64,000 bases of DNA, from NCBI GenBank assembly GCA_963734495.1, contig CAVTHK010000013.1, positions 448,001 through 512,000 of the forward strand, read 5' to 3'. The DNA is from an uncultured Spirochaetota bacterium. Its GTDB lineage: Bacteria > Spirochaetota > Spirochaetia > SZUA-6 > CAVTHK01. The notes beneath the pieces are model-generated. The model saw nothing but the letters and a program-made list of their open reading frames with translations. It searched no databases and was not told the origin of the DNA. The translations under genes and the position numbers were made by a program. Positions 1-64,000 of this stretch are shown in pieces. The number at the start of each line of letters is the position of its first letter. Within the stretch, counting starts at the first letter, position 1.

Positions 1-2
1 CG

Positions 3-263
3 CCGGAGTTTGCCTCGGCCGGCTGGCTCCTCGAGCTCGAGAAGCAGCCGGGCTACGAGGACATCCGCAACGAGTACTTCGAGGGGCCGCTCCTGGGGAC
101 CACGTACAAGAACCACGTCTACGCGATCCCGTGGTTCAACAACGCGGGGGTCCTGTTCTACCGCAAGGACATCCTGGAAAAGGCCGGCATCAAGCCTCCC
201 GAGACGTACGAAGAGCTGGTGATCGCCTGCCAGAAGCTGCAGAAGCAGGACCTCCACGGGTTC
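3..263 (+). pseudogene. Sugar ABC transporter substrate-binding protein, partial (cut by window edge and truncated at a junction near 264)
   Basis: Manual frame-3 translation: PEFASAGWLLEL...HVYAIPWFNNAGVLFYRKDILEKAGIKPPETYEEL, a typical family 1 SBP segment; coding sense ends after DLHGF. Confidence 0.8.
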
Positions 264-264
264 G

Positions 265-741
265 ATCGTGGCGCCGCTCTACCTATGGTTCAGCAACCTG
301 CGGATCATCAACACCTACGCGGCGCTGGTTCTCCCGTACGTGACCTTCAGCCTGCCGCTCTGCATCTGGACGCTCACCGCGTTTTTCCAGGAGCTCCCGC
401 TCGACCTGGAGGACGCGGGCAAGGTGGACGGGGCGACGCCGCTGCAGACGTTCCTGCGCATCATCGTGCCGCTCGCCGCGCCGGGCATATTCACCTGCGC
501 CATCCTGATCTTCATCTACGCCTGGAACGAGTTCCTGTTCGCGCGCACGTTCATGAACCGGGAGACGTCGTACACGATCACGGTGGCGCTGCAGATGTTC
601 CAGGGCATGGGCGAGGAGCAGATCCCGTGGGGGCAGATCTCCGCCGCCTCCGTGATCGTGACGCTGCCGCTCGTGCTCGTGGTGCTGCTCTTCCAGAAAC
701 GGATCGTGTCGGGCCTCACCTCGGGAGCGATCAAGGGGTAG
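265..741 (+). pseudogene. Carbohydrate ABC permease (MalG-type), C-terminal half only
   Basis: EAA-like loop LEDAGKVDGAT, AWNEFLFA, C-terminal FQKRIVSGLTSGAIKG; N-terminal half missing. Confidence 0.85.
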
Positions 742-916
742 AAGTCCGCTCGATCTTCGACGGGCCGCCGTTCGCGCCGCCTGGGCAGGCCCGTGGCGGC
801 CGGCCGCGAACGTACCAGCGGCCTCGCGGCGACGGCACCGTGCTGGCTAACTTCATCTATATAAACAAGATAGGGCCAAAATCGCCCGCACCCACGGAAG
901 CACGCCGTGGACCCGA

Positions 917-946
917 TTGCCCAGAGACCGCAATGCCCATTATGGT
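917..946 (+). promoter_or_regulatory. Candidate sigma70 promoter of the metallopeptidase
   Basis: TTGCCC-18 nt-TATGGT, 10 nt before ATG 957. Confidence 0.35.
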
Positions 947-956
947 GTATGTTGCC

Positions 957-1991
957 ATGACTCGGGCGAGCCCATCATTCAACGGCTGGGAAACAGTCCG
1001 CTACGAGCTGCTCAAGACGCGCATCTGCGACCTCGGGCTCTCGCTCCGCTCGACCCGGCTCGCGCCGTTCCTTCAGCAGCTGTACCGGGAGCTCGAGGCT
1101 CGGAAGCTGCGCTTCAAGCCCCCCTTCTACCTCACCGACAGCTGGGGCTGCCCGGACCGCGTCCCGGTGATCGGGGTCCCGTTCTACCTCGCCGACGACC
1201 GGCTGGCGCGGATCGAGGAGGAGCAGACCGGGGAGGTGGAGGACCCGCACTCCATCATGATGCTCCTCCGTCACGAGGCCGCCCACGCGTTCAACTACGC
1301 CTACCGGCTCTGGGAGAGGCCGGAGTGGTCGGGCACCTTCGGCTCGTTCTCGCAGCCGTATCACGACGTGTTCGAGCCGAACCCGCGCAGCCGCGACTTC
1401 GTCCGCCACATCACCACCCACCACTACGGCCCGACCTACGCGCAGAAGCATCCCGACGAGGACTTTGCCGAGACGTTCGCCGTGGTGATCACGCCGCGTT
1501 CGGGGTGGCGCAGAAAGTACCGGATGTGGCCGGTCTACCGCAAGCTCGAGCTCGTCGAGCGGCTGATCCGCGAAATCGGGCCGCAGGCTCCCCTGGTCAC
1601 CGACGGCATGCTCTGGAAGCCCCTCGACCAGCTCGAGATCACGCTGGCCGAGCACTACGGCGAGCGGATCGAGCACCTGCGCGCCGCGGCCCAGGGCTAC
1701 GTCGACGACAGGCTGCGCGAGGTCTCCACCGTGCGCCGCGGGGCCGCGGCCGTGCCGCTCGCCGGCGTCCTGCGCAGGCACCGCCGGCGGCTCGCCGAGC
1801 GCATGGTGCGCTGGTCCGCCCTGCGCGAGGAGGACGCGCTGGCCATCCTCTCCAAGCTCGAGGAGCGGGCGAACGCCCTCGGCCTCGAGTTCCCGGCGAA
1901 GCGGCAGGACGAGTCGCTGATGGACCTGGCCGCCATGGCCACCGCGGCGGCGATGGACTTTGCCACGACGGGGCAGCTCCTCGACCACTAG
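957..1991 (+). CDS. Putative zinc-binding metallopeptidase (Peptidase_Mx-like)
   Basis: HExxH in LLRHEAAHAFNYAY plus YAQKHPDEDFAETFAV; start placed at ATG 957 inside ORF 219..1991. Confidence 0.8.
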   Translation: MTRASPSFNGWETVRYELLKTRICDLGLSLRSTRLAPFLQQLYRELEARKLRFKPPFYLTDSWGCPDRVPVIGVPFYLADDRLARIEEEQTGEVEDPHSIMMLLRHEAAHAFNYAYRLWERPEWSGTFGSFSQPYHDVFEPNPRSRDFVRHITTHHYGPTYAQKHPDEDFAETFAVVITPRSGWRRKYRMWPVYRKLELVERLIREIGPQAPLVTDGMLWKPLDQLEITLAEHYGERIEHLRAAAQGYVDDRLREVSTVRRGAAAVPLAGVLRRHRRRLAERMVRWSALREEDALAILSKLEERANALGLEFPAKRQDESLMDLAAMATAAAMDFATTGQLLDH

Positions 1992-2070
1992 CCGGGACGC
2001 GCCGCGGGCGACGCGCGGGCGCGCGGCGCCGCGGGCGAGCGCGGCCGCGGGCGAACGCGGCCGCCCGTCG

Positions 2071-3159
2071 TCAGCCGGCCGGGGCCCCCGGCGGCGGGAC
2101 CGCGGAGCCGAGCATCGGGACAAGCGGGTCGTACGGCGGGCCCTCGAACGCGGCCTTCACGATCATGCGCAGGAGCTGCGGGTAGGAGATGCCGGCCGCC
2201 GCGGCCGAGCGCGCGAGCGCCACGCCCTCTTCGAGGCTCGGGTTGCAGTTGACCTCGAGGACGCGGGGATTGTCCCTCGCGTCGAGCCTGATGTCGACCC
2301 TGCCGTACCCCCACCCGCCCACGATGCGGAACGCCCGCAGGGCCATCGCGCCGATCTCGCGGGCGAGCTCCGGCTCGACGACAGCCGGGCAGCGCACGCC
2401 CGTCTTTTTGTACTCCTCGGACGACTCGATGAACTTGGCGGCGTAGGACATGATCGGCGGGATCTCGGGCGGCAGGCGCGAGTAATCGACCTCGGCGAGC
2501 GGAAGCACGCGCATGCGGCGGCCCCCGAGCACGCTGACATTGAACTCCCGGCCGGGCAGGAAGCTCTCGGCCAGGGCAGGCTGGTGGTAGGTGCGGATGA
2601 CGTGCGCCGCGCGCTCCCGCAGCGCCTTCTTCGAAGAGACCACCGAGTCGCGGTCGAGCCCCACCCCGGCGTGCTCGCGGCTGGGCTGCACGATGACCGG
2701 GAACTGCCACTTGCGCCCGTCCACGTCGACGAGCCGCTCCAGCAGCGACGTCTGCGGCGGGATCGGGACGCCGACGCCCTGCAGGATGCTCGCGGCCAGG
2801 TACTTGTCGCTGTGCAGCCCGAGGGCCAGCGCCGGCGAGCCGGTCACCGGGTAGCCCATCATCCGCACGATCGCGGCGAGGCGCATCTCGTACGCGGCGC
2901 CGTGCACGACGTCCTCGTACTGGTTGAAGACGACGTCGGGCGAGAGGCGCCGCAGCCTGCGCTGAAAGTTCAGCAGGTCGCGGTGCAAAGGGAGGATGAC
3001 CACGTCGCAGCCCGTCGTGCGCAGGGCGCGCGCCATCTGCCGGATGACGACCTTGAGCTCGGCCGTGCCTCCGTGGTCTCCCGGCTTGTCGGGCATCGAG
3101 CCGGTGTCGCTGTTGTAGATGAGCACGACCCGCAGGCGCGTGCGCGGCTTTCTCGCCAT
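2071..3159 (-). CDS. D-Ala-D-Ala ligase-like ATP-grasp protein
   Basis: PDVVFNQYE, TGSPALAL, ESFLPGREFNV, GYGRVDIRLD, LEVNCNP; TATAAT just upstream (3177-3172). Confidence 0.85.
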   Translation of the reverse strand: MARKPRTRLRVVLIYNSDTGSMPDKPGDHGGTAELKVVIRQMARALRTTGCDVVILPLHRDLLNFQRRLRRLSPDVVFNQYEDVVHGAAYEMRLAAIVRMMGYPVTGSPALALGLHSDKYLAASILQGVGVPIPPQTSLLERLVDVDGRKWQFPVIVQPSREHAGVGLDRDSVVSSKKALRERAAHVIRTYHQPALAESFLPGREFNVSVLGGRRMRVLPLAEVDYSRLPPEIPPIMSYAAKFIESSEEYKKTGVRCPAVVEPELAREIGAMALRAFRIVGGWGYGRVDIRLDARDNPRVLEVNCNPSLEEGVALARSAAAAGISYPQLLRMIVKAAFEGPPYDPLVPMLGSAVPPPGAPAG

Positions 3160-3222
3160 GACTTTGCCCTTATTATAACCAGAACGCGCGGCAGGGTCCG
3201 CCGACGGGCGACTGCGCGGCCC

Positions 3223-4509
3223 CTACAGCGCCCTGCTCGCCTTGATCGCGAAATAGGCGCTCGCGAGAGCGGGCGCCAGCTCCGCGGGGGTCACGTCCAG
3301 GCTCAGCAGCCCCGCCGCGCGCAGCAGCTCGATGTCGCGGCGCCTCCGCCCGAGGACGAGGCGCGCGGCCGAGACCCGCAGCGCCGAAGCGAGGTCGACG
3401 GGCTCCTCGGCGGGGAGGGCGTCGAGCGACGCCTCGCGGAGCGCGGCGAAGAGCACCAGGTGCCGCCGCGCGAGCGCTCGCGCGGCAGGCACGAGCCCGG
3501 GGGCCGCGCCGCCGGTGTTGCTGACGAGCACGATGAGCGAGCGCTTGCGCAACCGCGAGGCGACGTCCTCGAGCGCCTGGGCCGGGTCCGAGGCGTACAC
3601 CGTCGGCTCGATGTCGTAGGTCGCGTCGAGCAGCCGGTTCACGGCGGCCGCGCCCCTGCGAGGCGCCAGGCGGAGATCGACGCCGCCAAAGGTCGCGAGC
3701 CCGACGCTGTCACCCTGCCGGAGCGCCACGTGCGACAGCAGCAGGACCGCGTTCAGGGCATGGTCGAAGTGCGCCAGCTCGTCGTCCTTGGCGCGCATGC
3801 GCCTCCCGCAGTCGAGCAGGAGCATGACCTGCTGGCCCTGCTCGTCCTGGTACTCGCGCGCGATCAGCTGCAGGCGCTTCGAGGTCGCCTTCCAGTCGAT
3901 CTGGCCGGGCGGATCGCCGGGCCGGTATTCCCGGAGCTGGTGGAACTCGAGCCCGGTCCCTCGCCTGCGGCGCTTGTGGATCCCGAGCTGGTCCACACGC
4001 TGCCCCGCGGCGAGCAGGGAATAGCGCATGAGCGAAGCGAAGTCGGGGTAGACCCGCACATCCTGCGGCTGTCCGCAGGTCATGCGCCTGTGCCACAGCC
4101 CGAGCGGCGAGGCGGCCAGCACGGCCACGCCCTCGAAGCGTGCCCGGCCGCGGGCCACCGGAACCGCGCGGTAGTCGAGCCGCGCGACGGCCGTGGACGG
4201 GAGGAGGACCCTGATCGGAAGCCCTTCGGTCCTGAGACAGTCAGGGTGGTGATCGTGGACCAGGAGCCGGCAGGCGCGCGCGGAGCGCGAGCGCAGCGTC
4301 AGGCCGACCGTGACGTGCACCCCGAGGGCGAGCACCGGGGCGACGTCGCGCGTCACCTCCGGCCCGCGCATCATGCAGGCGAGGACGAAGTCCGCGGCGA
4401 GGGCAAGGCCCGCGGCCGCGGCGGCCGGCGCCCAGAGCGAAGGCCACGGGAGGAGCGCCAGCAGCGCGAAGGCGCCGCAGACGCCGAGCGCCGCCGGCGA
4501 AGGCCTCAT
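3223..4509 (-). CDS. DUF58 domain protein (vWA-like, MoxR-associated)
   Basis: GTGLEFHQLREYRPGD...IDWKATS, LLLDCGRRM; N-terminal TM segments. Confidence 0.9.
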   Translation of the reverse strand: MRPSPAALGVCGAFALLALLPWPSLWAPAAAAAGLALAADFVLACMMRGPEVTRDVAPVLALGVHVTVGLTLRSRSARACRLLVHDHHPDCLRTEGLPIRVLLPSTAVARLDYRAVPVARGRARFEGVAVLAASPLGLWHRRMTCGQPQDVRVYPDFASLMRYSLLAAGQRVDQLGIHKRRRRGTGLEFHQLREYRPGDPPGQIDWKATSKRLQLIAREYQDEQGQQVMLLLDCGRRMRAKDDELAHFDHALNAVLLLSHVALRQGDSVGLATFGGVDLRLAPRRGAAAVNRLLDATYDIEPTVYASDPAQALEDVASRLRKRSLIVLVSNTGGAAPGLVPAARALARRHLVLFAALREASLDALPAEEPVDLASALRVSAARLVLGRRRRDIELLRAAGLLSLDVTPAELAPALASAYFAIKASRAL

Positions 4510-5519
4510 TCGCGCGGCGCCTCGACGGAGCCCAGCAGGTCGGCGATGAGCGCATCGGGCTTGTGGCCCTCGATCTCCATCTCCGGCGACACGACGACCC
4601 GGTGGCGGAGCGCCGGGAGCGCCACGGCCTTGACGTCGTCGGGAACGATAAAGGTCCTCTCCTCGAGCAGCGCCCGCACGCGGGCGGCCCGCACCAGGGC
4701 CAGGCTCCCGCGCGGCCCCGCACCCGTGGCGATCCCCGGCCACTCCCGGCTGCGGCGCACGATGCGCACCGCGTAGTCGACGACGCGCGGCGCGGCGCTG
4801 ACCCGGGCGGCCGCCTTCTGGATCCCGACGACGTCCTGCGGGCTCGCCACCGTCGCCACCGCCTCCAGCGGGAGATCGTCGCCGATGCGGCCCCCGGTCA
4901 CCCGCTCCACCATGGCGGCCTCCTGCTCGGCGCTCGGGTAGTCGATCTGGATCTTCAGCAGGAAGCGGTCGAGCTGGGCATCGGGCAGGGGGTAGGTCCC
5001 TTCGTGCTCGAGCGGGTTCTGCGTCGCCAGCGTCATGAACGGCGGCGACAGCGGGATCGACTCGCCCTCCAGGCTGACCTGCCGTTCCTGCATCACCTCC
5101 AGGAGCGCGGCCTGCGTCTTGGCGGGGGCCCGGTTGATCTCGTCCGCAATCAGGAGGTTCGTGAACACCGGCCCCCTGCGCGTCTCGAAGACGCCGCTCT
5201 TCATGTTGAACATCACGTGGCCCGTGATGTCGCTCGGCATCAGGTCGGGCGTGAACTGGACGCGGGCGACGCGGCCCCCGAAAGCTCGCGCCACGGAGCG
5301 CACCAGGAGGGTCTTGCCGAGCCCCGGCAGCCCCTCGACGATCACGTGGCCCGAGGCGAAGAGCCCGATCAGGACCTGGACGATCACTTCGTCCTGGCCG
5401 ACCACGCTCTTGCGGACTTCGGCCGTGATGGACCTGGCGAGCTGGGCACAGCGCGCGATCTCCCCGGCCGCGCCGGGGTCGCTCGATGCGGGCTGATTCT
5501 TCGGTTCCGTTTCACTCAT
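4506..5519 (-). CDS. MoxR family AAA+ ATPase
   Basis: Walker A GLPGLGKT, RVQFTPDLMPSD, ADEINRAPAKTQ, NPLEHEGTYPLPDAQLDRF. Confidence 0.95.
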   Translation of the reverse strand: MSETEPKNQPASSDPGAAGEIARCAQLARSITAEVRKSVVGQDEVIVQVLIGLFASGHVIVEGLPGLGKTLLVRSVARAFGGRVARVQFTPDLMPSDITGHVMFNMKSGVFETRRGPVFTNLLIADEINRAPAKTQAALLEVMQERQVSLEGESIPLSPPFMTLATQNPLEHEGTYPLPDAQLDRFLLKIQIDYPSAEQEAAMVERVTGGRIGDDLPLEAVATVASPQDVVGIQKAAARVSAAPRVVDYAVRIVRRSREWPGIATGAGPRGSLALVRAARVRALLEERTFIVPDDVKAVALPALRHRVVVSPEMEIEGHKPDALIADLLGSVEAPRE

Positions 5520-6613
5520 GACGTGCGCCGTTCCCTTTCCATGGAGGCTACCGCCTCGACGAATCGCTTTTCCGGCAACCGTGCCGGGGTCTTCGCGGAG
5601 GAAGCGAGCTCGGCCGGGGCCGGCCCGGACCGGACCGGGCGCCGGCGCCGCAGGTCGCGCTCGAGGGACTCCCTCACGGCGGCGAGGAGCGCGTCCGCGT
5701 GCCGCGTGCGCCACAGGAAGCGACCCGTAGCTTCGACGTGCTCGCGAAGGCTGCGCCGCGGCGGCTCCCCGGCCCCGAGGACCGGCCCGAGCCGGGAGGC
5801 ACCCCGCCACACGAACGCGGCAAGCAGGCAGAAGACCCCGATGAGGGCGGCCGGCCTGGCGCGCCAGAGGACGGCCAGCAGGCCGGGGGCATCGTCGGAG
5901 GCGACGATAGTCACCGCCTTCCCGCCGGCGGCCTCCGTGACGAGGAGCCAGGCGAGGAACGCGTTGTCGTCCTCGCCGATGAGGGTGTTCTCGAGGAAGG
6001 CAGACGACGCGAGGACGGTCAGCGAGCCTCGACCTGTATTGAAATGAAGGATCATGGCGTCTTTGCCCGCGGGCACCCGCCAGTCGGCCTTCGCGCTGCC
6101 CTCGCGGAGGAGGACGCCTGCGACGAGGCGCGCGGTGAGAGCGGACCGACGGCCGGGCCAGGCGACCCGCGACGCGCCGGCGCCCCCGAACCCTTCGGCA
6201 GGGCGCGTGCGCACGTCGAAGGCGGCGAGCAGCGCGTCCTCGGCCCCCGCGTCCGCCGCTCCCGACGCGCCCGCGTTGGCGGCGACGATGAGGTGCCCGC
6301 CTGCACGCGCCCATTCGATCAGCTCCGGCACCCTCTGTTCGAGCGACCTGCGCGCGACCGGAACCAGCAGCGTCGCACCGGGAGGCGGGAGCGCCCCGAG
6401 GGCCGCACCCGGCTGCACCGTCTCGGCGGCGAGGCCGAGGCGCCGCATCATCAGCTCCGCCGCGAGGTACGGGTTGGCCCTGGCTTCGGGTCCGGGGCCG
6501 GTCTCGATCCATCGGGTCTCTCGTGCGAAGCCGGTGCGAAAGGCCACGGCCGCCAGGCCGACCACCACGACCGCAATCGCGGTCGCCGCCGCAACGGCTG
6601 CCGTGCGTTTCAC
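5516..6613 (-). CDS. DUF4350 domain membrane protein
   Basis: N-terminal TM, EARANPYLAAE, NTLIGEDDNAFLAW, RRSLREHVEATGRFLWR; position in MoxR cluster. Confidence 0.75.
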   Translation of the reverse strand: MKRTAAVAAATAIAVVVVGLAAVAFRTGFARETRWIETGPGPEARANPYLAAELMMRRLGLAAETVQPGAALGALPPPGATLLVPVARRSLEQRVPELIEWARAGGHLIVAANAGASGAADAGAEDALLAAFDVRTRPAEGFGGAGASRVAWPGRRSALTARLVAGVLLREGSAKADWRVPAGKDAMILHFNTGRGSLTVLASSAFLENTLIGEDDNAFLAWLLVTEAAGGKAVTIVASDDAPGLLAVLWRARPAALIGVFCLLAAFVWRGASRLGPVLGAGEPPRRSLREHVEATGRFLWRTRHADALLAAVRESLERDLRRRRPVRSGPAPAELASSAKTPARLPEKRFVEAVASMERERRTS

Positions 6614-8115
6614 CGCGCGCCCCCGATCATCCCGGCCGCCCGGCCGCGAAGCTCGTCGAATACCCGCCGCTCCGGCGCGTCCTGGCCATAGGCGGCGCGG
6701 GCCCAGGCCTGCGCAGCGCTCTCGAGCAGCGACTGCTCGGGTGAGCCGGGGACCAGGTCCCGGACCCGACGGACGCATTCGCCCTCGGTCAGGCTCGCAG
6801 GCAGGTCGATCCCGGCCCGCACCGCGATCGTCGCGAGCGTCCCCCGATAGAGGAGGCTCAGGGCGCGCAGCGAGTCGCCGGCTTCCCAGGCGCGGGCCGC
6901 GGCTCCTGGCCAGTCCCGGGGCAGAGGCTCGGGGCCGACGATCCGCGCGTCCGCGCCGCGCAGGGGCGCCGGCCCCGGCGCGGCAGCGCCGCGCCGCCGG
7001 AGCTGCCGCCGGCCGCGGTAGAGGAGCCACGCGAGCAGCACCGTCGCGCCGCCGCCGAGCACCCACGGGGCGGCGTCCGCGACAAAGGTCGCCACGACCG
7101 CAAGGGGCCCCGCATCGGAGCTGCCGCGGGCCGAGCTCGTCTGCGAGGAGCTCCAGCGAGGACGCCAGAAGACCTGCTGCCGCCGCCCGCCGAACTCCTG
7201 GTCGGCGAGGACCTCGGCGATCGCGCGGCTCACCCGCGCGGCGTCGTCGCTCCCGGGAGGCTGCGCGGGAGGCTGCGCCAGAGGCTGCGCCGGCGCCTGC
7301 GCGGCCGCGGCCCACAGCCCGGCCGCCAGCGCGAGCGCGGCTCCCGCCCGCCGCGGCGCGGGGCCACTGCCGCCGCGCGCCAGCCTGCGGGCCATCCGCC
7401 GGAACACGAGCTCGATGTCCCAGCCCTCCAGCGTCACGCGGCGGTTGATGTAGAGCGTGAACCCCGCGCAGACGACGAACGGCCTCATGAGCACGAACGA
7501 CGCGACCCACAGGCAGTAGGCCAGGGGGCCCGTCAGGCGCTGCAGCTCGCGAAAAGCGGCGAGAAACACATCCTCCACTACGCCCTGGCGGGCGACCTCG
7601 AAGACGAAGAACAGCGCGCCGAGCCATGCCGCGATCTCGAAGACGAGCATCGCAGCCGCGAGCCCCGACGCCGCCCATCGACCCGAGCGCGCCACCGCCC
7701 GCAGCCGCCGGGACAGCCCCGCGCCGGCGATGCCTTCGAGCTGACGCACGGGCGCGAGATAGCACCGCCACGGGGTGAGGCGCCTCCAGGAGAGGTCGCC
7801 GGCGAGGTGAGGCAGGAGGGCCGACGCGAGGCCGGCTCTCAGGGAAGAGACAGACGGAGACTCGCCCAGGAACAGCCGGCTCGCCAGGAGCAGCGGCAGC
7901 CGCTCGCACGCGGGCAGCAGCCACCAGAACGCAGCCATCGCGAGACCGGGCCATCGCGCCAGGAGAACGCCGCATGCCACGGCGACCGGGACCGCCGTGA
8001 CGGCGACGGAAAGCAGGAAGGCGGGGAAATGGCGCCGGGCCAGGGCAAGCCCGACGTCGACCGCCTCGGCGGCGGTGCGCTCACGAATGGCGACGCTGAT
8101 CCGCTCGTAGTCCAT
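6610..8115 (-). CDS. DUF4129 domain membrane protein
   Basis: LYINRRVTLEGWDIEL, ALSLLYRG, SLTEGEC, WARAAYG; multiple TMs. Confidence 0.8.
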   Translation of the reverse strand: MDYERISVAIRERTAAEAVDVGLALARRHFPAFLLSVAVTAVPVAVACGVLLARWPGLAMAAFWWLLPACERLPLLLASRLFLGESPSVSSLRAGLASALLPHLAGDLSWRRLTPWRCYLAPVRQLEGIAGAGLSRRLRAVARSGRWAASGLAAAMLVFEIAAWLGALFFVFEVARQGVVEDVFLAAFRELQRLTGPLAYCLWVASFVLMRPFVVCAGFTLYINRRVTLEGWDIELVFRRMARRLARGGSGPAPRRAGAALALAAGLWAAAAQAPAQPLAQPPAQPPGSDDAARVSRAIAEVLADQEFGGRRQQVFWRPRWSSSQTSSARGSSDAGPLAVVATFVADAAPWVLGGGATVLLAWLLYRGRRQLRRRGAAAPGPAPLRGADARIVGPEPLPRDWPGAAARAWEAGDSLRALSLLYRGTLATIAVRAGIDLPASLTEGECVRRVRDLVPGSPEQSLLESAAQAWARAAYGQDAPERRVFDELRGRAAGMIGGAR

Positions 8116-9064
8116 GCGTACGCCCGCTCAAAGCGAGATATGCGCCGACGGCCACGGCCGCGACGACAGCCGCGGCGTACTTGACCGCGGGAGCCAGCGG
8201 CAGCGGCGACCAGAACGCCTCGATGACGGCCGCCAGCACGAGCATCGCGGCCGCGCCCGGCACCAGCGCGACGCATTCGCGGGCGGCCTTTCGCAAGGCG
8301 TCGCGGCGCGCGAGGCCGCCCGGCGACACCAGCGACCAGCCGAGGCGCAGGCCGGCCACCGCGAGGAGCACGGTAGCGCCGAGCTCCAGGGCGCTGTGGC
8401 CGCTCACGAAGGGAAAGAAGGTCCCGGAGAAGCCCCGGTTCACCAGGTGCCCCGTCACGGCCCCGAGAAAGACGCCGTTGTAGAGCAGGATGAGGATGCT
8501 CCCCACGCCAAAGAGGACCCCGCCGGCGAAGACCCGGAACCCGATGCTCGCGTTGTTAGCCACGTAGAAACCGAACATCTCGACGCGCGATCGGCTGTCG
8601 ACGGGACGGAGGAACGTCCTGGAGGCCGGGTCGTACATGGATTCGATCCGTCGCACGGCCTCCGGGTACAGGATCGAGTACACCAGCGCGGGGCTTCGGC
8701 GGACGGCGAGCGCGGTCGCGGCGATCGAGCCGAAGAACAGCGCAAAGGCGATCGCCAGCAGAGCCCAGTGCCGCCGTACGGTCGCGGGGAAGTCATGGGC
8801 GACCCACCGCGCGGCATCATTCCAGCTCACCGAGCGGCCCTTGTACAGCTGCTGATGGGCCCGGAGGGCAAGGCCGTTGAGACGCTCGACGAGCTGCACG
8901 TCGAAGAGCCGGTCGCGGGCGACCGACAGGTCGTCGCAGAGCTCCCCATAGAGCACGGGGAACGCGTCGGCCTCCCGCGTGTCGCGGCGCTCGAGGGCGC
9001 GGACCAGTTCCTCCGTCCGACGCCACCTCCCCTCGCCCGCCGCGCGGAACGTCTCCTGCCTCAC
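8081..9064 (-). CDS. Stage II sporulation protein M (SpoIIM) family membrane protein
   Basis: MFGFYVANNASIGF, FVSGHSALEL, AAVIEAFWS; GTG start overlapping the RDD stop. Confidence 0.85.
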   Translation of the reverse strand: MRQETFRAAGEGRWRRTEELVRALERRDTREADAFPVLYGELCDDLSVARDRLFDVQLVERLNGLALRAHQQLYKGRSVSWNDAARWVAHDFPATVRRHWALLAIAFALFFGSIAATALAVRRSPALVYSILYPEAVRRIESMYDPASRTFLRPVDSRSRVEMFGFYVANNASIGFRVFAGGVLFGVGSILILLYNGVFLGAVTGHLVNRGFSGTFFPFVSGHSALELGATVLLAVAGLRLGWSLVSPGGLARRDALRKAARECVALVPGAAAMLVLAAVIEAFWSPLPLAPAVKYAAAVVAAVAVGAYLALSGRTHGLRADQRRHS

Positions 9065-9783
9065 GCCCCGCCTCCCCGCTGCCCGGTGATCCAGGACGCC
9101 AGGCCGGCGATCGCCGCCACCGGGTCGGTGCGCGCTTCGGGCCGCGCGTCCACCAGCGCGGCCACCGGCTCGGCGAGCTCGCGGGCGCGGCCTTCGCCGA
9201 GGAACGGCGCCCGCTCGGCGAACCGCACGACGGCCTTCTGCTCCATCAGCGTGAGGGCGACCGCCGGCGCCGCGGCCTGCGCGCCGCCCCGCGAAGCCGC
9301 CTGCCACACCGGCGCGCCGCCGTCGCGGTAGACCACGAGCGTCCCCGCCGCGAGGTCGCCGAGGCGGCGGAACCCGCGGGTCGCGAGCATCGTCACCAGT
9401 GCCGTCACGGGCACCAGGGGAAGCATGTCGGCCGCGCGCAGCAGGTTGCGGATCAGGGAAGCAGCCGCGTCCACCGGCAGCCCGCTGGCCCGCACGACCT
9501 GCAGCCGGAACAGCGCCTTTCCCGGCGTCGCCCCTCCGCGCAGCAGCTCGAAGGCCACCGGGTAGAACCAGGTCACAGCGAACGCCAGGACATACGAGAT
9601 GCCGCTTCCCACCGCGCCGCCGAACGAAAGGGGAACCACGAGGAGCAGCAGGAGGAGAAACTGCAGGAACGAGTCGAAGAGCCACGCGCCCAGGCGCGTG
9701 ACCGGACCGGCGGGCCGAAGCTCCAGGATCACGCCCTCGGGTGTCTCGACCGGGAAGACGGTGTCGAGGTAGGTCGAGGCCAT
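9061..9783 (-). CDS. RDD family protein
   Basis: VETPEGV, RLGAWLFD, GATPGK, IRNLLRAAD, RLGDLAAGTLVVY. Confidence 0.9.
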   Translation of the reverse strand: MASTYLDTVFPVETPEGVILELRPAGPVTRLGAWLFDSFLQFLLLLLLVVPLSFGGAVGSGISYVLAFAVTWFYPVAFELLRGGATPGKALFRLQVVRASGLPVDAAASLIRNLLRAADMLPLVPVTALVTMLATRGFRRLGDLAAGTLVVYRDGGAPVWQAASRGGAQAAAPAVALTLMEQKAVVRFAERAPFLGEGRARELAEPVAALVDARPEARTDPVAAIAGLASWITGQRGGGA

Positions 9784-9804
9784 GGCGAGCGACCGGGGCG
9801 CCCT

Positions 9805-10320
9805 TCAGCGCCGCGCCGCGCCGGACACCGCGGCCACCACCCCCGCCACGGAGATGCCGAGGACGAGAAGCACTCCCAGGCCCAGCCCGACGATGACCAG
9901 GATGCCGGCGGTCCGCCAGAAGGAGGCCTGCCTGCGGAGCGCCTCCTCGATGGACGCCGCGCCGCCCTGCGAGAAGACCCGACCGATGGCGCCGGCGTAG
10001 CGGTGCAGCTGCAGCGTCGGAAGCAGATAGGCGACCGCGGCGACCACGAGATATGCCACGATCCCAAGCGCCGCCGCCCACCCTCCCACTTCGCCGGAGG
10101 CGCCGAAGATGGCGGCGCCCGCCATGATCACGCCGAACAACCCCAGGAACCCTGTGCCGATAAAGCCCAGAACGGAAAGAAACCGGACCCAGGGCCGCGT
10201 GGCCTTGAGCTGCTCGAGCATCGAGACGGTTACGCTCGCGCCCTCCAGCGCGAGGTTACCCTGAGGCGGGGAGACCTCGGTCGCGGGAGACTGATACGGG
10301 TTCGGCTCCGACACGGTCAT
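9805..10320 (-). CDS. DUF5362-like membrane protein
   Basis: NPYQSP, LKATRPWVRFLSVLGFI, QASFWRTAGI; three TM segments. Confidence 0.65.
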   Translation of the reverse strand: MTVSEPNPYQSPATEVSPPQGNLALEGASVTVSMLEQLKATRPWVRFLSVLGFIGTGFLGLFGVIMAGAAIFGASGEVGGWAAALGIVAYLVVAAVAYLLPTLQLHRYAGAIGRVFSQGGAASIEEALRRQASFWRTAGILVIVGLGLGVLLVLGISVAGVVAAVSGAARR

Positions 10321-10380
10321 GCCTCCTCGGATGCGCGACGGCCGCGATCGCGGAAGCGCCGCGGCCGCGTACCGCCGATC

Positions 10381-10409
10381 AGCCTATGGCCCCTCGCCTC
10401 CGCGGTCAA
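10381..10409 (-). promoter_or_regulatory. Candidate sigma70 promoter for the DUF5362-RDD-MoxR operon
   Basis: TTGACC-17 nt-TAGGCT on the minus strand. Confidence 0.5.
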
Positions 10410-10464
10410 GTCGATTTCGCGCCGGCTGCCGATTTCGCGCCCGCTCATGGAGAAAGACCCGCTG

Positions 10465-10494
10465 TTGACTGCCGGCCGCGGGCAGGCCTAATTT
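10465..10494 (+). promoter_or_regulatory. Candidate sigma70 promoter for the aldehyde dehydrogenase
   Basis: TTGACT-18 nt-TAATTT followed by GAGGGG RBS. Confidence 0.5.
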
Positions 10495-10509
10495 CGTCGA
10501 GGGGACCTC

Positions 10510-11875
10510 ATGAAAGCGATCAATCCCGCCACGGGCGCGGTCATCGGCAATCACCCGGAGCTCACGGAATCTGCGGCGGCCGAGCGGCTCGAGGCGGCCG
10601 GCGTTGCCGCGAAAGCGTGGGCCGAAGCGTCCGGGGCCGAGCGCAGCCGGCTGATGAAAGCCGCCGCCGCCGTCCTCAAGGCCCGCCGCGATGCGCTCGC
10701 CCTCATCGTCACCGACGAGATGGGCAAGCCGGTCCGCGAAAGCCGCGCCGAGATCGAGAAGTGCATTCTGGTCTGCGAATACTTCGCGGACAGGGCCGCG
10801 GAGTTCCTGGCGGACGAGCCGGTCGAGACCGATGCCCGCAGGAGCCTCGTGGTCTACCGGCCCCTCGGCGTCATCCTCGCGGTCATGCCGTGGAACTACC
10901 CATTCTGGCAGGCATTCCGCGCCGCGGTGCCGGCTCTCATGGCGGGCAACGTCGTGGCGCTCAAGCACGCCTCAAACGTCCCCGGCTGCGCCCTCGCCAT
11001 CGAGAGCGTGTTCCGGGACGCCGGCTTTCCCCCCGGAGCCTTCACCACGCTGCTGGTGGGAAGCGGCGCCGTCCCCGCGCTCATCCGCCACCCCGCGGTC
11101 CGCGCGGTCACCCTGACCGGAAGCACGGCCGCGGGCGAGTCGGTCGCGGCCGAGGCGGGCCGCTGCCTCAAGAAGAGCGTGCTCGAGCTCGGCGGCAGCG
11201 ACGCGTACCTCGTCCTCGAGGACGCCGACCTGGACCTCGCGGCAAAGACCTGCGTGGCCGCGCGCCTCGCCAACTGCGGACAGAGCTGCATCTCGGCCAA
11301 GCGCCTGATCGCCGTCGACCGCGTCTTTGCCGAGATCGAGGAGCGGATACGTCAATGAAATGAAGAAGGTCGCCCCCGGCGACCCCCGCGACGAGGCCGC
11401 GAAGATGGGCCCGATGGCGCGCGGCGATCTGCGCGACGACCTCCACGGCCAGGTGCGCAGGAGCATCGACGCGGGCGCGCGCTGTCTCCTCGGCGGCAAG
11501 GTGCCCGCGGGTCCCGGATCGTTCTATCCGCCGACGCTGCTCACGGGAGTGCGCAAGGGCATGCCCGCGCACGACGAGGAGGTCTTCGGGCCCGTCGCGT
11601 GCCTCATCCGCGCCCGCGACGAGGAGGACGCCATCCGGATCGCGAACGACTCGCCGTTCGGGCTGGGCGCCGCGGTCTTTACGCGCGACGCGGCGCGCGG
11701 CGAGCGCATCGCGGCCGACCGCCTCGAGGCCGGCGCCTGCTTCGTGAACGCGATGGTCCGCTCCGACCCGCGGCTCCCCTTTGGCGGCATCAAGACGAGC
11801 GGCTACGGCCGCGAGCTGGCGCGGCACGGCATCCGCGAGCTCGTGAACGCGAAGACCGTGTACGTCGGCGGCTGA
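10510..11875 (+). CDS. NAD(P)-dependent succinate-semialdehyde dehydrogenase family protein, frameshifted near 11347
   Basis: VMPWNYP, LTGS, LELGGSD, NCGQSCISAKR, EEVFGP, PFGGIKTSGYGRE across ORFs 10510..11358 and 11327..11875. Confidence 0.9.
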
Positions 11876-11966
11876 GCGGCGACTTCGCAGCCCGGCACTA
11901 TCGCCATCCATGGCTGTGCACCCCGGCGAGTACGCCGGACCTTCGGGGGCAACGACCTCCTTGTCG

Positions 11967-11995
11967 TTGACCCCGGCGCGCGGCGGGAGTAATGT
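11967..11995 (+). promoter_or_regulatory. Candidate sigma70 promoter of the GNAT-thiolase-DUF35 operon
   Basis: TTGACC-17 nt-TAATGT; strong GAGGAGGAG RBS before ATG 12029. Confidence 0.6.
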
Positions 11996-12028
11996 TGCCG
12001 CGCTCACAAATCCCTCGAGGAGGAGCCC

Positions 12029-12721
12029 ATGGCTGTTGACGAGCTCGAGAAGAAACTCAGGCCGCCCGAGCTGCAGATGGCGCCCTACCCCGCCAAGGTC
12101 ATCACGCTGGCCAACGGCGAGAAGATGGTGGTGCGCGAAGCGAAACGCGAGGAGGTCGGCGCCCTCCTCGGCACGATCTACCCGCTGCTCGGCGTCGCCA
12201 AGGACTTCTACGACGTGGTCGCCGCGCGCATGTACGCCGAGGTGCTCGGCTGGTTCCGCTACCGCGTGGCCAACGAGTTCGTGCTCGTCGGCGCGATCGA
12301 CGGCGAGATCGCCGGCATCGTCAACAGCCGCATGTGGGACGCGAAGCGCGGCATCAGCCTTCACACGATGACCATCAGGCGCGGCCTGCGCATCGGGGCG
12401 CAGCTGTTCGCCGCCAAGATGGAGCACCACATCGAGTACCTCAAGCAGGACGAGGTGAACATCGTCGCGGAGAGCCCGATCGGCTTCCGGCGGTGGATGA
12501 TCGAGTACCAGCTCGAGGACAGGAGCGGGAGCTACCCCGGCCTGCAGCACGAGCTCGGCGGCGTGCCCACCTTCACCCTGACCCGTGACCTCTACTTCAA
12601 GGCGAAGGCCGAGAAGGTCACGGGGACGCGCCCCGTCCCGGCCGACGTGCTTGCGACCGCGAACAAGCTGCGCATGCCGGAGACCTACCCGCAGATCCCC
12701 GGCTTCAAGAGGGGCAAGTGA
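12029..12721 (+). CDS. GNAT-like N-acetyltransferase fold protein
   Basis: GEKMVVREA, FVLVGAIDGEIAGIV beta-strands, motif-A-like RRGLRIGAQLF; strong codon bias. Confidence 0.6.
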   Translation: MAVDELEKKLRPPELQMAPYPAKVITLANGEKMVVREAKREEVGALLGTIYPLLGVAKDFYDVVAARMYAEVLGWFRYRVANEFVLVGAIDGEIAGIVNSRMWDAKRGISLHTMTIRRGLRIGAQLFAAKMEHHIEYLKQDEVNIVAESPIGFRRWMIEYQLEDRSGSYPGLQHELGGVPTFTLTRDLYFKAKAEKVTGTRPVPADVLATANKLRMPETYPQIPGFKRGK

Positions 12722-13947
12722 TGGCCGCCCGCGTAGGCGTGGTGGGCATCGGGCACACGGCCTTCGGAAACCTGAGCGACTACGAGCTCACGGACATCCT
12801 CGCCTACGCGTCGACCGACGCGCTGCTCGACGCGGGGATCCTCGAGGAGCGGCGCATCGTCGACCAGGTCATCGTCGGCAACATGGCGTCCGGGCTCTTC
12901 AACCACCAGAGCGGCATCGCGTCGGCCATGGTGAGCAAGCTCGACATGGAGCCGGTGCCCGCCGAGCTCGTGGAGAACGGCCCCGCGAGCGGCGCGAGCG
13001 CGATCAAGATCGGGTACATGGCGATCGCGAGCGGCATGGCCGACGTGGTGCTCGTGACGGCGGGCGAGCTCATGCGCAAGGTCACGGGCTGGCTCGCCAC
13101 GGACTACGTGGCGACGCTGCTGCACCCGCAGGCCGAGTACGACATGGGGCTGACGCTGCCCGCGTTCGGCGGGATGCTCGCGCGCCTGTACATGGAGCGC
13201 TACGGGGCGACGGAGCGCGACCTCGCGCTGGTCGCGGTCAAGGACCACGACAACGGGGCGAAGAACCCGTACGCGCACGTGCGCGGCACCTGCACGATCG
13301 ACGCGATCCACGACAACCCGAACGCGCACGTCGTCAACAACTACGTGGCCGAGCCGCTGCGCATCTACAGCATGTGCCCGGTCTCGGACGGCGCGGCGAG
13401 CCTCGTGCTCGCCAACCTCGACTCGCCGAAGATCAAGCACTTCCGCAAGCCGCCGGTCCTCATCTCCGGGATCGCGTCGGCCACCGACACGCACTGCGTG
13501 CACCACAGGGCCGACCCGCTGGCTCTGAACGCGGTGCGCCTGAGCGCCGAAAAGGCGTACGCGATGGCCGGCCTCAAGCCGTCGGACATCAGCTTCGCCG
13601 AGCTGCACGACGCCTTCGTCATCCTCGAGATCTGCATCAGCGAGGAGGTCGGCTTCTTCGAGAGGGGCAAGGGGTACCTCGCCGTGCGCGAGGGAGCGAC
13701 GGCTCTCAGCGGGCGCCTCCCGATCAACACCTCCGGCGGGCTCAAGGCCAAGGGGCACCCGGTCGGCGCCACGGGCGTGTCGCAGGTCTTCGAGCTGGTC
13801 AAGCAGCTTCGCGGCGAGTGCGAGAAAGAGGGCCGGCAGGTGAAGAACGCGAAGCACGGCCTCGCCGTCAACTTCGGCGGGTTCGGCAACAACGTGGTCA
13901 CGACCATATGCTCAGCGCTGCCGGACGGCGCGAAGGGCAAGAGGTAG
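12721..13947 (+). CDS. SCP2-type thiolase family protein lacking the N-terminal catalytic Cys
   Basis: NGAKNPYAH, CPVSDGAA, AELHDAF, NTSGGLKAKGHPVGATG; VENGPASG in place of the usual ENACASG. Confidence 0.9.
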   Translation: MAARVGVVGIGHTAFGNLSDYELTDILAYASTDALLDAGILEERRIVDQVIVGNMASGLFNHQSGIASAMVSKLDMEPVPAELVENGPASGASAIKIGYMAIASGMADVVLVTAGELMRKVTGWLATDYVATLLHPQAEYDMGLTLPAFGGMLARLYMERYGATERDLALVAVKDHDNGAKNPYAHVRGTCTIDAIHDNPNAHVVNNYVAEPLRIYSMCPVSDGAASLVLANLDSPKIKHFRKPPVLISGIASATDTHCVHHRADPLALNAVRLSAEKAYAMAGLKPSDISFAELHDAFVILEICISEEVGFFERGKGYLAVREGATALSGRLPINTSGGLKAKGHPVGATGVSQVFELVKQLRGECEKEGRQVKNAKHGLAVNFGGFGNNVVTTICSALPDGAKGKR

Positions 13948-13951
13948 CGGC

Positions 13952-14344
13952 ATGATCGATTTCAGCGTCTACGACGTCAAGAAGCCCGAGATCCACGCCG
14001 TCCGCTGCCCCAAGTGCGGAAAGCTCGACTATCCCGCGCCCATGATCTGCAAGGGGTGCGGCACGCGGCGCGACCCTTCGGGGATCAAGGCGCCGGACTG
14101 GGAGAAGGTCGCGCTCGAGGGACCCTGCAAGCTGCTCACGTGGACCAAGGTGTACGCCCTGCCCGAGGGTTACGAGAAGCCGTTCCTCCTGTTCGGCATC
14201 GTCGAGATGGCCAACGGCCTGCGGGCCGCCGGCCGCCTCGAGGTCGACCAGCCGAAGAGCGGGATGGCGCTCGAGGCGACCGTCGAGGTTTCCGACGAGC
14301 GGCCGGGCCGCGAGGTGAACATCTTCGTGTTCAAGCAGGGGTAG
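13952..14344 (+). CDS. DUF35 / ChsH2-like Zn-ribbon + OB-fold protein
   Basis: CPKCG...CKGCG zinc ribbon, LLTWTKV, PFLLFGIVEMANG; directly follows the thiolase. Confidence 0.85.
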   Translation: MIDFSVYDVKKPEIHAVRCPKCGKLDYPAPMICKGCGTRRDPSGIKAPDWEKVALEGPCKLLTWTKVYALPEGYEKPFLLFGIVEMANGLRAAGRLEVDQPKSGMALEATVEVSDERPGREVNIFVFKQG

Positions 14345-14358
14345 CAGGACCCCGCGGC

Positions 14359-16185
14359 TCAGCGCACGACCTTCACGCGCTCCTCGCGCACGTTGGCCAG
14401 CGTCTTGCCGCTGATGTAGTCGAGGAACGCCTCGGCGTCGCCGAACTGCGTGTCGTACTTGCCGCCCGCCGCGTTGGGCGTGTCGTAGCGGTCTCCCCCG
14501 GCAGCCATGAAGCTGTTGACCACGACGCTGTAGCGGTGCGCTGCGTCGATCGGCGCGTAGGCGCCGCCGGCGCCCTTGACGCGGACGTCGCGGATGCGCT
14601 CGCCTTTCGGGCGGCCGAGGTCGATCGTGAACGCGATGCCCGACACGTAGACATACGGCGCCCGTTCGTCGGCGCCGTAGCGCGACACCTGGAAGTCCAC
14701 CGCCTCCTCGAGGGACCGGACGACCTCGGCCCCGGTGAGCGGCACGGTGACCAGAGTGTTTCCGAACGGCAGCAGCTCGTAGACAGCGGCGACGCTGATG
14801 GGCCCCTCGTTGATGCCGGTGCGCACGCCGCCGGTGTTGTACAGCGCGATGTCCGCGCCGGTCCTCCAGGCCATGGCGTCGGCCACGATCGGCCCGGGTC
14901 CGCGGTTGCGGCCGCGCGGCATCTCCTCGGCCGCGCGCGCGATCACGCGCGTCCGCATCTCCGCCACGCCCTCGGCGTACGAGGCGAGCTTGCGGGCTCC
15001 GACGGGGTCGGGGTCGACCAGCGCCACCGCGGGATCCGCTTCCAGCCGCTCGAGCAGCGCGTCGTACACGCGGCGATAGGCCGCGGCCTGGGCGGCCGCC
15101 GTGACCGGCGCGTACACCGAGCCGTCGTACTCGGCGACGGAGAGCTGCCCGGATCCGCCGCGGGTGACTTCAATTCGTTTCTTCTTTCCCTCCAGGTCGG
15201 GAACGTCGTAGATGCGGAAGAGCCGACGCCCGATGACCGCCCGCGGCCGCCCGCTCCAGGCGACGACCTTGCCGCCGGCATCGAAGCGGACCTCGAGCAT
15301 CCCGAGCACCTTGCCCCACTCCCAGGCGTGCACGACGAGGGTCCTCGCGCCGTCGGCGCCGGCCGCCTCGGTCGGGTAGCGCCCGCGCGAAGCGAGGCCG
15401 ATGCGCGAGAAGTCGCCGAGCAGCGTGTGCGAGTGCCCGCCCACGATCACGTCGACGCCGGAGAGGCGCGCGGCGAGCCTGAGGTCCTCCTCGTACCCCT
15501 CGTGGGTGAGCAGCACGACCCTCCTGACTCCGGCGCGGGTGAGCGCGTCGATCGCGGGCTGCGCGCTCGCGGCGGGATCCGCGAAGCGGATGCGGGGACC
15601 GGGACTCGAGATGAAGGGGGTCTCGTCGGTGGTCAGCCCCACGATGCCGACGCGCTCGCCCCCGGCCTCGAGGATCGTGAAGGCGTGGACGCGCGAGACG
15701 TCGATCGCGGGCTCGGCCGAGAAGTCGACGTTGGCCGACACCACCGGAAACTTCGCGAGCGCGAGCAGGCCGGACTGCAGCAGGTCCGCGCCCTTGTCGA
15801 ACTCGTGGTTGCCGAGCGTCGCGACGTCGAGGCCCATCAGGTTCCAGAAGTCGGTGTCGGCCGCGCCGCGGTAGCGGGTAAAGTAGAGCGAGCCCTGAAA
15901 GAGGTCGCCCGAGTGCAGGAAGAGCGGGTTCTTCGCCGCCGAGCGCGCCGCGCTCACGGCGCTCATGAGCTCGGGGAACCCGCCCAGCTCGGCGAACACG
16001 GGGACCTGCTGGAGCGTTCCGTCGATGTCGACGCGGAGCCTGACCTCGGTCGGCTCCAGGCGCGAGTGCGTGTCCCCGACGTGAAGCAGGGTCAGCACCC
16101 CTGCCGCGGACTCCTGCGCGACCGCGCCCCGGACAAAGACGAGAATCAAGGCGGCTGCCAGCGCGCGGCCGCGCGTGCCGGTCAT
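14359..16185 (-). CDS. Secreted 5'-nucleotidase / bifunctional metallophosphatase
   Basis: Signal peptide, HVGDTHS, HSGDLFQG, LGNHEFD, LTHEGY, GGHSHT, NTGGVR, LLPFGN. Confidence 0.92.
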   Translation of the reverse strand: MTGTRGRALAAALILVFVRGAVAQESAAGVLTLLHVGDTHSRLEPTEVRLRVDIDGTLQQVPVFAELGGFPELMSAVSAARSAAKNPLFLHSGDLFQGSLYFTRYRGAADTDFWNLMGLDVATLGNHEFDKGADLLQSGLLALAKFPVVSANVDFSAEPAIDVSRVHAFTILEAGGERVGIVGLTTDETPFISSPGPRIRFADPAASAQPAIDALTRAGVRRVVLLTHEGYEEDLRLAARLSGVDVIVGGHSHTLLGDFSRIGLASRGRYPTEAAGADGARTLVVHAWEWGKVLGMLEVRFDAGGKVVAWSGRPRAVIGRRLFRIYDVPDLEGKKKRIEVTRGGSGQLSVAEYDGSVYAPVTAAAQAAAYRRVYDALLERLEADPAVALVDPDPVGARKLASYAEGVAEMRTRVIARAAEEMPRGRNRGPGPIVADAMAWRTGADIALYNTGGVRTGINEGPISVAAVYELLPFGNTLVTVPLTGAEVVRSLEEAVDFQVSRYGADERAPYVYVSGIAFTIDLGRPKGERIRDVRVKGAGGAYAPIDAAHRYSVVVNSFMAAGGDRYDTPNAAGGKYDTQFGDAEAFLDYISGKTLANVREERVKVVR

Positions 16186-16249
16186 GGCTCCCAATGTAGC
16201 GCAAAGGGCGCTCGGGCTGCTATGCTCCGCGCCAGGGAGGCGCACCGAC

Positions 16250-17152
16250 ATGCCGCAGGATCTGAGAGTCGCGCTGATCGGGCTGGACACGAGCCACTCG
16301 ATCGAGTTCACGCGCCGGATGCAGGCGCCGGATTGCCCGGCGGAGCAGAAAGTCGCGGGCCTGCGGGCAGTCTCGTGCCTGCGCTTCGAGACGCCGTTCC
16401 AGGGCCGCGACGGTCTCGACCAGCGGCAGAAGCAGCTCAAGGAGTGGGGAGTCCGCGTCACCGAGAGCTTCGACGAGGCGGTCGACGGCTGCGACGCGGT
16501 CATGATCGAGATCAATGACCCCGCCCTCCACGTCGAGTATTTCGCGCGGTGCGCGGCGCTCGGGAAGCCCGTGTTCCTCGACAAGCCGCTGGCCGACGGC
16601 GTCGACGCGGGCAGGCGCATCCTCGACGCGGCGAAAGCGGCCGCGACCCGCTTTTTCTCGGCGTCCTCCCTGCGCTTCGTGCCGGAGCTGGCGCAGGCGT
16701 GCGCCCGCTTCCCGCGGCCGGAACGGGCGAGCATGTTCGGGCCGCTCGGCAAGGCGCCCGCGGGAAGCTCGGTGGTCTGGTACGGGGTGCACGCCTTCGA
16801 GATGCTCGAGCGCGCGATGGGCCCCGGCGCGGGATCCGTGCGCGCGGTGGGCGACGACGGCGGCGCCGTGGCTGTGGTGGACTACGGCGGCCTTCGCCGC
16901 GGCGTGGTCGAGCTGACCGTCGGCCCCTATGTCTACGGCGGGGCGCTGCGCGCTCAGCGCGAGGGGACCGCGTTCGTCGTCGACATGGGCCGGGCCTACA
17001 GCGCCCTGCTCGAGCGGATCGCCGCGTTCTTCCGCGGCGCGCCCGAGCCGGTCCCGCACGCGGAGACGCTCGAGGTCTCCGCGCTCCTGGAGGCGGCCGA
17101 CAGGTCGCTCGTTTCGGGAAGGGAAGAGCCGGTGGCAAAGGTGAGCGCATGA
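16250..17152 (+). CDS. Gfo/Idh/MocA family oxidoreductase
   Basis: VALIGLDTSH, GKPVFLDKPLA, SASSLRF, WYGVHAFE. Confidence 0.85.
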   Translation: MPQDLRVALIGLDTSHSIEFTRRMQAPDCPAEQKVAGLRAVSCLRFETPFQGRDGLDQRQKQLKEWGVRVTESFDEAVDGCDAVMIEINDPALHVEYFARCAALGKPVFLDKPLADGVDAGRRILDAAKAAATRFFSASSLRFVPELAQACARFPRPERASMFGPLGKAPAGSSVVWYGVHAFEMLERAMGPGAGSVRAVGDDGGAVAVVDYGGLRRGVVELTVGPYVYGGALRAQREGTAFVVDMGRAYSALLERIAAFFRGAPEPVPHAETLEVSALLEAADRSLVSGREEPVAKVSA

Positions 17153-18243
17153 TCGACTACGAAGAGCTGGGGGTCAGGCCGTTCATCAACGCGGCCGGCA
17201 CCATCACGACGCTCGGCGGCAGCCTCATGCCGCCCGAGGCGCTCGCGGCCGCGGCCCAGGCAGCGAGGGCCTTCGTCGACCTCAACGACCTTCACGTCAG
17301 GGCGGGGCAATGGCTCGCCCGCCGGATCGGGGTCGAAGCGGCTTTCGTGTCGGCCGGGGCCGCCAGCGGGATGCAGCTCGCGGCCGCGGCCTGCCTGACG
17401 GGGACGGACGAGCGGCGCGTGCGCTCGCTCCCGCGCACGCGCGGCTGGAACAACGAGTTCGTGGTGAGCAGCGTCGACCCGCACGCCTACATCCACCAGG
17501 GCATCGAGGCGTGCGGCGGCAGGCTCGTGCGCGCCGGGACCGAGCGAGGCGTCACGACCGCGCAGATCCTGGCCTGCATCGGCCCGAAGACGGCCGCGGT
17601 CGTCCACTTTCTCGGCCGCCAGACCAGGGAGCAGCTCCGCGAGGTGATCGAGGGCGCCGGCGGAAGAGCGCCGGTGATCGTCGACGCGGCGGCGCAGCTT
17701 CCGCCCCGCGCGAACCTCGCGGACATCGCGGGCATGGGCGCCGGCCTCGTCGTGTTCAGCGGCGGCAAGGGGATCCGCGGGCCGCAGTGCACCGGGCTCG
17801 TGATCGGCCGCGGGGACCTCGTGGACGCCGTCAGGCTCAACGGGAGCCCCTTTAGCGCGATCGGCCGCGGCATGAAGGTCGGCAAGGAGGAGATCCTCGC
17901 GCTGCTCGCGGCCGTCGACCTCTTCCTCGCGGGCAGCGACGCGGACGACTTCGAGCGGTGGGGTCGTCAGGCCGCGGTCATCGCCGAGGCCGCGGCATCG
18001 ACGCGATTCGCGGCCCGCGTCCGCAGCAGCGGCCAGCCCGCCAACCCCGACTTCGCTCCCCGCGCCTACGTGGATCTCGCCGCCGACCAGGCCGAGCGGC
18101 TGATGCGGGCGATGCGGGACGGCGAGCCCTCGATCGTGCTGCGCGCGGCGCCGGAGGGGGTCGCGATCGATCCGATGACGCTGGAGCCGGGCGAGGAACG
18201 CACGGTCGCGCGCCGCCTCGCGGAGGAGCTGGGCCGGCTCTGA
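17149..18243 (+). CDS. SelA-like PLP-dependent enzyme (DgaE-related)
   Basis: LGVRPFINAAGTITTLGGS, IVDAAAQLPP, FSGGKGIRGPQ (PLP Lys), IGRGMKVGKEE. Confidence 0.85.
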   Translation: MIDYEELGVRPFINAAGTITTLGGSLMPPEALAAAAQAARAFVDLNDLHVRAGQWLARRIGVEAAFVSAGAASGMQLAAAACLTGTDERRVRSLPRTRGWNNEFVVSSVDPHAYIHQGIEACGGRLVRAGTERGVTTAQILACIGPKTAAVVHFLGRQTREQLREVIEGAGGRAPVIVDAAAQLPPRANLADIAGMGAGLVVFSGGKGIRGPQCTGLVIGRGDLVDAVRLNGSPFSAIGRGMKVGKEEILALLAAVDLFLAGSDADDFERWGRQAAVIAEAAASTRFAARVRSSGQPANPDFAPRAYVDLAADQAERLMRAMRDGEPSIVLRAAPEGVAIDPMTLEPGEERTVARRLAEELGRL

Positions 18244-18255
18244 TCGGGCGGGCGG

Positions 18256-18987
18256 CTACTTGCCGTCGCCGGCGGGGCGGGAGAGCGCGTCGAGCCGCGT
18301 GCGCGCGGCCGAGTCCTCCTGCAGCTTGAGGTAGGCGGCGAGGGCCGCCTTCGCCTTTTCCCGGTCGCCGAGAGCGAGCTCGTAGATGTCCGCGAGCGTG
18401 AGGTAGACCGCCGGCGCTCGCACGCCTTCGGCGATCATCTGCTCGAGCAGCTGCGCGGCCCGCCGCGGGTCGCCGCCCCTCAGCACGAGGATCGCCCTGA
18501 GGTACCGGACGTCCGCCTGCCGGGGGCTCACCGCCTCGGCGCGAACCAGGAGGCTCTCCGCCTCGGCCAGCTTCCGGTCGGCCAGGGCCGTCTCGGTCCT
18601 GCTGAGAAGCTCCTCGAGCGAAACGACCTTGAGGTAGAGCACCTGGTTCCTGTCGTAGAAGTCGAACGCGACCTCGAGGCGCTCGAACCCCGCCTTCGCG
18701 ATGGCGACCCTGTGCGCGCCCCTGCCGAGCTCAGGCACCGAGAAGCGGCCGCTCAGATCGGTCGTCGGGCCGGGGGCCCCGTCGATCTCCAGCCGCGCGC
18801 CGGCGCACGGCTCGTTGCGCTCGTCGTACACCATCCCGAAGAGCTGAGCCTTGTCGAAGCCCTGGATGTCGGACGCCGATGCGGAGAGACACGCGCTGAG
18901 CCCGACGCATGCCGCGCACACCGCGCAGGCCAGCAACGCCGCGCCGCGCGCGGCGGCCCCGCGCGCGCGAATCTTCGACTCAGCCAA
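18256..18987 (-). CDS. Lipoprotein with carboxypeptidase-regulatory-like and TPR domains
   Basis: Cys-containing signal, LFGMVYD...TDLSGRFSV, helical TPR-like C-terminus. Confidence 0.65.
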   Translation of the reverse strand: MAESKIRARGAAARGAALLACAVCAACVGLSACLSASASDIQGFDKAQLFGMVYDERNEPCAGARLEIDGAPGPTTDLSGRFSVPELGRGAHRVAIAKAGFERLEVAFDFYDRNQVLYLKVVSLEELLSRTETALADRKLAEAESLLVRAEAVSPRQADVRYLRAILVLRGGDPRRAAQLLEQMIAEGVRAPAVYLTLADIYELALGDREKAKAALAAYLKLQEDSAARTRLDALSRPAGDGK

Positions 18988-19446
18988 TCACTTCCCCCTC
19001 TTCAGCGCGTAGAGCTGCCCCTCGTGCTCCGCGATCAGCTCGCTCGCGCGCGCCTCGACCAGGCGCCAGCCCGACTCGCCGGCGGAGACCGTGACGACTC
19101 TGCCTGTCTTCCGGTCCTTGTAGAAGAAGCGCTCCGCGCCGCCCGAGTCGGTGACGAAGCCGAGATAGGCCATCCAGTCGGCGGCGAGCGGCGCGGCCGC
19201 GGGCGCTCGAGGCGCGGCAGCCGGCCGCGCGGGACGCCACCCGAAGAGGACCGCGATCTGCTCGGGCGGCGCGGCCTCGGGCCGGGCCCCGCCGGGCGCG
19301 ACGGCGGCGGCGGGCGCCGGGGCCTGCGCGGCCGCCGCGCTTCCGGCCGGCTCCTGCCGCGCGGCCGGGAGCGCCAGCAGCACCGCGAGCGCGAGGACGG
19401 CCGCGACGGCCGCGATCTCCAGTGCCTGTCTCACCTGCTTGCTCAT
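18988..19446 (-). CDS. Hypothetical T2SS-associated bitopic protein (GspC/PilP-like position)
   Basis: Single TM, Ala/Pro linker, YLGFVTDS...FFYKD beta domain. Confidence 0.55.
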   Translation of the reverse strand: MSKQVRQALEIAAVAAVLALAVLLALPAARQEPAGSAAAAQAPAPAAAVAPGGARPEAAPPEQIAVLFGWRPARPAAAPRAPAAAPLAADWMAYLGFVTDSGGAERFFYKDRKTGRVVTVSAGESGWRLVEARASELIAEHEGQLYALKRGK

Positions 19447-19552
19447 ACGCGACCCTGCTGCCAGGTCGTCTCCCGCTTTCCGCCCACAGCGTAGCGGACC
19501 GCCGCGTGCCGCGCAACCCGCCCGCCCGCGCCCTGTCCGCCCGCGCCCGCGC

Positions 19553-20119
19553 TCAGCCCCCGGGCTTGCCCGACAGCTCGTAGTGGATGCGCACCACGGC
19601 CTGCACCGACCCGTCGCCGCCCGCGGCCCGCATGGACAGCAGGCTCACCGACCACCACTTGGGCGCCTCGGACACGCGCTGCAGAAACCGCGCGACGGAG
19701 CGCGCCGAGCCGTCCACCGAAAACTCGAGCAGAGTGACGCTCCCCTGCTCCACTGTCTGGTAGCGGGAGATCGAGAGGCCCTCGGCCCGCAGGAGATCGC
19801 GGATCACGATCCCGAAGCGGTAGGGGTCGATCTCGTCAGGACCGTAGAGACGGCCGCGGGCATCCGCGATCCTGGCCTCGAGGTCCGACACGGAGGCCGC
19901 ACCCGGCGCCCCCGGGGCCCCCGCGGCCCCCGGGGCCGCGATCCCCGCCCCCCGGCCGAGGCGCGCCTCGAGCCCCGCGAGCTCGCGCCGCGCCAGCGTC
20001 ACCTGCTGCGCGAGCGCGGCGCGCCGCTGCGAGGCCAGGGTGACGGCGACGAAGCACCCGGCGACCGCCGCGCTCCAGAAGAGAGCGACCAGCAGCGCCT
20101 TCTCCCGCTTACTGAGCAC
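19553..20119 (-). CDS. T2SS GspM/PilO-like protein
   Basis: MLSKREKALL, TM, coiled coil, ferredoxin-like C-terminus. Confidence 0.6.
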   Translation of the reverse strand: MLSKREKALLVALFWSAAVAGCFVAVTLASQRRAALAQQVTLARRELAGLEARLGRGAGIAAPGAAGAPGAPGAASVSDLEARIADARGRLYGPDEIDPYRFGIVIRDLLRAEGLSISRYQTVEQGSVTLLEFSVDGSARSVARFLQRVSEAPKWWSVSLLSMRAAGGDGSVQAVVRIHYELSGKPGG

Positions 20120-21239
20120 GGAACGCCCCCGTGAGCCGGAACCGCTCCAGCCCCGCCTGGGAAGGAACGATCTGCAGCAGGCGCACTCCTTCGAACCACG
20201 GGTCCTCGCGCAGCCGGGCGACCAGCTCCAGAGCGGCGTGGCTTTCGCCTTCGACCTGGAAGAGCCGGCCGTCGACGATCAACGAGCCCACGCGCACCTC
20301 GGTGCCCAGCACGCGGCTGAGCTCGGAGAGCAGGCGGTACACGTCGACGGGCCGCCGCGCCTCGAGCGCGGCCCATTCGCGCGAGAGCTCGTCGAGCCGC
20401 TTCCTGTCCGAAGCGGCGCCGACCACGCGCGTCCGCAGCCCGGCGAGGCGGCTCTCGAGCGACGCGAGCGTGCTGCGCTCGCGGGCCGCCGAGCGGACGT
20501 AGAGGAGCGTCGCGAGCGCCAGGACCAGGAAGAGCAGGGCCTGGATGCGGAGGCCCCAGCGGGGCAGCCGGCTCTGCCTCCGCGGCTGGAACAGCGCGCT
20601 CGCCCGCATGCGGCCGCCGCCTGCGACCTCGTAGACGGCCGCGCCGGGCAGCGCCTCGCGCGCGCGCTCCGCCTCGGCGCGCGGCGCGAGCACCCGCACG
20701 GGCATCTCGCCCGCCGCGAGCGAATCGAGCGCCGACGCGAGGTCCCGCGCGAGCGAGTCGCCGCGGGGGAACACGAGCGAGCGCGCTTCGGGCCGCGCCT
20801 TCCGGCCGGGCAGCGCGAGCGCCTCGATCCATTCCGGGGCCACGAAGAGAAAGGCGCCTCCCTCCCTGAGCAGGGCGGGCACCGTGGCCTCGATGAGGCT
20901 CAGGGGAAGCGCGAGCGGGCGCCCGAGCGCGCGGTAGCGCTCGAGGAGCTCGCGGCGCGTCGCGAAGACCGCTGCCTTCGCGACGCCGCCCGCGCGCAGC
21001 AGCCTGTAGTCGAACGCCGTCTCCTCGGCCGGAGCGGGAAAGAGGCCGCGCACGCGGTAGCCGAGGTAGTCGCGGGCGTGCTCCTCGGCGCTGCGCGGCA
21101 CGTCTATGAACGCGACGAGAAAGTCCGACCTCTGCATGAGCACGACGGAGTCGCCGGCGTCCGCGCCGTCAGGGCACTCGAGAGCGTAGGTCTGCCCGTC
21201 CCGGCGGGCGTAGCACAACCCTGTTAAGGCGCCGACCAC
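20109..21239 (-). CDS. T2SS GspL/PilN-like protein
   Basis: Cytoplasmic domain, TM, coiled coil, FQVEGES...LREDPWFEGVRL. Confidence 0.6.
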   Translation of the reverse strand: MVGALTGLCYARRDGQTYALECPDGADAGDSVVLMQRSDFLVAFIDVPRSAEEHARDYLGYRVRGLFPAPAEETAFDYRLLRAGGVAKAAVFATRRELLERYRALGRPLALPLSLIEATVPALLREGGAFLFVAPEWIEALALPGRKARPEARSLVFPRGDSLARDLASALDSLAAGEMPVRVLAPRAEAERAREALPGAAVYEVAGGGRMRASALFQPRRQSRLPRWGLRIQALLFLVLALATLLYVRSAARERSTLASLESRLAGLRTRVVGAASDRKRLDELSREWAALEARRPVDVYRLLSELSRVLGTEVRVGSLIVDGRLFQVEGESHAALELVARLREDPWFEGVRLLQIVPSQAGLERFRLTGAFRAQ

Positions 21240-22289
21240 AGCTCCTCCACGATGCGCAGGCGAGCTTCCCGCGCGGCCGCCTTGGGCCGGTCCGGCTCGC
21301 GGGCGAGCACCCACTCGAGCTCGAGCGAGGGACCCTTGACCGCGACTCGCCAGAACCAGGTCCGCACGCCCAGGTAGTGGGCGAGCGGCGTCTTGACCGC
21401 GGCGTCGCCGAGCAGCGCTTTCAGCCGCTCCGCGTCGAGCTCGTGAGCCGCGCGCTCGACCAGGATCTGCTCGCCCACCGCGTTGCCGAGATTGTACTGG
21501 GCGATCAACGCCTCCACAACCCGCTGGGGGACGAAGTGCACGTTCATCGCGGGCCCGGCGCCGATGACGGGCGTGAGCTGCGCGTACGCGGGGCCGAGGA
21601 AGTCGGCGATGTCGTCCGGCCCTATCAGGTGAAGGGGTGCATCCTGCGTCTTCCTGATCCTCGCCTGCTGGACCTTGCCTCGCAGGTCCTCCGCCAGGGC
21701 GAGGTCGCCTGTGCGGGCGAACGCCGCTTTGCGCAGCGCGAACTCGTCGGCGACGTTGACGTTGAGCCACCCCCACGTCGTGAAGAGCGCGTCCAGGTTC
21801 TGCGGCGAAACAAAGCGCTCCCAGGCCGCGGGGTCGAGATGAAGGCCGGTGTCCTCGCGGTATTGCTGCACGTCCTGCGGCGCGACGCCGGGATTCAGCA
21901 CCTCGAGCCGCGCGAGAAGGTCCTTGCTGCACCCAGTTGATCCCGAGACGGCTCGAGAGGTCTTCGAGCACGACGGAGTATCCCGGCGGCGCCTGGCTCA
22001 GGCGGATCTCCGCGCCGCTTCCCCTGCCCGCCGGCAGGGTCCCCGACCATACGGGATCGAACGGCGAGTCGGCCTCGGGCGTCGGGTCGTCGAGCAGCAG
22101 CGCCACGGCCGCGGAGGCAAGCTCCGTGAGCCGCGCCTGCTCCGCGTCGCGCCTGCGGCCGCGGCCCAGCTCGGCGGAGCTCAGCTCCACGAAAGCGGCC
22201 GCGGCCACGAACAGCGCGCTCAGCAGGGCGAGCACGGCGAGCACCATGGCCGAGGCGGCCCCCGACTCGCGGTCCCCCCGGCCGCTCAC
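21224..22289 (-). CDS. T2SS GspK-like pseudopilin, frameshifted near 21929
   Basis: GAASAMVLAVLALL, LEDLSSRLGINW, LNVNVAD, MNVHF across two frames. Confidence 0.65.
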
Positions 22290-22796
22290 GGAGAGTCTCC
22301 CGCGGGAACGGCGCGCGAGCCGATGCGGGCCCGGAGCTCGACCGGGTCGCTCCGCTCGAAGACCCGCACGATCGCCCTGACGCCCCAGAGCTGCCCGTCG
22401 TCGAACACGGGCTCCACGGAGGCCTGCGCGAACGGGCCGAGGCGCCGGACCGCGGTGTCGTCGCTGGCCGTGTCCAGCACGATCCATCCGTCGGAAACGA
22501 CGATGCGCAGCGAGCGCGACTCTTCGCCGCCCCGGTACGGAAGGATGAAGCCCCCGTCGGCGGCGCCCGCCTCGACGTGCCCGACCCAGTAGGGAATGCG
22601 GATCCCGCCGACGGCCCGCCGCAGCGCCGCATCCGCCTGCAGCAGGCGCACGGCCGCGGCCGCCCGCGCGCTGACGGCGCCCGACGCCCTGCGGCCGCCG
22701 GCCGCGGCCTCCACCGCGACCAGCCCGACGAGGGCGAGCAGCAGGAGGGCCACCATCACTTCGATCGTGGAAAAAGCCGCCGGCGCCGCGCCGCAT
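22286..22796 (-). CDS. T2SS minor pseudopilin (GspJ-like), frameshift in the homopolymer at 22771-22775
   Basis: Removing one base gives MRRGAGG-FSTIEVMVALLLL, a prepilin motif. Confidence 0.65.
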
Positions 22797-22807
22797 GGGC
22801 CGTGCTC

Positions 22808-23040
22808 CTACCGCGCGCCGCCGAAGAGGGCCGGCCGCGCGGCCGCCCGCTCGTTGCGGCCCTGCACGAGCGCGAGCGCCTGCTCCCAGCGCCGTCCCGC
22901 GTGCGCGCCGCGAGCGCGAGCCCGCCGAGCGCGGCGGTCAGCGCCAGCGTCCCTATGAGGAGCGCGACGAGGGCGTCGAGAAAGATCGATCCGCCGTCGC
23001 GCGGACGACGCCGGCGCTCAGTTCTGCCAGGAGACCACAT
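22808..23040 (-). CDS. Short T2SS minor pseudopilin (GspI-like), frameshift near 22900
   Basis: RDGG-SIFLDALVALLIGTLAL prepilin-like motif; alternative frame ends TAG 22808 just before the next RBS. Confidence 0.5.
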
Positions 23041-23503
23041 CGGCCGCGTCCCCTTCGCCGCCTTCGGCCCCGTCCGACCCGAGCGAGATGATCGCAAACG
23101 GGAGGTTATTCGGTCCGGGGCTCCGATACTGGTAGTCGCGGCCCCACGGGTCCCTGGGGACCTCCTTGGTGAGGTATGGCCCCTCCCAGCCGCGCGGCAC
23201 GGGCTCGAGGATCGGCTTTTCCCAGAGGGCCTTGAGGCCCTGCTCCGTCGTCGGGTAGCCGGTGCAGTCCAGGTAGTAGGAGCCGAGCGCCAGCTCGAAG
23301 ACGTGGATCTGGTCCTTCGCCGCCACGACGCGGGCCCGCGAGACGTAGCGGAAATAGACGAAGCCCGCGGATCCGAGCAGGATGAAGACGATCATCATCG
23401 CGACCAGGATCTCGATAAAGGTAAAGCCCCCCTCGCCCGCATGTCGCGCGCGCTTCGCGGCCGCGCCGGCGGCCCCGGCCTTCCTCGTCCATTTGATTCT
23501 CAT
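23018..23503 (-). CDS. gspG: T2SS major pseudopilin
   Basis: G-FTFIEIL, YPTTEQGLKAL, WEGPYL, DPWGRDYQY, SLGSDGAEGGEG. Confidence 0.95.
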   Translation of the reverse strand: MRIKWTRKAGAAGAAAKRARHAGEGGFTFIEILVAMMIVFILLGSAGFVYFRYVSRARVVAAKDQIHVFELALGSYYLDCTGYPTTEQGLKALWEKPILEPVPRGWEGPYLTKEVPRDPWGRDYQYRSPGPNNLPFAIISLGSDGAEGGEGDAADVVSWQN

Positions 23504-23505
23504 GT

Positions 23506-24714
23506 TCACAGCAGACTCCCGTAGAGCGAGAACAAAGGCACCACGAAGACCAGCACCAGGGCGATGATCATCGCGCCGACGGCCAGGATCAGCACGGGCT
23601 CGGCCAGGTTCATGAGGCGCTCCGACCACTTTTCGGTCTCGGCCTCGTAGTAGAGGCGCAGCTGGTGGAAGACCTCCTGCACCGCGCCCGTGCGCTCGCT
23701 GATGCCGACCCAGCGCACGAGGCGCTCGGGCAGCTCCGTCTCCGCCTCGAAGGCGCGCGCGAGCGGCTCGCCCTTGAGCACGCGCTCGCGGGCGCGGAGG
23801 ATGCCGCCGCGCAGCCAGCGGTTCCCGACGACGGCGGCCGCTTCGCTCATCGCCTCCTCGACCGCGAACCCGCCCGCGACCAGCGTCTCCATGGCGAACA
23901 CGAAGGTCAGGCTCTCATTGTGGCGGATGATGGAGCCGATCCCGGGGATGCGCAGGGCGGCGCGGTCCAGGGCGGAGGCGACCGCTTCGGACCGCGCCCG
24001 CGCGGCCGCGAGCACCGGGATCGCGAGAACCGCGGTCGCGAGGACGGAGAACAGCGCGGCCAGGAGCCCGCGGAACAGCCGCGCCCTGTCGGCGATCGTG
24101 GAGGGGATCGCGGTCCCGAGCTCGCGGAAGAGGTCCTGCGCCTTGGGCAGCACGAAGAACGTGATGCCCGCGATGCCGCAGAACGCCACGACCAGCACGA
24201 CCGCCGGGTACAGCAAGGCGCTCGTGATCCGGTCGCGCAGGCGCTTCTGCCGGCCCATGTACTCCGCGAGCCTGCGGAACGAGCCCTCGAGCGAGCCGAC
24301 CCGCTCGCCGATGCGCACGAAGCCCGCGAAGAGCGCGGGGAAGCTTCCGGCCAGCCGCTGCATCGCGTCGATCACGGAGCTCCCGCGCTCGAGCTCCTCG
24401 AGGAGGCTCACGACCATGCGGTTGACTTCGCCGCCGGGATACACGGTCTGGGCAATCGTGAGGGCGTCGCGCAGCGTGAGCCCCGACGCGAGCAGCAGCG
24501 CCATCGCGCCCGACAGCTCCTGCACCGAGCGCGAGGAGTACCGCCGCCTGCGACGCGGCGCGGCCGCGCCGCCGTCCGCCGCGGGGCGGATGCTGATCGG
24601 GGAGAGCGAGTCGCCGGCGAGCTGACGCAGCAACGCGTCCTCGGACGCGGCCTCGCGCACCATCTCGCTCGAGCGGCCGCGGGCGTCGACCACGCGGCAC
24701 TGGTAGACAGGCAT
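23506..24714 (-). CDS. gspF: T2SS inner membrane platform protein
   Basis: LLASGLTL, GERVGSL, SALLYPAVV, LAEPVLIL. Confidence 0.9.
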   Translation of the reverse strand: MPVYQCRVVDARGRSSEMVREAASEDALLRQLAGDSLSPISIRPAADGGAAAPRRRRRYSSRSVQELSGAMALLLASGLTLRDALTIAQTVYPGGEVNRMVVSLLEELERGSSVIDAMQRLAGSFPALFAGFVRIGERVGSLEGSFRRLAEYMGRQKRLRDRITSALLYPAVVLVVAFCGIAGITFFVLPKAQDLFRELGTAIPSTIADRARLFRGLLAALFSVLATAVLAIPVLAAARARSEAVASALDRAALRIPGIGSIIRHNESLTFVFAMETLVAGGFAVEEAMSEAAAVVGNRWLRGGILRARERVLKGEPLARAFEAETELPERLVRWVGISERTGAVQEVFHQLRLYYEAETEKWSERLMNLAEPVLILAVGAMIIALVLVFVVPLFSLYGSLL

Positions 24715-26312
24715 CAGACCGCCACCGCGCGCTCGACTTCTTCGATCGTCGTCAGGCCCGCCTGGCACTTGGCGAGGCCGTCGACGATCAGCGGCGCGAG
24801 GCCCTGGGCCACCGCGTGCGAGCGCAGCTCCGACTCCCGCTCGCCCCTCACGGCGAGCTCCTCCAGTGCCGCGTCCATCTCCAGCAGCTCGAACAGCCCC
24901 AGGCGGCCGGAGTAGCCGCTCTCGCCGCATTCTCTGCAGCCGGGCGCGTCCCACAGCGTGCCGGGTTTGAGGCCCCAGTGCGCGAGGAGCGCGCTTTCGG
25001 CGGCGCCCGGCTTGCGCCGCTTGCGGCATGCGGGGCAGAGGCGCCGCACCAGCCGCTGCGCCACGACCCCGCGCAGGACCGCGGCGATCAGGTAGGGCTC
25101 CACGCCCATGTTGACCAGGCGCGTGATCGCGGAGACCGAGTCGCGGGTGTGCAGCGTCGAGAGCACGAGGTGCCCCGTGAGCGCGGCCCGGATCGCCAGC
25201 TCCGCGGTCGCCGTGTCGCGGATCTCGCCGACCATGATCACGTCGGGGTCCTGGCGCAGCACGCGGCGCAGGATCGTCTCGAAGTTGAGCCCGATCCTCT
25301 CGTTGGTCTGGATCTGGTCGATCCCGTCGGTGACGTACTCCACCGGGTCCTCGATCGTGATGATCTTGAGCGCGTCGGTGCGCACTTCCCGGAGGACCGC
25401 GTTCAGCGTCGTCGTCTTGCCGCTGCCGGTCGGCCCGGTGACGAGCACGAGACCGTTGGGCATCGTCGCCAGGCGGCGGAAGCGCGCTATGCCCTTTGGC
25501 TCCAGCCCCAGCTCCTCGAGACCGAGAGGCGCGCGCTTGGTCGGGAAGAGCCGCAGCACGATCGACTCGCCGGCCGAGATCGGCACGATCGAGACGCGCA
25601 CGTCGACGATGTCCTCGTCGAGGTGCACGGTGAGCCGGCCGTCCTGCGGCAGGCGCCGCTCCATGATGTTGAGGTTCGCCATGATCTTGATGCGGCTCGA
25701 GACCGCGGCGAAGCGCTCGGGCTCGAGGCGATGCACCGTCTTGAGGCGGCCGTCGACGCGGTAGCGCACGACGGTCGCTTCGGAGAAGCCCTCGATGTGG
25801 ATGTCCGAAGCGCGGGCGCGGATGCCGTCGATCACCAGGCTGTTGACGAGATTGACGACCGGGGCGTCGTTGGCGATGCGGTCGAGCACGATCTTGTCGT
25901 CGGCCGCGGCGCCGGTCGCGGCCGCGCCGTCGATGCCGGAGAGCAGGCCGCCGAGGTAGCTCGCGAGCTCGCTGCGGTCGATCTCGTGGAAGCGCACCTC
26001 CTTGTCGTGAAAGGCGCGCAGCCCTTCCATGAGCTCGCTGCGGCTCGCATCGCACAGCCCGATGTGCACCACCTCGTCGGTCTCTCGCAGCTTGATGACG
26101 CCGTTGGCCTCCACGTACTCGAGCGGGTACTGCGTACGGCCGTCGGGGAGCGGGCGGTAGTCGGCCAGCGTGGCGCGCGGCAGCGCGGCCGCGGGCCGGG
26201 CGGGGCCGGACGCGGCGGCCGCCTCGGGGCCGTCGTCCGGGCCGCCGTCGGAGCGGGGCTCCGGGTCCGCGGCGGCGCCGGCGGGGCGGCGGCCTTCTTC
26301 ACCTCGACTCAT
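24714..26312 (-). CDS. gspE: T2SS ATPase
   Basis: ASDIHIE, GPTGSGKTTT, TIEDPVE, LRQDPDVIMVGEIRD, TGHLVLSTLHT, two CxxC. Confidence 0.93.
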   Translation of the reverse strand: MSRGEEGRRPAGAAADPEPRSDGGPDDGPEAAAASGPARPAAALPRATLADYRPLPDGRTQYPLEYVEANGVIKLRETDEVVHIGLCDASRSELMEGLRAFHDKEVRFHEIDRSELASYLGGLLSGIDGAAATGAAADDKIVLDRIANDAPVVNLVNSLVIDGIRARASDIHIEGFSEATVVRYRVDGRLKTVHRLEPERFAAVSSRIKIMANLNIMERRLPQDGRLTVHLDEDIVDVRVSIVPISAGESIVLRLFPTKRAPLGLEELGLEPKGIARFRRLATMPNGLVLVTGPTGSGKTTTLNAVLREVRTDALKIITIEDPVEYVTDGIDQIQTNERIGLNFETILRRVLRQDPDVIMVGEIRDTATAELAIRAALTGHLVLSTLHTRDSVSAITRLVNMGVEPYLIAAVLRGVVAQRLVRRLCPACRKRRKPGAAESALLAHWGLKPGTLWDAPGCRECGESGYSGRLGLFELLEMDAALEELAVRGERESELRSHAVAQGLAPLIVDGLAKCQAGLTTIEEVERAVAV

Positions 26313-28543
26313 CCGAGAGTCCCTCTGACCAGGCGGCGATAGAGCCTGTCGATGCGCGCGGCCTCGTCCGGCTGCGCCGCGGGGGCGTACTCGATGTGCG
26401 GCACGATGTAGATCACGAGCTCCATGTTGTCGACGCTCTCCTTTTTGCCGCGGAAGAGCAGCCCGAGGAGCGGGATGTCGCCGAGCACCGGCACGCGCGA
26501 CTCGGTCAGGGTCTTCTCCTGGCGCATGAGCCCGCCGATGACCACGGGCTTGCCGCCGGGCGTGCGCACGCGCGTCGTCACGACGTTCTCGCTCGTGGGC
26601 GGGAGCGTGCCGACCGTTCCGGAGGTGTCGGTCCCCTGCTTGGAGACCGTGGCGCTCACGTCCATCGTGATCATGCCGTCGCCCGACACCCATCCCTTGA
26701 CGCTGAAGATGAGGCCCGCGCTGATCTCGCGCGAGACGCCGGTGTAGGTCACCTTGCCGTCGGCCTGCACCTCGGGCTCGCGGTAGCGGAACGTGTCCGT
26801 GTTCTGGAACTTGACCTCCTGGTTGGCCGTCCCGATCAGCGTAGTGTCGGCCATCGTGCGCGCGGTGTTGCGGCTGAGATCGAGGCTCAGCCTGACGGCC
26901 ATCTGGTAGCCGAGGGCGCCCACCGCGTCGAAGTTCAGGTTCAGGAGCTGCCCCATCGTGCCCACGACCGCGCCGTCCTCGCCCCAGGCGCTCGGCGTCA
27001 CGGTGTAGCGCGCGCCGGTGGAGTCGCCCCAGGTCACGCCTTCGCCCTTCTGGTGCTGGAGCACCAGGAACTGGTAGCGGAGCTGCGGGACCGGGACGTC
27101 GAGCATCCTCACTTCCTCGAGAAAGGCAGCCATCCGCTGCGCGCCGCCCCTCACGAACACGAGGGTCGGGTCGCCGCTCGGTACGACGTCTTCCTTGGCT
27201 ACGGACGGAGGAAGCGCCTTGATAAAGTCCTCCGCCCGCACGTACTTCAGGCGCACGGGCGTGATGGGGTCGCCGCGGTCGACGAGCTCGAGGTAGCGGG
27301 CAAAGGAGTCCCGCCGCTCGGGCGGCAGCGCGATCACGAACGAGCGCGCGCCAGGCACGACGACGATGTCGACCTGGGCGAACTCGGGCGGCAGCGCCGC
27401 CTTGATGTTCTTGAGGTCGAGGTAGTCGACGTTGAAGAGGTAGTACTGCAGCCCGCGCAGGGGCACGTCGATCGAACGGATGAAGTCCTCGATCGGGGCG
27501 ATCTCCTCGACGCTCCCGTTCAGGATGATCGCGTTGCCCGCCGCGTCGAGCTTGAACAGCCGGCTGTCGAGCAGCGCCGCAGGGAGCAGGTTGGGGAGCT
27601 CGCGCGCGGTGACGTACGTGAGCTGCATGCGCTCGGTGGTCTTGAGCTTCTTGAGCACGTCGCGCTGCTGGATCTCGAAGATGTAGTAGATGTCGTTGAG
27701 GCGCGCGAAGTCCGCGCCCGCCTGCTCGAGCAGCAGGCGCAGGAGGTCCTCGAAGCCCTTGCCCTGGAAGCGCATGCTCTCTATGAGCGTGTCGCGCGAC
27801 ATGAACAGCGAGTACTCGCGTCCCGCCTTGAGGAACAGCTCGGGCAGGAGGTCCAGGAAACGCGCCTTCTGCGCGTTGATCGAGTAGCGGTCGCCGTCGC
27901 GGCGGATCGTCTCGAGCCGGGCCTGGCCCGGGGCCTGGCCGGGCAGCGCCGCCGCCACCCTCGCCTCGCGCTTCACGTAGAAGAAGCTCGCGTCCGCCTC
28001 CACCTTGTAGTCGGGGAAGCGGCGCAGCAGGATCTCCAGCAGCTTCTCGGGCGTGACCGCGTCGGCGTGGATCGTCAGGCGGTCGCCCGGCAGGGGGTCG
28101 AAGAGGATCGTGCGGCCAATGGCGCGCGACGCGGCCCGGATCAGCAGCGGGATCTCCACATCCTCGGCGTGCATCGTGATGAGACCGCGGTCCGCGTCCC
28201 AGTCCGCCCTGATGCGCGAGACGTAGTACACGTTGCCTTCCCGCCGCGCGTAGATCTTGTAGGTATCGAGGAAGAGCCGCAGCGCCGTGTCGAAGTCGGT
28301 CTCGGCGAAGTAGTAGCTCGCGTCGCCCCTCACCGTCTCGTCCGGCACCATCGAACGTCCCGACACCTGCGCGAGCGCGAGCAGGATGTCGGTGATCGGC
28401 TGGTTGGTGAAGCGCATCTCCTTGATGCGCGCCGGCGTCTCGGGCGGGCCGCCCTGCGGCGCCTGCGCCGCGAGGCTCGCGCACGCGGCGAGGAGCGCGA
28501 GGGCGCAGAGTGAGAATCGCGTGTGGATGCAGGGCTGTTTCAT
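26309..28543 (-). CDS. gspD: T2SS secretin
   Basis: Signal peptide, N domains, GKPVVIGGL, VPVLGDIPLLGLLF, ELVIYIVPHI. Confidence 0.9.
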   Translation of the reverse strand: MKQPCIHTRFSLCALALLAACASLAAQAPQGGPPETPARIKEMRFTNQPITDILLALAQVSGRSMVPDETVRGDASYYFAETDFDTALRLFLDTYKIYARREGNVYYVSRIRADWDADRGLITMHAEDVEIPLLIRAASRAIGRTILFDPLPGDRLTIHADAVTPEKLLEILLRRFPDYKVEADASFFYVKREARVAAALPGQAPGQARLETIRRDGDRYSINAQKARFLDLLPELFLKAGREYSLFMSRDTLIESMRFQGKGFEDLLRLLLEQAGADFARLNDIYYIFEIQQRDVLKKLKTTERMQLTYVTARELPNLLPAALLDSRLFKLDAAGNAIILNGSVEEIAPIEDFIRSIDVPLRGLQYYLFNVDYLDLKNIKAALPPEFAQVDIVVVPGARSFVIALPPERRDSFARYLELVDRGDPITPVRLKYVRAEDFIKALPPSVAKEDVVPSGDPTLVFVRGGAQRMAAFLEEVRMLDVPVPQLRYQFLVLQHQKGEGVTWGDSTGARYTVTPSAWGEDGAVVGTMGQLLNLNFDAVGALGYQMAVRLSLDLSRNTARTMADTTLIGTANQEVKFQNTDTFRYREPEVQADGKVTYTGVSREISAGLIFSVKGWVSGDGMITMDVSATVSKQGTDTSGTVGTLPPTSENVVTTRVRTPGGKPVVIGGLMRQEKTLTESRVPVLGDIPLLGLLFRGKKESVDNMELVIYIVPHIEYAPAAQPDEAARIDRLYRRLVRGTLG

Positions 28544-28588
28544 AGGGCAGTCAGGCGATATTGTACACGAGGCGGGCCGCGCCGACCA

Positions 28589-28641
28589 GTCGTTTTGGCG
28601 GCGTCGTCGTCTTGGCGGCGCGCGTCGTCCTGGCGGCGCGC
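28589..28641. repeat. Three tandem 17-18 bp units
   Basis: GTCGTTTTGGCGGCGTC / GTCGTCTTGGCGGCGCGC / GTCGTCCTGGCGGCGCGC. Confidence 0.7.
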
Positions 28642-28660
28642 GGCCGCGCGGCGCCGCCGC

Positions 28661-29070
28661 TCAGCGCCCGCTCAGCAGATCCGCAACACGATCCACGAGG
28701 CCGCGGGCCGGGGCGCCGGCCTCGCGCGCGTCCGACTCGAAGAAGGCCGCTTCCGGGGTGATGTCGGGAAGACCATTCGGGCAGCGGGTGGGAACGTAGA
28801 GGCGATCCAGCCGGCCCGCAGCCTCGCGCAGGTCACGGAGGGCCTCGTAGCTCTTCTGGTCAAGGCCCGCGAGGTCGTCGACCAGTTGAAGGATGGAGTG
28901 GCCCCAAGGGTCCCCGTCCCGGCCGTACCACAAGCCGACGGATTTGTGGTAGGCGGACTCTGGGCGCGTCCCCGCCAAGAGTTGCCTGCTGCGGGGCGGG
29001 GACCGGGCTGCTCCGGGCTCCGCTATCGCTTCGGTCCTCGCCCGCCGTCGCTGCGAGCCACACGGTTCAC
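28661..29070 (-). pseudogene. Degenerate HEPN domain protein
   Basis: WGHSILQL and LDRLYVPTRCPNGLP resemble the HEPN WGHS / LDxxYIPTRYP pattern; N-terminal remnants (WLAATAGED, QQA) lie in another frame. Confidence 0.65.
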
Positions 29071-29389
29071 CTCACCACGCGGGCTCGGACCCGCTTCGGC
29101 CGCGCAGACGCGGCCTCGCGGCCCTCCGCATCCCGCGCGCAGAGATCAGAACGCCACCCTTCGTGGTCCGCACCATGGGCGCGTCCCCGCCGCATTCACG
29201 ACCTACCGCGATCTGTCACTGTCACCCGCGCGTGTGCATGGGCCGTAGAGTTGGTATCTGCGAGCCTCGGCGAACGATCTCGGCATCGCGTCAGGTGCCT
29301 GCGGGATGCGCACTTCCACCGCCTCCACGCGCAACTGGCGCCCCAGGGTGAGGTGCTCAGGCCCGCGATGGCTCGCTCCGAGCCGCGCC

Positions 29390-30655
29390 CTACCGCCCCT
29401 TGCGCACCGTGATGCCCGCCTCCTCGAAGCCTTCGCGCACGGCGCGCATCAGGTGGGCGGGCGCCGTGTCGTAGCTCGCGATCGTCGTGCCGTCGGCGCC
29501 GCACTGCGCGGACATCAGGATCGTCTCCTTGATGAGCTCGGGCGTCGCCTTGACGCGCTGCGACAGCGCGGTCACGAAGTGCTTGTCGAGCCCGACAGCC
29601 CTGCGGACAAAGTGATAGAAGCCGCGCTTGACCTTCATGAGCTCCGGGTCCCCGTCCTGCTCGAGGTAATCCGCTGCGCGGATCGAGTCGAACCAGCGGC
29701 TCATCGCCCGCAGGTCGAAGCCTTCCATCTCGGGGTACACCCAGCAGTCGTTGAAACGCACGTCGATCCCGGGCTTCGCCGCGTGCGCGGCGGTGTGGAT
29801 CTCCTTGTAGAAGCGGGTGTACGAGTCGCAGCGGAACCGGAACCAGGCGAGGTACTCGGGCATCTCGGTAAAGAGCTGCGAAGCGGTCATCGTGCTCGCG
29901 AGGGTCAGCGAGAGCTCGAAGGCCTGCTTCGCGTTGTACCGGTTGTGCCCGTCGGCGATCCAGCGCAGGCGGTCGACGATCGCGCTCCAGTCGAGCCCTT
30001 GCGCCTCCGCCGCCTGCCGGCAGTGATCGCAGAAGCAGGCGCCCAGCGGCAGCCTCACCAACCGCTGCACCTCGCTGATCTTTTCCCGGTAGCTGGGAGC
30101 CCCCGCGAATCCCCGGAAGCAGGTCTGGATGAAGTCGAGGTCGTATCGGGTCGCGAGCTCCGTGTAGAGGGCGCGGGCGTAGGCCACCGTGTCCGGGTGG
30201 TTGACGCACATAACCGTGGCGAACGGCTTGCCGTAGATGTCGCGCTGGAGAGAGTCGGAGAACTGCGTCCGCAGCCTCTCCTTGTCCACCCACGTGTGCG
30301 AGAGCTCGACGCCGGCCTTGAGGCCGCGCCTGCGGGCGAGGTCCACGGAGAACTGGACCCAGTCCACGCCCTGCAGGTCGGGGTCTTCGGACGGCAGCGG
30401 CTTGATGCGGCTCGCCTTGTAGAACGCGGGGTCGAACTTCCAGTAGGCGCGCGAGTCCTCGGTCCAGTAGACCTTGCGCCGCGGGTTGTGAGGGTAATAG
30501 AACTCCGACAAGGGCCGCTTCTCGTCGTGCATCAGGATCACGGGGTAGATCGAGCTCACGAGCGCGTCGCGCTCCAGGTTGTCGATGATGTCGTCGGGCT
30601 TCTCGTCGACGTAGTCCCAGGGAAAGAGCCGCGCGCTTACTTCGCTGAAGATCAT
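29390..30655 (-). CDS. Hypothetical glycoside-hydrolase-like TIM-barrel protein
   Basis: LFPWD start, MCVNHPDTVAY, YDLDFI, CFCDHC; GGAGG RBS. Confidence 0.6.
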   Translation of the reverse strand: MIFSEVSARLFPWDYVDEKPDDIIDNLERDALVSSIYPVILMHDEKRPLSEFYYPHNPRRKVYWTEDSRAYWKFDPAFYKASRIKPLPSEDPDLQGVDWVQFSVDLARRRGLKAGVELSHTWVDKERLRTQFSDSLQRDIYGKPFATVMCVNHPDTVAYARALYTELATRYDLDFIQTCFRGFAGAPSYREKISEVQRLVRLPLGACFCDHCRQAAEAQGLDWSAIVDRLRWIADGHNRYNAKQAFELSLTLASTMTASQLFTEMPEYLAWFRFRCDSYTRFYKEIHTAAHAAKPGIDVRFNDCWVYPEMEGFDLRAMSRWFDSIRAADYLEQDGDPELMKVKRGFYHFVRRAVGLDKHFVTALSQRVKATPELIKETILMSAQCGADGTTIASYDTAPAHLMRAVREGFEEAGITVRKGR

Positions 30656-30702
30656 TCTGGTTCGCCTCCCGGCGAGACCGTATCAGCCGGGGCTCCCGCT
30701 AA

Positions 30703-31086
30703 TCAAGCCGGCGGCTCGCGCGCGATCTCGAACGCGGGCTGGAGGGCGCGGAGCGCGTCCTCCAGCCTTTCCGACCTCACCAGCACGTAGTCGGTGTCGT
30801 AGGTCGAGATCGCGAAGATGCTCACGGCTGCCCGCGCGAGCGGCTCGAGCACCGAAGCGAGGACGCCCGTCTCGCCGAACGGGATCGGCCCCTCCAGCTC
30901 GAGCACGGTCCAGCCGCGCTCGGCGCGGGCGTCGGGAGGCACGAGCCTGCATTCGCAGACTACCGACAGCTCGCGGCTGGAGCGCGTGACCGCTGCGAAT
31001 CGCGACCCTCGGCTCCACTCGGGGACCTCCGCAGCGGCGTCGAGCCGACAGACCGCGACTTCCATCGGCAGCACAAGGATCTTCAT
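30703..31086 (-). CDS. ACT domain protein (ACT_7/CASTOR-like)
   Basis: ELSVVCE, GWTVLELEGPIPFGETGVLA, SIFAISTYDTDYVLV; overlaps thrS stop by 4 bp. Confidence 0.88.
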   Translation of the reverse strand: MKILVLPMEVAVCRLDAAAEVPEWSRGSRFAAVTRSSRELSVVCECRLVPPDARAERGWTVLELEGPIPFGETGVLASVLEPLARAAVSIFAISTYDTDYVLVRSERLEDALRALQPAFEIAREPPA

Positions 31087-32888
31087 CGCGCCCCCCGGAT
31101 TCCGGCGTGCTGCGCCCGCTCGCCGACCTCGCGCGCGAGCAGGTCCGCGAACGCGCCGGCGTCGAGCGAGACCTTCTCGCCGGTGTCGCGGTTGCTCACC
31201 GAAAGCCGCCGCGCCGCCGCCTCGGCCGCGCCGACGACGGCCACGTACGGGACGCGCAGCGCCCGCGCGTCGCGGACCCGGCGACCCAGGGTCTCCTCGC
31301 GCGCGTCCACCTCCGGGCGCAGCCCGCGCCCGCGCAGCTCGCCCTCGAGCTCGCGCGCGTAACTCTCGTGCGCGGACGCGACGGGAAGAAGCCGCACCTG
31401 CACGGGCGCGAGCCATGGCGGAAGGGCGCCTTCATACTTCTCCAGGAGGAACGCGATCGTCCGCTCCAGGCACCCGACCGAGGAGCGGTGGATCACCACG
31501 GGACGCGCACGGCTTCCGTCGCCGGCCGCGTACTCCAGGCCGAACCGCTCGGGCAGGACGAAGTCGACCTGTATGGTGAACAGCGTCTCCTCGCGGCCGT
31601 GGACCGTGCGCATCTCCACGTCGATCTTGGGACCGTAGAAGGCCGCCTCGCCCCGCGCAGCTTCGTACGGGAGACCGCGACGCCGCAGGACGTCGAGCAG
31701 GATCCCTTCAGCTTTGTCCCAGACTTCCTCGCTTCCGGCATAGCGGCTGTCGCCGGGCGAATGGAGCGAAGCCCGGTAGCGGCAATCCCCCTCGAAGCCG
31801 AGAGTGGCCATCACGTGCTGCACGAGATCGAGCACGCGATCGAGCTCCGCGGGGACCTGGTCGGGCCGGCACATGATGTGGGAATCGGCGAGGTGGAAGG
31901 CGAGCGCGCGCGCCAGGCCGTACAGCTCGCCCGATCGCTCGCGGCGGTAGAGCGGAGAAATCTCGGCGTAGCGCACGGGGAGCTCCCGGTACGAATGGGG
32001 GCTCGCGCGGTACAGCATGAAGTGGTGCGGGCAGGTCATGGGCCGCAGGACGAGCTCCTCGCCTTCGAGGCCGATCGGCGGGAACATCGCCGCGGCGTAG
32101 TGAGCGAGGTGCCCGGAGGTCTCGTAGAGCTCGCGGCGGCCGAGGGCCGGGGTGTAGACGATCTCGTACCCGCGGGCGATCTCCTCGTCCACGATGAAGC
32201 GTTCGAGGACGCGGCGGATGACCGCGCCGCGCGGAAGGAGCATCGGGAGCCCGCGGCCCACTTCGTCCGAGATCACGAAGAGGCCGAGCTCCTTTCCGAT
32301 CGTGCGGTGGTCTCGCTTCTCCGCGTCGGCAGCGCGCCTGCAGTGATCCGCCAGCTCCGCCGCCGAAGCGAACGCCGCGCCCGCGATGCGGGTCAGCATC
32401 GGGCGGCTCTCGTCGCCCATCCAGTACGCGCCGCTCACCGCCTCGAGGCGGAACACGGCGCCGGGCGCCAGCGCGGCGGCCGGCGGACGGTGCGCGAGCA
32501 TCGGGATCCCGCCGATGCGGACGAGCGTCTCGTCTGCGAACCCGCCGCGCTCCAGCTCCTCGCGGACGAGCGGCTCCGCGGCGGCGAAATCGAGCGCCTC
32601 TTCGGCGGAGAGCCGCGTCATCTCCACGGGCGACGCGTCCAGGAGCCGGCGCATCGCGGCCTCGAGCGCGGGCAGCCGGTCGGTTCCGAGGCGTGAGGGC
32701 AGCATAAAGTCGTGGTAGAAGCCCGTGCCCGTCGTCCCGCAGGAGCCGAGCACGGCTCCCGGGATCACCTCCCTGACGGCTGCCGCGAGCGCGGCGCAGA
32801 GGAGACGGCGCTGACCTTCGAGAGCCTCGGTGAGGTCGAAGGCCGGCGCCCCGGCCCGCGCGGACGCGGGCGAAGAGGCGTGGACCAT
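31083..32888 (-). CDS. thrS: Threonine--tRNA ligase with degenerate editing domain
   Basis: RDHRTIG, LYETSGH, RPMTCPHH, GEAAFYGPKID, VIHRS, WLAPVQ; GGAGG RBS. Confidence 0.93.
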   Translation of the reverse strand: MVHASSPASARAGAPAFDLTEALEGQRRLLCAALAAAVREVIPGAVLGSCGTTGTGFYHDFMLPSRLGTDRLPALEAAMRRLLDASPVEMTRLSAEEALDFAAAEPLVREELERGGFADETLVRIGGIPMLAHRPPAAALAPGAVFRLEAVSGAYWMGDESRPMLTRIAGAAFASAAELADHCRRAADAEKRDHRTIGKELGLFVISDEVGRGLPMLLPRGAVIRRVLERFIVDEEIARGYEIVYTPALGRRELYETSGHLAHYAAAMFPPIGLEGEELVLRPMTCPHHFMLYRASPHSYRELPVRYAEISPLYRRERSGELYGLARALAFHLADSHIMCRPDQVPAELDRVLDLVQHVMATLGFEGDCRYRASLHSPGDSRYAGSEEVWDKAEGILLDVLRRRGLPYEAARGEAAFYGPKIDVEMRTVHGREETLFTIQVDFVLPERFGLEYAAGDGSRARPVVIHRSSVGCLERTIAFLLEKYEGALPPWLAPVQVRLLPVASAHESYARELEGELRGRGLRPEVDAREETLGRRVRDARALRVPYVAVVGAAEAAARRLSVSNRDTGEKVSLDAGAFADLLAREVGERAQHAGIRGAR

Positions 32889-32953
32889 GAGCCCTCCTCC
32901 CTGGAATGCGGCCCGCGCATGCGCGCAGGCCTTCCGCGGCTCAATGGCCGCGG

Positions 32954-32993
32954 AAAACAAAAAAGCCCAGAGGTGCTCGTTCACCCCTGGGCT
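32954..32993 (-). terminator. Intrinsic terminator in the thrS leader (attenuator)
   Basis: Minus strand AGCCCAGGGGTG-aacgag-CACCTCTGGGCT followed by TTTTTGTTTT; 12-bp stem with one G-U pair. Confidence 0.88.
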
Positions 32994-33015
32994 CGATCGC
33001 CTCGCGAACCGGCTG

Positions 33016-33117
33016 TCACGACCGCGCTGCTGGTCGCCTCCGCCGGCGGACGGATCGAGCCCCGTGGCGCATCGTCGTCGTCGTGTTCACGAAATTGCGC
33101 GGCTCGGTCCGGTCCAC
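33016..33117 (-). CDS. Thr-rich leader peptide of thrS, (M)DRTEPRNFVNTTTTMRHGARSVRRRRRPAARS; alternative GTG start at 33090
   Basis: Four consecutive ACG codons (33084-33073) plus one ACC; TGA at 33018-33016; lies between promoter and terminator. Confidence 0.78.
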   Translation of the reverse strand: MDRTEPRNFVNTTTTMRHGARSVRRRRRPAARS

Positions 33118-33123
33118 GATGGG

Positions 33124-33152
33124 AAATTAGCACTTTGCGGCGGGCGGGTCAA
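33124..33152 (-). promoter_or_regulatory. sigma70 promoter of the thrS leader
   Basis: TTGACC-17 nt-TAATTT with extended -10 TG; predicted +1 falls at about the GTG at 33117. Confidence 0.7.
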
Positions 33153-33222
33153 CGCGCCGCTGAACCATTTCTGGGCACTGGCCGTTGTAGCGGGGGCGCG
33201 TCCGAGGCTATAAATGCGATTG

Positions 33223-35573
33223 ATGGCTGAGGCCTTGTCGTTCTTCGCCCCCGCTCCGCGGCACGCCGAAGATCTCCTCGCGGCGGAGCTGGAGTCGCTC
33301 GGCGCCTCCGGCCTGCACGAGCACCCCGCGGGCGTCGCCTTCGCGGGGCCGCTGGAGGTCGGCTACCGCGCCTGCCTCTGGTCCCGGATCGCCACGCGCG
33401 TGCTGCTGCCGCTCGCCGAGTTTCCCGCCACCACGGCGGACCACGTGCGCGCCGGCGCCAAGGCGATCCCGTGGGAGCGGCACATGGGGGTGGACTCGAC
33501 CTTTGCCGTGAGCTGCACCCTCGCCGACTCGCCGATCCGCCACTCCCACTACGGCGCCCTGCTCGTCAAGGACGGAGTGGCCGATCGCTTCCGCGAGCTC
33601 ACTTTCCAGAGGCCCTCGGTCGACACCGCTCGGCCTTCGATCCGGCTGCACGTGCACCTCAGCCGCGACCACGCGAGCGTGAGCCTCGATCTGTCCGGCG
33701 AGAGCCTGCACCGGCGCGGCTACCGCACGGGCCAGGGCGCGGCGCCGCTCAAGGAGAACGTCGCGGCCGCGATGCTGCTGCGCGCCCGCTGGCCCGAGAT
33801 CGCGGCGGCCGGCGGCTCGTTCCTCGACCCGATGTGCGGGTCGGGAACGCTGGTGATCGAGGCCGCGCTGATGGCGCTCGACGCCGCGCCCGGGCTGACC
33901 CGCGGCGCCTTCGGGTTCCTCGGCTGGAAGGCTCACGATGCGGCGCTCTGGCGGCGGCTCACGGAGGAGGCCTGGGCGCGCAGGCGGCGAAACGCCGGAT
34001 GCACGCTCCTCGGCTGCGACGCGGACGCCTCGGTCATCGGCAAGGCGAAGGCGAACGCGCTGGCGGCGGGGCTCGCCGGCGTGGTGCGTTTCGAGCAGCG
34101 CAGGCTGAGCGAATGCGTGCCCCCGACGGCTCCCGCGGGACTGGTCGCCGTCAATCCGCCCTATGGTCACCGCCTCGGCGACGCCGCCTCCCTCGTGCCG
34201 TTGTACGAGGCGCTGGGACGCGTGCTCCGCGAGCGATTCGCCGGGTGGAAGCTCGCGCTGCTCACCGCGGACCCGAAGCTCTCGTGGTCCACGGGCCTGC
34301 GCGCCGTGCGCGTCAACAAGCTGTACAACGGGCCGATCCCCTGCGAGGTCACGCACTTCGACCTCGGCGCCCAGGAGCCGGAGGGAGCCGGAGCCTCCGC
34401 CGCTTCCTGCCGCTCCGCCGCCTGCGCCTGCGCCCGCGCCCGCGCAGCCGGAGCAGCCGCCCGAGCCGCCGCCTCCCTCCCCCTACGCCGTGCGCAAGGC
34501 TGCGCGCGAGGCCGAGCGCGAGGCGCCTCCGAGGCCCGAAGCGGAGATCGCCGCCGAAGAGAAGGCCACGCTCGAGAACCGCCTGCGCAAGAACCTGCGC
34601 CGGCTCAAGGACTGGGCGCGCGAGGAGCAGGTGCGCTGCTACCGCGTCTACGACGCCGACCTCCCGCAGTACGCCGTGGCCATCGACTTCTACGAAGGGA
34701 AGTGGGCGCACGTGCAGGAGTACTCGCCGCCGGCCGTCGTGGACGAGGAGCGCGCGGCGCGGCAGGCTGCGCGACGTGGCCGAGGCCGTGCCGGCGGCGC
34801 TGGGCATCCCGCCCGAAGCGGTCTTCATCAAGGAGCGGCGCAAGCAGAAGGCCGGCGATCAATACGAGCGCCTCGACGACCGCGGAGAGCGGCACGAGGT
34901 GCGCGAGGGCGGCCTTCGTTTTCTCGTCAACTTCACCGACTACCTGGACACCGGCCTGTTTCTCGACCACCGCATCACGCGCCGCATGATCGGCGACCTC
35001 GCGCCGGGCTGCGCCTTCCTCAACCTCTTCTGCTACACGGCGTCGGCCACCGTGTACGCGGCGTGGGGCGGCGCCCTGCGCACGGTCTCGGTGGACACCT
35101 CGAACACCTACCTCGCGTGGGCCGGGGAGAATCTCGCGCTCAACGGGTTCACGGGCGAGCGCCACCGGCTCGTGCGCGCCGACGCCCGCGACTTCCTCGC
35201 GTCCGACAAAGGACGCTACGGCCTCGTCTTCATCGACCCGCCGACCTTTTCCAACTCCAAGGGGGACCGCGAGAACTTCTCGGTGCAGCGCGACCACGCG
35301 GAGATGATCCGCGCGGCCGTCGATCGGCTGGACAGCGACGGGGTCGTGGTGTTCTCGAACAACTTTCGGAAATTCAAGCTTGATGAAGAAGGCCTGGCCG
35401 GCCTCGAAGTCACCGACGTTTCGAAACAGACGATCCCCCGCGACTTCACCCGCAACGCGCGGATCCACCGCTGCTGGATCATCAGGCGTCCGCCGGCCGG
35501 CGCGCGCAAAGCCGCCGCGCGCGCCCGCGAGACCCACGCACCGCGGCGGAGGCGCGTCCGTGAGGACTCTTGA
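33223..35573 (+). CDS. rlmKL: Bifunctional 23S rRNA methyltransferase RlmK/L, frameshifted (around 34380-34500 and near 34765)
   Basis: SLHRRGYR, APLKENVAAA, DPMCGSGT, NPPYG; NRLRKN, YRVYDAD, DYLDTGLFLDHR, NLFCYT, DPPTFSNSK. Confidence 0.92.
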
Positions 35574-38435
35574 GCCGGGCTTCTACCCTTTCTGGTTCTG
35601 GAACGCCGGCCTGGATGAAGGCGAGATCCGCCGCCAGATCGGCGAGATGGCCGCGCAGGGCATCAAGGGCTTCTTTATCCACAGCCGGCAGGGCCTCGAG
35701 GTGCCGTATCTCTCGGAGGCCTTCTTCCGCCTCGTCGCCGTTGCGGTCGACGAGGCCCGCAAGCGCGGCCTGGTCGCCAATCTCTACGACGAGTACCCCT
35801 ACCCGAGCGGCGTGGCGGGAGGCGAGGTCGTCCTCGGCGCTCCCGGGTTCCAGGCCACGGCTCTCGTCCACGACCGGCACGAGACCGCGGGCGGCCGCGT
35901 GCGCCTGGCGCTGCCGCGCGGCCAGGTCCTCTGCTGCATCGCCTGCCCGGTCCGCGACGGGCAGACCGACTGGGGCGCGGCGATCGACTGCCGCGACTCC
36001 GTCGGCATGGTGCTCGCGGAGCAGTCCTACGTGGAGACGGGACTCACGGCGTACAACCGCAAGCGCTTCTTCGCGAGCTCACCGACGCCGACGCTGGACG
36101 TCACGCTTCCCGACGGGAATTGGCTGATCCACGCGTGCTGCCAGGTGCTCGTCACCCATCACAAGTACTGGGGAGCGTACGTCGACGCGCTTGAACGAAC
36201 GGGCCGATCGCGCGCTTCATCGAGCTCACGCACGAGCGTTACGCGCGCCGATTCGCCGGGGAGATGGGCGAGACCATCCGCGCGATCTTCGTGGACGAGA
36301 CCGCGCCCTCCTGGACGCCCGACCTCCCTCGCCTCTTCCGCGAGCGGTACGGATACGACCTGCTTCCGCTGCTGCCCGCGCTGGAGGCGGAGGATCATCC
36401 GCGGCACGTGCAGGTCACCGCGGACTTCGAGCGGCTGCGCCACGACCTCTTCCGCCGGTCCTTCGACGAGCCGCTGGCTGCCTGGTGCCGGGAGCACGGC
36501 ATCGCCTGGCTCGGCGAGAAGCCGAGCTACCGCCTCTCCGAGCTCCGCTTCATGGACGTGCCGGGCTGCGACGTCGGCCACACCAAGGCCGGCGCCCCGA
36601 CCGACATGCTGCGCTCGCGCCTGCGCTGGCAACGCCGCGCGACGGCCTCGGCCGCCTACTTCTACGGCAAGCCGCGCTCGCTGTGCGAGTGCTTCCACAG
36701 CCTCGGGTGGGGGGCGACGATGCAGGACGCGCGCCTCATCGTGGACGAGCTGCTGCTGCAGGGCATCGACGTCCTGGTGCCCCACGCGTTCTTCTACTCG
36801 ACCCACGGCCTGCGGAAGCACGACGCGCCGCCGAGCTTCTTCTTCCAGATGCCGTGGTGGAAGCTGTGGCACCTGCTCTCGCGGCGCTTCGACGCGATCG
36901 CGGGCGCGTTCGCGGGGACGTGGATCGACGCGGCCGTGCTCGTCGTGGACCCCGGGCCCGGCGTGCCGACGGCCCGCGGCAGGGAGGTCTACGAGCGGCT
37001 GATGGCAGCGCTCGGGCGAGGCGCATGTCGACTTCGCCGTCGTGGACACCGACATCCTGCAGGCAGTGCCGGATCGAAGGCGGAAGGATCAAGGTGAAGG
37101 ACCTCGCGGCGGCCGCGGTCCTCGCTGCCGCCCATGCGGTACGTGGAGAAGGAGCTGGAGTCGTGCCTCCGCGGCCTGGAGCAGGCCGGGGGGCGGGTCG
37201 ATGCGGATCGGCGAGGACCCCGACTGGGACGCGCTGCTCGCTCGAAGCACAGCGGTGGCGCGCCCGCTCGGCCTGCGGACCGAGGAGCGGCGACGCTTCG
37301 CGAGTGCGGGTGGTGAGCCGAACGGACGGCCGCGGCGGCTCTGCTTTCTGCTGAACTCGTCCGGCGACCCGGTGACGGTCGCGCTGCGGACGACGGCGAG
37401 CTGGCCGAGCTGCCTCTCGAGGCGGACGCCCCGCCCTGCTGGAGCGCTCGGGCGGCGGCTTTGCCCGCAGGCTCGGCCCCTTCGAGGCGGCTCTGCTCGA
37501 AAGCGGCGGAGGCGGCGCGCGTCGCGATGCTGCCGCCCCGCCCGCCGGGCTCGCGCTCCGCCTCGAGGGTGCCGCGACGGTGCGCCTCCTCGGGCGGAAC
37601 CTGCTGCGCATGGCGCGCTGGGAGCTGACGCTCTCGGGCCGGCCGGGCGGCGGGCAGGCCGCGGCCGCGGTCGTCTCCGCCGCCCCGATCGCGAACCAGA
37701 TCGCCGAAGGCCGGCTCGCCTTCGCGCCCGACGTTCGCAGCTTCTTCGGCCACGAGCCGGAGCTGCTGCTCCCCGAGCTGACGCGCCGAGTACGCCTTCA
37801 CTTCGAGAATTCGTACGCGGGGGCCGTCGAGCTTGTCATGGAGCCGGACTCGATCCGCGGGGAGGCGCGCGTGCGGGTCAACGGCGGCCGGCCACGCGTT
37901 CCGGACGACTTCAGGCCGACGGACGCGCACGTGCCCGGCTGCATCGGGGTGGACGTGACTGCTGACCTGGTGCCTGGCGCGAACCGCGTCACCGTCGAGG
38001 TCGTCACCAACCGGCTGGACGGCGGGCTCCTCAACCCGCTGTACCTGGCTGGGGATTTCGGCGTGAGCCTCGAGCCGCTCGCGCTCCGCGCGCCCACCGC
38101 CGGCGGCCTCTTCGAGGACTACGATGCAAATTTCGCACCTTTCTATTCGGGGACCGTCGAATACGGGATGGAGGCGACCCTGCGCGGCGTTCCTCGCGGG
38201 GGGAACGTGCTCCTGGAGCTGGCGCTGCCGCGGCACTTCGAGGAGGCCTGCGAGGTCTCGCTGAACGGACACCCCTTCCGGCCGGCCCCCTGGTCACCGT
38301 ACCGGATCGTGGTTCCGGCTGCCGAGATCAGCAACGGCGCCAATCGACGTCCGCGTGCGCGTGCTCACCACGCTGGCCCGCGCCTTCGACGGCACCCGCT
38401 TCGACGCGGCCGCTCACCGCTACGTTCCCGTCTGA
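35560..38435 (+). CDS. GH106-like (alpha-L-rhamnosidase-type) glycoside hydrolase, multiple frameshifts
   Basis: PFWFWN, GFFIHSRQGL, LYDEYPYPSG, IFVDE, CECFHSLGW, PHAFFYS, RKHDAPPS, PLYLAGDF, PFYSGTVEY spread over several frames. Confidence 0.75.
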
Positions 38436-38469
38436 AGGCGCCGTTGCCCGTCAGGCCGCGAACAGCAGG

Positions 38470-39350
38470 CTACCGCCTGCGCTTGCGCGCCTCCTCGTGC
38501 AGCCACGCGTTCTCGGCGCCCGCGACGTCGCCGAAGCGCGTCAGCTTGGCGCGCGCCTTCTTCTTCATCAATTCCTCGTAGCGCCCGTCCTCGACCAGGG
38601 CCACCACGCGGGCGATGCTCGACTCTCCGTCCACGAACCGCCAGGGGAAACATCCGATCAGGGCGCGCTGGTTGAGCAGGAGGTCCATGTCGCCGCCGGC
38701 GCACTCGACGTGGATGATCCCGTGGTCGAACATCTCGATGTGCATGAGCTGGTACTTGTCCGCGCGTGAAGATCTCGTCCAGCCCCTTGCCGTACTTCGA
38801 GCGCATGTGCGCGTCGCACTCCCTGGCCTGCACGGGCATCCACTCGCGGATCTTGGTGTTCATCGGGTGATCGCCGCTGCCGCAGTCGACGGCGAGCCAG
38901 CGCAGCTTCTTGCGCTTGCACCACTCGGCGAACTCGCGGTCGGGCCCCGGGTGCTTGATCATGTAGCGGATCTCGTCGGCCGTCGGCTGGTCCCAGCCGT
39001 AGTGATGGAAGCCCGTGTGGATGATCAGGATGTCGCCGTCTTTGACCTCGACGCGCTCCTCCACCATCTTCGGAGGTGTAGACGTCGTAGTCGCCCACGA
39101 CGTCGGACAGGTCGACGATCGCCCCCTCGTGGACGAGGAAGTCCATGTCGAGGCTCGCGATGTCCTTGCCCGGAGTGTAGAAGTGAATCTCGCCGTCGAG
39201 GTGCGTGCCCACGTGGTTCGAGTGGGTCACGACCTGGCCGTTGGCGCCGTTGGGCGCGAGGCGCTTGAAGTACTGCACCTGCAGCGGAATGTAGGTCGGC
39301 CAGGGCGGGGTTCCGATGCCGAGCGGGATCGAGAGATCGATGGCTTTCAC
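38470..39350 (-). CDS. Cyclase family (kynurenine formamidase-like) metallo-amidohydrolase, frameshifts near 39072 and 38765
   Basis: DLSIPL, HxGTHxD motif HVGTHLDG, GDILIIHTG, IIHVECAGG. Confidence 0.85.
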
Positions 39351-39404
39351 GATAGCCCTCCTCTGCTGTGATGCGGGTCAGGGCGCCGTGCGCCCTGATG
39401 CCCG

Positions 39405-40827
39405 CTACCTTCCGTACTTTTCCACAAACGCCGCGAAGGCGTCCCCGAAGCACTTGACCGGCGGCTTGACGAGGCCGGCGCCGACCATCCCTATGCCCGG
39501 CTCCTTGTGCGCGATCCCGGTGTTGATGGCCGGGAGGATCCCCGTCTCGATGATCTTGAGAAGGTCTACGCCCGTCGGCGTTCCGCGGAAATCGAGGGCC
39601 GGGATCTGGTACGACTCGTTCTCCGCGGCCGTGATCTCGTACATGCGCAGCGTGGTGTTGACGGCGTCTGCCGGCGAGCCGCCGACGAACTTGACGATGG
39701 CGGGCGCCGCGGCCATCGCGAAGCCGCCGATCCCGGCGGTCTCCGTGATGACGGAGTCGCCGATGTCGGGCGCCGCGTCCTTTGCGCTGAATCCCGGCAG
39801 GTAGAGCCCCTCGACCATGGACGCGGGCCCGGTGAACCAGCGGTCGCCGAGCCCCGAAACGCGGATGCCGAAGTCGGTCCCGTTGCGCGCCATCGTCACC
39901 ACGATGGAGCTCCCCTCGATTCCCGCGGCGGGGTCCACGGTGGACTTGGCCGACGGCATCGAGAGGTTGAGGAAGAAGTGGTCGTTCCCGTTGATGAACC
40001 GGATCACGTCGCGCACGGTCTCCCGGCTCTCGTCGAGCATCACGAGGAACGGGGCGAGCTCGCGGAGGACGAGCGACGTGCCTGCCCGGTTCCTGTTGTG
40101 CCCCTCGTCGCCCATCTGCAGCACCTGGGCGATGACGTTCTTCATGTCCAGCGGCCCGTGCGCCTCGAGCGCCCGCGCGATCACCGGAGCGAGAACGCGC
40201 TCGATCCACCGCAGCCGTTCGATCACCTCGGGCGAATTGGCGCCGTAGCGCAGCACCTTGCCGAGCCCTTCGTTGAAGGTGCAGAAGGCGCGGTTGCCGA
40301 ACGCCGTGTTCTCCAGGATCCAGACAGGCATGCTCGCGGTCACCACCCCGGCCATGGGCCCCACCGCGGAATGGTGATGGCACGGCTCGAAGGTGATGTC
40401 GCCGGAGGCGGCCAGAGCTTCGGCTTCAGCGGCGTCGCGGGCCAGCCCTTCGTAGACGAGACCTCCGATGACGGCGCCGCGCATCGGACCGCACATCCGC
40501 TTCCAGGTCACGGGCGGGCCGGCATGGAGTACTGTCGTCTTGGTCATGCCCGGGACGGTGTTCAGAGCCGTGCCGACGCCCACCAGCGTCGGGACGGGCC
40601 GCCTGGATGCGGCGGACGGCTTCGGCGTTCGCGCGCCCGATGTCGAGCGCCGGGTTGGCCTCCAGGCGATCGAGCCGCGCGGCGAGCGACGGGTCCGCGG
40701 GCGGGGTCCAGGCGACCTGAACGGCGGGGACCCCCTGCTCGCGCAGGGACTGAGCGAAACCCTCGAGGCCGAGGTTGACTACCTTCAGCTCAGTTTTGAA
40801 CAGCTCGTCGATCCGGTTCGCGCTCAT
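39405..40827 (-). CDS. allG: DUF1116 / YlbE-like oxamate carbamoyltransferase subunit, frameshift near 40592
   Basis: LHAGPP, PCHHHSAVGPMAG, NEGLGKVLRYGA, MGDEGHNRN, MARNGTDFG, DIGDSVITE, INTGIAHK. Confidence 0.88.
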
Positions 40828-42559
40828 CGGTTGCGCCCCCTGGCTGCCCCGCGGCTTCGCGCGGGCTTCGCCGCGCGCCGGCCGCGTGCCTGACGCCTTG
40901 CGGCTGGAACTCGCGGCTTTCCGCCCCCGCCGCGCGGGCGCTGCCGACGCCTTGCGGCTGGGACTCGCGCGCTTTCCGCCCTCGCCGCGCCAGGCGCTCC
41001 ATGATCCGCAGCGCCAGCCTCGCCGCCTGGAAATTTGACGGCATCACGACCACGCCGGCCGACTCGAGCCTGCTCTTCTGCGCGTCCAGCCCCTGGAAAT
41101 CGCCTGCGGTCCCTGTGACCGAGGCGATCACCGAAAGGTGGCCGCGGCGCCGAGCGAAGCGCGCCTTGGCTTCGGCGATCGGCCCGGCGATGGCGCCGGC
41201 CGGGTCTGCGTGCGAGCCGTAGCCCAGCACGAGGTCGAGCAGGACTGACCGCGACCTCCGGGTCCTCGGCCTCCTGAACCAAGCCGTTCCACCCGGATCG
41301 AGGGATCGATCATCGGGTGAGGCCTTCCCACTGTAAATTTGTCATCCCCGAGGTCGACGATCGTGTTCGCCTTCGACGCGCGCGGGTCAGCGAGGACGAA
41401 AGCGGGGTCCGTCTGATTGTTGGAGTAGACGCCGCCCGGCAGACCGCTGAGGACGATCATCGCCTCATCAGCCAGGGTTCCACCGGTGAACAGGCCCCGC
41501 AGCCACCGCTGACGTCTTCCCATCCTTCGCGTCTCGGCCGCCGCGATCGACTCGATCTCGGGCTCAGTCAGGGTGAAGGGCCCCCGCCGCCCGGCGCCGC
41601 GCCCGCGCTCGAGAGCCACTGCCATGACCGCGGTCTCCTCGAGGCTCGAGGCGAAGTGAACCGAATCCGGGCTCTCCGCGGCCGCAGGCGCCGGCATCCC
41701 GACGAAAGTGCACGACCGCAGGTTTGCCCGCGTCGACCAGCGCCGCGATCACCCTGGCAGCGACCGCAGGCGCGGGCGGTTTGGATACGACCGCGATCAC
41801 GCGCGTGCCCGCGTCGCGCGCGAGCGCCTCGATGCCGGCGAGCATGGTCATGCCGCCCACTCGTTCGTCCTTGAGGTCGCGGCCGCCGGTCCCGATCGCC
41901 TGCGAGACGCCCGCGCCGAGCTTCTCGATGCAGCAGGTGACCTCCTGCAGGCCGCTGCCGGCCGCCGCGACGACGCCGATCGCGCCGCGACGCACCACGT
42001 TCGCAAAACAGAGCGGCCTGCCGTTGATGATGGCCGTACCGCAGTCAGGCCCCATCATCAGCAGCCCGCGCTCACGGGCAAGCTTCTTGAGGCTGATCTC
42101 GTCCTCGAGGCCGACGTTGTCCGAGAAAAGCATGACGTGCAGACCGCGCAGCAGCGCCCGCCTCGCCTCCCGCGCGGCGTAGGCGCCGGGCAGCGAGATG
42201 ACCGCCACGTTGGCCCCGGGGAGCTCCTTGAGCGCGGCGTCGAGGCTCGCCGGCCTGTGCTCGCCGCTCTGAGCGCCCGCTCCGCCTCCCCTGTTCTGGA
42301 CGAGGCGCTGCGCTGCCTCGAGCGCCTCGTCCAGCGCTTGTGCCGTCGCGCCTTCGAGGGCGATGACCAGGTCGTTCGGGGTGGCCGCCGCGATCTCTGG
42401 CGCACGGTATCCCATGTCGCCCAGAAGCTGCTTGTTGGTGTCGGTGGCCATGGCGACGACCGCATCCGAGACGCCGTCGAGCTTTCTGGCCTCCTGACTG
42501 ATCAGCATCAGAAGCACGGAGTCGTAGTAGGAGTCCTTCCGCACGAGGACCTTTTTCAC
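40824..42559 (-). CDS. fdrA: Acyl-CoA synthetase FdrA / AllF, frameshifts near 41706, 41282 and 41247; exact stop uncertain (40824 or 40790)
   Basis: YYDSVLLM, MLFSDNV, MGPDCGT, GTGGRDL, SKPP, GLFTGGTL, DLGDDKFTVGRPHPMIDP, LGYGSHADPA. Confidence 0.9.
40892..40990. repeat. Direct repeat of about 45 bp, period 54
   Basis: GACGCCTTGCGGCTGGRACTCGCG(C)GCTTTCCGCCCYCGCCGCGC at 40892 and 40946. Confidence 0.85.
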
Positions 42560-42743
42560 GGCATCACCTCACGACACGGAACGGCCTGAGCATTATGGCT
42601 GGAAACCGGCCACGCTTCAACGCATCGCCGGCACCCGCTTCCGCCCGCGGCGCCGCGCAAGGACGGCGGATCGCTGCCCCGGCCGGGCGCGCCGGGCGAC
42701 CGTCGGCTGCAAAATTCGCAATGCACGCCGGCCCGCGGGCGCG

Positions 42744-43586
42744 TTGACGAGGGTAGGGACGCGGCAAGGGGCAGGACCCCGGGAGGCGCAGCCGGTGTAT
42801 CGGCTTCACGAACTGCTGCGGGCGTTCGCCTGCCACCACGGCGAGATGCTCAACGCCAGCGCGATCGCGCGCACCCTGGGGACCACTCCTTTCCAGGTCG
42901 GCCGCCACATGCGCCGGCTCAAGGCTGCCGGCTATCTGCGGGCCCTGCCCGCCCTGCCAGAGCCCTGCCCCGCCGACATGATCCGCAAGCAGCGACTGTA
43001 CCTGAGGCCGCGAGGCTGGAAGCAGGCCTTTGTCAGGGCCGAGAATCCCGACGGCTGCGTGCGCGTGCCGATCCAGGGAGAGCTCGCCGCCCGAATCACC
43101 GATGGCGTGATCGAGCGGGAGAGCTCGCCGGGCCGCCGCCACCCCAGCAGCTTCCACTCCATGGGCCGTTACCGGCGTCGCGGCGTCGACCTCATCGTCA
43201 CGCGGCATTCGGGTCGCAGGATCGGCTTCTCCTTCGAGCCGCGCGGCACGGACCGGAACGCGTCACAGGCCGCCAGGGCCCTGCGCGAAGCGCTGCGGAA
43301 GCGCTGGATTCACGCAGCCATCCTGGTGACCTGCGAAGGGCTCCCCTGGGTGCGCGCCGGCGACGTGCTCAGCGTCCCGGGTCCACTCCTGCTGGCGCTG
43401 TACAGTCGCTGGACCTCGGACGCCGTGGCATCCGAGAACATGTACGACCTGCTGACGTGGATCAGGGACCAGATGGAGATCCTGATCGGCGGCTTCAGCG
43501 ACCCGCGCCGTCCGATGGGGCTGGACTTTCAATACGAAGCCCTCGATGATGACGAGTGGTTGCCCGAGGTGCTGCGTCCTCCGTGA
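42744..43586 (+). CDS. DUF4143-like protein (wHTH + degenerate PD-(D/E)xK fold) lacking the ATPase domain; start uncertain
   Basis: HHGEMLNASAIARTLG, IRKQRLYLR, VDLIV...IGF resemble the C-terminal half of AAA_14/DUF4143 proteins. Confidence 0.6.
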   Translation: MTRVGTRQGAGPREAQPVYRLHELLRAFACHHGEMLNASAIARTLGTTPFQVGRHMRRLKAAGYLRALPALPEPCPADMIRKQRLYLRPRGWKQAFVRAENPDGCVRVPIQGELAARITDGVIERESSPGRRHPSSFHSMGRYRRRGVDLIVTRHSGRRIGFSFEPRGTDRNASQAARALREALRKRWIHAAILVTCEGLPWVRAGDVLSVPGPLLLALYSRWTSDAVASENMYDLLTWIRDQMEILIGGFSDPRRPMGLDFQYEALDDDEWLPEVLRPP

Positions 43587-43625
43587 GATCACGCGCCGGC
43601 GGGCACCGCACGCGGCGCAGCTCGA

Positions 43626-44438
43626 TCACGGGATCCCGCCGGCGCGCCACACGAACCCGAGGAGCGCGTCGGTGCCCGAAGTCTCGCCGTGGGCGACGGC
43701 CTCCCGCACCGCCGCGCGCACGTCCTCGGCCGACCGCGACGCATCGAGCCGGGCGAGGAACCGCAGGAGGTACGCCGGGTAGCTGCCGCGCAGCGCGAGC
43801 GTAAGGAGCGTCCTGCCGCCTGGGGTGGTCCGCGAGAGGCCCAGGCCGACCGACTCGCGGTCGATCGGCCGGCCGCGGGCGCCCCCGACACACTCCTCCG
43901 CCAGCAGCGCGCCCGCCAGGAAGTCGTCGCCCGACGGCGTGAACCCGGGCCCCAGGCCCACCAGGCCGCCTTCGAAGCCCGAGGCGGCCGCGGCGCTTGC
44001 CCCGCGAAGCAGTGCACGCGCCTTGGCGCCGAATGGGTTCGTGTCCGTCGGCACGATCACCCCCAGGAAGCCGCCGGGCACGCCGCAGGAGCGCAGGGCC
44101 GCGGCAACTGACCCGACACGGGCGCGGCCGAGCGCCGGGCGGGATACGGGCCGCCCCTCCCACACCACGGCGCCGTCGAGGCTGACGCGGCCCCTGCCGC
44201 TCACCCGCAGCCCGGCGCCCGACACGGCGTCGCCCGGAGCGATCCCCCCCGGAAAGCGGGGCACGAGCACCGCCATTCCGGTCATGTCGGCCTCGCGCAG
44301 CAGGAGCGACACCAGCAGGCCCGACGGCTCGTCGAGCACGTTGACGGCGGCGGCATGAACCGACAGGACGCGGCCGCTCACCGCTTCGGGCACGAACGCC
44401 CCGCGCGCCGTGGCCTGCACCGCTTCGGGCTCATCCAC
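43626..44438 (-). CDS. allH: DUF2877 / YlbF-like oxamate carbamoyltransferase subunit
   Basis: VLSVHAAAVN, LVGLGPGFTPSGDDFLAG, GETSGTD; GGGAG RBS. Confidence 0.85.
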   Translation of the reverse strand: MDEPEAVQATARGAFVPEAVSGRVLSVHAAAVNVLDEPSGLLVSLLLREADMTGMAVLVPRFPGGIAPGDAVSGAGLRVSGRGRVSLDGAVVWEGRPVSRPALGRARVGSVAAALRSCGVPGGFLGVIVPTDTNPFGAKARALLRGASAAAASGFEGGLVGLGPGFTPSGDDFLAGALLAEECVGGARGRPIDRESVGLGLSRTTPGGRTLLTLALRGSYPAYLLRFLARLDASRSAEDVRAAVREAVAHGETSGTDALLGFVWRAGGIP

Positions 44439-44462
44439 CGCGCAGCTCCCTTCATTTTTTGT

Positions 44463-44488
44463 TTGACAACCAACGGGGCGCGTGTCAA
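44463..44488. promoter_or_regulatory. Inverted repeat TTGACA-N14-TGTCAA between divergent allH and the permease
   Basis: Perfect 6+6 dyad in an AT-enriched intergenic region. Confidence 0.45.
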
Positions 44489-44544
44489 CATCGCGGCAAG
44501 CGCATGTCCCCGTGCGCCGCACCCTACAAGATAAGGAGCACAGG

Positions 44545-45925
44545 ATGGCCAAACAAGAAGGAAAGGTCCTCGGGTACCTGCCCGCAGACACGCCGCCCTT
44601 CGGGGCGATGGTGAGCCTGGGGTTCCAGCAGGTACTGACGATGTTCCCGGCGACGGTCCTGGTCGCGATACTGACAAAATTCGACGTCGGTGTGACGCTG
44701 CTCGCGTCCGGGGTGGGCACGATCGTCGCGCTCCTGGTTTCGGGCCGCAGGATCCCGATGTACTACGGGTCGAGCTTCAGCTACATCACCGTGGTCATCA
44801 CGGTGATGAACCTCTATGCCCCGCAGGCGTTCGCGGATAAGAACATCCACTACGTGGCCGAGGGCGTCCGCATCGTCCAGGTCGGCATCGTCGGCACGGC
44901 GGTCGTCGAGATCCTGGTCGGGTCTGCTCATCATGCGCGTCGGCAAGGCGGCGCTCGACAAAGTCCTTCCGCCTGTCATCACCGGCAGCGTCGCGATGGT
45001 CATCGGAGTCGCGCTCGCGGGCGCGGCCCTCGGCTCGGCCTCGGCCAACTGGTTCATCGCGATCGTCACGCTGCTGTTCACGATCGGCTTCTCCGTCTAC
45101 CTGCAGGGCAAGGGCCTGCTCGGGATGCTCCCGATCCTGCTCGGCGCCGTGGTCGGCTACGTAGTCGCGGCTCTGATGGGGATCGTGAGCTTCGGCCCCT
45201 TCGTCGACTCGCAGTGGCTGCGCGTTCCGAGGATCACCTTCCCGGCTTTTGAAGACCCGCGGGCCTGGTCCATCGTCGTGAGCGTCGCGCTGATCGCCAT
45301 AGCGACGATACCCGAGAGCACCGCCCACCTGTACCAGATGAGCCTCTACATCGACGCCCTCGCGAAAGAGCTCGGCAAACCGGCCATCGAGATCAAGAAG
45401 CTCATCGGCCTGAACCTGGTCGCGGACGGCGCCGACGACGTCGTCGTCGGCATGCTCGGCGGCTGCGCGGGCACGAACTACGGCGAGAACAACAGCCTCA
45501 TGGCCATCACCCGCAACTACTCCGTCCCGGTCTTGATGTGCGCCGGAGTGATCGCGATCCTCCTCGGCTTCGTCGGGAAGCTCGCAGGGTTGGTGGAAAC
45601 CATCCCCGCGGCCGTCACCGGCGGCCTCTCGATCTACCTCTTCGGCGTCATCGGCATGCAGGGCGTCGCCCTCATCCAGTCCGAGCGCGTCAACCTCTTT
45701 GAGCCGCGCCAGCTCGCCGTCGGAGCGACGATCCTGATCCTCGGGATCGGCGGCGCCATGGGGTTGCCCAACGGGCTTTTCCCCTTCCCCATCCCGATCC
45801 TGTTCCCGAGCGGGATCCCCGCCATCGTGTTCTCCGCGATCTGCGGCATCGTCCTGAACCTGATCTTCCTCGTGATGCCGCCCGCGATGTTCGGCGTCAA
45901 GGAGCGCGAGAACATCAACTATTAG
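44545..45925 (+). CDS. NCS2 xanthine/uracil permease, frameshift near 44920
   Basis: GFQQVLTMF, YYGSSFSY, LPPVITG, IPESTAH, GTNYGENN, LFGVIG; AAGGAG RBS. Confidence 0.9.
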
Positions 45926-46000
45926 AGTATGTTGAACGAAGGCATCCGCGCCGAAGCGAACGCCTCCCCTCGGGGAGGCGTTCGCGTTTTGCGGGGCGCG

Positions 46001-46559
46001 CTACCGGCGGCGGCCGCGGCACGAGGGCCTGCGGCAGATCCTCCAGCGGGATCGCCGGCTCGCCGTCGGGGCCGTCGACCAGCCGCTCGCGCAGGCAGCA
46101 GCGCAGCTGCATCCAGCGCGCCACCGCGCGCTCGACGGCCTTCGCCGCGTCGTCGTCGCCCGCCCGGACGCGCGCGTAGCGGCGCAGGATCCGGCCGCGC
46201 GTCGCGGCGTACAGCAGCAGGGCAGCGGCGAACACGACGGCGGACGCCAGCGCGAGCGACGGCTGCTCCCGCGACGCGCGCACGAGCGCGACCGCGACGA
46301 CAAGCGCAAAACCGCCGGCGAGCGCGTCCGGGTGTACGGTCCGCGTGACGCGGCGCTCGCCCGAGGGCGGGCCCACGAGGCGGAGCAGCCGACGCAGGGC
46401 GCGGATGCGAAGCCAGCCGCGGAAGCCGGCTTCCGCCCCCAGCGCGCGCGCAGCGGCTCGGATAAATCGCCCGCGGCGCCGAAGAGCGCCTCGAGCGCTT
46501 CCATGTAGATCGCGCTCAGACGGGCGGTCGGCCCGCCGCAGCGGGCGCAGGCGGGTCAT
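46001..46559 (-). CDS. Hypothetical membrane protein with N-terminal CxxC, frameshifted
   Basis: Reconstructed MTACARCGG...SAIYME, two TMs, RWMQLRCC C-terminus across frames. Confidence 0.45.
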
Positions 46560-46562
46560 CGC

Positions 46563-46841
46563 TCATATCGACGTCGTCAGCACCGCGAATCCGAGCGCGA
46601 CCGGGACCCACCACCACGCCTTCGCTTCCATGGCGGGCCGCGCGGCAGGGCCCCGGCGGCCGCGGCCGCGCCCGCGAGCACGAGGGCCAGCCCGAGCACG
46701 AAGAGCGGCCACCTGCGGATCAGCCGGGGCCGGGCGCCTTGGCCGGAGTCGCGCGAACAGCACTCGCTGCGCGCGGATGAGCCGCAGGTAGAAGAGCACC
46801 GCCGCGGCCGCGGCCGCGATCACGCCGAGATCCACTTCCAC
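46563..46841 (-). CDS. Small hypothetical membrane protein (possibly with internal indels)
   Basis: Hydrophobic N- and C-termini; upstream TTGACA-17 nt-CAATTT. Confidence 0.45.
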   Translation of the reverse strand: MEVDLGVIAAAAAAVLFYLRLIRAQRVLFARLRPRRPAPADPQVAALRARAGPRARGRGRGRRGPAARPAMEAKAWWWVPVALGFAVLTTSI

Positions 46842-46872
46842 GCCGACAAATTGAGCGCTACGGGGCGACCTG

Positions 46873-48153
46873 TCAAGAATGCCGCCCGGGCAGCCCGGGC
46901 GGACCTTTCTGAGCGGGTTTCCGGCGGGTCAGCACGAGGTTCAGCAGCACGCCGGCAGCCAGCGCGAGGGCCACGCCTGAGAGGGCGACGGGGTCCGCGG
47001 CGAACTGCGCGCCTCCCACGCCCAGCACCAGCATGAAGGCGATCACCATGAGGGGGCGCGGTCCCGCGGCGTCGACCCGCGCCTCGACCAGCCGCCGGAT
47101 CGCGTGAACGCAAAGCGCGCCGTAGAGGAGGATCGAGATGCCGCCGATGGCGACGCGCGGCAGGGATGCGATCGCGGCGCCCACCTTGGGCATGAACGCG
47201 AGCGCGATCATCGCGAACGCGGCCCACCGGATGGGGGCGTTGTCGGTCTGCCCCGTCGTGGCTGCCAGGCCCATGCTCTCGCTCGAAAACGAGAGCGGAG
47301 GGCCGCCGACCGCCGACGAAAGGACGGTCGCGCCGCCCGTGGCCAGCAGCGTCCTCACGAGCGTGGGATCCCGCAGGTAGTCTTCGCCTGTCACCGCCTC
47401 CATTGCGAGAACGTCGGCGACGTGCTCGATGGCGGCCACGAGCCCGACGGCCACGGCCGTGAGAATGAGCTGAGGAGCGATGCGCGGCAGGGAGAAGTGC
47501 GGCAGTCCGACCCACGGCGCCTTCAGCACCAGCGTGAAATCGACGATGCCCAGAGGCAGCGCGACGAGGGTCCCCGCCGCGAGGGCCGCCAATGCCGGCA
47601 GCTGGGTCCCGCGGCGCAGGCCCCACCGCGGAAACGCGAGCTGAACCATGACGCCGGCGGTCAGGGCGATCCCGGCCACCAGCCATGCCCCCCAGGGGCC
47701 GACACGGTCGACCACGGCGGGCGAGGTGCCGCCGGCGGCCGCCTGAACCGCCACGGGCGCAAGCGCCAGCCCGAGAACGAGCACCGTCGTCGCGGTGACG
47801 TGCGCCGGGAGCAACCGCCGCAGCGTGGGCGCGGGGACGAGCCTCAGCCCGACCGCGGCGACGACGAAGACCAGCCCTGCGAGCCCTGCGACTCCGGCTG
47901 CCTGGGCCGATCCGTGCGCCTTCGCAGTCGAGACCAGCACGTAGGCGAAGGAGTACGAGCTCCCGAGCAGAACCGGGATCCGGGAGCGGGTGACGTACTG
48001 GAAGATGAGGGTGCCTGCCCCGGCGCACAGCAGCGCCATGCTCGCGTCCAGCCCCATCAGGAGCGGGAGCGCGGCGATCGAAGGCAGGGCAAGCAGCGCC
48101 TGCTGGAGTCCCAGGCGCAGGGGCTCGCGCGGGTCTTTCACGGGCGTTTTCAC
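46873..48153 (-). CDS. Second NCS2 uracil/xanthine permease (divergent)
   Basis: LGLQQ, IPVLLGSSYSF, IEHVAD, GGPPLSFSSE, GGISILLYG; overlaps the apt stop. Confidence 0.85.
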   Translation of the reverse strand: MKTPVKDPREPLRLGLQQALLALPSIAALPLLMGLDASMALLCAGAGTLIFQYVTRSRIPVLLGSSYSFAYVLVSTAKAHGSAQAAGVAGLAGLVFVVAAVGLRLVPAPTLRRLLPAHVTATTVLVLGLALAPVAVQAAAGGTSPAVVDRVGPWGAWLVAGIALTAGVMVQLAFPRWGLRRGTQLPALAALAAGTLVALPLGIVDFTLVLKAPWVGLPHFSLPRIAPQLILTAVAVGLVAAIEHVADVLAMEAVTGEDYLRDPTLVRTLLATGGATVLSSAVGGPPLSFSSESMGLAATTGQTDNAPIRWAAFAMIALAFMPKVGAAIASLPRVAIGGISILLYGALCVHAIRRLVEARVDAAGPRPLMVIAFMLVLGVGGAQFAADPVALSGVALALAAGVLLNLVLTRRKPAQKGPPGLPGRHS

Positions 48154-48677
48154 TCGCCGTGGTAGTCGACGAGTGTCGTCACGTCGTAGCCGGCGAGCAC
48201 CCGGTCGTAGTGAAGGAACGGCAGGCCGATGACGCCGAAAATCGCGCCCACGCGCGCGCCTCCGGCGGCCAGCAGCCCCGCGGCAGCCTTCAGCGTACCT
48301 CCTGTCGCGATCAGGTCGTCGACCAGCAGCACGACGGCGCCCGGCCGCACGTCGGAGCGGTGGACTTGGATGGCGTCCTCCCCGTACTCGAGTGCGAATT
48401 TTGCAGTCAGCGTCTCGCCGGGAAGCTTCCCCTTCTTTCTGAGGAGGATCAGGGGAAGGCGAAGCCTGTCGGCGAGCGGTGCGGCAAAGACGAACCCCCG
48501 CGCTTCGATGGCCGCCACGGCGTCGAACCCCCTGGACCGGTAGAGGCTCTCCATCCGGTCGATGCACCATCGAAACGCCTCGGGCGTCGTCAGGATCCCC
48601 GTGACGTCGTAGAACAGAATGCCCGGCTTCGGGAAGTCGGGCACCTTGCGGACTGCGCGATCCAGGTCGTACTCCAT
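48150..48677 (-). CDS. apt: Adenine phosphoribosyltransferase
   Basis: VPDFPKPGILFYD, IEARGF, RKKGKLPG, LEYG, VDDLIATGGT. Confidence 0.96.
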   Translation of the reverse strand: MEYDLDRAVRKVPDFPKPGILFYDVTGILTTPEAFRWCIDRMESLYRSRGFDAVAAIEARGFVFAAPLADRLRLPLILLRKKGKLPGETLTAKFALEYGEDAIQVHRSDVRPGAVVLLVDDLIATGGTLKAAAGLLAAGGARVGAIFGVIGLPFLHYDRVLAGYDVTTLVDYHGE

Positions 48678-48797
48678 GTCTCCCCCCGGCAGGCCCGGGG
48701 CATTCTACCCGCTCGCCGGCGGAACGGGAATCCCCGGCGCCGGATGCTTGTACCTTCCGCGCCGCCCCTGCTATCATCACGCGGTCGGAGGCTTGCC

Positions 48798-49847
48798 GTG
48801 TTACGCACTCCGCTCTACGAGAGGCACGTCGCCGCGGGCGCGCGCATGATCCCGTTCGCCGGCTGGGAGATGCCCGTTCAATACACGGGCATCATCGAGG
48901 AGCACCTCCATACGCGAGGCAGCGCGAGCCTGTTCGACACCTCCCACATGGGGGAGTTCCGGCTGTCGGGGCCGGGCGCCTTCGCGCACATCGACCGGCT
49001 CTTCACCGGCCGGCTCGACAACCTCGCGATCGGCCGCGGCCGCTACGGCTTCCTGCTCAATCCCGAGGGAGGCGTGATCGACGACATCATGGTCTTCCGC
49101 GCGGCGGAATCCGAGCTGTTCCTGGTCGTCAACGCAGCCACGACGGCCAAGGACCGGGCCTGGATCAGCCAGTCTCTGGGCGGGACGACCTTTCGCGACG
49201 AGTCCGCCGAGACCGCCATGATTGCGCTGCAGGGGCCGAGGGCCGCCGAGGTGCTCGAAGCGCACGCGCCGGCGGCCGTCGCGCTCAAGCGGTTCGCCCT
49301 GGCGCGGGCTACGATCGGGACGATCGACTGCGTCGTGAGCCGCACGGGCTACACCGGCGAGGACGGCTTCGAGGTTTTTGCGCCAGGGGCCGGCGCGGCG
49401 CGGGTGTGGGACCTTCTTCTCGAGAATCCGATCGTGAAGCCCGCCGGCCTCGGCGCCCGCGACACTCTGCGGCTGGAAAAGGGCTATTCGCTGTACGGCA
49501 ACGACATCGACGACCGGCGCTCCCCGCGCGAAGCGGACCTGATGCGGTTCGTGCACATGGCCAAGGACTTCGTCGGCCGCGCAGCTCTCGAGAAACGGGG
49601 GGAGCCGCGGGAAATCCTGATCGGGTTCGTATGCGAAAGCCGGCGCAGCCCCCGCGCGCATTTCCAGGCGCGCGCAGAAGGGAAATTTGTCGGCGAAGTG
49701 ACCAGCGGGGGCTTTTCGCCTGTCCTGAAAACGGGCATCGGGCTGTGCTACATCGCGGCCGAGCTCGCCTCGGAGGGCCGCGAGGTCGTCGTGACCGACG
49801 GCAAGGTGGAGATTCCGGCGCGCCTGAAACGGCCGCCGCTTGTGTAA
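48798..49847 (+). CDS. gcvT: Glycine cleavage aminomethyltransferase T
   Basis: RTPLYERH, FAGWEMPVQY, FDTSHMGE, SRTGYTGEDGFE, GLGARDTLRLE. Confidence 0.95.
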   Translation: MLRTPLYERHVAAGARMIPFAGWEMPVQYTGIIEEHLHTRGSASLFDTSHMGEFRLSGPGAFAHIDRLFTGRLDNLAIGRGRYGFLLNPEGGVIDDIMVFRAAESELFLVVNAATTAKDRAWISQSLGGTTFRDESAETAMIALQGPRAAEVLEAHAPAAVALKRFALARATIGTIDCVVSRTGYTGEDGFEVFAPGAGAARVWDLLLENPIVKPAGLGARDTLRLEKGYSLYGNDIDDRRSPREADLMRFVHMAKDFVGRAALEKRGEPREILIGFVCESRRSPRAHFQARAEGKFVGEVTSGGFSPVLKTGIGLCYIAAELASEGREVVVTDGKVEIPARLKRPPLV

Positions 49848-49871
49848 AGTTCGGCACCGCAGGAGGAAGAG

Positions 49872-50258
49872 ATGGTTCCCAAGGGGCTTTTGTACACAAA
49901 GGAGCACGAGTGGGTGCGCATCGAGGGCAAGGAGGCCGTGATCGGGATCACGGACCACGCCCAGGCCGAGCTCGGTGACATCACCTTTGTCGAGCTCCCC
50001 AAGGCGGGAGCGCAAATTTCGCAACTCAAGGTGTTCGGCACGATCGAGAGCGTGAAGGCAGCGAGCGACCTCTACGCGCCGGTGTCGGGCAAGGTCCTGG
50101 CGGTGAACCCCGGCCTCGAGAAGACCCCCGAGCTGGTGAACCAGTCGCCCTACGAAAAGGGGTGGCTGGTGCGCGTCGCGGTCTCAGACCCCGCGGAGAC
50201 GAAGAATTTGTTGTCGGCGGACCAGTACGCGGCCCTCGTCGAGGAGCCCAAGCCGTGA
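49872..50258 (+). CDS. gcvH: Glycine cleavage H protein
   Basis: YTKEHEW, GITDHAQ, ESVKAASD (lipoyl Lys). Confidence 0.96.
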   Translation: MVPKGLLYTKEHEWVRIEGKEAVIGITDHAQAELGDITFVELPKAGAQISQLKVFGTIESVKAASDLYAPVSGKVLAVNPGLEKTPELVNQSPYEKGWLVRVAVSDPAETKNLLSADQYAALVEEPKP

Positions 50259-51595
50259 GCTTCGTCTCGCACACCCCCGACGACGTGCGCGAGATGCTCG
50301 CGGCGATCGGGATCGCCTCGGGCGACGCCGGCGAGCTCTTCGCCGCCATCCCAAAGGACCTGCGGGCGCGCTCCTTCGACCTGCCGCCGGGCCGCTCGGA
50401 GCTCGAGGTCGAGAAGTACCTGCGAAATTTGGCGCGCCGCAACGTCACCGACCTCGTGAGCTTCCTGGGCGGCGGCTTCTACGACCACTTCATCCCGGCC
50501 GCCGTCGACGCGCTCGCATCGCGCAGCGAGTTCACCACCTCCTACACGCCGTACCAGCCCGAAGCCTCCCAGGGGACGCTGCAGGCGATCTACGAGTTCC
50601 AGAGCTGCATCTGCCGCCTCACCGGCATGGAGGTCGCCAACGCGTCGCTGTACGACGGGGGCACCGCGCTCTACGAGGCGGCGATGATGGCCGCCCGGAT
50701 CACCGGGAGGGGCCGCATCATCATGGACGGCGGCGTGAGCCCCATCTACCGGAAGATGATGCGCTCGTACACCACCAACCTCAATTTCGAGCTCGTCGAC
50801 ATCCCTGTCTCGCACGGCCACGCCAACCGCAAGGCGATCCGCGACGCCCTCGACGACCGCACCGCGGCGGTGATCCTCCAGAACCCGAACTTCTTCGGGG
50901 TCGTGGACAACCACTCCGACATCTCCGAGATGTGCCACGCGAAGGGCGCCCTCGTCGTCGAAAGCGTCTACCCGCTCTCCCTCGGCCTGCTGGCGACCCC
51001 CCGGGAGATGGGAGCGGACATCACCACAGGTGAAGGTCAGAGCCTCGGCATCCCTCTCTCGTTCGGCGGCCCGTACCTCGGGTTCATGGCGGCGCGCAGG
51101 GAGCACGTGCGCCGCATGCCCGGCCGCATCGCGGGCGCGACGGTGGACGCCGCCGGCCGCAGGGGCTTCGTGCTCACGCTGCAGACGAGGGAGCAGCACA
51201 TCCGGCGCGAGAAGGCGACCTCCAACATCTGCACCAACCACGCGCTGTGCGCGCTCCGCGCCCTCATCTTTATGAGTCTCTATGGGAAGGAAGGCCTTCG
51301 CGAGGTGGCTCAGCTGTGCCTCGACAAGGCGGAGTACGCCAAAGCCAAGCTGGCCGAGGTCCGCGGCGTCGAGGTCTCGAAGGAGCCGACGTTCAACGAG
51401 TTCACCGTGCGGCTGCCGAAGGACCCGAGCGAGGTCGTCGGCAAGCTCATCGACCGCGGCATCGCCGGCGGCTTCCCGCTCGGCCGCTACTACCCGGACA
51501 TCAAGGACACGCTGCTGGTGGCGGTCACCGAGAAGCGGACGAAGCAGGAGATCGGGATGTTCGCCGAAGCTCTGGAGGACGTGCTGTGGAACTGA
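50255..51595 (+). CDS. gcvPA: Glycine dehydrogenase subunit 1
   Basis: TSYTPYQPEASQG, NASLYDG, GGPYLG, REQHIRREKATSNICTN. Confidence 0.95.
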   Translation: MSFVSHTPDDVREMLAAIGIASGDAGELFAAIPKDLRARSFDLPPGRSELEVEKYLRNLARRNVTDLVSFLGGGFYDHFIPAAVDALASRSEFTTSYTPYQPEASQGTLQAIYEFQSCICRLTGMEVANASLYDGGTALYEAAMMAARITGRGRIIMDGGVSPIYRKMMRSYTTNLNFELVDIPVSHGHANRKAIRDALDDRTAAVILQNPNFFGVVDNHSDISEMCHAKGALVVESVYPLSLGLLATPREMGADITTGEGQSLGIPLSFGGPYLGFMAARREHVRRMPGRIAGATVDAAGRRGFVLTLQTREQHIRREKATSNICTNHALCALRALIFMSLYGKEGLREVAQLCLDKAEYAKAKLAEVRGVEVSKEPTFNEFTVRLPKDPSEVVGKLIDRGIAGGFPLGRYYPDIKDTLLVAVTEKRTKQEIGMFAEALEDVLWN

Positions 51596-53031
51596 TCTTC
51601 GAGACTTCCAGGCCCGGCCGCAGGGGAGTGACGCTTCCGGCGAGCGACGTGCCGGCTCGCGCGGCCCTCGACCAGCGGTACCTGCGAGCGGCGCCGGCGG
51701 AGCTGCCGAGCGTGAGCGAGCTCGACGTGGTCCGCCACTTTACGCGCCTCTCGCAGCGGAACTTCAGCGTCGACGCCAACTTCTACCCGCTCGGCTCCTG
51801 CACCATGAAGTACAACCCGAAATTCGCGGAGAAGATCGCCGGGCTCGAAGCGTTCACTTCGCTGCACCCGCTGCTGCCCCAGCTCAACATGGGAGGCACG
51901 CTGACGCAGGGCACGCTCGAGGTGATCCACTCGCTCGAGCAGGCGCTGTGCGAGATCTGCGGGATGGACGCGTTCACGACCCACCCGATGGCCGGCGCTC
52001 ACGGCGAGCTGACGGGCATCATGCTGATCGCCGCCTATCACAAGCACCACGGCAACAAGAAGCGCATCATCCTCATCCCCGACTCGGGCCACGGCACCAA
52101 CCCCGCGAGCGCCGCGATCGCCGGCTTCGAGGTCAGGGCGGTGCCGTCGGACAGCCGCGGATGCGTGGATTTCGAGGCGTTCAAGGCGGCGCTCAACGAC
52201 GATGTGGCCGGGATCATGCTCACCCAGCCGAACACGCTGGGGATCTTCGACCCGAACGTGCGGCGCGTCACCGACCTGATCCACGAGGCCGGCGGCCTCG
52301 CCTACTACGACGGCGCCAACCTGAACGCGATCCTGGGCCGGGCGCGGCCCGGCGACCTGGGCTTCGACGTGGTGCACGTCAACCTTCACAAGACCTTCGC
52401 CACTCCTCACGGCGGCGGCGGCCCGGGCGCCGGCCCCGTCGGCGTGAAGAAGGAGCTCGTGCCGTATCTCCCGATCTCGCGCGTGATCCGCCGTTCGGAC
52501 GGCACCTTCTACCTCCACTACGACGAGCCGCTCTCGATCGGCTACATTTCGCCCTTCTACGGCAACTTCCTCGTGCTGCTCAGGGCGTACGCCTACATCC
52601 TGCTGCTGGGCAGGGAGGGGCTGCTGCAGGTGAGCGAGGCGGCGGTGCTCGCCTCCAACTACGTGCTCGCGCGCCTCAAGGACTGCTACGACGTGCCGCA
52701 CCCCGGGCGGGTGATGCACGAGTTCGTGCTCTCGGCCTCGCGGCAGGCGGAGCGCGGCGTCAAGGCGCTCGACATCGCCAAGGCGCTCATCGACCGCGGG
52801 ATCCACCCGCCGACGGTCTACTTCCCGCTCATCGTCAAGGAAGCGCTCATGACCGAGCCGACCGAGACGGAGAGCAAGGAGACGCTTGACGGCTTCATCG
52901 CCGTGATGCGGGAGCTGGCCGAGCTCGCCGAGAGCGACCCGGAGCGCTTCCACCGCTTCCCCGAGACGACGCCGGTCGGCAGGCTCGACGAGGTCAAGGC
53001 GGCGCGCGACATGGACCTGGCGAAGCTATAG
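51586..53031 (+). CDS. gcvPB: Glycine dehydrogenase subunit 2
   Basis: PLGSCTMKYNP, HGTNPASA, YDGANLNA, NLHKTFATPHGGGGPG, EPTETES. Confidence 0.95.
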   Translation: MELIFETSRPGRRGVTLPASDVPARAALDQRYLRAAPAELPSVSELDVVRHFTRLSQRNFSVDANFYPLGSCTMKYNPKFAEKIAGLEAFTSLHPLLPQLNMGGTLTQGTLEVIHSLEQALCEICGMDAFTTHPMAGAHGELTGIMLIAAYHKHHGNKKRIILIPDSGHGTNPASAAIAGFEVRAVPSDSRGCVDFEAFKAALNDDVAGIMLTQPNTLGIFDPNVRRVTDLIHEAGGLAYYDGANLNAILGRARPGDLGFDVVHVNLHKTFATPHGGGGPGAGPVGVKKELVPYLPISRVIRRSDGTFYLHYDEPLSIGYISPFYGNFLVLLRAYAYILLLGREGLLQVSEAAVLASNYVLARLKDCYDVPHPGRVMHEFVLSASRQAERGVKALDIAKALIDRGIHPPTVYFPLIVKEALMTEPTETESKETLDGFIAVMRELAELAESDPERFHRFPETTPVGRLDEVKAARDMDLAKL

Positions 53032-53745
53032 GGCCGCCGGGCCAGGCAGCGCCTGCACCAGCGCGTCCCAGACCGGGTCGGGCGGAGGCGCGGCCGTTAT
53101 CGAGACGGGCTCTCCGCTGACGGGGTGCGCAAAGGCGACGCTGCGTGCGTGCAGATGGATCCCGCCGCCGGGGTTCGATCGGCGCGCCCCGTACTTCAGG
53201 TCGCCCTTGATCGGGCAGCCTATGACCTGGAGCTGCGTGCGGATCTGGTGGTGACGGCCCGTGTCCATCTCGATCTCGAGGAGATGGTAGCGGTCGGAGG
53301 ATGCAAGGAGCCGATACCGCAGCCTTGCCTCGAGCGCGCCCGGGCGCGGCTGATCGTACGCGAACGACTTGTTCTTTTCGGCGTTCCTCACGAGGTAGTG
53401 CACGAGCTCGCCTGTGGCCGCTGGAGGCGGGTTCGACACGGCGGCCCAGTAGACCTTGCGGACCTCGCGGCCGCGGAAGGCGGCGTTCATGCGCGCCAGG
53501 GCCTTGCCGGTCCGGGCGAAGAGCACGACCCCGCTCGTCGGCCGATCGAGGCGGTGGATCACGCCGACAAAGGCGTTGCCGGGCTTACCGTGCTTTTCCT
53601 TGAGCCAGGCGGCCACGCGGTCGGCCAGCGGACGGTCTCCGGTCTTGTCGCCCTGCACGATCTCGCCGCAGGCCTTGTTCACCGCGATGAGATGGTTGTC
53701 CTCGTAGAGCACCGGCAGGGGGGCCGCGGCCGGCGAATCAGCCAC
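53026..53745 (-). CDS. RluA family pseudouridine synthase
   Basis: LYEDNHLIAVNK, HRLDRPTSG, TGRHHQIR, GDLKYG. Confidence 0.92.
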   Translation of the reverse strand: MADSPAAAPLPVLYEDNHLIAVNKACGEIVQGDKTGDRPLADRVAAWLKEKHGKPGNAFVGVIHRLDRPTSGVVLFARTGKALARMNAAFRGREVRKVYWAAVSNPPPAATGELVHYLVRNAEKNKSFAYDQPRPGALEARLRYRLLASSDRYHLLEIEMDTGRHHQIRTQLQVIGCPIKGDLKYGARRSNPGGGIHLHARSVAFAHPVSGEPVSITAAPPPDPVWDALVQALPGPAAL

Positions 53746-54388
53746 GGGGCTTCTCCGCCAGCACGAAGTAGTGGCAGCCTCTCCAGTCCGAGCCGATCTC
53801 CTCCTTGTGATAGAAGAGGCGCAGGGCGAAGTCCCGCATCAGGTCCCTGACGTCGGCCTCGGCGAGGTAAATGTGCGGGACCCCCGCCTCGGCGCCCTCC
53901 GTCTTGACCACCATGTTGGCGGCGATCCGCCGTAATCGCGGATCGCGGAGCTGCGGGCTCGCCGCCGAGTTGAAGGTCACGAACGCCTCGCCGCCCGGGG
54001 CGAGCACCCGCCGGATTTCCGAGATGATGCGCTCGAGGCCGCGGCGGTCCGTGTGATAGATCACGTGGAAGGCGATGAGACAGTCGAAGGCGGCGTCCGG
54101 GTACGGCAGCGCGTGCATGTCGCCGTGACGCACCGTGACGGCCAGCCGCTCGGCGCGGGCGCGCGACTCGACCTCGCAGACCGCGTCGGGCGAGAGGTCG
54201 TACGCATCGACGGCGAGCCCCCAGCGTGCGAAGAGCAGCGAGTGGCGGCCGAGCCCGCAGCCCAGATCGAGCACTCGTGCCCGCCGGTCGCGCGTCCAGC
54301 GGTGCGCCAGGTACCAGCCTTCCTCGGCCGGCTCCTCCCACATCGCGCGCTCGTCGACCGCCGCCCAGTTCCAGCTGACAGGCTCCAT
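53738..54388 (-). CDS. Class I SAM-dependent methyltransferase
   Basis: VLDLGCGLGRH, GDMHALPY, IRRVLAPGG. Confidence 0.9.
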   Translation of the reverse strand: MEPVSWNWAAVDERAMWEEPAEEGWYLAHRWTRDRRARVLDLGCGLGRHSLLFARWGLAVDAYDLSPDAVCEVESRARAERLAVTVRHGDMHALPYPDAAFDCLIAFHVIYHTDRRGLERIISEIRRVLAPGGEAFVTFNSAASPQLRDPRLRRIAANMVVKTEGAEAGVPHIYLAEADVRDLMRDFALRLFYHKEEIGSDWRGCHYFVLAEKPRG

Positions 54389-54411
54389 GCGCCCCTCCGC
54401 TGCCGCGACAC

Positions 54412-54440
54412 TTGTTCGGGCCGCGACTCCGCTCTATAAT
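54412..54440 (+). promoter_or_regulatory. Candidate sigma70 promoter of the glycosyltransferase operon
   Basis: TTGTTC-17 nt-TATAAT. Confidence 0.5.
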
Positions 54441-54466
54441 GCGCCGCGCGTCAGCGACGCGCGCAC

Positions 54467-55558
54467 ATGCGATTGTTGTTTGTCATCCAGGGCGAAGGCC
54501 GGGGCCACCTGACGCAGGCCATCGCCCTCGCGGACATGCTCAGAAAGCACGGCCACACCGTGGTCGAGGCGCTCGTCGGCCGCGGCGCGTCGCGCGAGAT
54601 CCCCGCGTTTTTCACGGAGCGCATCGCGTGCCCGGTGCGGAGCTTCCCGAGCCCGAACTTCATCGTGGCCAACAACCGCCGCATCCTCGTCGCCCGATCG
54701 GTGGTGTACAACTTCGCGAAGACGCTTGTCTATCTGCAGAGCCTCGCTTTTCTGCGGCGCCGGATCCGCGCGCTCGCGCCCGACCTGGTGGTCAGCTTCT
54801 ACGAGCCCCTGTGCGGATGGGCGTGCAGCCTGCGGCTGCGGGCCGTGCCCTACGTCACGCTTGCTCACCAGTACCTCCTCCTGCATCCCGCGTTCGTGTT
54901 CCCTCCGCGGAGCCTCATGCACAGGCTCGGCGTCAACCTCTTTACGGCCGCGTTCTCGCTCCGCGCCCGCCGGAAGCTCGCTCTCTCCTTTGTCCGGATG
55001 CCCGACCGGCCGGGACGCAGGCTCTTCGTCGTGCCGCCGCTGCTGCGCGCCAGGGTCAGGGAGCTCGAGCCGACCGAAGGCGGCCACATCCTCGGCTACA
55101 TGCTGAACCCCGGCTACAGCCGAGAGATCATCGCGTGGCACATCAGGAACCCGGAGATCGAGACGCACGTGTTCTGGGACATGCGCGACGCGCCCGAGGA
55201 TCTCGAGGTGCGGCCGGGCCTGACCTTTCACCGCATCCACGACGAAAAGTTCCTCGCGCTCATGGCGAGCTGCCGCGGCTTCGCGGGCACCGCCGGGTTC
55301 GAAAGCGTGTGCGAGGCCCTCTACCTGGGCAAGCCCGCGCTCCTGGTGCCCACCGGGGGGCACTTCGAGCAGCGGTGCAACGCCCTCGACGCCTGGCGCG
55401 CGGGCGCCGGGGTCACCGCCGAATCCTTCGACCTGGACCGGCTTCTCGCCTTCATACCGCTGTACGATTCCGCCGACCGGGGCTTCCGCTGCTGGGCCGA
55501 CCGGGCGGAGGAGCTCTTCCTGCGCCACGTGGAGCAGGCGGCCCGGAGGCGGGCATGA
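54467..55558 (+). CDS. GT-B glycosyltransferase (MJ1255/VC2487-like)
   Basis: QGEGRGHLTQ, SFYEP, TAGFESVCEALYLGKP, HFEQRCNA. Confidence 0.85.
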   Translation: MRLLFVIQGEGRGHLTQAIALADMLRKHGHTVVEALVGRGASREIPAFFTERIACPVRSFPSPNFIVANNRRILVARSVVYNFAKTLVYLQSLAFLRRRIRALAPDLVVSFYEPLCGWACSLRLRAVPYVTLAHQYLLLHPAFVFPPRSLMHRLGVNLFTAAFSLRARRKLALSFVRMPDRPGRRLFVVPPLLRARVRELEPTEGGHILGYMLNPGYSREIIAWHIRNPEIETHVFWDMRDAPEDLEVRPGLTFHRIHDEKFLALMASCRGFAGTAGFESVCEALYLGKPALLVPTGGHFEQRCNALDAWRAGAGVTAESFDLDRLLAFIPLYDSADRGFRCWADRAEELFLRHVEQAARRRA

Positions 55559-56595
55559 GCGACACCTTGGATCGCGTCGAGCCGCGGCTCCTCTTCGAGC
55601 GCCGCGAGCTTCTGGGTGTGGCGCTCGACCCGCCCGACACGAAGCCGGGCTCCTGGATCGGCGCCGGAAAGATCCTGCGCGACCCCGAGGGCGGAGGCTT
55701 TCTCCTCTCGGCCAGGCCCCGGGTCGCCGCCGGAAAGGCGCGCGGCTACGCGGCCAACATATACCGGTCCAAGGACGACCTTCGCTTCGAGCAGGTCGGC
55801 GGGGTGAGCAAGGAAGAAGCGATCCGGGCGAGCGGAGCAGAGATCCACAGCATCGAGGGCACGCAGCTCCTGCGCGACCCCGCGACGGGCCGCTGGCACT
55901 TCTACCTCTCCGTCGACACCGGAGGCGACTTCATCTGGGGCGGCCTCCAGTGGGAGACTCTGCTGCTCGTGGCGCCCTCCCTCGCCGGCCCGTGGGAATC
56001 CCGGGGCCTCGTGTTGAGACACGACCAGTCCTACGACGCCAACCAGTCGCGGGACTCCAGCATCGACATCATCGACGGCCGGTGGGTCTGCGTGTACAAG
56101 GCGATGAACGCCGGGCGCGAAGTGCGGCCCGCGCTCGCCACCAGCGCCGACGGAATCTCCTGGCGCAAGCACGGACCGCTTACGGTCGACGGCCGCGATC
56201 ACCTCGGGTTCCTCAGCGGCACGACGTTCGCCCGCGGCGACGGCCTGCTGTTCGTCGGGCTCGAATCGAGCCTCGAGGATTACCGCAGGCGGGACCCCGA
56301 AGTCGTGTATGCCGACGAGCACGGCGTCGGCCACGGGAGCAGCGACACGTTCGGCGTCGCCTACGCGCTGGACCTCGAGCGTCGCGATCTCACCCCGCTC
56401 CATCGCGCCTTCTGGGAGTCCCGCTCCGAGTACGAGCACGAGCGCTACCCGCTGCTCGGCTACTCGAGCGCGCTCTTCGACCCGGAGGGCGGCCGCTTCC
56501 TGATCTGCGTGGAGGCCATCGACGGCCGCCTCACCCGCCGGATCGGGCTCAACGAGACGGTCGAGCGGCTGCTCGTGTACCAGACGCGGCTCTGA
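55555..56595 (+). CDS. Hypothetical five-bladed propeller glycoside-hydrolase-like protein
   Basis: WIGAG, SIEG, SRDSSID, ATSADGISWRKHG (Asp-box-like). Confidence 0.55.
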   Translation: MSDTLDRVEPRLLFERRELLGVALDPPDTKPGSWIGAGKILRDPEGGGFLLSARPRVAAGKARGYAANIYRSKDDLRFEQVGGVSKEEAIRASGAEIHSIEGTQLLRDPATGRWHFYLSVDTGGDFIWGGLQWETLLLVAPSLAGPWESRGLVLRHDQSYDANQSRDSSIDIIDGRWVCVYKAMNAGREVRPALATSADGISWRKHGPLTVDGRDHLGFLSGTTFARGDGLLFVGLESSLEDYRRRDPEVVYADEHGVGHGSSDTFGVAYALDLERRDLTPLHRAFWESRSEYEHERYPLLGYSSALFDPEGGRFLICVEAIDGRLTRRIGLNETVERLLVYQTRL

Positions 56596-56620
56596 CAAAA
56601 AACGCAGGAGGAGGATCCGC

Positions 56621-59083
56621 ATGGGCCACGCATTCAACGCCGCCTACGACGGCGCGAACCTGGCGCGCGTCGCGTTCCCGCTCGGCGGGATCGGCACCGG
56701 CATGGTCTGCTTCGAGGGCGCGGGCGGGCTCTCGCACCTGTCGGTGCGCCACCGTCCGGAGATCTACAACGAGCCGCTCGCGTTCGCTGCCGTCCGCGTC
56801 GCGGGCCGCGGCGCGCGCGTGCTGGAGGGGCCCGTCCCCGAGTGGAAGCTCTTCTTCCCGTGGGACGGCACGCACCGCGGGAGCTCCGGCAACGGCGGCG
56901 GCGGCCGCACGTACGGCCTCCCGCGCTACGGCTCGGCCCGCTTCGAGCCCCGCTTCCCGTTCGCGCGCCTCGAGCTGCGGGAGCCCGGGTGGCCCGACGC
57001 GACGATCACCGCGTGGAGCCCCTTCACCCCGCCCGACGGCGACAGCTCCAGCCTTCCCGTCGCGGCGATCGAGTACGAGCTCGCGAACTCCGGCGACGCG
57101 GCGATCGACGTGACCTTCTCGTACCACGCCCGCAACTTCATGGCCGTGGTGCAGCCCGACATCCCCGCCCCCGTCGTCGCCAGCGGCTCCTCGGTCACCG
57201 CGATCCCCGGCGGCTTCGTGCTGCGCCAGGCGGGCTCGGCCGCGCGGCCGTGGGACGAAGGCGCGTTCGCGATCTACGCGCCTTTCGACGGCGCGCGCTC
57301 CTCGTGCGCGTGGTTCCGGGGCGGATGGTTCGACCCGCTCACCATTCTCTGGAAGGAAATAGAAGAAGGCGGCCCTCGGGCTGCGGAGCCGCCTCACGAG
57401 GGCGACCCGAGCCCCGGCGGAAGCCTCGCCACCGATTTCCGCCTCGAGCCGGGAGCACGCAGGAGAGTGCGGCTGCTGCTGTGCTGGTACGTTCCCGGCT
57501 CGGACCTCCGGTCCGGACGCGGCGTGGACGACGATGCGCATCCGCCCGGCACATACACGCCCTGGTATGCCGCCCGATTCCCCGGCCTCGAGGCCGTGGC
57601 CGAAGAGTGGCGCCGCCGCTACGACGAGCTGCGAACCGCGAGCCTGCGCTTCTCCGAGGCCTTCTACGACACCACTCTCCCGCCCGCGGTGGTCGAAGCC
57701 GTGGCCGCGAACCTCACGATCCTCAAGTCGCCGACCGTGCTCCGCCAGGCCGACGGCAGGATCTGGGGCTGGGAAGGCTGCTGCGACACCGAAGGCTGCT
57801 GCCCCGGAAGCTGCACCCACGTGTGGAACTACGCGCAGGCGATGCCGCACCTGTTCCCGGCGCTCGAGCGTACGCTGCGGGAGACGGAGCTGCACGAGGC
57901 GCAGAGCCCCGACGGGCGCCAGGCGTTCCGCGCGCCGCTGCCGATCCGGCAGGTCCTGCACGACATGGTCCCTGCTTCGGACGGGCAGCTCGGCGGCATC
58001 CTCAAGGTCTACCGCGACTGGCGCATCAGCGGCGACACCGAATGGTTGAAGCACCGGTGGCCGCTCGTCAAACGCAGCCTCGACTACTGCATCGGCGCCT
58101 GGGACCCCGACCGGAAGGGCCTGCTCGTCGAGCCGCACCACAACACGTACGACATCGACTTCTGGGGACCCGACGGCATGTGCGGCAGCTTCTACCTCGG
58201 CGCGCTCAAGGCCGCGGCCCTCATGGGGCGCGCGCTCGGCGAGGACGTGAGGGAATATGCGCGGCTGTACGATGCCGGGAGGAAGGCGCTCGAGAGCGAT
58301 CTCTACGACGGCGAGTACTTCGTGCAGGACGTACGCTGGCGGGACGCTCAGGCCGGCAGCCCCGCCGCGTACCGCACGCATCGGGGCACGGGGTACGGCT
58401 CGCGCGAGTCGCTGGAGCTGCTCGAAAAGGAGGGCCCCAAGTACCAGTACGGCGCCGGCTGCCTCTCGGACGGAGTGCTCGGAGCCTGGATGGCCGAAGT
58501 CTGCGGCGTCGGCGAGATCCTCGATCCCGCCAAGGTCGCGAGCCACCTGCGTTCGGTCTTCACTTACAATTTCCGGCCCGACCTGCGCGAGCACGCCAAC
58601 CCGCAGCGGCCGACCTACGCGGTCGGAGCCGAGGGCGGCCTGCTGCTCGGCACCTGGCCGAAGGGAGGGGAGCCGACGCTGCCCTTTCCCTACAGCAACG
58701 AAGTCTGGACGGGCATCGAGTACCAGGCCGCGTCTCACCTCATGATGATGGGGCGGGCGGACGAAGGGCTCCGCATCGTCGAGGCGGTGCGCGCGCGCTA
58801 CGACGGACGGACCCGCAACCCCTTCAATGAGTACGAGTGCGGCCACTGGTATGCGCGGGCGATGGCATCCTACGCGCTGATCCAGGGGCTCGCGGGGGCA
58901 CGCTACGACGCCGTCGACCGCACGCTCACGCTGGCCCCGAAGATCGCCGGCGACTGGAGGGCGTTCCTCGCTACGGCGACGGGCTACGGCACAGTCGGCG
59001 TGCGAAGCGGCAAGCCGTTCGTCGATGTGCGATCGGGGAAGATCGACGTCGCGAAGGTGGACTACCGGCCGTTGGCGCTCTGA
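56621..59083 (+). CDS. GH116 beta-glucosidase / glucosylceramidase family protein
   Basis: [58 protein letters not shown]. Confidence 0.92.
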
Positions 59084-60087
59084 GCCGCGAGGCGCTCAGC
59101 GGCAAAGTGGCAGGCGGCCTGGTGACCCGGGGCGTAGTCCGCGAGCGCGGGCGCCTCGGCGCGGCAGATGTCGCGGACGTAGGGGCACCTCGGGTGGAAG
59201 TAGCAGCCCGACGGCGGGTTGGCGGGGCTCGGCACGTCGCCTTCGAGGACGATCTCCTTGCGCGTCGCATCCGGGTCGGGGATGGGGATCGCCGAGAGCA
59301 GCGCTTCCGTGTAGGGGTGCAGCGGCCTCTCGTGGAGCTCGTCCGAGGGCGCACACTCGACGATCTTGCCGAGGTACATGACGGCGATGCGGTGGCTCAC
59401 GTGCTTGACGACGCTCAGGTCGTGGGCCACGAACAGAAAGGTGAGCCCGAGGTTCGCCTGCAGGTCCTGCAGCAGGTTGATCACCTGCGCCTGGATCGAC
59501 ACGTCGAGCGCCGATACCGGCTCGTCGCAGATGATGAGCTTGGGGTCGAGCGCCAGCGCGCGGGCGATGCCGATGCGCTGCCTCTGGCCGCCGCTGAACT
59601 CGTGGGGATAGCGGCGCATGTACTCGGCGGTGAGGCCGACCGACTCGAGCAGGGAGGCGACCTTCGCCTCCCGTGCCTTGCGGCTCTTCATCCCGTAGAC
59701 CGCCAGAGGCTCGCCGATGATGTCGCCCACGAGCATGCGCGGGTTCAGCGACGATTGGGGGTCCTGGAAGACGATCTGCATGCCGCGGCGGATCTCCTTC
59801 ATCCCGCGCTCATCGAGCGTCGCGATGTCGACAGGCACGCCGTTGTGCCGGTAGATCACGTGCCCCGCCGTCGGCTCCAGCAGCCGCACCATCGTGCGGG
59901 CGGCGGTCGTCTTGCCGCAGCCGCTCTCGCCCACGAGGCCGAGCGTCTCGCCCTGGACCAGGTCGATGTCGATCCCGTCGACCGCCTTGACGGCGCCGAC
60001 GACGCGGCGGAACGCGCCGTGCGTGATCGGGAAGTGCTTCTTGAGACCCCTCACCTGCAGCAGGACAGTCTGATCTTCCAACTTCAC
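59062..60087 (-). CDS. Dpp/Opp ABC ATP-binding subunit (F-type)
   Basis: [29 protein letters not shown]-terminal Cys cluster. Confidence 0.93.
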
Positions 60088-61136
60088 TTCCCCCGCGCGC
60101 CGCTGCCCTCGGCGAGCCAGCACCTGGCCGTGTGACCGTCCCGCACCGGAAGCTCCGGCGGCATGGTCGCGCACTTGTCGAACACCATCGGACACCGCTT
60201 GGCGAACCCGCACCCCGGCGGCAGTTCGTAGGGAGTCGGAACAACGCCCTGGATGGCCACGAGGCGCTTTTTCTGGTCGAGCCGCGGGATCGAGTTCAGC
60301 AGCCCCTTCGTGTACGGGTGAACGGGCCGGTGGAAGATGTCCCGCACGGCTCCGCGCTCGACGATCTTGCCGAGATACATGACCACGACTTCGTGGGCCA
60401 TCTTCGCGATCACGCCGAGGTCGTGCGTAATAACCATGATGGACATGCCCATCTCGTCCTGCAGCGAGCGCATCAGGCGCAGGATCTGCGCCTGAACCGT
60501 GACGTCGAGGGCAGTGGTCGGCTCGTCGGCGATCAGGAGGTTGGGCCGGCAGCTCAGGGCCATCGCGATGACCGCGCGCTGCCTCATGCCGCCGCTCAGC
60601 TGGAACGGGTACTCGTCGACGCGCTGCTGCGGCGCCGGAATGCCCACCTTGGTGAGCATCTCGATCGCGAGCTCACGCGCCTCGAGCTTGTCCACCTGCC
60701 GGTGCAGCAGGACCGCCTCGGCGATCTGGGCGCCGATCGTGAGCACGGGGTTGAGCGCGCTCATCGGCTCCTGGAAGATCATGGCGATGCGGTTGCCGCG
60801 CATGCCGGTCATCTCGCGGCTGTCGGGCGCGAGCGTCGTGAGGTCCACCGGAGTGCCGCCGTCGGGGTAGTAAAGGATCTTTCCGCCCGCGTCGCGGCCG
60901 GGCCGCGGCACCAGGCGCATGATCGAGAGCGCCGTGATGCTCTTGCCGCACCCGCTCTCGCCCACCACGCCGAGCACCTTGCCCTTCTCGATGCGGAAGC
61001 TCACGCCGTCGACCGCCTTGACGACGCCGTCCTCGGTGTGGAAGTGCGTCTTGAGGTCGACGACGTCGAGGATGGTGCCGTTGCCCGACCCGGCGACGGC
61101 CCCGAGGGATTCGCCCGTTACCCCGCTTGCCGTCAT
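60084..61136 (-). CDS. Dpp/Opp ABC ATP-binding subunit (D-type)
   Basis: [33 protein letters not shown]. Confidence 0.93.
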
Positions 61137-61138
61137 GG

Positions 61139-62258
61139 TCAGCCCTTCTCGAACGGGTCCGCCGCGTCGCGGAGGCCGTCGCCCACGAAGTTCAGCGCGA
61201 GGATCACGACGATCACGAAGAGGCCGGGGATCAGGAGCCAGGGGTTCAGCAGCACGGTCTGGAAGTTCTGCGCCTGCTCCAGCAGGACGCCCCAGCTCAC
61301 GGCGGGCGGACGCAGGCCGAGCCCGAGGAAGCTCAGGCTGGTTTCAAACAGGATCATGCCCGGCGCCCCCAGGGTCACGCTCACGATGATGTAGCTCACG
61401 AAGTTGGGCACCAGGTATCGGAAGATGATGCGCATGCTCGAGGCGCTGTAGCTGCGCGCCGCGAGCACGTAGTCCTCCTTGCGCAGCGAGATGAGCTTGC
61501 TCCGGATGCCCCGCGCGAGCCAGGGCCAGTTCGTAAGGGAGACGAGGATCGCGATCACCAGGTAGACCCTGGTGACGGGCCACGTGTTGGGCACGGCGGC
61601 CGCCAGCCCCATCCAGAGCGGCAGCTTGGGCACGGCGAGCAGCAGCTCGCTCGAGCGCTGCACCACCTCGTCGAAGACCCCGCCGTAGTAGCCCGAGATG
61701 CCTCCGAAGATGATGCCGAACACGAGGCTGATGAGCACCCCCAGCAGCGCCATGCTCAGCGACGTGCGCGTGGCGAAGACGGTTCGCGAGAAGACGTCGC
61801 GCCCACTCTTGTCCGTGCCGAAGATGAACAGCGGCGCGTCCTTCTCGTCGACGCCGAAGAGGTGCACTCGCGCGGGGATGACCCCGAGAAGCTTGTAGGG
61901 AAAGCCCTGCACGAACAGGTGGATCGCGAAGCGGTTCTCCGGGGTGCGGACTTCGGTCCAGATCCTCTGCCAGGTCTTCGGGTCGAGATCCTCCTTGTAC
62001 CGGTACATGAACGGCCACGGGTGGAAGCGGCCGGCCTCGTCCATGAACCGGATCGGGCCGTGGGGACACGTAGACCTTGTTCTCGAACTGCCAGATCGGG
62101 TCGTTGGGGACCAGGAACTCGCCGAAGAGCATGAACGCCGCGTATACGCCCAGAATCCACAGGCTGACGACCGCCAGCTTGTGTTTCTTGAACCGCATGC
62201 GGATGAGCTCGGCCTGCGAGCGGGACTTGATGGTCGTCGTGACGAGCGTGTCGGCCAT
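61139..62258 (-). CDS. Dpp/Opp ABC permease (C-type), frameshift near 62068
   Basis: RFKKHKLA, FGTDKSGRD, GGISGYYGG, ETSLSFLGLG, GDGLRDAADP. Confidence 0.9.
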
Positions 62259-62259
62259 G

Positions 62260-63270
62260 CTAGTCCGATTCCTTCTGCTCGGTAAAGCTGATCCTCGGGT
62301 CCGTGAGGGCGAGCAGGACGTCGGAGAGCAGGGTGCCGAAGACGGTAAAGGCGCTGAGGATCAGGATGATCGATCCCGCCAGGTACATGTCCTGGCTGAG
62401 AAGGGCCTGGAAGAGGTCCGGGCCCGTGGTGGGAAGCCCCAGGACGATCGAGACGATCAGGGCGCCCGAAACGATGTTGGGGAGCTGCCAGCCCACCGAC
62501 GCGATGATCGGGTTCAGCGCGATCCGCGTCGCGTGCCGGATGACGGCCTGCCAGTGGGAGAGGCCCTTGGCCTTCGCGACCTTGATGTACTCCTTGCCGA
62601 GCTCGTCGAGCATCGTCGCCCGGAGGATCCTCACCGTGCTCGCGGTCCCGGACATGCCGATGACGACGATCGGGACGATGAGGTGAGCCAGCGTGTCGAG
62701 GAGCTTGGGCAGGCTCATCGCCGCCTCGCGGAACTGCGGCGAGTTGAGGCCCCCCATCGAGATCCCGAAGACCTGGTAGACCCATACCATGACGAGCAGG
62801 GCGAGAAGGAAGTTCGGCACGGAGATGCCGACGAACGAGATGAACGTGAGGGCGTAGTCCGTCTTCGTGTACTGGCGGACAGCGGAGTAGATCCCCGTCG
62901 GGATCGCTACGACGAACTGGAAGAAGAGCGTGATGACGCCGAGCACGAGCGTGAGCGGCATGCGCTCGATGACGATCCGGCTCACCGGGCGGTTCCAGTG
63001 GAACGACATGCCGAAGTCGAAGCGCGTGATGATACCGCCCACCCACTTGAGGTACTGCATGACCATGGGCTCGTCGAGGCCGTAGCGGTGCGTCATCTCG
63101 GCGAGGAGCGCCTCGCGGCGCTCGGGGCTCATGTCCACGGTCATCAGCTGCGCGACGTAGGTGTCGGCGAACGACCCCGGCGGCAGCTGGATCACGATGA
63201 ACGAGATGATCGTCATCAGGAAGACGAGCAGGAAAGCGTAGAACAGGCGCCGCACCATGTACCCGGTCAT
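62260..63270 (-). CDS. Dpp/Opp ABC permease (B-type)
   Basis: YMVRR, YGLDEP, DFGMSF, AKAKGL, QDMYLAG, DPRI. Confidence 0.92.
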   Translation of the reverse strand: MTGYMVRRLFYAFLLVFLMTIISFIVIQLPPGSFADTYVAQLMTVDMSPERREALLAEMTHRYGLDEPMVMQYLKWVGGIITRFDFGMSFHWNRPVSRIVIERMPLTLVLGVITLFFQFVVAIPTGIYSAVRQYTKTDYALTFISFVGISVPNFLLALLVMVWVYQVFGISMGGLNSPQFREAAMSLPKLLDTLAHLIVPIVVIGMSGTASTVRILRATMLDELGKEYIKVAKAKGLSHWQAVIRHATRIALNPIIASVGWQLPNIVSGALIVSIVLGLPTTGPDLFQALLSQDMYLAGSIILILSAFTVFGTLLSDVLLALTDPRISFTEQKESD

Positions 63271-63288
63271 GAGACGCTCCCAGAGCGA

Positions 63289-63318
63289 CCGGGAGCGAGG
63301 CGTCAGCCCCGCTCCCGG
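63289..63318 (-). promoter_or_regulatory. Intercistronic stem-loop after the SBP gene
   Basis: Minus strand CCGGGAGCGGGGC-TGAC-GCCTCGCTCCCGG, 13 bp including one G-U pair, no U tract. Confidence 0.65.
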
Positions 63319-63338
63319 CATGACTCGATTCGCAATCC

Positions 63339-64000
63339 CTAGAGCCAGCCTTCTTCCTTGGCCCTCGTGATCGGGTCCTTGAGCTTGTCGACGGGATAGA
63401 GCTTCGGCAAGCCGGACTCGTCGTACTTCACCTGGGGTCTGTCCTTGAAGTAGAACTGCGGCGGCGAGTAGGCGCTGGTCCACCAGGTGCTCCACTCGTA
63501 GATGAGCGGCCCGTCCTTCTCGGTCGGGAAGTTCAGCAGGTCGTTCTTGACGATGATCGGGTGCGGGAAGTCGCTCACGGTGCCGATGACCCACACGTTC
63601 TCCATCGCGCTGTCCAGCATCTTGCGGCCCCACTTGATCATCTCGTCGCGCGAGGTCGCCCGGTCCATCTGGGTGTAGGCCTCGTAGATGTCGGTCGACC
63701 ACGTCCTGGGGGCCCGGATCGCCGACCTTGCCGCCGGAGAACCAGTACTGGAACCAGGACACGCCCATCATCGGGAAGATGTGGGTGTTGATGTAGGACG
63801 GGAACAGCATCTCCGTGCGCGCGTCGCCGTGCCAGATCCACATCTCGGGCTTGTTGGTGACGCGCGCGCACGCCTTCGAGCGAAGGCTCCAGGACCTTGA
63901 CGTCGACGTTGAGGCCGATGGCCCGCCAGTTCTCCTTGACCAGCTCGGACACGGGGATGCGCGGCGCCTCGGACTCGCGGAACTCGATGTTGAACGCCAG
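63339..64000 (-). CDS. Family 5 ABC substrate-binding protein, C-terminal part (cut by window edge; frameshifts near 63870 and 63695)
   Basis: ELVKENWRAIGLNV, ENVWVIGTV, IIVKNDLLNFP, PPQFYFK. Confidence 0.8.

Follow-up and report, generated by a model that had tools for sequence, protein, structure and literature searches.

Three adjacent genes in a 64,000-nucleotide stretch of DNA from an uncultured Spirochaetota bacterium (the whole of this stretch is referred to as the window) encode a divergent protein with a predicted GNAT fold (A), a thiolase-fold protein in which a proline replaces the nucleophilic cysteine (B) and a small DUF35-type protein (C). Together, A, B and C probably carry out the final part of a pathway, not yet described and mostly anaerobic, that acts on a uracil-like ring. 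Within such a uracil-to-barbiturate pathway, the reading that we tentatively favor, while giving it slightly less than an even chance, is that the trio activates the malonyl remnant (malonamate or malonate) in a CoA-dependent manner and decarboxylates it.

Organization of the Gene Trio

The three genes are tightly coupled: the stop codon of A overlaps the GTG start codon of B in the sequence GTGA, and 4 nt separate the stop codon of B from the start of C (Table 1). Since their third-position GC is 0.95–0.98 in a genome of ~71% GC, all three are true coding frames. The ribosome binding site reported in the initial annotation is present 5–11 nt ahead of the ATG of A, which itself lies 153 nt downstream of the ALDH stop codon (11875). 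By contrast, the promoter claimed for the operon could not be confirmed, as the consensus scan called no sigma-70 promoter upstream of A, the hexamer pair reaching 8 of 12 matches at a tool threshold of 9. A, B and C are indeed free of frameshifts, as had been stated, but this intactness says little because many neighboring genes are frame-split (ALDH, cyclase, AllF/G, permease, XDH), and it was rejected as a sign of selection. None of the split sites falls within a long homopolymer; the splits may reflect assembly indels or decay.

Table 1. Positions of the trio and of associated genes in the window
Feature	Position	Strand	Description
Upstream region of A	11967..12028	+	Weak -35/-10-like pair TTGACC-17 nt-TAATGT; RBS GGAGGAG
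Gene A	12029..12721	+	230 aa, divergent protein of predicted GNAT fold, unnamed family
Gene B	12718..13947	+	409 aa, thiolase fold, Pro89 at the position of the nucleophile Cys
Gene C	13952..14344	+	130 aa, DUF35-type zinc ribbon and OB fold
Cyclase-family (PF04199) amidohydrolase	38473..39350	-	Three frames; 83–93% identity to Gracilinema cyclase in three pieces
AllF (FdrA-like CoA_binding and Ligase_CoA) and AllG	39441..42559	-	Five frame pieces
AllH-like gene	43626..44720	-	PF11392, 1.6e-18
NCS2 nucleobase permease	44572..45925	+	Two frames; matches uracil permease models better than xanthine permease models

Conservation of the Trio

In 80 trio loci, covered for ~6 kb on each side and with record titles naming about a dozen phyla, A and B are always adjacent and keep their order, while C follows B in 73, with six of the seven misses located at contig ends; this set, like the 80 CoA-transferase loci described below (160 loci together), was chosen by the feature counted in it. 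In locus L069 C was not found by ORF or BLAST searches although the contig continues. The linkage of the three genes on which the initial annotation relied is thus conserved. Of 301 genomes sampled from the phylum, 18 contain A, and 17 of these carry a B of at least 531 bits beside it. No such B occurs in the A-negative genomes of the sample, where the best match (399 bits, genome G035) was rejected as an intermediate, being an ordinary thiolase with its normal cysteine (VESACASGG, HDCF). The recurrence of the triplet together with the proline is more than chance. The full operon is also carried by a cultured host, Sphaerochaeta sp. PS.

A search for longer homologues of A gave no convincing case of a natural A–B fusion: three candidates of 415–536 aa are frame-garbled read-throughs on high-GC contigs, and a 630-aa A–B ORF in L040 arises from a frame slip near the end of A. 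Gene order and translational coupling suggest that the three proteins may form a physical complex; a complex prediction for B and C with A as the partner (score 0.01, mark 0.32) counts neither way.

A Thiolase Without Its Cysteine

B matches the Pfam families Thiolase_N (1.4e-25) and Thiolase_C_1 (4.5e-43) and by sequence is an archaeal/SCP-x-type thiolase. Its best NCBIfam model, PRK06064, gives 391 bits, below the cut-off of 420, and the acetyl-CoA acetyltransferase equivalog 322 bits, below the cut-off of 600; NCBI records label it “acetyl-CoA acetyltransferase.” The nearest solved relatives are the archaeal thiolases 7yvy (7e-76) and 6esq (2e-63), with Ltp2 (6ok1, 8e-29) and PhlC (~1e-22 to 1e-24) more distant.

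In the phmmer alignment the EAACASG motif of 7yvy falls on ENGPASG of B (residues 86–92), so that the nucleophile cysteine corresponds to Pro89. With a proline at this position, B cannot form an acyl-enzyme. The absence of the cysteine and the retention of the histidines in HDAF (296–300) and GHP (346–348), both read from the window at the outset, hold across the family: NGPASG is found in 81 of 81 B sequences, no orthologue having the cysteine, and HDAF and GHP in 77 and 76, respectively, the remainder being cut at contig ends. The change from cysteine to proline is a fixed family trait. Among 34 sequences (mean column identity 70%) H297, H347, N337, C220 and about 90 other positions are invariant. 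The thiolase fold, like the GNAT fold, is a binder of CoA thioesters.

The GNAT-Fold and DUF35 Partners

A matches no Pfam or NCBIfam family except for a sub-cut-off FlbD match of 16 bits; in Pfam neither an Acetyltransf model nor malonyl-CoA decarboxylase (PF05292) was matched at E ≤ 1, and a profile built from 49 A sequences had no match among PDB sequences at E ≤ 10. Homologues number 3119, none of them assigned to a named family; the best 120 are 72–92% identical and all annotated as “hypothetical,” and loci with record titles of different phyla share 60–76% identity in A. The AlphaFold2 model (pLDDT 93.3) matched 298 PDB chains at E ≤ 1e-3, all of the matches listed being GNATs; in the VIA fold comparison Z reached 13.9 (rmsd 2.8, 160 aligned residues), with 203 chains at Z ≥ 8, and the ESM Atlas neighbors are GNAT clusters. 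The predicted structure therefore gives A a GNAT fold, in agreement with what had been suspected of the third gene. Malonyl-CoA decarboxylase (MCD) and CurA-type GNATs are absent among the fold matches listed. Many of the top structural matches are CoA complexes, and the modeled fold suggests that A may bind CoA as well. Residues V64, R101, S110, H112, G123, K130 and G152 are invariant in 49 sequences. The loop RRGLRIGA, located between strand 107–115 and helix 122–137, contains the invariant G123 and the near-invariant R118 and G119, but has a longer spacing than the classical motif A loop R/Q-x-x-G-x-G/A.

C scores below threshold with both halves of the DUF35 architecture, zf-ChsH2 (PF12172, 21.0 bits, cut-off 23.2) and OB_ChsH2_C (PF01796, 19.3 bits, cut-off 27.1), and reaches 30.8 bits with the NCBIfam model of BbsA. 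Its four-cysteine, rubredoxin-like zinc ribbon (C19, C22, C33, C36) is invariant in 30 sequences. Orthologues, named “Zn-ribbon domain-containing OB-fold protein” at NCBI, are free-standing proteins of ~111–132 aa as judged from aligned gene coordinates.

Genomic Context

The trio is part of a set of genes that also includes a Mo-hydroxylase of the xanthine dehydrogenase (XDH) family, an amidohydrolase of the cyclase family, AllFGH, carbamate kinase and a permease of the uracil type. In the source genome this set is scattered over ~67 kb of one contig. In other genomes the orthologue of the window's cyclase gene lies immediately before A. Around the 80 trio loci the FAD, FeS and Mo subunits of XDH were found in 46, 43 and 37 cases, respectively, AllFG in 43, cyclase in 36, AllH in 26 and carbamate kinase in seven. 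Furthermore, AllG is present in 18 of the 18 A-positive genomes of the phylum sample, so that the proposed co-occurrence with the cyclase and allFGH genes is borne out. The full-length orthologue of the permease, located beside the trio in L003, scores higher as uracil permease (268 bits) or RutG (247) than as the xanthine permease PbuX (142), and these in-operon scores would favor a pyrimidine over a purine ring. The Mo subunit scores nearly equally with XdhA and 4-hydroxybenzoyl-CoA reductase models, all below cut-off. AllFGH was shown experimentally to cleave oxalurate phosphorolytically to oxamate and carbamoyl phosphate, oxalurate being its one proven substrate (PMC11326118).

An Alternative Module in the Same Operon Slot

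Two genomes that are 99% complete (G110 and G288) contain XDH, permease, AllF, AllG and cyclase but lack the trio, and carry a family III CoA-transferase followed by an amidase directly after the cyclase. In 80 metagenome loci with this CoA-transferase, cyclase was counted in 34, AS-amidase in 31, the XDH Mo subunit in 29 and AllFG in 24. The two modules were never found together: none of these 80 loci contains trio genes, and none of the 80 trio loci contains the CoA-transferase. The CoA-transferase and amidase thus fill the operon slot of the trio in other lineages, which is a new observation; it establishes the same position in the pathway and is not proof of the same reaction. The best solved relative of the amidase is malonamidase E2 (180 bits, the next 153), and those of the CoA-transferase are YfdE, formyl-CoA transferase and succinate-hydroxymethylglutarate CoA-transferase, all of them dicarboxylate enzymes. 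PF05292 was not matched in G110, G288, G007, G060 or G134, but neither was it in the controls.

In eight loci without AS-amidase a CN-hydrolase adjoins the CoA-transferase. Along its entire length this enzyme shares 54% identity with the CN-hydrolase next to the trio in 13–14 Verrucomicrobiota-type loci, and the latter has formamidase and aliphatic amidase among its best NCBIfam models. The two modules therefore have the CN-hydrolase partner in common in addition to the cluster and the slot after the cyclase, whereas the putative proteins of the CoA-transferase module have no kinship in sequence or fold with any member of the trio. Neither Spirochaetota-type trio operons nor the source genome yielded an orthologue of this CN-hydrolase (best 43–91 bits), and within the bounds of the 80 trio loci no AS-amidase was found apart from one weak match. 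If the trio only replaces the CoA-transferase, an amide-hydrolyzing step is missing in the Spirochaetota-type operons.

Proposed Function and Competing Readings

The gene content suggests a barbiturate route in which the XDH-family Mo-hydroxylase would oxidize uracil or thymine to (methyl)barbiturate and the cyclase-family amidohydrolase would open the ring to ureidomalonate. AllFGH may then convert ureidomalonate and phosphate to carbamoyl phosphate and malonamate, so that carbamate kinase could form ATP from carbamoyl phosphate, leaving the C3 malonyl remnant to the trio. CoA-dependent handling of this fragment is proposed because the context is one of N-heterocycle catabolism and because the slot, where it does not hold the trio, is taken by a CoA-transferase of the dicarboxylate type and a malonamidase-like amidase. 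A would bind CoA or acyl-CoA and activate the malonyl group as a thioester, B would decarboxylate the malonyl thioester to acetyl-CoA in an enolate pocket formed by H297 of HDAF and H347 of GHP, and C would keep the subunits assembled, which is the role of DUF35 in the archaeal complex of thiolase and HMG-CoA synthase. Each of these elements, from the substrate and the use of CoA to decarboxylation and complex formation, is inferred. Condensing-enzyme folds without cysteine that decarboxylate malonyl thioesters exist in the KSQ/CLF ketosynthase-like malonyl decarboxylases, and GNAT folds that do so in malonyl-CoA decarboxylase and the GNAT domain of CurA. However, the KSQ/CLF precedent belongs to the ketosynthases, and we know of no characterized Cys-less decarboxylase inside the thiolase family proper. 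A more daring version, which we consider unlikely, makes the trio a channeling machine that turns malonamate and CoA into acetyl-CoA, CO2 and NH3, a decarboxylation-driven conversion of an amide to a thioester of a type not yet described. The GNAT would run backwards, transferring the acyl group uphill from N to S, while B would pull this transfer by removing CO2 from the bound malonyl-CoA, with DUF35 allowing the proteins to share one CoA site; in the archaeal complex, too, an unfavorable condensation is coupled to a favorable one.

A decarboxylase that operates without CoA would yield acetamide from malonamate or acetylurea from ureidomalonate, with an amidase or AllFGH finishing the route and the GNAT binding the substrate instead of CoA. 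B keeps the enolate-stabilizing His pair without an acyl-accepting Cys, and the CN-hydrolase adjoining the trio could, judging from its models, hydrolyze acetamide. Nevertheless, this reading is unlikely, given that a CoA-transferase forms the core of the module replacing the trio, that GNAT and thiolase folds both bind CoA and that, as known from malonate decarboxylases, malonate-type acids and amides are poorly decarboxylated in free form, without thioester activation. We also deem it improbable that B is a silent scaffold and A the only enzyme, a reverse GNAT moving malonyl or acetyl from the nitrogen of an amide or N-acylurea to CoA, with B and C supplying architecture or a CoA-binding surface. 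Such a role would agree with the loss of the nucleophile in every B, with the extreme conservation of A including its polar invariant residues (R101, S110, H112, K130) and with Spirochaetota-type operons that have no separate amidase in the loci examined, which suits an enzyme taking the amide itself. However, the persistence of HDAF, GHP, N337 and the other invariant positions across phyla is unexpected for a scaffold, and moving an acyl group from the nitrogen of a plain amide to sulfur is uphill unless another step drives it.

It is very unlikely that the genes belong to a purine/allantoin branch, with the Mo enzyme as xanthine dehydrogenase, AllFGH as a true oxamate carbamoyltransferase and the trio acting on oxamate or oxalate. 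The proven substrate of AllFGH, the oxalate enzyme YfdE as best solved relative of the CoA-transferase and the nearly equal, sub-cut-off XdhA score of the Mo subunit are consistent with it, but neither uricase, allantoinase, allantoicase nor ureidoglycolate dehydrogenase was found among the conserved or annotated neighbors in the 160 loci, the permease is uracil/RutG-like and the amidase malonamidase-like, and oxalyl-CoA decarboxylation requires thiamine diphosphate rather than an enolate pocket. The initial annotation had proposed an aldolase-type complex resembling Ltp2, which would cleave a 3-hydroxyacyl-CoA while the GNAT channels acetyl-CoA. Indeed, Ltp2-ChsH2(DUF35) is the one characterized Cys-less thiolase-fold enzyme known to have a DUF35 partner, and 6ok1 does match B; yet B is far closer to the archaeal acetoacetyl-CoA thiolases, C stands alone where the DUF35 of Ltp2-ChsH2 is a MaoC hydratase tail, the genomic setting is one of ureide/N-heterocycle catabolism, and no hydratase, dehydrogenase or other partner forming a 3-hydroxyacyl-CoA occurs among the conserved or annotated neighbors in the 160 loci. 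The aldolase proposal is therefore unsupported and highly improbable, whereas the wider claim of undescribed CoA-dependent C–C chemistry may survive, since decarboxylation is a C–C cleavage.

Relation to Known Systems

The archaeal complex of acetoacetyl-CoA thiolase, HMG-CoA synthase and DUF35 (6esq, 6et9; thiolase 7yvy), which contains the nearest solved relatives of B, has the same three-gene layout of a thiolase fold, a small zinc-ribbon/OB protein and a third CoA-binding enzyme (predicted in the case of A), and its thiolase shares HDAF and GHP with B. Unlike this complex, the trio has proline for the nucleophile cysteine in every B orthologue and the GNAT-fold A as third gene in 80 of 80 loci; no HMG-CoA synthase was detected among the conserved or annotated neighbor genes scanned against Pfam. 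Moreover, the archaeal complex serves mevalonate synthesis, whereas the trio stands in a context of ring catabolism. The steroid side-chain retro-aldolase Ltp2-ChsH2 (6ok1) resembles B and C in combining a Cys-less thiolase fold with a DUF35 domain, but there DUF35 is fused to a MaoC hydratase, while no MaoC gene was found among the conserved or annotated neighbors of the trio loci, and the substrate class is another. Ltp2 relies on a catalytic tyrosine pair. The Friedel-Crafts acetyltransferase PhlACB (5m3k, 9skm) likewise comprises a thiolase-like subunit, DUF35 and a third subunit, and acts on a 1,3,5-trioxo-type ring resembling barbiturate; however, its third subunit is KAS III-like rather than a GNAT, and the cysteine used by PhlC is absent from B.

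The oxidative pyrimidine pathway of Rhodococcus, Corynebacterium and Mycobacterium consists of uracil dehydrogenase, barbiturase and ureidomalonase. Barbiturate and ureidomalonate (oxalurate with one further CH2) are intermediates of both this pathway and the proposed route, but the former employs a barbiturase of the cyanuric acid hydrolase family and ends hydrolytically in urea and malonate, where the latter would use a cyclase-family enzyme, AllFGH with carbamate kinase, and the trio. In the literature searched, which comprised papers accessible without subscription, no paper joins DUF35 and thiolase with xanthine dehydrogenase or with a GNAT, and none describes an anaerobic barbiturate route with these genes, in keeping with the earlier impression that no characterized system has this composition. 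A 2025 preprint on reductive uric acid degradation describes the use of other enzymes.

Implications

The trio is among the most conserved unannotated enzyme units encountered in these searches, and the label “acetyl-CoA acetyltransferase” given to B misleads metabolic reconstructions of anaerobes. If the favored reading of CoA-dependent activation and decarboxylation is true, the genes described here would be candidates for every step of an energy-conserving, oxygen-free route from uracil or thymine via barbiturate. The GNAT would then represent a third kind of partner in the thiolase/DUF35 architecture, and B would show what role the thiolase fold can take once its cysteine is lost. In the channeling version, AllFGH and carbamate kinase together with the trio would provide anaerobes with two substrate-level ATP per pyrimidine ring.

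The trio and its sequence features

The three genes of the trio encode a GNAT-fold protein (A), a thiolase-fold protein (B) and a DUF35-type protein (C). They are tightly coupled, such that the stop of A overlaps the GTG of B and C starts 4 nt past the stop of B. Third-position GC is 0.95-0.98 for each, in a window of ~71% G+C, and GGAGGAG precedes the ATG of A. The promoter that the initial annotation gave the three genes has less behind it than was said there: the promoter-like pair agrees with the consensus at 8 of 12 positions and was not called by the promoter scan. B matches Thiolase_N and Thiolase_C_1 (Pfam), with the archaeal-type PRK06064 as its top NCBIfam model (391 bits, below the cut-off of 420). 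Its ENGPASG aligns to EAACASG of the solved thiolase 7yvy (7e-76), so that Pro89 takes the position of the acyl-carrying Cys, and HDAF and GHP are retained, as had been noticed from the sequence. The NCBI label of B orthologues, "acetyl-CoA acetyltransferase," cannot be right, because the nucleophile is absent. C has a four-Cys ribbon, and its DUF35 matches lie below threshold. The second-best solved relative of B is PDB 4yzo (1e-68), a "putative acyl-CoA acyltransferase," which reads DNTSGSG at the nucleophile Cys position; thus, a second Cys-less lineage of B's thiolase type already has a structure and, by name, no function.

Apart from a sub-cut-off FlbD match, neither Pfam nor NCBIfam assigns A to a family, and the profile of A gave no matches at E≤10 against PDB sequences, so that the family stands alone by sequence. 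Its fold was modeled with AlphaFold2 from an alignment of 49 homologues (pLDDT 93.3, pTM 0.90). With Foldseek, the model matched 298 PDB chains (E≤1e-3); among the matches listed, all are GNAT acyltransferases, at 7-16% identity. A Foldseek-independent structure search returned 203 chains at Z≥8, the best being 1yre_A (Z 13.9, rmsd 2.8, 160 aligned), and the neighbors of A in the ESM Atlas are GNAT clusters. The proposed GNAT-like third partner is therefore well founded. V64, R101, S110, H112, G123, K130 and G152 are invariant in the 49-homologue alignment, with S110 and H112 placed by the model on the strand ahead of the RRGLRIGA loop.

Conservation and spread

Homologues of A number 3119 at E≤1e-3. 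The top 120 share 72-92% identity, are 207-257 aa long (mostly 228-231 aa), have no Pfam domain and bear "hypothetical protein" as their sole name. At 50% clustering only 176 representatives match A, many of them fragments; the family's members are numerous but little diverged. When one genome per species was scanned, 198 relatives turned up, and 80 loci were retained. As labeled in the records, these belong to Spirochaetota, Verrucomicrobiota/Kiritimatiellia/Lentisphaerae, Caldisericota, Thermoanaerobaculaceae, Phycisphaerales, Riflebacteria, Fibrobacteraceae, Sumerlaeota, Eisenbacteria, Chloroflexota and Gemmatimonadota. The order A-B is found in all 80 loci and C follows B in 73, six of the seven exceptions being contig ends. 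In the seventh, L069 on a Candidatus Eisenbacteria chromosome, no C could be detected in the stretch from B to the XDH (xanthine dehydrogenase-family Mo-hydroxylase) FAD gene; its sister loci have C there, and the L069 copy may be short or frame-broken.

No orthologue keeps the Cys: all 81 B sequences read NGPASG. Over 34 full-length sequences the mean column identity of B is 70%, with H297, H347, N337 and C220 invariant, and the four Cys of C are invariant in its alignment. Of 301 sampled genomes from the window's phylum, 18 carry A; in 17 of these a B orthologue of at least 531 bits adjoins it, and none of the 283 others has such an orthologue. The B-like gene that scores next (399 bits, G035) reads VESACASGG and HDCF and was set aside as a normal thiolase. 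Two outcomes that, by the initial annotation, would have refuted it, Cys-bearing orthologues and an unconserved GNAT linkage, were thus not borne out. The observation made in the initial annotation is confirmed, and its interpretation is partly supported.

Gene neighborhood and frame splits

The operon that contains the trio in both Gracilinema caldarium and Sphaerochaeta sp. PS has the order AllF-AllG fusion, cyclase-family amidohydrolase (cyclase), A, B, C, GntR regulator, AllH, (carbamate kinase), and the XDH FAD, FeS and Mo subunits. A, B and C of Sphaerochaeta sp. PS have the accessions WP_313725676/675/674. The neighbors at the 80 trio loci are the XDH FAD subunit (46), AllFG (43), FeS (43), Mo (37), cyclase (36), AllH (26), GntR (24) and carbamate kinase (7); in 11 of the loci an NCS2 permease lies downstream of C. 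In the phylum sample, every one of the 18 genomes with A also has AllG, and six more have AllG without A, so the suspected link to the cyclase and allFGH genes is borne out. The in-operon permease scores highest as uracil permease (268 bits), ahead of RutG (247) and xanthine permease (142), and the window's own truncated permease gives the same ranking with a narrower margin. In the window's genome the pathway set is scattered, yet on one contig; a carbamate-kinase-like gene (350 bits, cut-off 358) lies on a different one.

Coordinates of the trio, pathway genes and neighboring features (G000:C13, the window's contig in coordinates outside the window numbering; L numbers, loci from other genomes)
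Feature	Sequence	Position	Strand	Remark
A	window	12029-12721	+	ORF, 230 aa
B	window	12718-13947	+	ORF, 409 aa, GTG start
C	window	13952-14344	+	ORF, 130 aa
Trio	window	12.0-14.3 kb
XDH subunits	G000:C13	427049-430774		left of window; both large subunits frame-split
Cyclase, AllG, AllF	window	38.5-42.6 kb
AllH	window	43.6-44.7 kb
Permease	window	44.6-45.9 kb
GabD-like aldehyde dehydrogenase	window	10510-11875	+	directly upstream of A; frame-split
Split region	window	36264-38581
Cyclase pieces	window	38473-39350		3 pieces
AllF/AllG pieces	window	39441-42559		5 pieces
Permease pieces	window	44572-45925		2 pieces
Glycine cleavage set	window	48159-53031	+	2-7 kb beyond AllH/permease
C not detected	L069	about 7870-8560
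Toxin-deaminase domain protein	L022	10307-10987		226 aa, ~2 kb downstream of trio
GltD/PreT-like flavoprotein	L061	1528-2856	-	also in L005 and L054
Mo-cofactor genes and carbamate kinase	L155	7206-9244		directly after CoA-transferase
Mo-cofactor genes and carbamate kinase	L153	7178-8131		directly after CoA-transferase

The trio was described as frameshift-free and its frames are indeed intact, but this proves little because frame splits are common in the surrounding genes, including a GH106 fragment. The junctions lie outside long homopolymers. Either assembly indel errors or recent decay may account for them, and the former are favored because the pieces are highly identical to their orthologues (83-93% for the cyclase).

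In E. coli, AllFGH has been shown by experiment to be the oxamic transcarbamylase, which converts oxalurate and phosphate to oxamate and carbamoyl phosphate (PMC11326118). The simplest route that one hydroxylase, one ring-opening amidohydrolase and a ureide phosphorylase would form is a uracil/thymine-to-barbiturate pathway, in which uracil/thymine would be converted via barbiturate and ureidomalonate to carbamoyl phosphate and malonamate.

Several other genes lie near these loci. The toxin-deaminase domain protein (BURPS668_1122 family, 4e-31), conserved in 10 further Verrucomicrobiota-type loci, might deaminate a nucleobase (cytosine?) and so supply the pathway. The GltD/PreT-like flavoprotein, with dihydropyrimidine-dehydrogenase domain II 4Fe-4S and Pyr_redox_2 domains, may serve the Mo enzyme as its electron partner. 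The complete glycine cleavage set (T, H, P1, P2) is probably housekeeping.

Replacement of the trio in sister operons

Of the six genomes with AllG but no A, two are G110 and G288 (99% complete, of the class of the window's genome). Their cyclase orthologues (91% and 86% identity) lie beside AllF/AllG, XDH and a permease. Neither genome has the trio, the top B-profile matches scoring 226 and 188 bits and lying on other contigs. The exact A-B-C position is taken by a family III CoA-transferase and, after it, an amidase-signature (AS) amidase. The top solved relatives of this amidase are eight malonamidase E2 sequences (180 bits), followed by a "probable amidase" (153 bits) and GatA (117), and those of the CoA-transferase are YfdE (354 bits), formyl-CoA transferase (343) and succinate-hydroxymethylglutarate CoA-transferase (339). 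Orthologues of the CoA-transferase at ≥74% identity occur only in G110 and G288 within the phylum sample, other matches reaching at most 46%.

When metagenomes were scanned with this CoA-transferase, 558 relatives came up, and 80 loci were retained. With each locus set picked by its gene and then counted over ~6 kb either side, the CoA-transferase loci contain cyclase (34), AS-amidase (31), XDH Mo (29), AllFG (24), FeS (14), FAD (13), permease (12) and carbamate kinase (2), but none of A, B or C, and the trio loci contain no CoA-transferase, one weak AS-amidase (86 bits) and 13-14 CN-hydrolases. AllH, XdhC and MoeA genes also appear at CoA-transferase loci, XdhC and MoeA being the Mo-cofactor genes of L155 and L153. 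In eight loci without AS-amidase a CN-hydrolase adjoins the CoA-transferase. Compared over the full length, it shares 54% identity with the CN-hydrolase that adjoins the trio in Verrucomicrobiota-type loci; the CoA-transferase-linked copies are no closer among themselves (52%). Because they share none of these 160 loci, yet share upstream enzymes and an amidase partner, the trio and the dicarboxylate-type CoA-transferase are alternative occupants of one pathway position. This shared slot does not prove a shared reaction.

Proposed function and relation to known systems

The most economical reading of the post-AllFGH step is that malonamate or malonate would be handled as a CoA thioester, for which amidase plus CoA-transferase would be one solution and the trio another. 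We tentatively propose that the trio acts on this malonyl remnant at the CoA-thioester level, with B decarboxylating the malonyl thioester. B cannot be acylated because its nucleophile Cys is missing, and both His are kept and would serve the decarboxylation. The thiolase His pair polarises the thioester carbonyl and stabilises the enolate, and decarboxylating a malonyl thioester requires just this. A, with a fold built for holding acyl-CoA, would bind CoA or an acyl-CoA, and C may be an adaptor, by analogy with the DUF35 protein of the archaeal mevalonate complex. The pathway CN-hydrolase is absent from Spirochaetota-type operons and from the window's genome, and no AS-amidase lies within Spirochaetota-type trio loci, so that either the trio itself also takes the amide or an unlinked amidase serves.

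A CoA-independent decarboxylase would equally act on a malonyl remnant and is unlikely, given the GNAT fold of A and the CoA-transferase in the same slot. That B is a scaffold only would suit the lost nucleophile, and is doubtful beside the retained His pair. An oxamate/oxalate branch would follow the E. coli AllFGH product and appears quite improbable, the slot amidase being closest to malonamidase E2. Of the initial interpretation, the unit of Cys-less thiolase, DUF35 and GNAT protein stands, but the aldolase-type reading fares poorly: Ltp2-ChsH2 has the same architecture, but its DUF35 is fused and the trio has no hydratase, and an Ltp2-like aldolase is highly improbable.

A thiolase fold, a DUF35 protein and a third enzyme are also common to the trio, the archaeal mevalonate complex and PhlACB. 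The trio differs from the former in having neither Cys nor HMGCS, and from the latter in having neither a KAS III-like partner nor Cys. Because it fails defining features of each of the three systems, it belongs to none of them and is a new variant of the thiolase/DUF35 architecture. A literature search, confined to papers available without subscription, found none joining these components. The trio is a real, widespread and uncharacterised enzyme unit with a testable candidate function.

Follow-up and report, generated by a model that had tools for sequence, protein, structure and literature searches.

A predicted threonine-codon leader-peptide attenuator upstream of a second threonyl-tRNA synthetase gene in a spirochaete

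The thrS2 locus, its leader and its target

The window, that is, the whole stretch of DNA of 64,000 nucleotides that was analyzed, belongs to the genome of a spirochaete (three FlaA matches; G+C content of about 68%), here designated G000; one congeneric genome, G001, served as the main comparison. A gene for a second threonyl-tRNA synthetase (ThrRS), thrS2, lies on the minus strand of the window and is preceded by a compact leader region. The features are as follows, in window coordinates:

33124..33152, minus strand: sigma-70-type promoter; TTGACC at 33152-33147, 17-nt spacer, extended -10 TG, TAATTT at 33129-33124
33016..33117, minus strand: thrL-like leader ORF of 33 codons; GTG at 33117, four ACG (Thr) codons at 33084-33073
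33046..33117, minus strand: segments 1 and 2, forming the protector/pause helix 1:2; loop containing the Thr codons, -34.4 kcal/mol
32989..33062, minus strand: antiterminator 2:3; 33062-33053 pairs with 32998-32989, -47.4 kcal/mol in G000
32955..32994, minus strand: intrinsic terminator 3:4 with U tract; stem 32994-32963, -24.2 kcal/mol
31083..32888, minus strand: thrS2; 601 amino acids, ATG led by a Shine-Dalgarno (SD) sequence, second ThrRS
30703..31086, minus strand: ACT_7-domain gene; PF13840, E value 4.7e-21

Six nucleotides separate the start codon of the leader ORF (GTG 33117) from the -10 box, and GGGCTCGATC (33062-33053), situated inside this ORF, is complementary to GATCGAGCCC (32998-32989). 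Within the antiterminator 2:3 lies a further, inner hairpin, which contains the stop codon of the leader, and the layout in both genomes is the four-segment one of the trp, thr and his attenuators, with mutually exclusive 1:2, 2:3 and 3:4 pairings. A preliminary description of this DNA had named the promoter TTGACC-17-TAATTT, the GTG, the 33-codon ORF with its four ACG codons, a hairpin with G-U pairing and a U tract, and a 10-nt complement that overlaps the 5' arm of the terminator. All of these elements are present at the coordinates given above; the terminator stem is counted here as 13 pairs, including the last G-U and one internal G-U, with a 6-nt loop, and the 2:3 and 3:4 structures exclude each other in the folds. 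That picture of the switch was incomplete, as the protector helix 1:2 and the extra inner hairpin had been missed.

The fold of the leader has a z-score of -4.35, with none of 200 shuffles equally stable, and a perfect complement of at least 10 nt between the ORF and the 5' region of the terminator arose in 33 of 20,000 codon shuffles. Four consecutive ACN codons have a chance of about 0.6% per 150 nt of the host genome. Across 1.2 kb there is a single terminator-like site, close to the shuffle mean of 0.5. Only 8 of 12 consensus positions of the promoter are matched and, the site being below threshold, a promoter scanner listed none; because of this weak match and the lack of a scanner site, the promoter call rests on its conservation in G001 and not on the consensus. 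No Rfam family matches the leader at its gathering score, and neither Thr_leader (RF00506) nor T-box (RF00230) matches the leader even at E values of up to 10.

No SD sequence is visible in the sequence before the leader GTG. In a genome-wide count in G000, restricted to long ORFs whose start codon lies close to an upstream stop and to TANNNT boxes accompanied by a -35 element, GTG starts peak 6 nt after the -10 box (16, with a background of 4.75; p 4e-5), and ATG starts show the same 6-nt peak (18 against a background of 5.33; Poisson p < 1e-4). This peak fits leaderless starts without mapping the start of the leader itself, and the leader GTG probably lies, leaderless, at the 5' end of its transcript. 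Short-ORF attenuators with a leaderless GUG or AUG are known from mycobacteria, as reported in a preprint (bioRxiv 10.1101/834739).

ThrS2 scores 509.6 bits against TIGR00418, over the cut-off, and possesses the class II catalytic and anticodon-binding domains; profile searches gave no match of ThrS2 to PF07973 and no TGS match. A Cys and two His zinc ligands as well as the motif 2 and motif 3 arginines align with those of the E. coli and S. aureus ThrRS, with residue roles as assigned in the E. coli enzyme. The editing motifs HxxxH and DxCRGPH (named as in PMC4787780) are absent from all seven full-length members of the ThrS2 clade (P0001-P0006 and P0008; P0007, a fragment without N2, is outside this count), and both are found in 91 of the 127 proteins examined, including the housekeeping P0127 and most close outgroups. 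The clade formed by P0001-P0006 and P0008 has a support of 100 and sits among sequences from Planctomycetota, Desulfarculales and similar ones; because the tree is a quick tree only, no donor of thrS2 is claimed.

The housekeeping gene, thrS1, is located on contig C16; its product scores 641 bits, compared with 509 for ThrS2, and the two share about 40% identity. It falls together with the ThrRSs of most relatives in the order, both editing motifs are present in G001, and no Thr leader was detected upstream of thrS1. In G000 thrS1 is split by one frameshift, probably an assembly error, since the gene is intact in G001 and since splits likewise affect rlmKL and leuA in G000. Judged by its sequence, thrS2 is a second, foreign-type paralogue and not the housekeeping thrS, so that the target originally assigned to the leader stands as a ThrRS gene but not as the housekeeping one, and it is a paralogue devoid of the editing motifs. 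Identity between the genomes is 74% for ThrS2 versus 79-86% for ThrS1, and ThrS2 hence evolves faster. The dN/dS of thrS2 relative to G001 is 0.27 overall, 0.17 in the catalytic domain and 0.36 in N2, and by these ratios the gene is under purifying selection. The ACT_7 gene overlaps the thrS2 stop codon (ATGA), and in G001 such a gene also follows thrS2 directly, 13 nt on and with an SD sequence; it is probably co-transcribed with thrS2. This coupling of a stand-alone ACT_7 protein gene to thrS2 was seen in both genomes.

Several other observations were made on these genes. ThrS2 contains one Asn and six Lys in 601 residues, which places its Asn share in the bottom 0.1% of the 1031 long ORFs of G000; its close relatives have two to three Asn and the housekeeping copy has ten. 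Depletion of Thr in ThrS2 is weak (3.2% versus a median of 4.6%, in the lowest 10% of 1031 proteins). A degenerate residue at what is presumably the position of an anticodon-binding arginine was dropped as a peculiarity of ThrS2, given that it varies also in editing-intact outgroups. ThrRSs of the same subfamily that lack the editing motifs (P0027, P0032, P0030, P0053, P0048) are found on separate branches, which suggests repeated loss. A third tRNA_SAD-domain gene (L207, G000:C6:25054-25176), besides the housekeeping thrS and a match at C16:82163, possibly encodes a trans-editing factor. In G000, a frameshift interrupts the rlmKL gene (window 33214-35573), which is oriented divergently to the promoter; in G001 the gene forms one frame, and the interruption probably reflects an assembly error.

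Conservation of the leader and its setting in the genus and order

Conservation was assessed on two genomes and two contigs of related strains. The G001 promoter reads TTGACG, 17 nt, TG, TAGTGT, with the same 6-nt distance to the GTG, although its spacer (9/17 identical positions) and the DNA upstream (38/78; 49%) have both diverged, and although the gene upstream of the promoter is a different one. The G001 leader ORF has 32 codons, with the same start, four Thr codons and stop as in G000. Identity between the two genomes is 20/22 in segment 1, 20/23 in segment 2, 36/46 in the inner region and 39/46 from segment 3 through the terminator (77-91%), and falls to only 23/66 (35%) downstream of the terminator. 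Helix 1:2 is the same as in G000 (-27.0 kcal/mol in G001), the antiterminator (-41.5 kcal/mol) has one A-U pair changed to G-U, and the terminator stem is kept with its loop replaced.

Contigs of related strains that cover the leader came from runs X2 and X6, which belong to two studies and have depths of 2.8 and 4.0, respectively. In both contigs the stop codon is exchanged for another stop codon (33017), a Thr codon is changed synonymously (33073), an internal GTG is lost (33089) and Asn11 is altered (33086); the X2 contig has one additional in-frame Thr codon. The other indels listed for the strains lie after the stop codon (33004) or in the terminator loop (32979), and two differences are not displayed. 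We read these strain changes as pointing to a frame that starts at 33117 and is translated. The internal GTG (33090, codon 10), considered as an alternative start, is absent from G001 and changed in both strain contigs. Two-sided covariation was not seen among the two genomes and the two low-depth strain contigs, in which stem changes are one-sided and lead to G-U pairs or mismatches.

A close copy of thrS2 occurs in one of the 40 relatives searched, namely G001 (about 74-75% identity), and the best matches in the other 39 have 36-41% identity over the full length. Protein searches of 92 genomes of the order and 401 of the class yielded no further close copy, a DNA search of 401 genomes of the phylum found G000 alone, and, among the matches listed, a metagenome scan gave relatives of 38-50%.

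Among 358 terminator-like matches in G000, 11, at eight distinct sites, are accompanied by a short ORF with a codon run (runs of Arg, Ala, Gly, Pro and Ser were excluded from this count). Three of the eight sites precede a gene for the matching amino acid, these being Thr before thrS2, Leu before leuA and Ile before a cimA-like gene. The latter two leaders are conserved in both genomes:

G000:C16, about 9400-9560, plus strand (L220; L217 in G001): Leu-rich leader with TTG start and strong terminator, before leuA
G000:C3, about 121070-120930, minus strand (L218; L221 in G001): Ile-rich, SD-led leader with terminator, before a CimA-like gene

Ahead of the leuA leader, both genomes have a short ORF that starts just after a -10 box and ends at or just before the start of the leader; it may couple translation. 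The cimA-like gene has its best match to Leptospira-type CimA, below the cut-off on a partial query, and its Ile leader is a probable attenuator on the threonine-independent pathway to isoleucine via citramalate synthase. With the Leu and Ile leaders shared by G001 as well, leader-peptide attenuation is probably a routine device of this genus.

Neither G000 nor G001 yielded a T-box. T-boxes lie directly upstream of thrS in four of 20 order relatives, one of them over the cut-off (L228, L229, L230 and L231; G015, G008, G009 and G002), and in three aligned thrS T-boxes an ACC stands at what we take to be the specifier position. None of 28 thrS loci of other order relatives yielded a Thr leader with a terminator. 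Across 167 thrS loci for which 350 nt or more of upstream DNA were available (a count that left out L001-L005, L116, L198, L199 and loci with short upstream DNA), nine have a Thr-rich short ORF with a terminator, namely thrS2, its G001 counterpart and seven others; the next-best residues in the same set are Ala (3), Lys (2), Ser (2) and Phe (2). The seven other Thr leaders (L058, L089, L090, L101, L133, L149, L152) belong to a separate CPR-rich clade, with none among the nearest outgroups, and bear no evident likeness to the spirochaete leader; this placement comes from a quick tree with flagged compositional bias and no clade test. Inheritance of the attenuator from CPR-type thrS leaders is unsupported, given the separate clade and the lack of likeness between the leaders, and the thrS attenuators of the spirochaete and of the CPR clade are likely to be of independent origin. 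Several records labelled as Gammaproteobacteria group with CPR sequences in the ThrRS tree.

Folding under a masked ribosome, proposed mechanism and rival explanations

The ribosome footprint was masked codon by codon, on the nascent and on the full-length RNA of both genomes. In the nascent RNA, the antiterminator forms with a probability of about 1.0 when the ribosome occupies codons up to Thr12-Thr13, with footprints of 6-15 nt and in both genomes; a footprint of 15 nt at Thr13 of G001 gives 0.71. This probability drops to 0 within a few codons past the Thr run in G000 and G001; because the antiterminator collapses just past the run, the latter marks the point beyond which a ribosome no longer leaves segment 2 open for pairing. 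The terminator forms without a ribosome, or with a ribosome at the leader stop codon. In full-length RNA at equilibrium with a stalled ribosome, the terminator has a probability of 0.69-0.90 in G000 and of 0.97-1.0 in G001; since it dominates at equilibrium despite the stalled ribosome, the switch must be kinetic.

We consider it highly probable that the leader is a ribosome-mediated transcription attenuator, in which a shortage of Thr-tRNA(Thr) would favor the antiterminator and allow the thrS2-ACT operon to be transcribed. Start site, leader translation, termination and threonine response, as well as the activity of ThrS2 and its missing proofreading, are features that we infer. RNA polymerase would start at or near GTG 33117, and a ribosome would initiate on the leaderless message and open helix 1:2. 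With ample Thr-tRNA, the ribosome would pass codon 15 and cover segment 2, the 3:4 terminator would form, and transcription would stop near 32955. With Thr-tRNA in short supply, the ribosome would stall on the Thr codons, 2:3 would pair, no terminator would form and thrS2 would be transcribed. An untranslated leader would adopt 1:2 plus 3:4 and terminate. Threonine starvation or failure of the housekeeping ThrRS would serve as the trigger; since thrS2 is a spare gene, a failure of ThrS1 could just as well set off the switch.

In the fold, segment 2 is set free by a ribosome at each of codons 1-14, and because the antiterminator thus also forms with the ribosome on any earlier codon, folding alone cannot establish specificity for threonine. 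The same folds would suit a general sensor of translation stress that responds to an early stall or to poor leaderless initiation, with the Thr run being incidental or secondary; other codon runs in the leader (Arg runs; five Asn codons in G001) speak for this explanation, as does a precedent in Streptomyces, where some attenuator-like leaders are reported to be unresponsive to mutation of their regulatory codons (PMC1262725). We nevertheless hold it to be very unlikely: the four Thr codons are kept synonymously, and are even extended in frame, where neighboring codons vary, the target is a ThrRS, and a comparable match of codon run and gene recurs in these genomes for Leu (leuA) and for Ile (a cimA-like gene).

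Even less credence is given by us to a switch controlled by a protein or a tRNA without translation, whether through binding of ThrRS to its own leader, the arrangement known from E. coli, or through a degenerate T-box, with the ORF as a by-product of the stems. The conservation of the ORF lies mostly within paired segments, as such a switch would have it, and thrS is preceded by a T-box in four order relatives; the replacement of one stop codon by another and the insertion of 3 nt in frame, however, point to coding, and the missing Rfam, T-box and Thr_leader matches of the leader, together with the lack of T-boxes in G000 and G001, argue in the same direction. The least probable of the explanations is, in our view, that of a decaying relic, in which the attenuator would once have worked but thrS2 would be on its way to becoming a pseudogene, or the terminator would only end a small RNA. 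The faster evolution of ThrS2 relative to ThrS1, its lack of editing motifs and its odd composition (one Asn in 601 residues) would be in keeping with decay, but the frame is open in both genomes, the catalytic domain has a dN/dS of 0.17, the zinc and substrate motifs are kept, and one clade comprises seven full-length members. Ribosome-mediated attenuation by Thr codons, already proposed in the preliminary description, is supported by the conservation in G001, where the Thr run and the stems are both kept in this closest homolog, by the strain variants, and by the footprint-masked folds, which give the antiterminator with a ribosome on the Thr run and the terminator without a ribosome; these are sequence data and computed folds. 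The leaderless start, likewise proposed there as probable, fits the promoter-to-GTG spacing kept in G001.

Known systems and significance for the organism

The elements are real, and the attenuator is most likely one of the classical kind; it is not a member of RF00506. It has in common with E. coli thrL (RF00506) and with the trp/his/leu-type systems a short ORF with cognate codons, the 1:2, 2:3 and 3:4 pairings, and a U tract. The E. coli thrL leader has both Thr and Ile codons; in contrast, the thrS2 leader has four tandem Thr codons only and no conserved Ile codons, begins probably with a leaderless GTG, and serves a synthetase paralogue, not a biosynthetic operon, in a spirochaete host. 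Attenuators of thrS were reportedly predicted in some taxa by Lopatovskaya et al. in 2010. An extra hairpin between the pause helix and the terminator, as found in the thrS2 leader, is described for the his attenuator (PMC1183508).

The pairing of such a leader with thrS, at first regarded as unusual, is less so, as a leaderless, Thr-containing leader directly before thrS has been published for Streptomyces lividans (Droste et al. 2021, PMC8079986). According to the available text of that study, the S. lividans thrL has two Thr codons, one hairpin and no U tract, and its termination mechanism is unclear, whereas the thrS2 leader has a complete and conserved terminator/antiterminator, four Thr codons and an accessory copy as its target; the two leader peptides show no evident likeness. 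Leader-peptide attenuators on synthetase genes are likewise on record for E. coli pheST and for Streptomyces trpS2 and leuS (PMC1262725), and for Bacillus hisS paralogues (PMC2965389), and swaps from T-box to leader peptide are documented in the same two sources. As in the present case, these systems place a sensor of tRNA charging on a synthetase gene, sometimes a second copy, but for other amino acids and in other phyla. A search of the literature, chiefly of the main text of openly accessible papers, found no description of thrS or leader-peptide attenuation in spirochaetes, in agreement with the earlier statement that none was known for this kind of organism. Further cases of thrS attenuators were not apparent in a general literature search, and the supplements of papers on Streptomyces or on premature terminators may list more; the available text of PMC4833913, PMC3766115, PMC9437257 and PMC6614838 has no bearing on thrS attenuation.

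With respect to the target, there is a likeness to Anabaena thrS1/thrS2, where a second, editing-impaired ThrRS (T2) is reported to be induced under low zinc via Zur, with the first copy supplying correction in trans (Rubio et al. 2015, PMC4787780). Both organisms would combine a housekeeping, editing-competent ThrRS with an inducible second ThrRS of impaired editing, but Anabaena T2 keeps HxxxH and DxCRGPH and has residual editing according to the same source, whereas ThrS2 lacks both motifs and has a Thr-codon attenuator instead. Resistant ThrRSs of the ObaO type are, like ThrS2, second copies (PMC11252418). An ObaO-like resistance was rejected, as the two positions at which ObaO is described to differ have their usual glycine and leucine in ThrS2, and the signature is hence absent (PMC11252418).

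Going further, ThrS2 could be conceived as a reserve ThrRS without proofreading that is induced by stalling on Thr codons and brings about a programmed, self-limiting mistranslation, combined with a swap from T-box to leader peptide within one spirochaete order; we regard this as unlikely. If true, ThrS2 would release Ser-tRNA(Thr) at times of Thr-tRNA shortage, and translation would continue at the cost of fidelity. Serine read at the Thr codons of the leader would then let ThrS2 shut off its own attenuator, and the ACT protein would perhaps tune the mistranslation, or ThrS1 would correct it in trans.

New are the spirochaete host, the probable leaderless GTG in combination with a complete terminator switch, and the accessory ThrRS without editing motifs as the target; the mechanism itself is textbook. 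The finding brings a genus of spirochaetes, with three loci (thrS2, leuA and the cimA-like gene), within the range of classical leader-peptide attenuation and provides a full, probably leaderless terminator switch for a thrL-thrS pairing that has been described only tentatively in Streptomyces. By tying a Thr-tRNA sensor to a synthetase without an editing site, it offers a testable case for why cells retain error-prone duplicates and for the occasions on which they use them.
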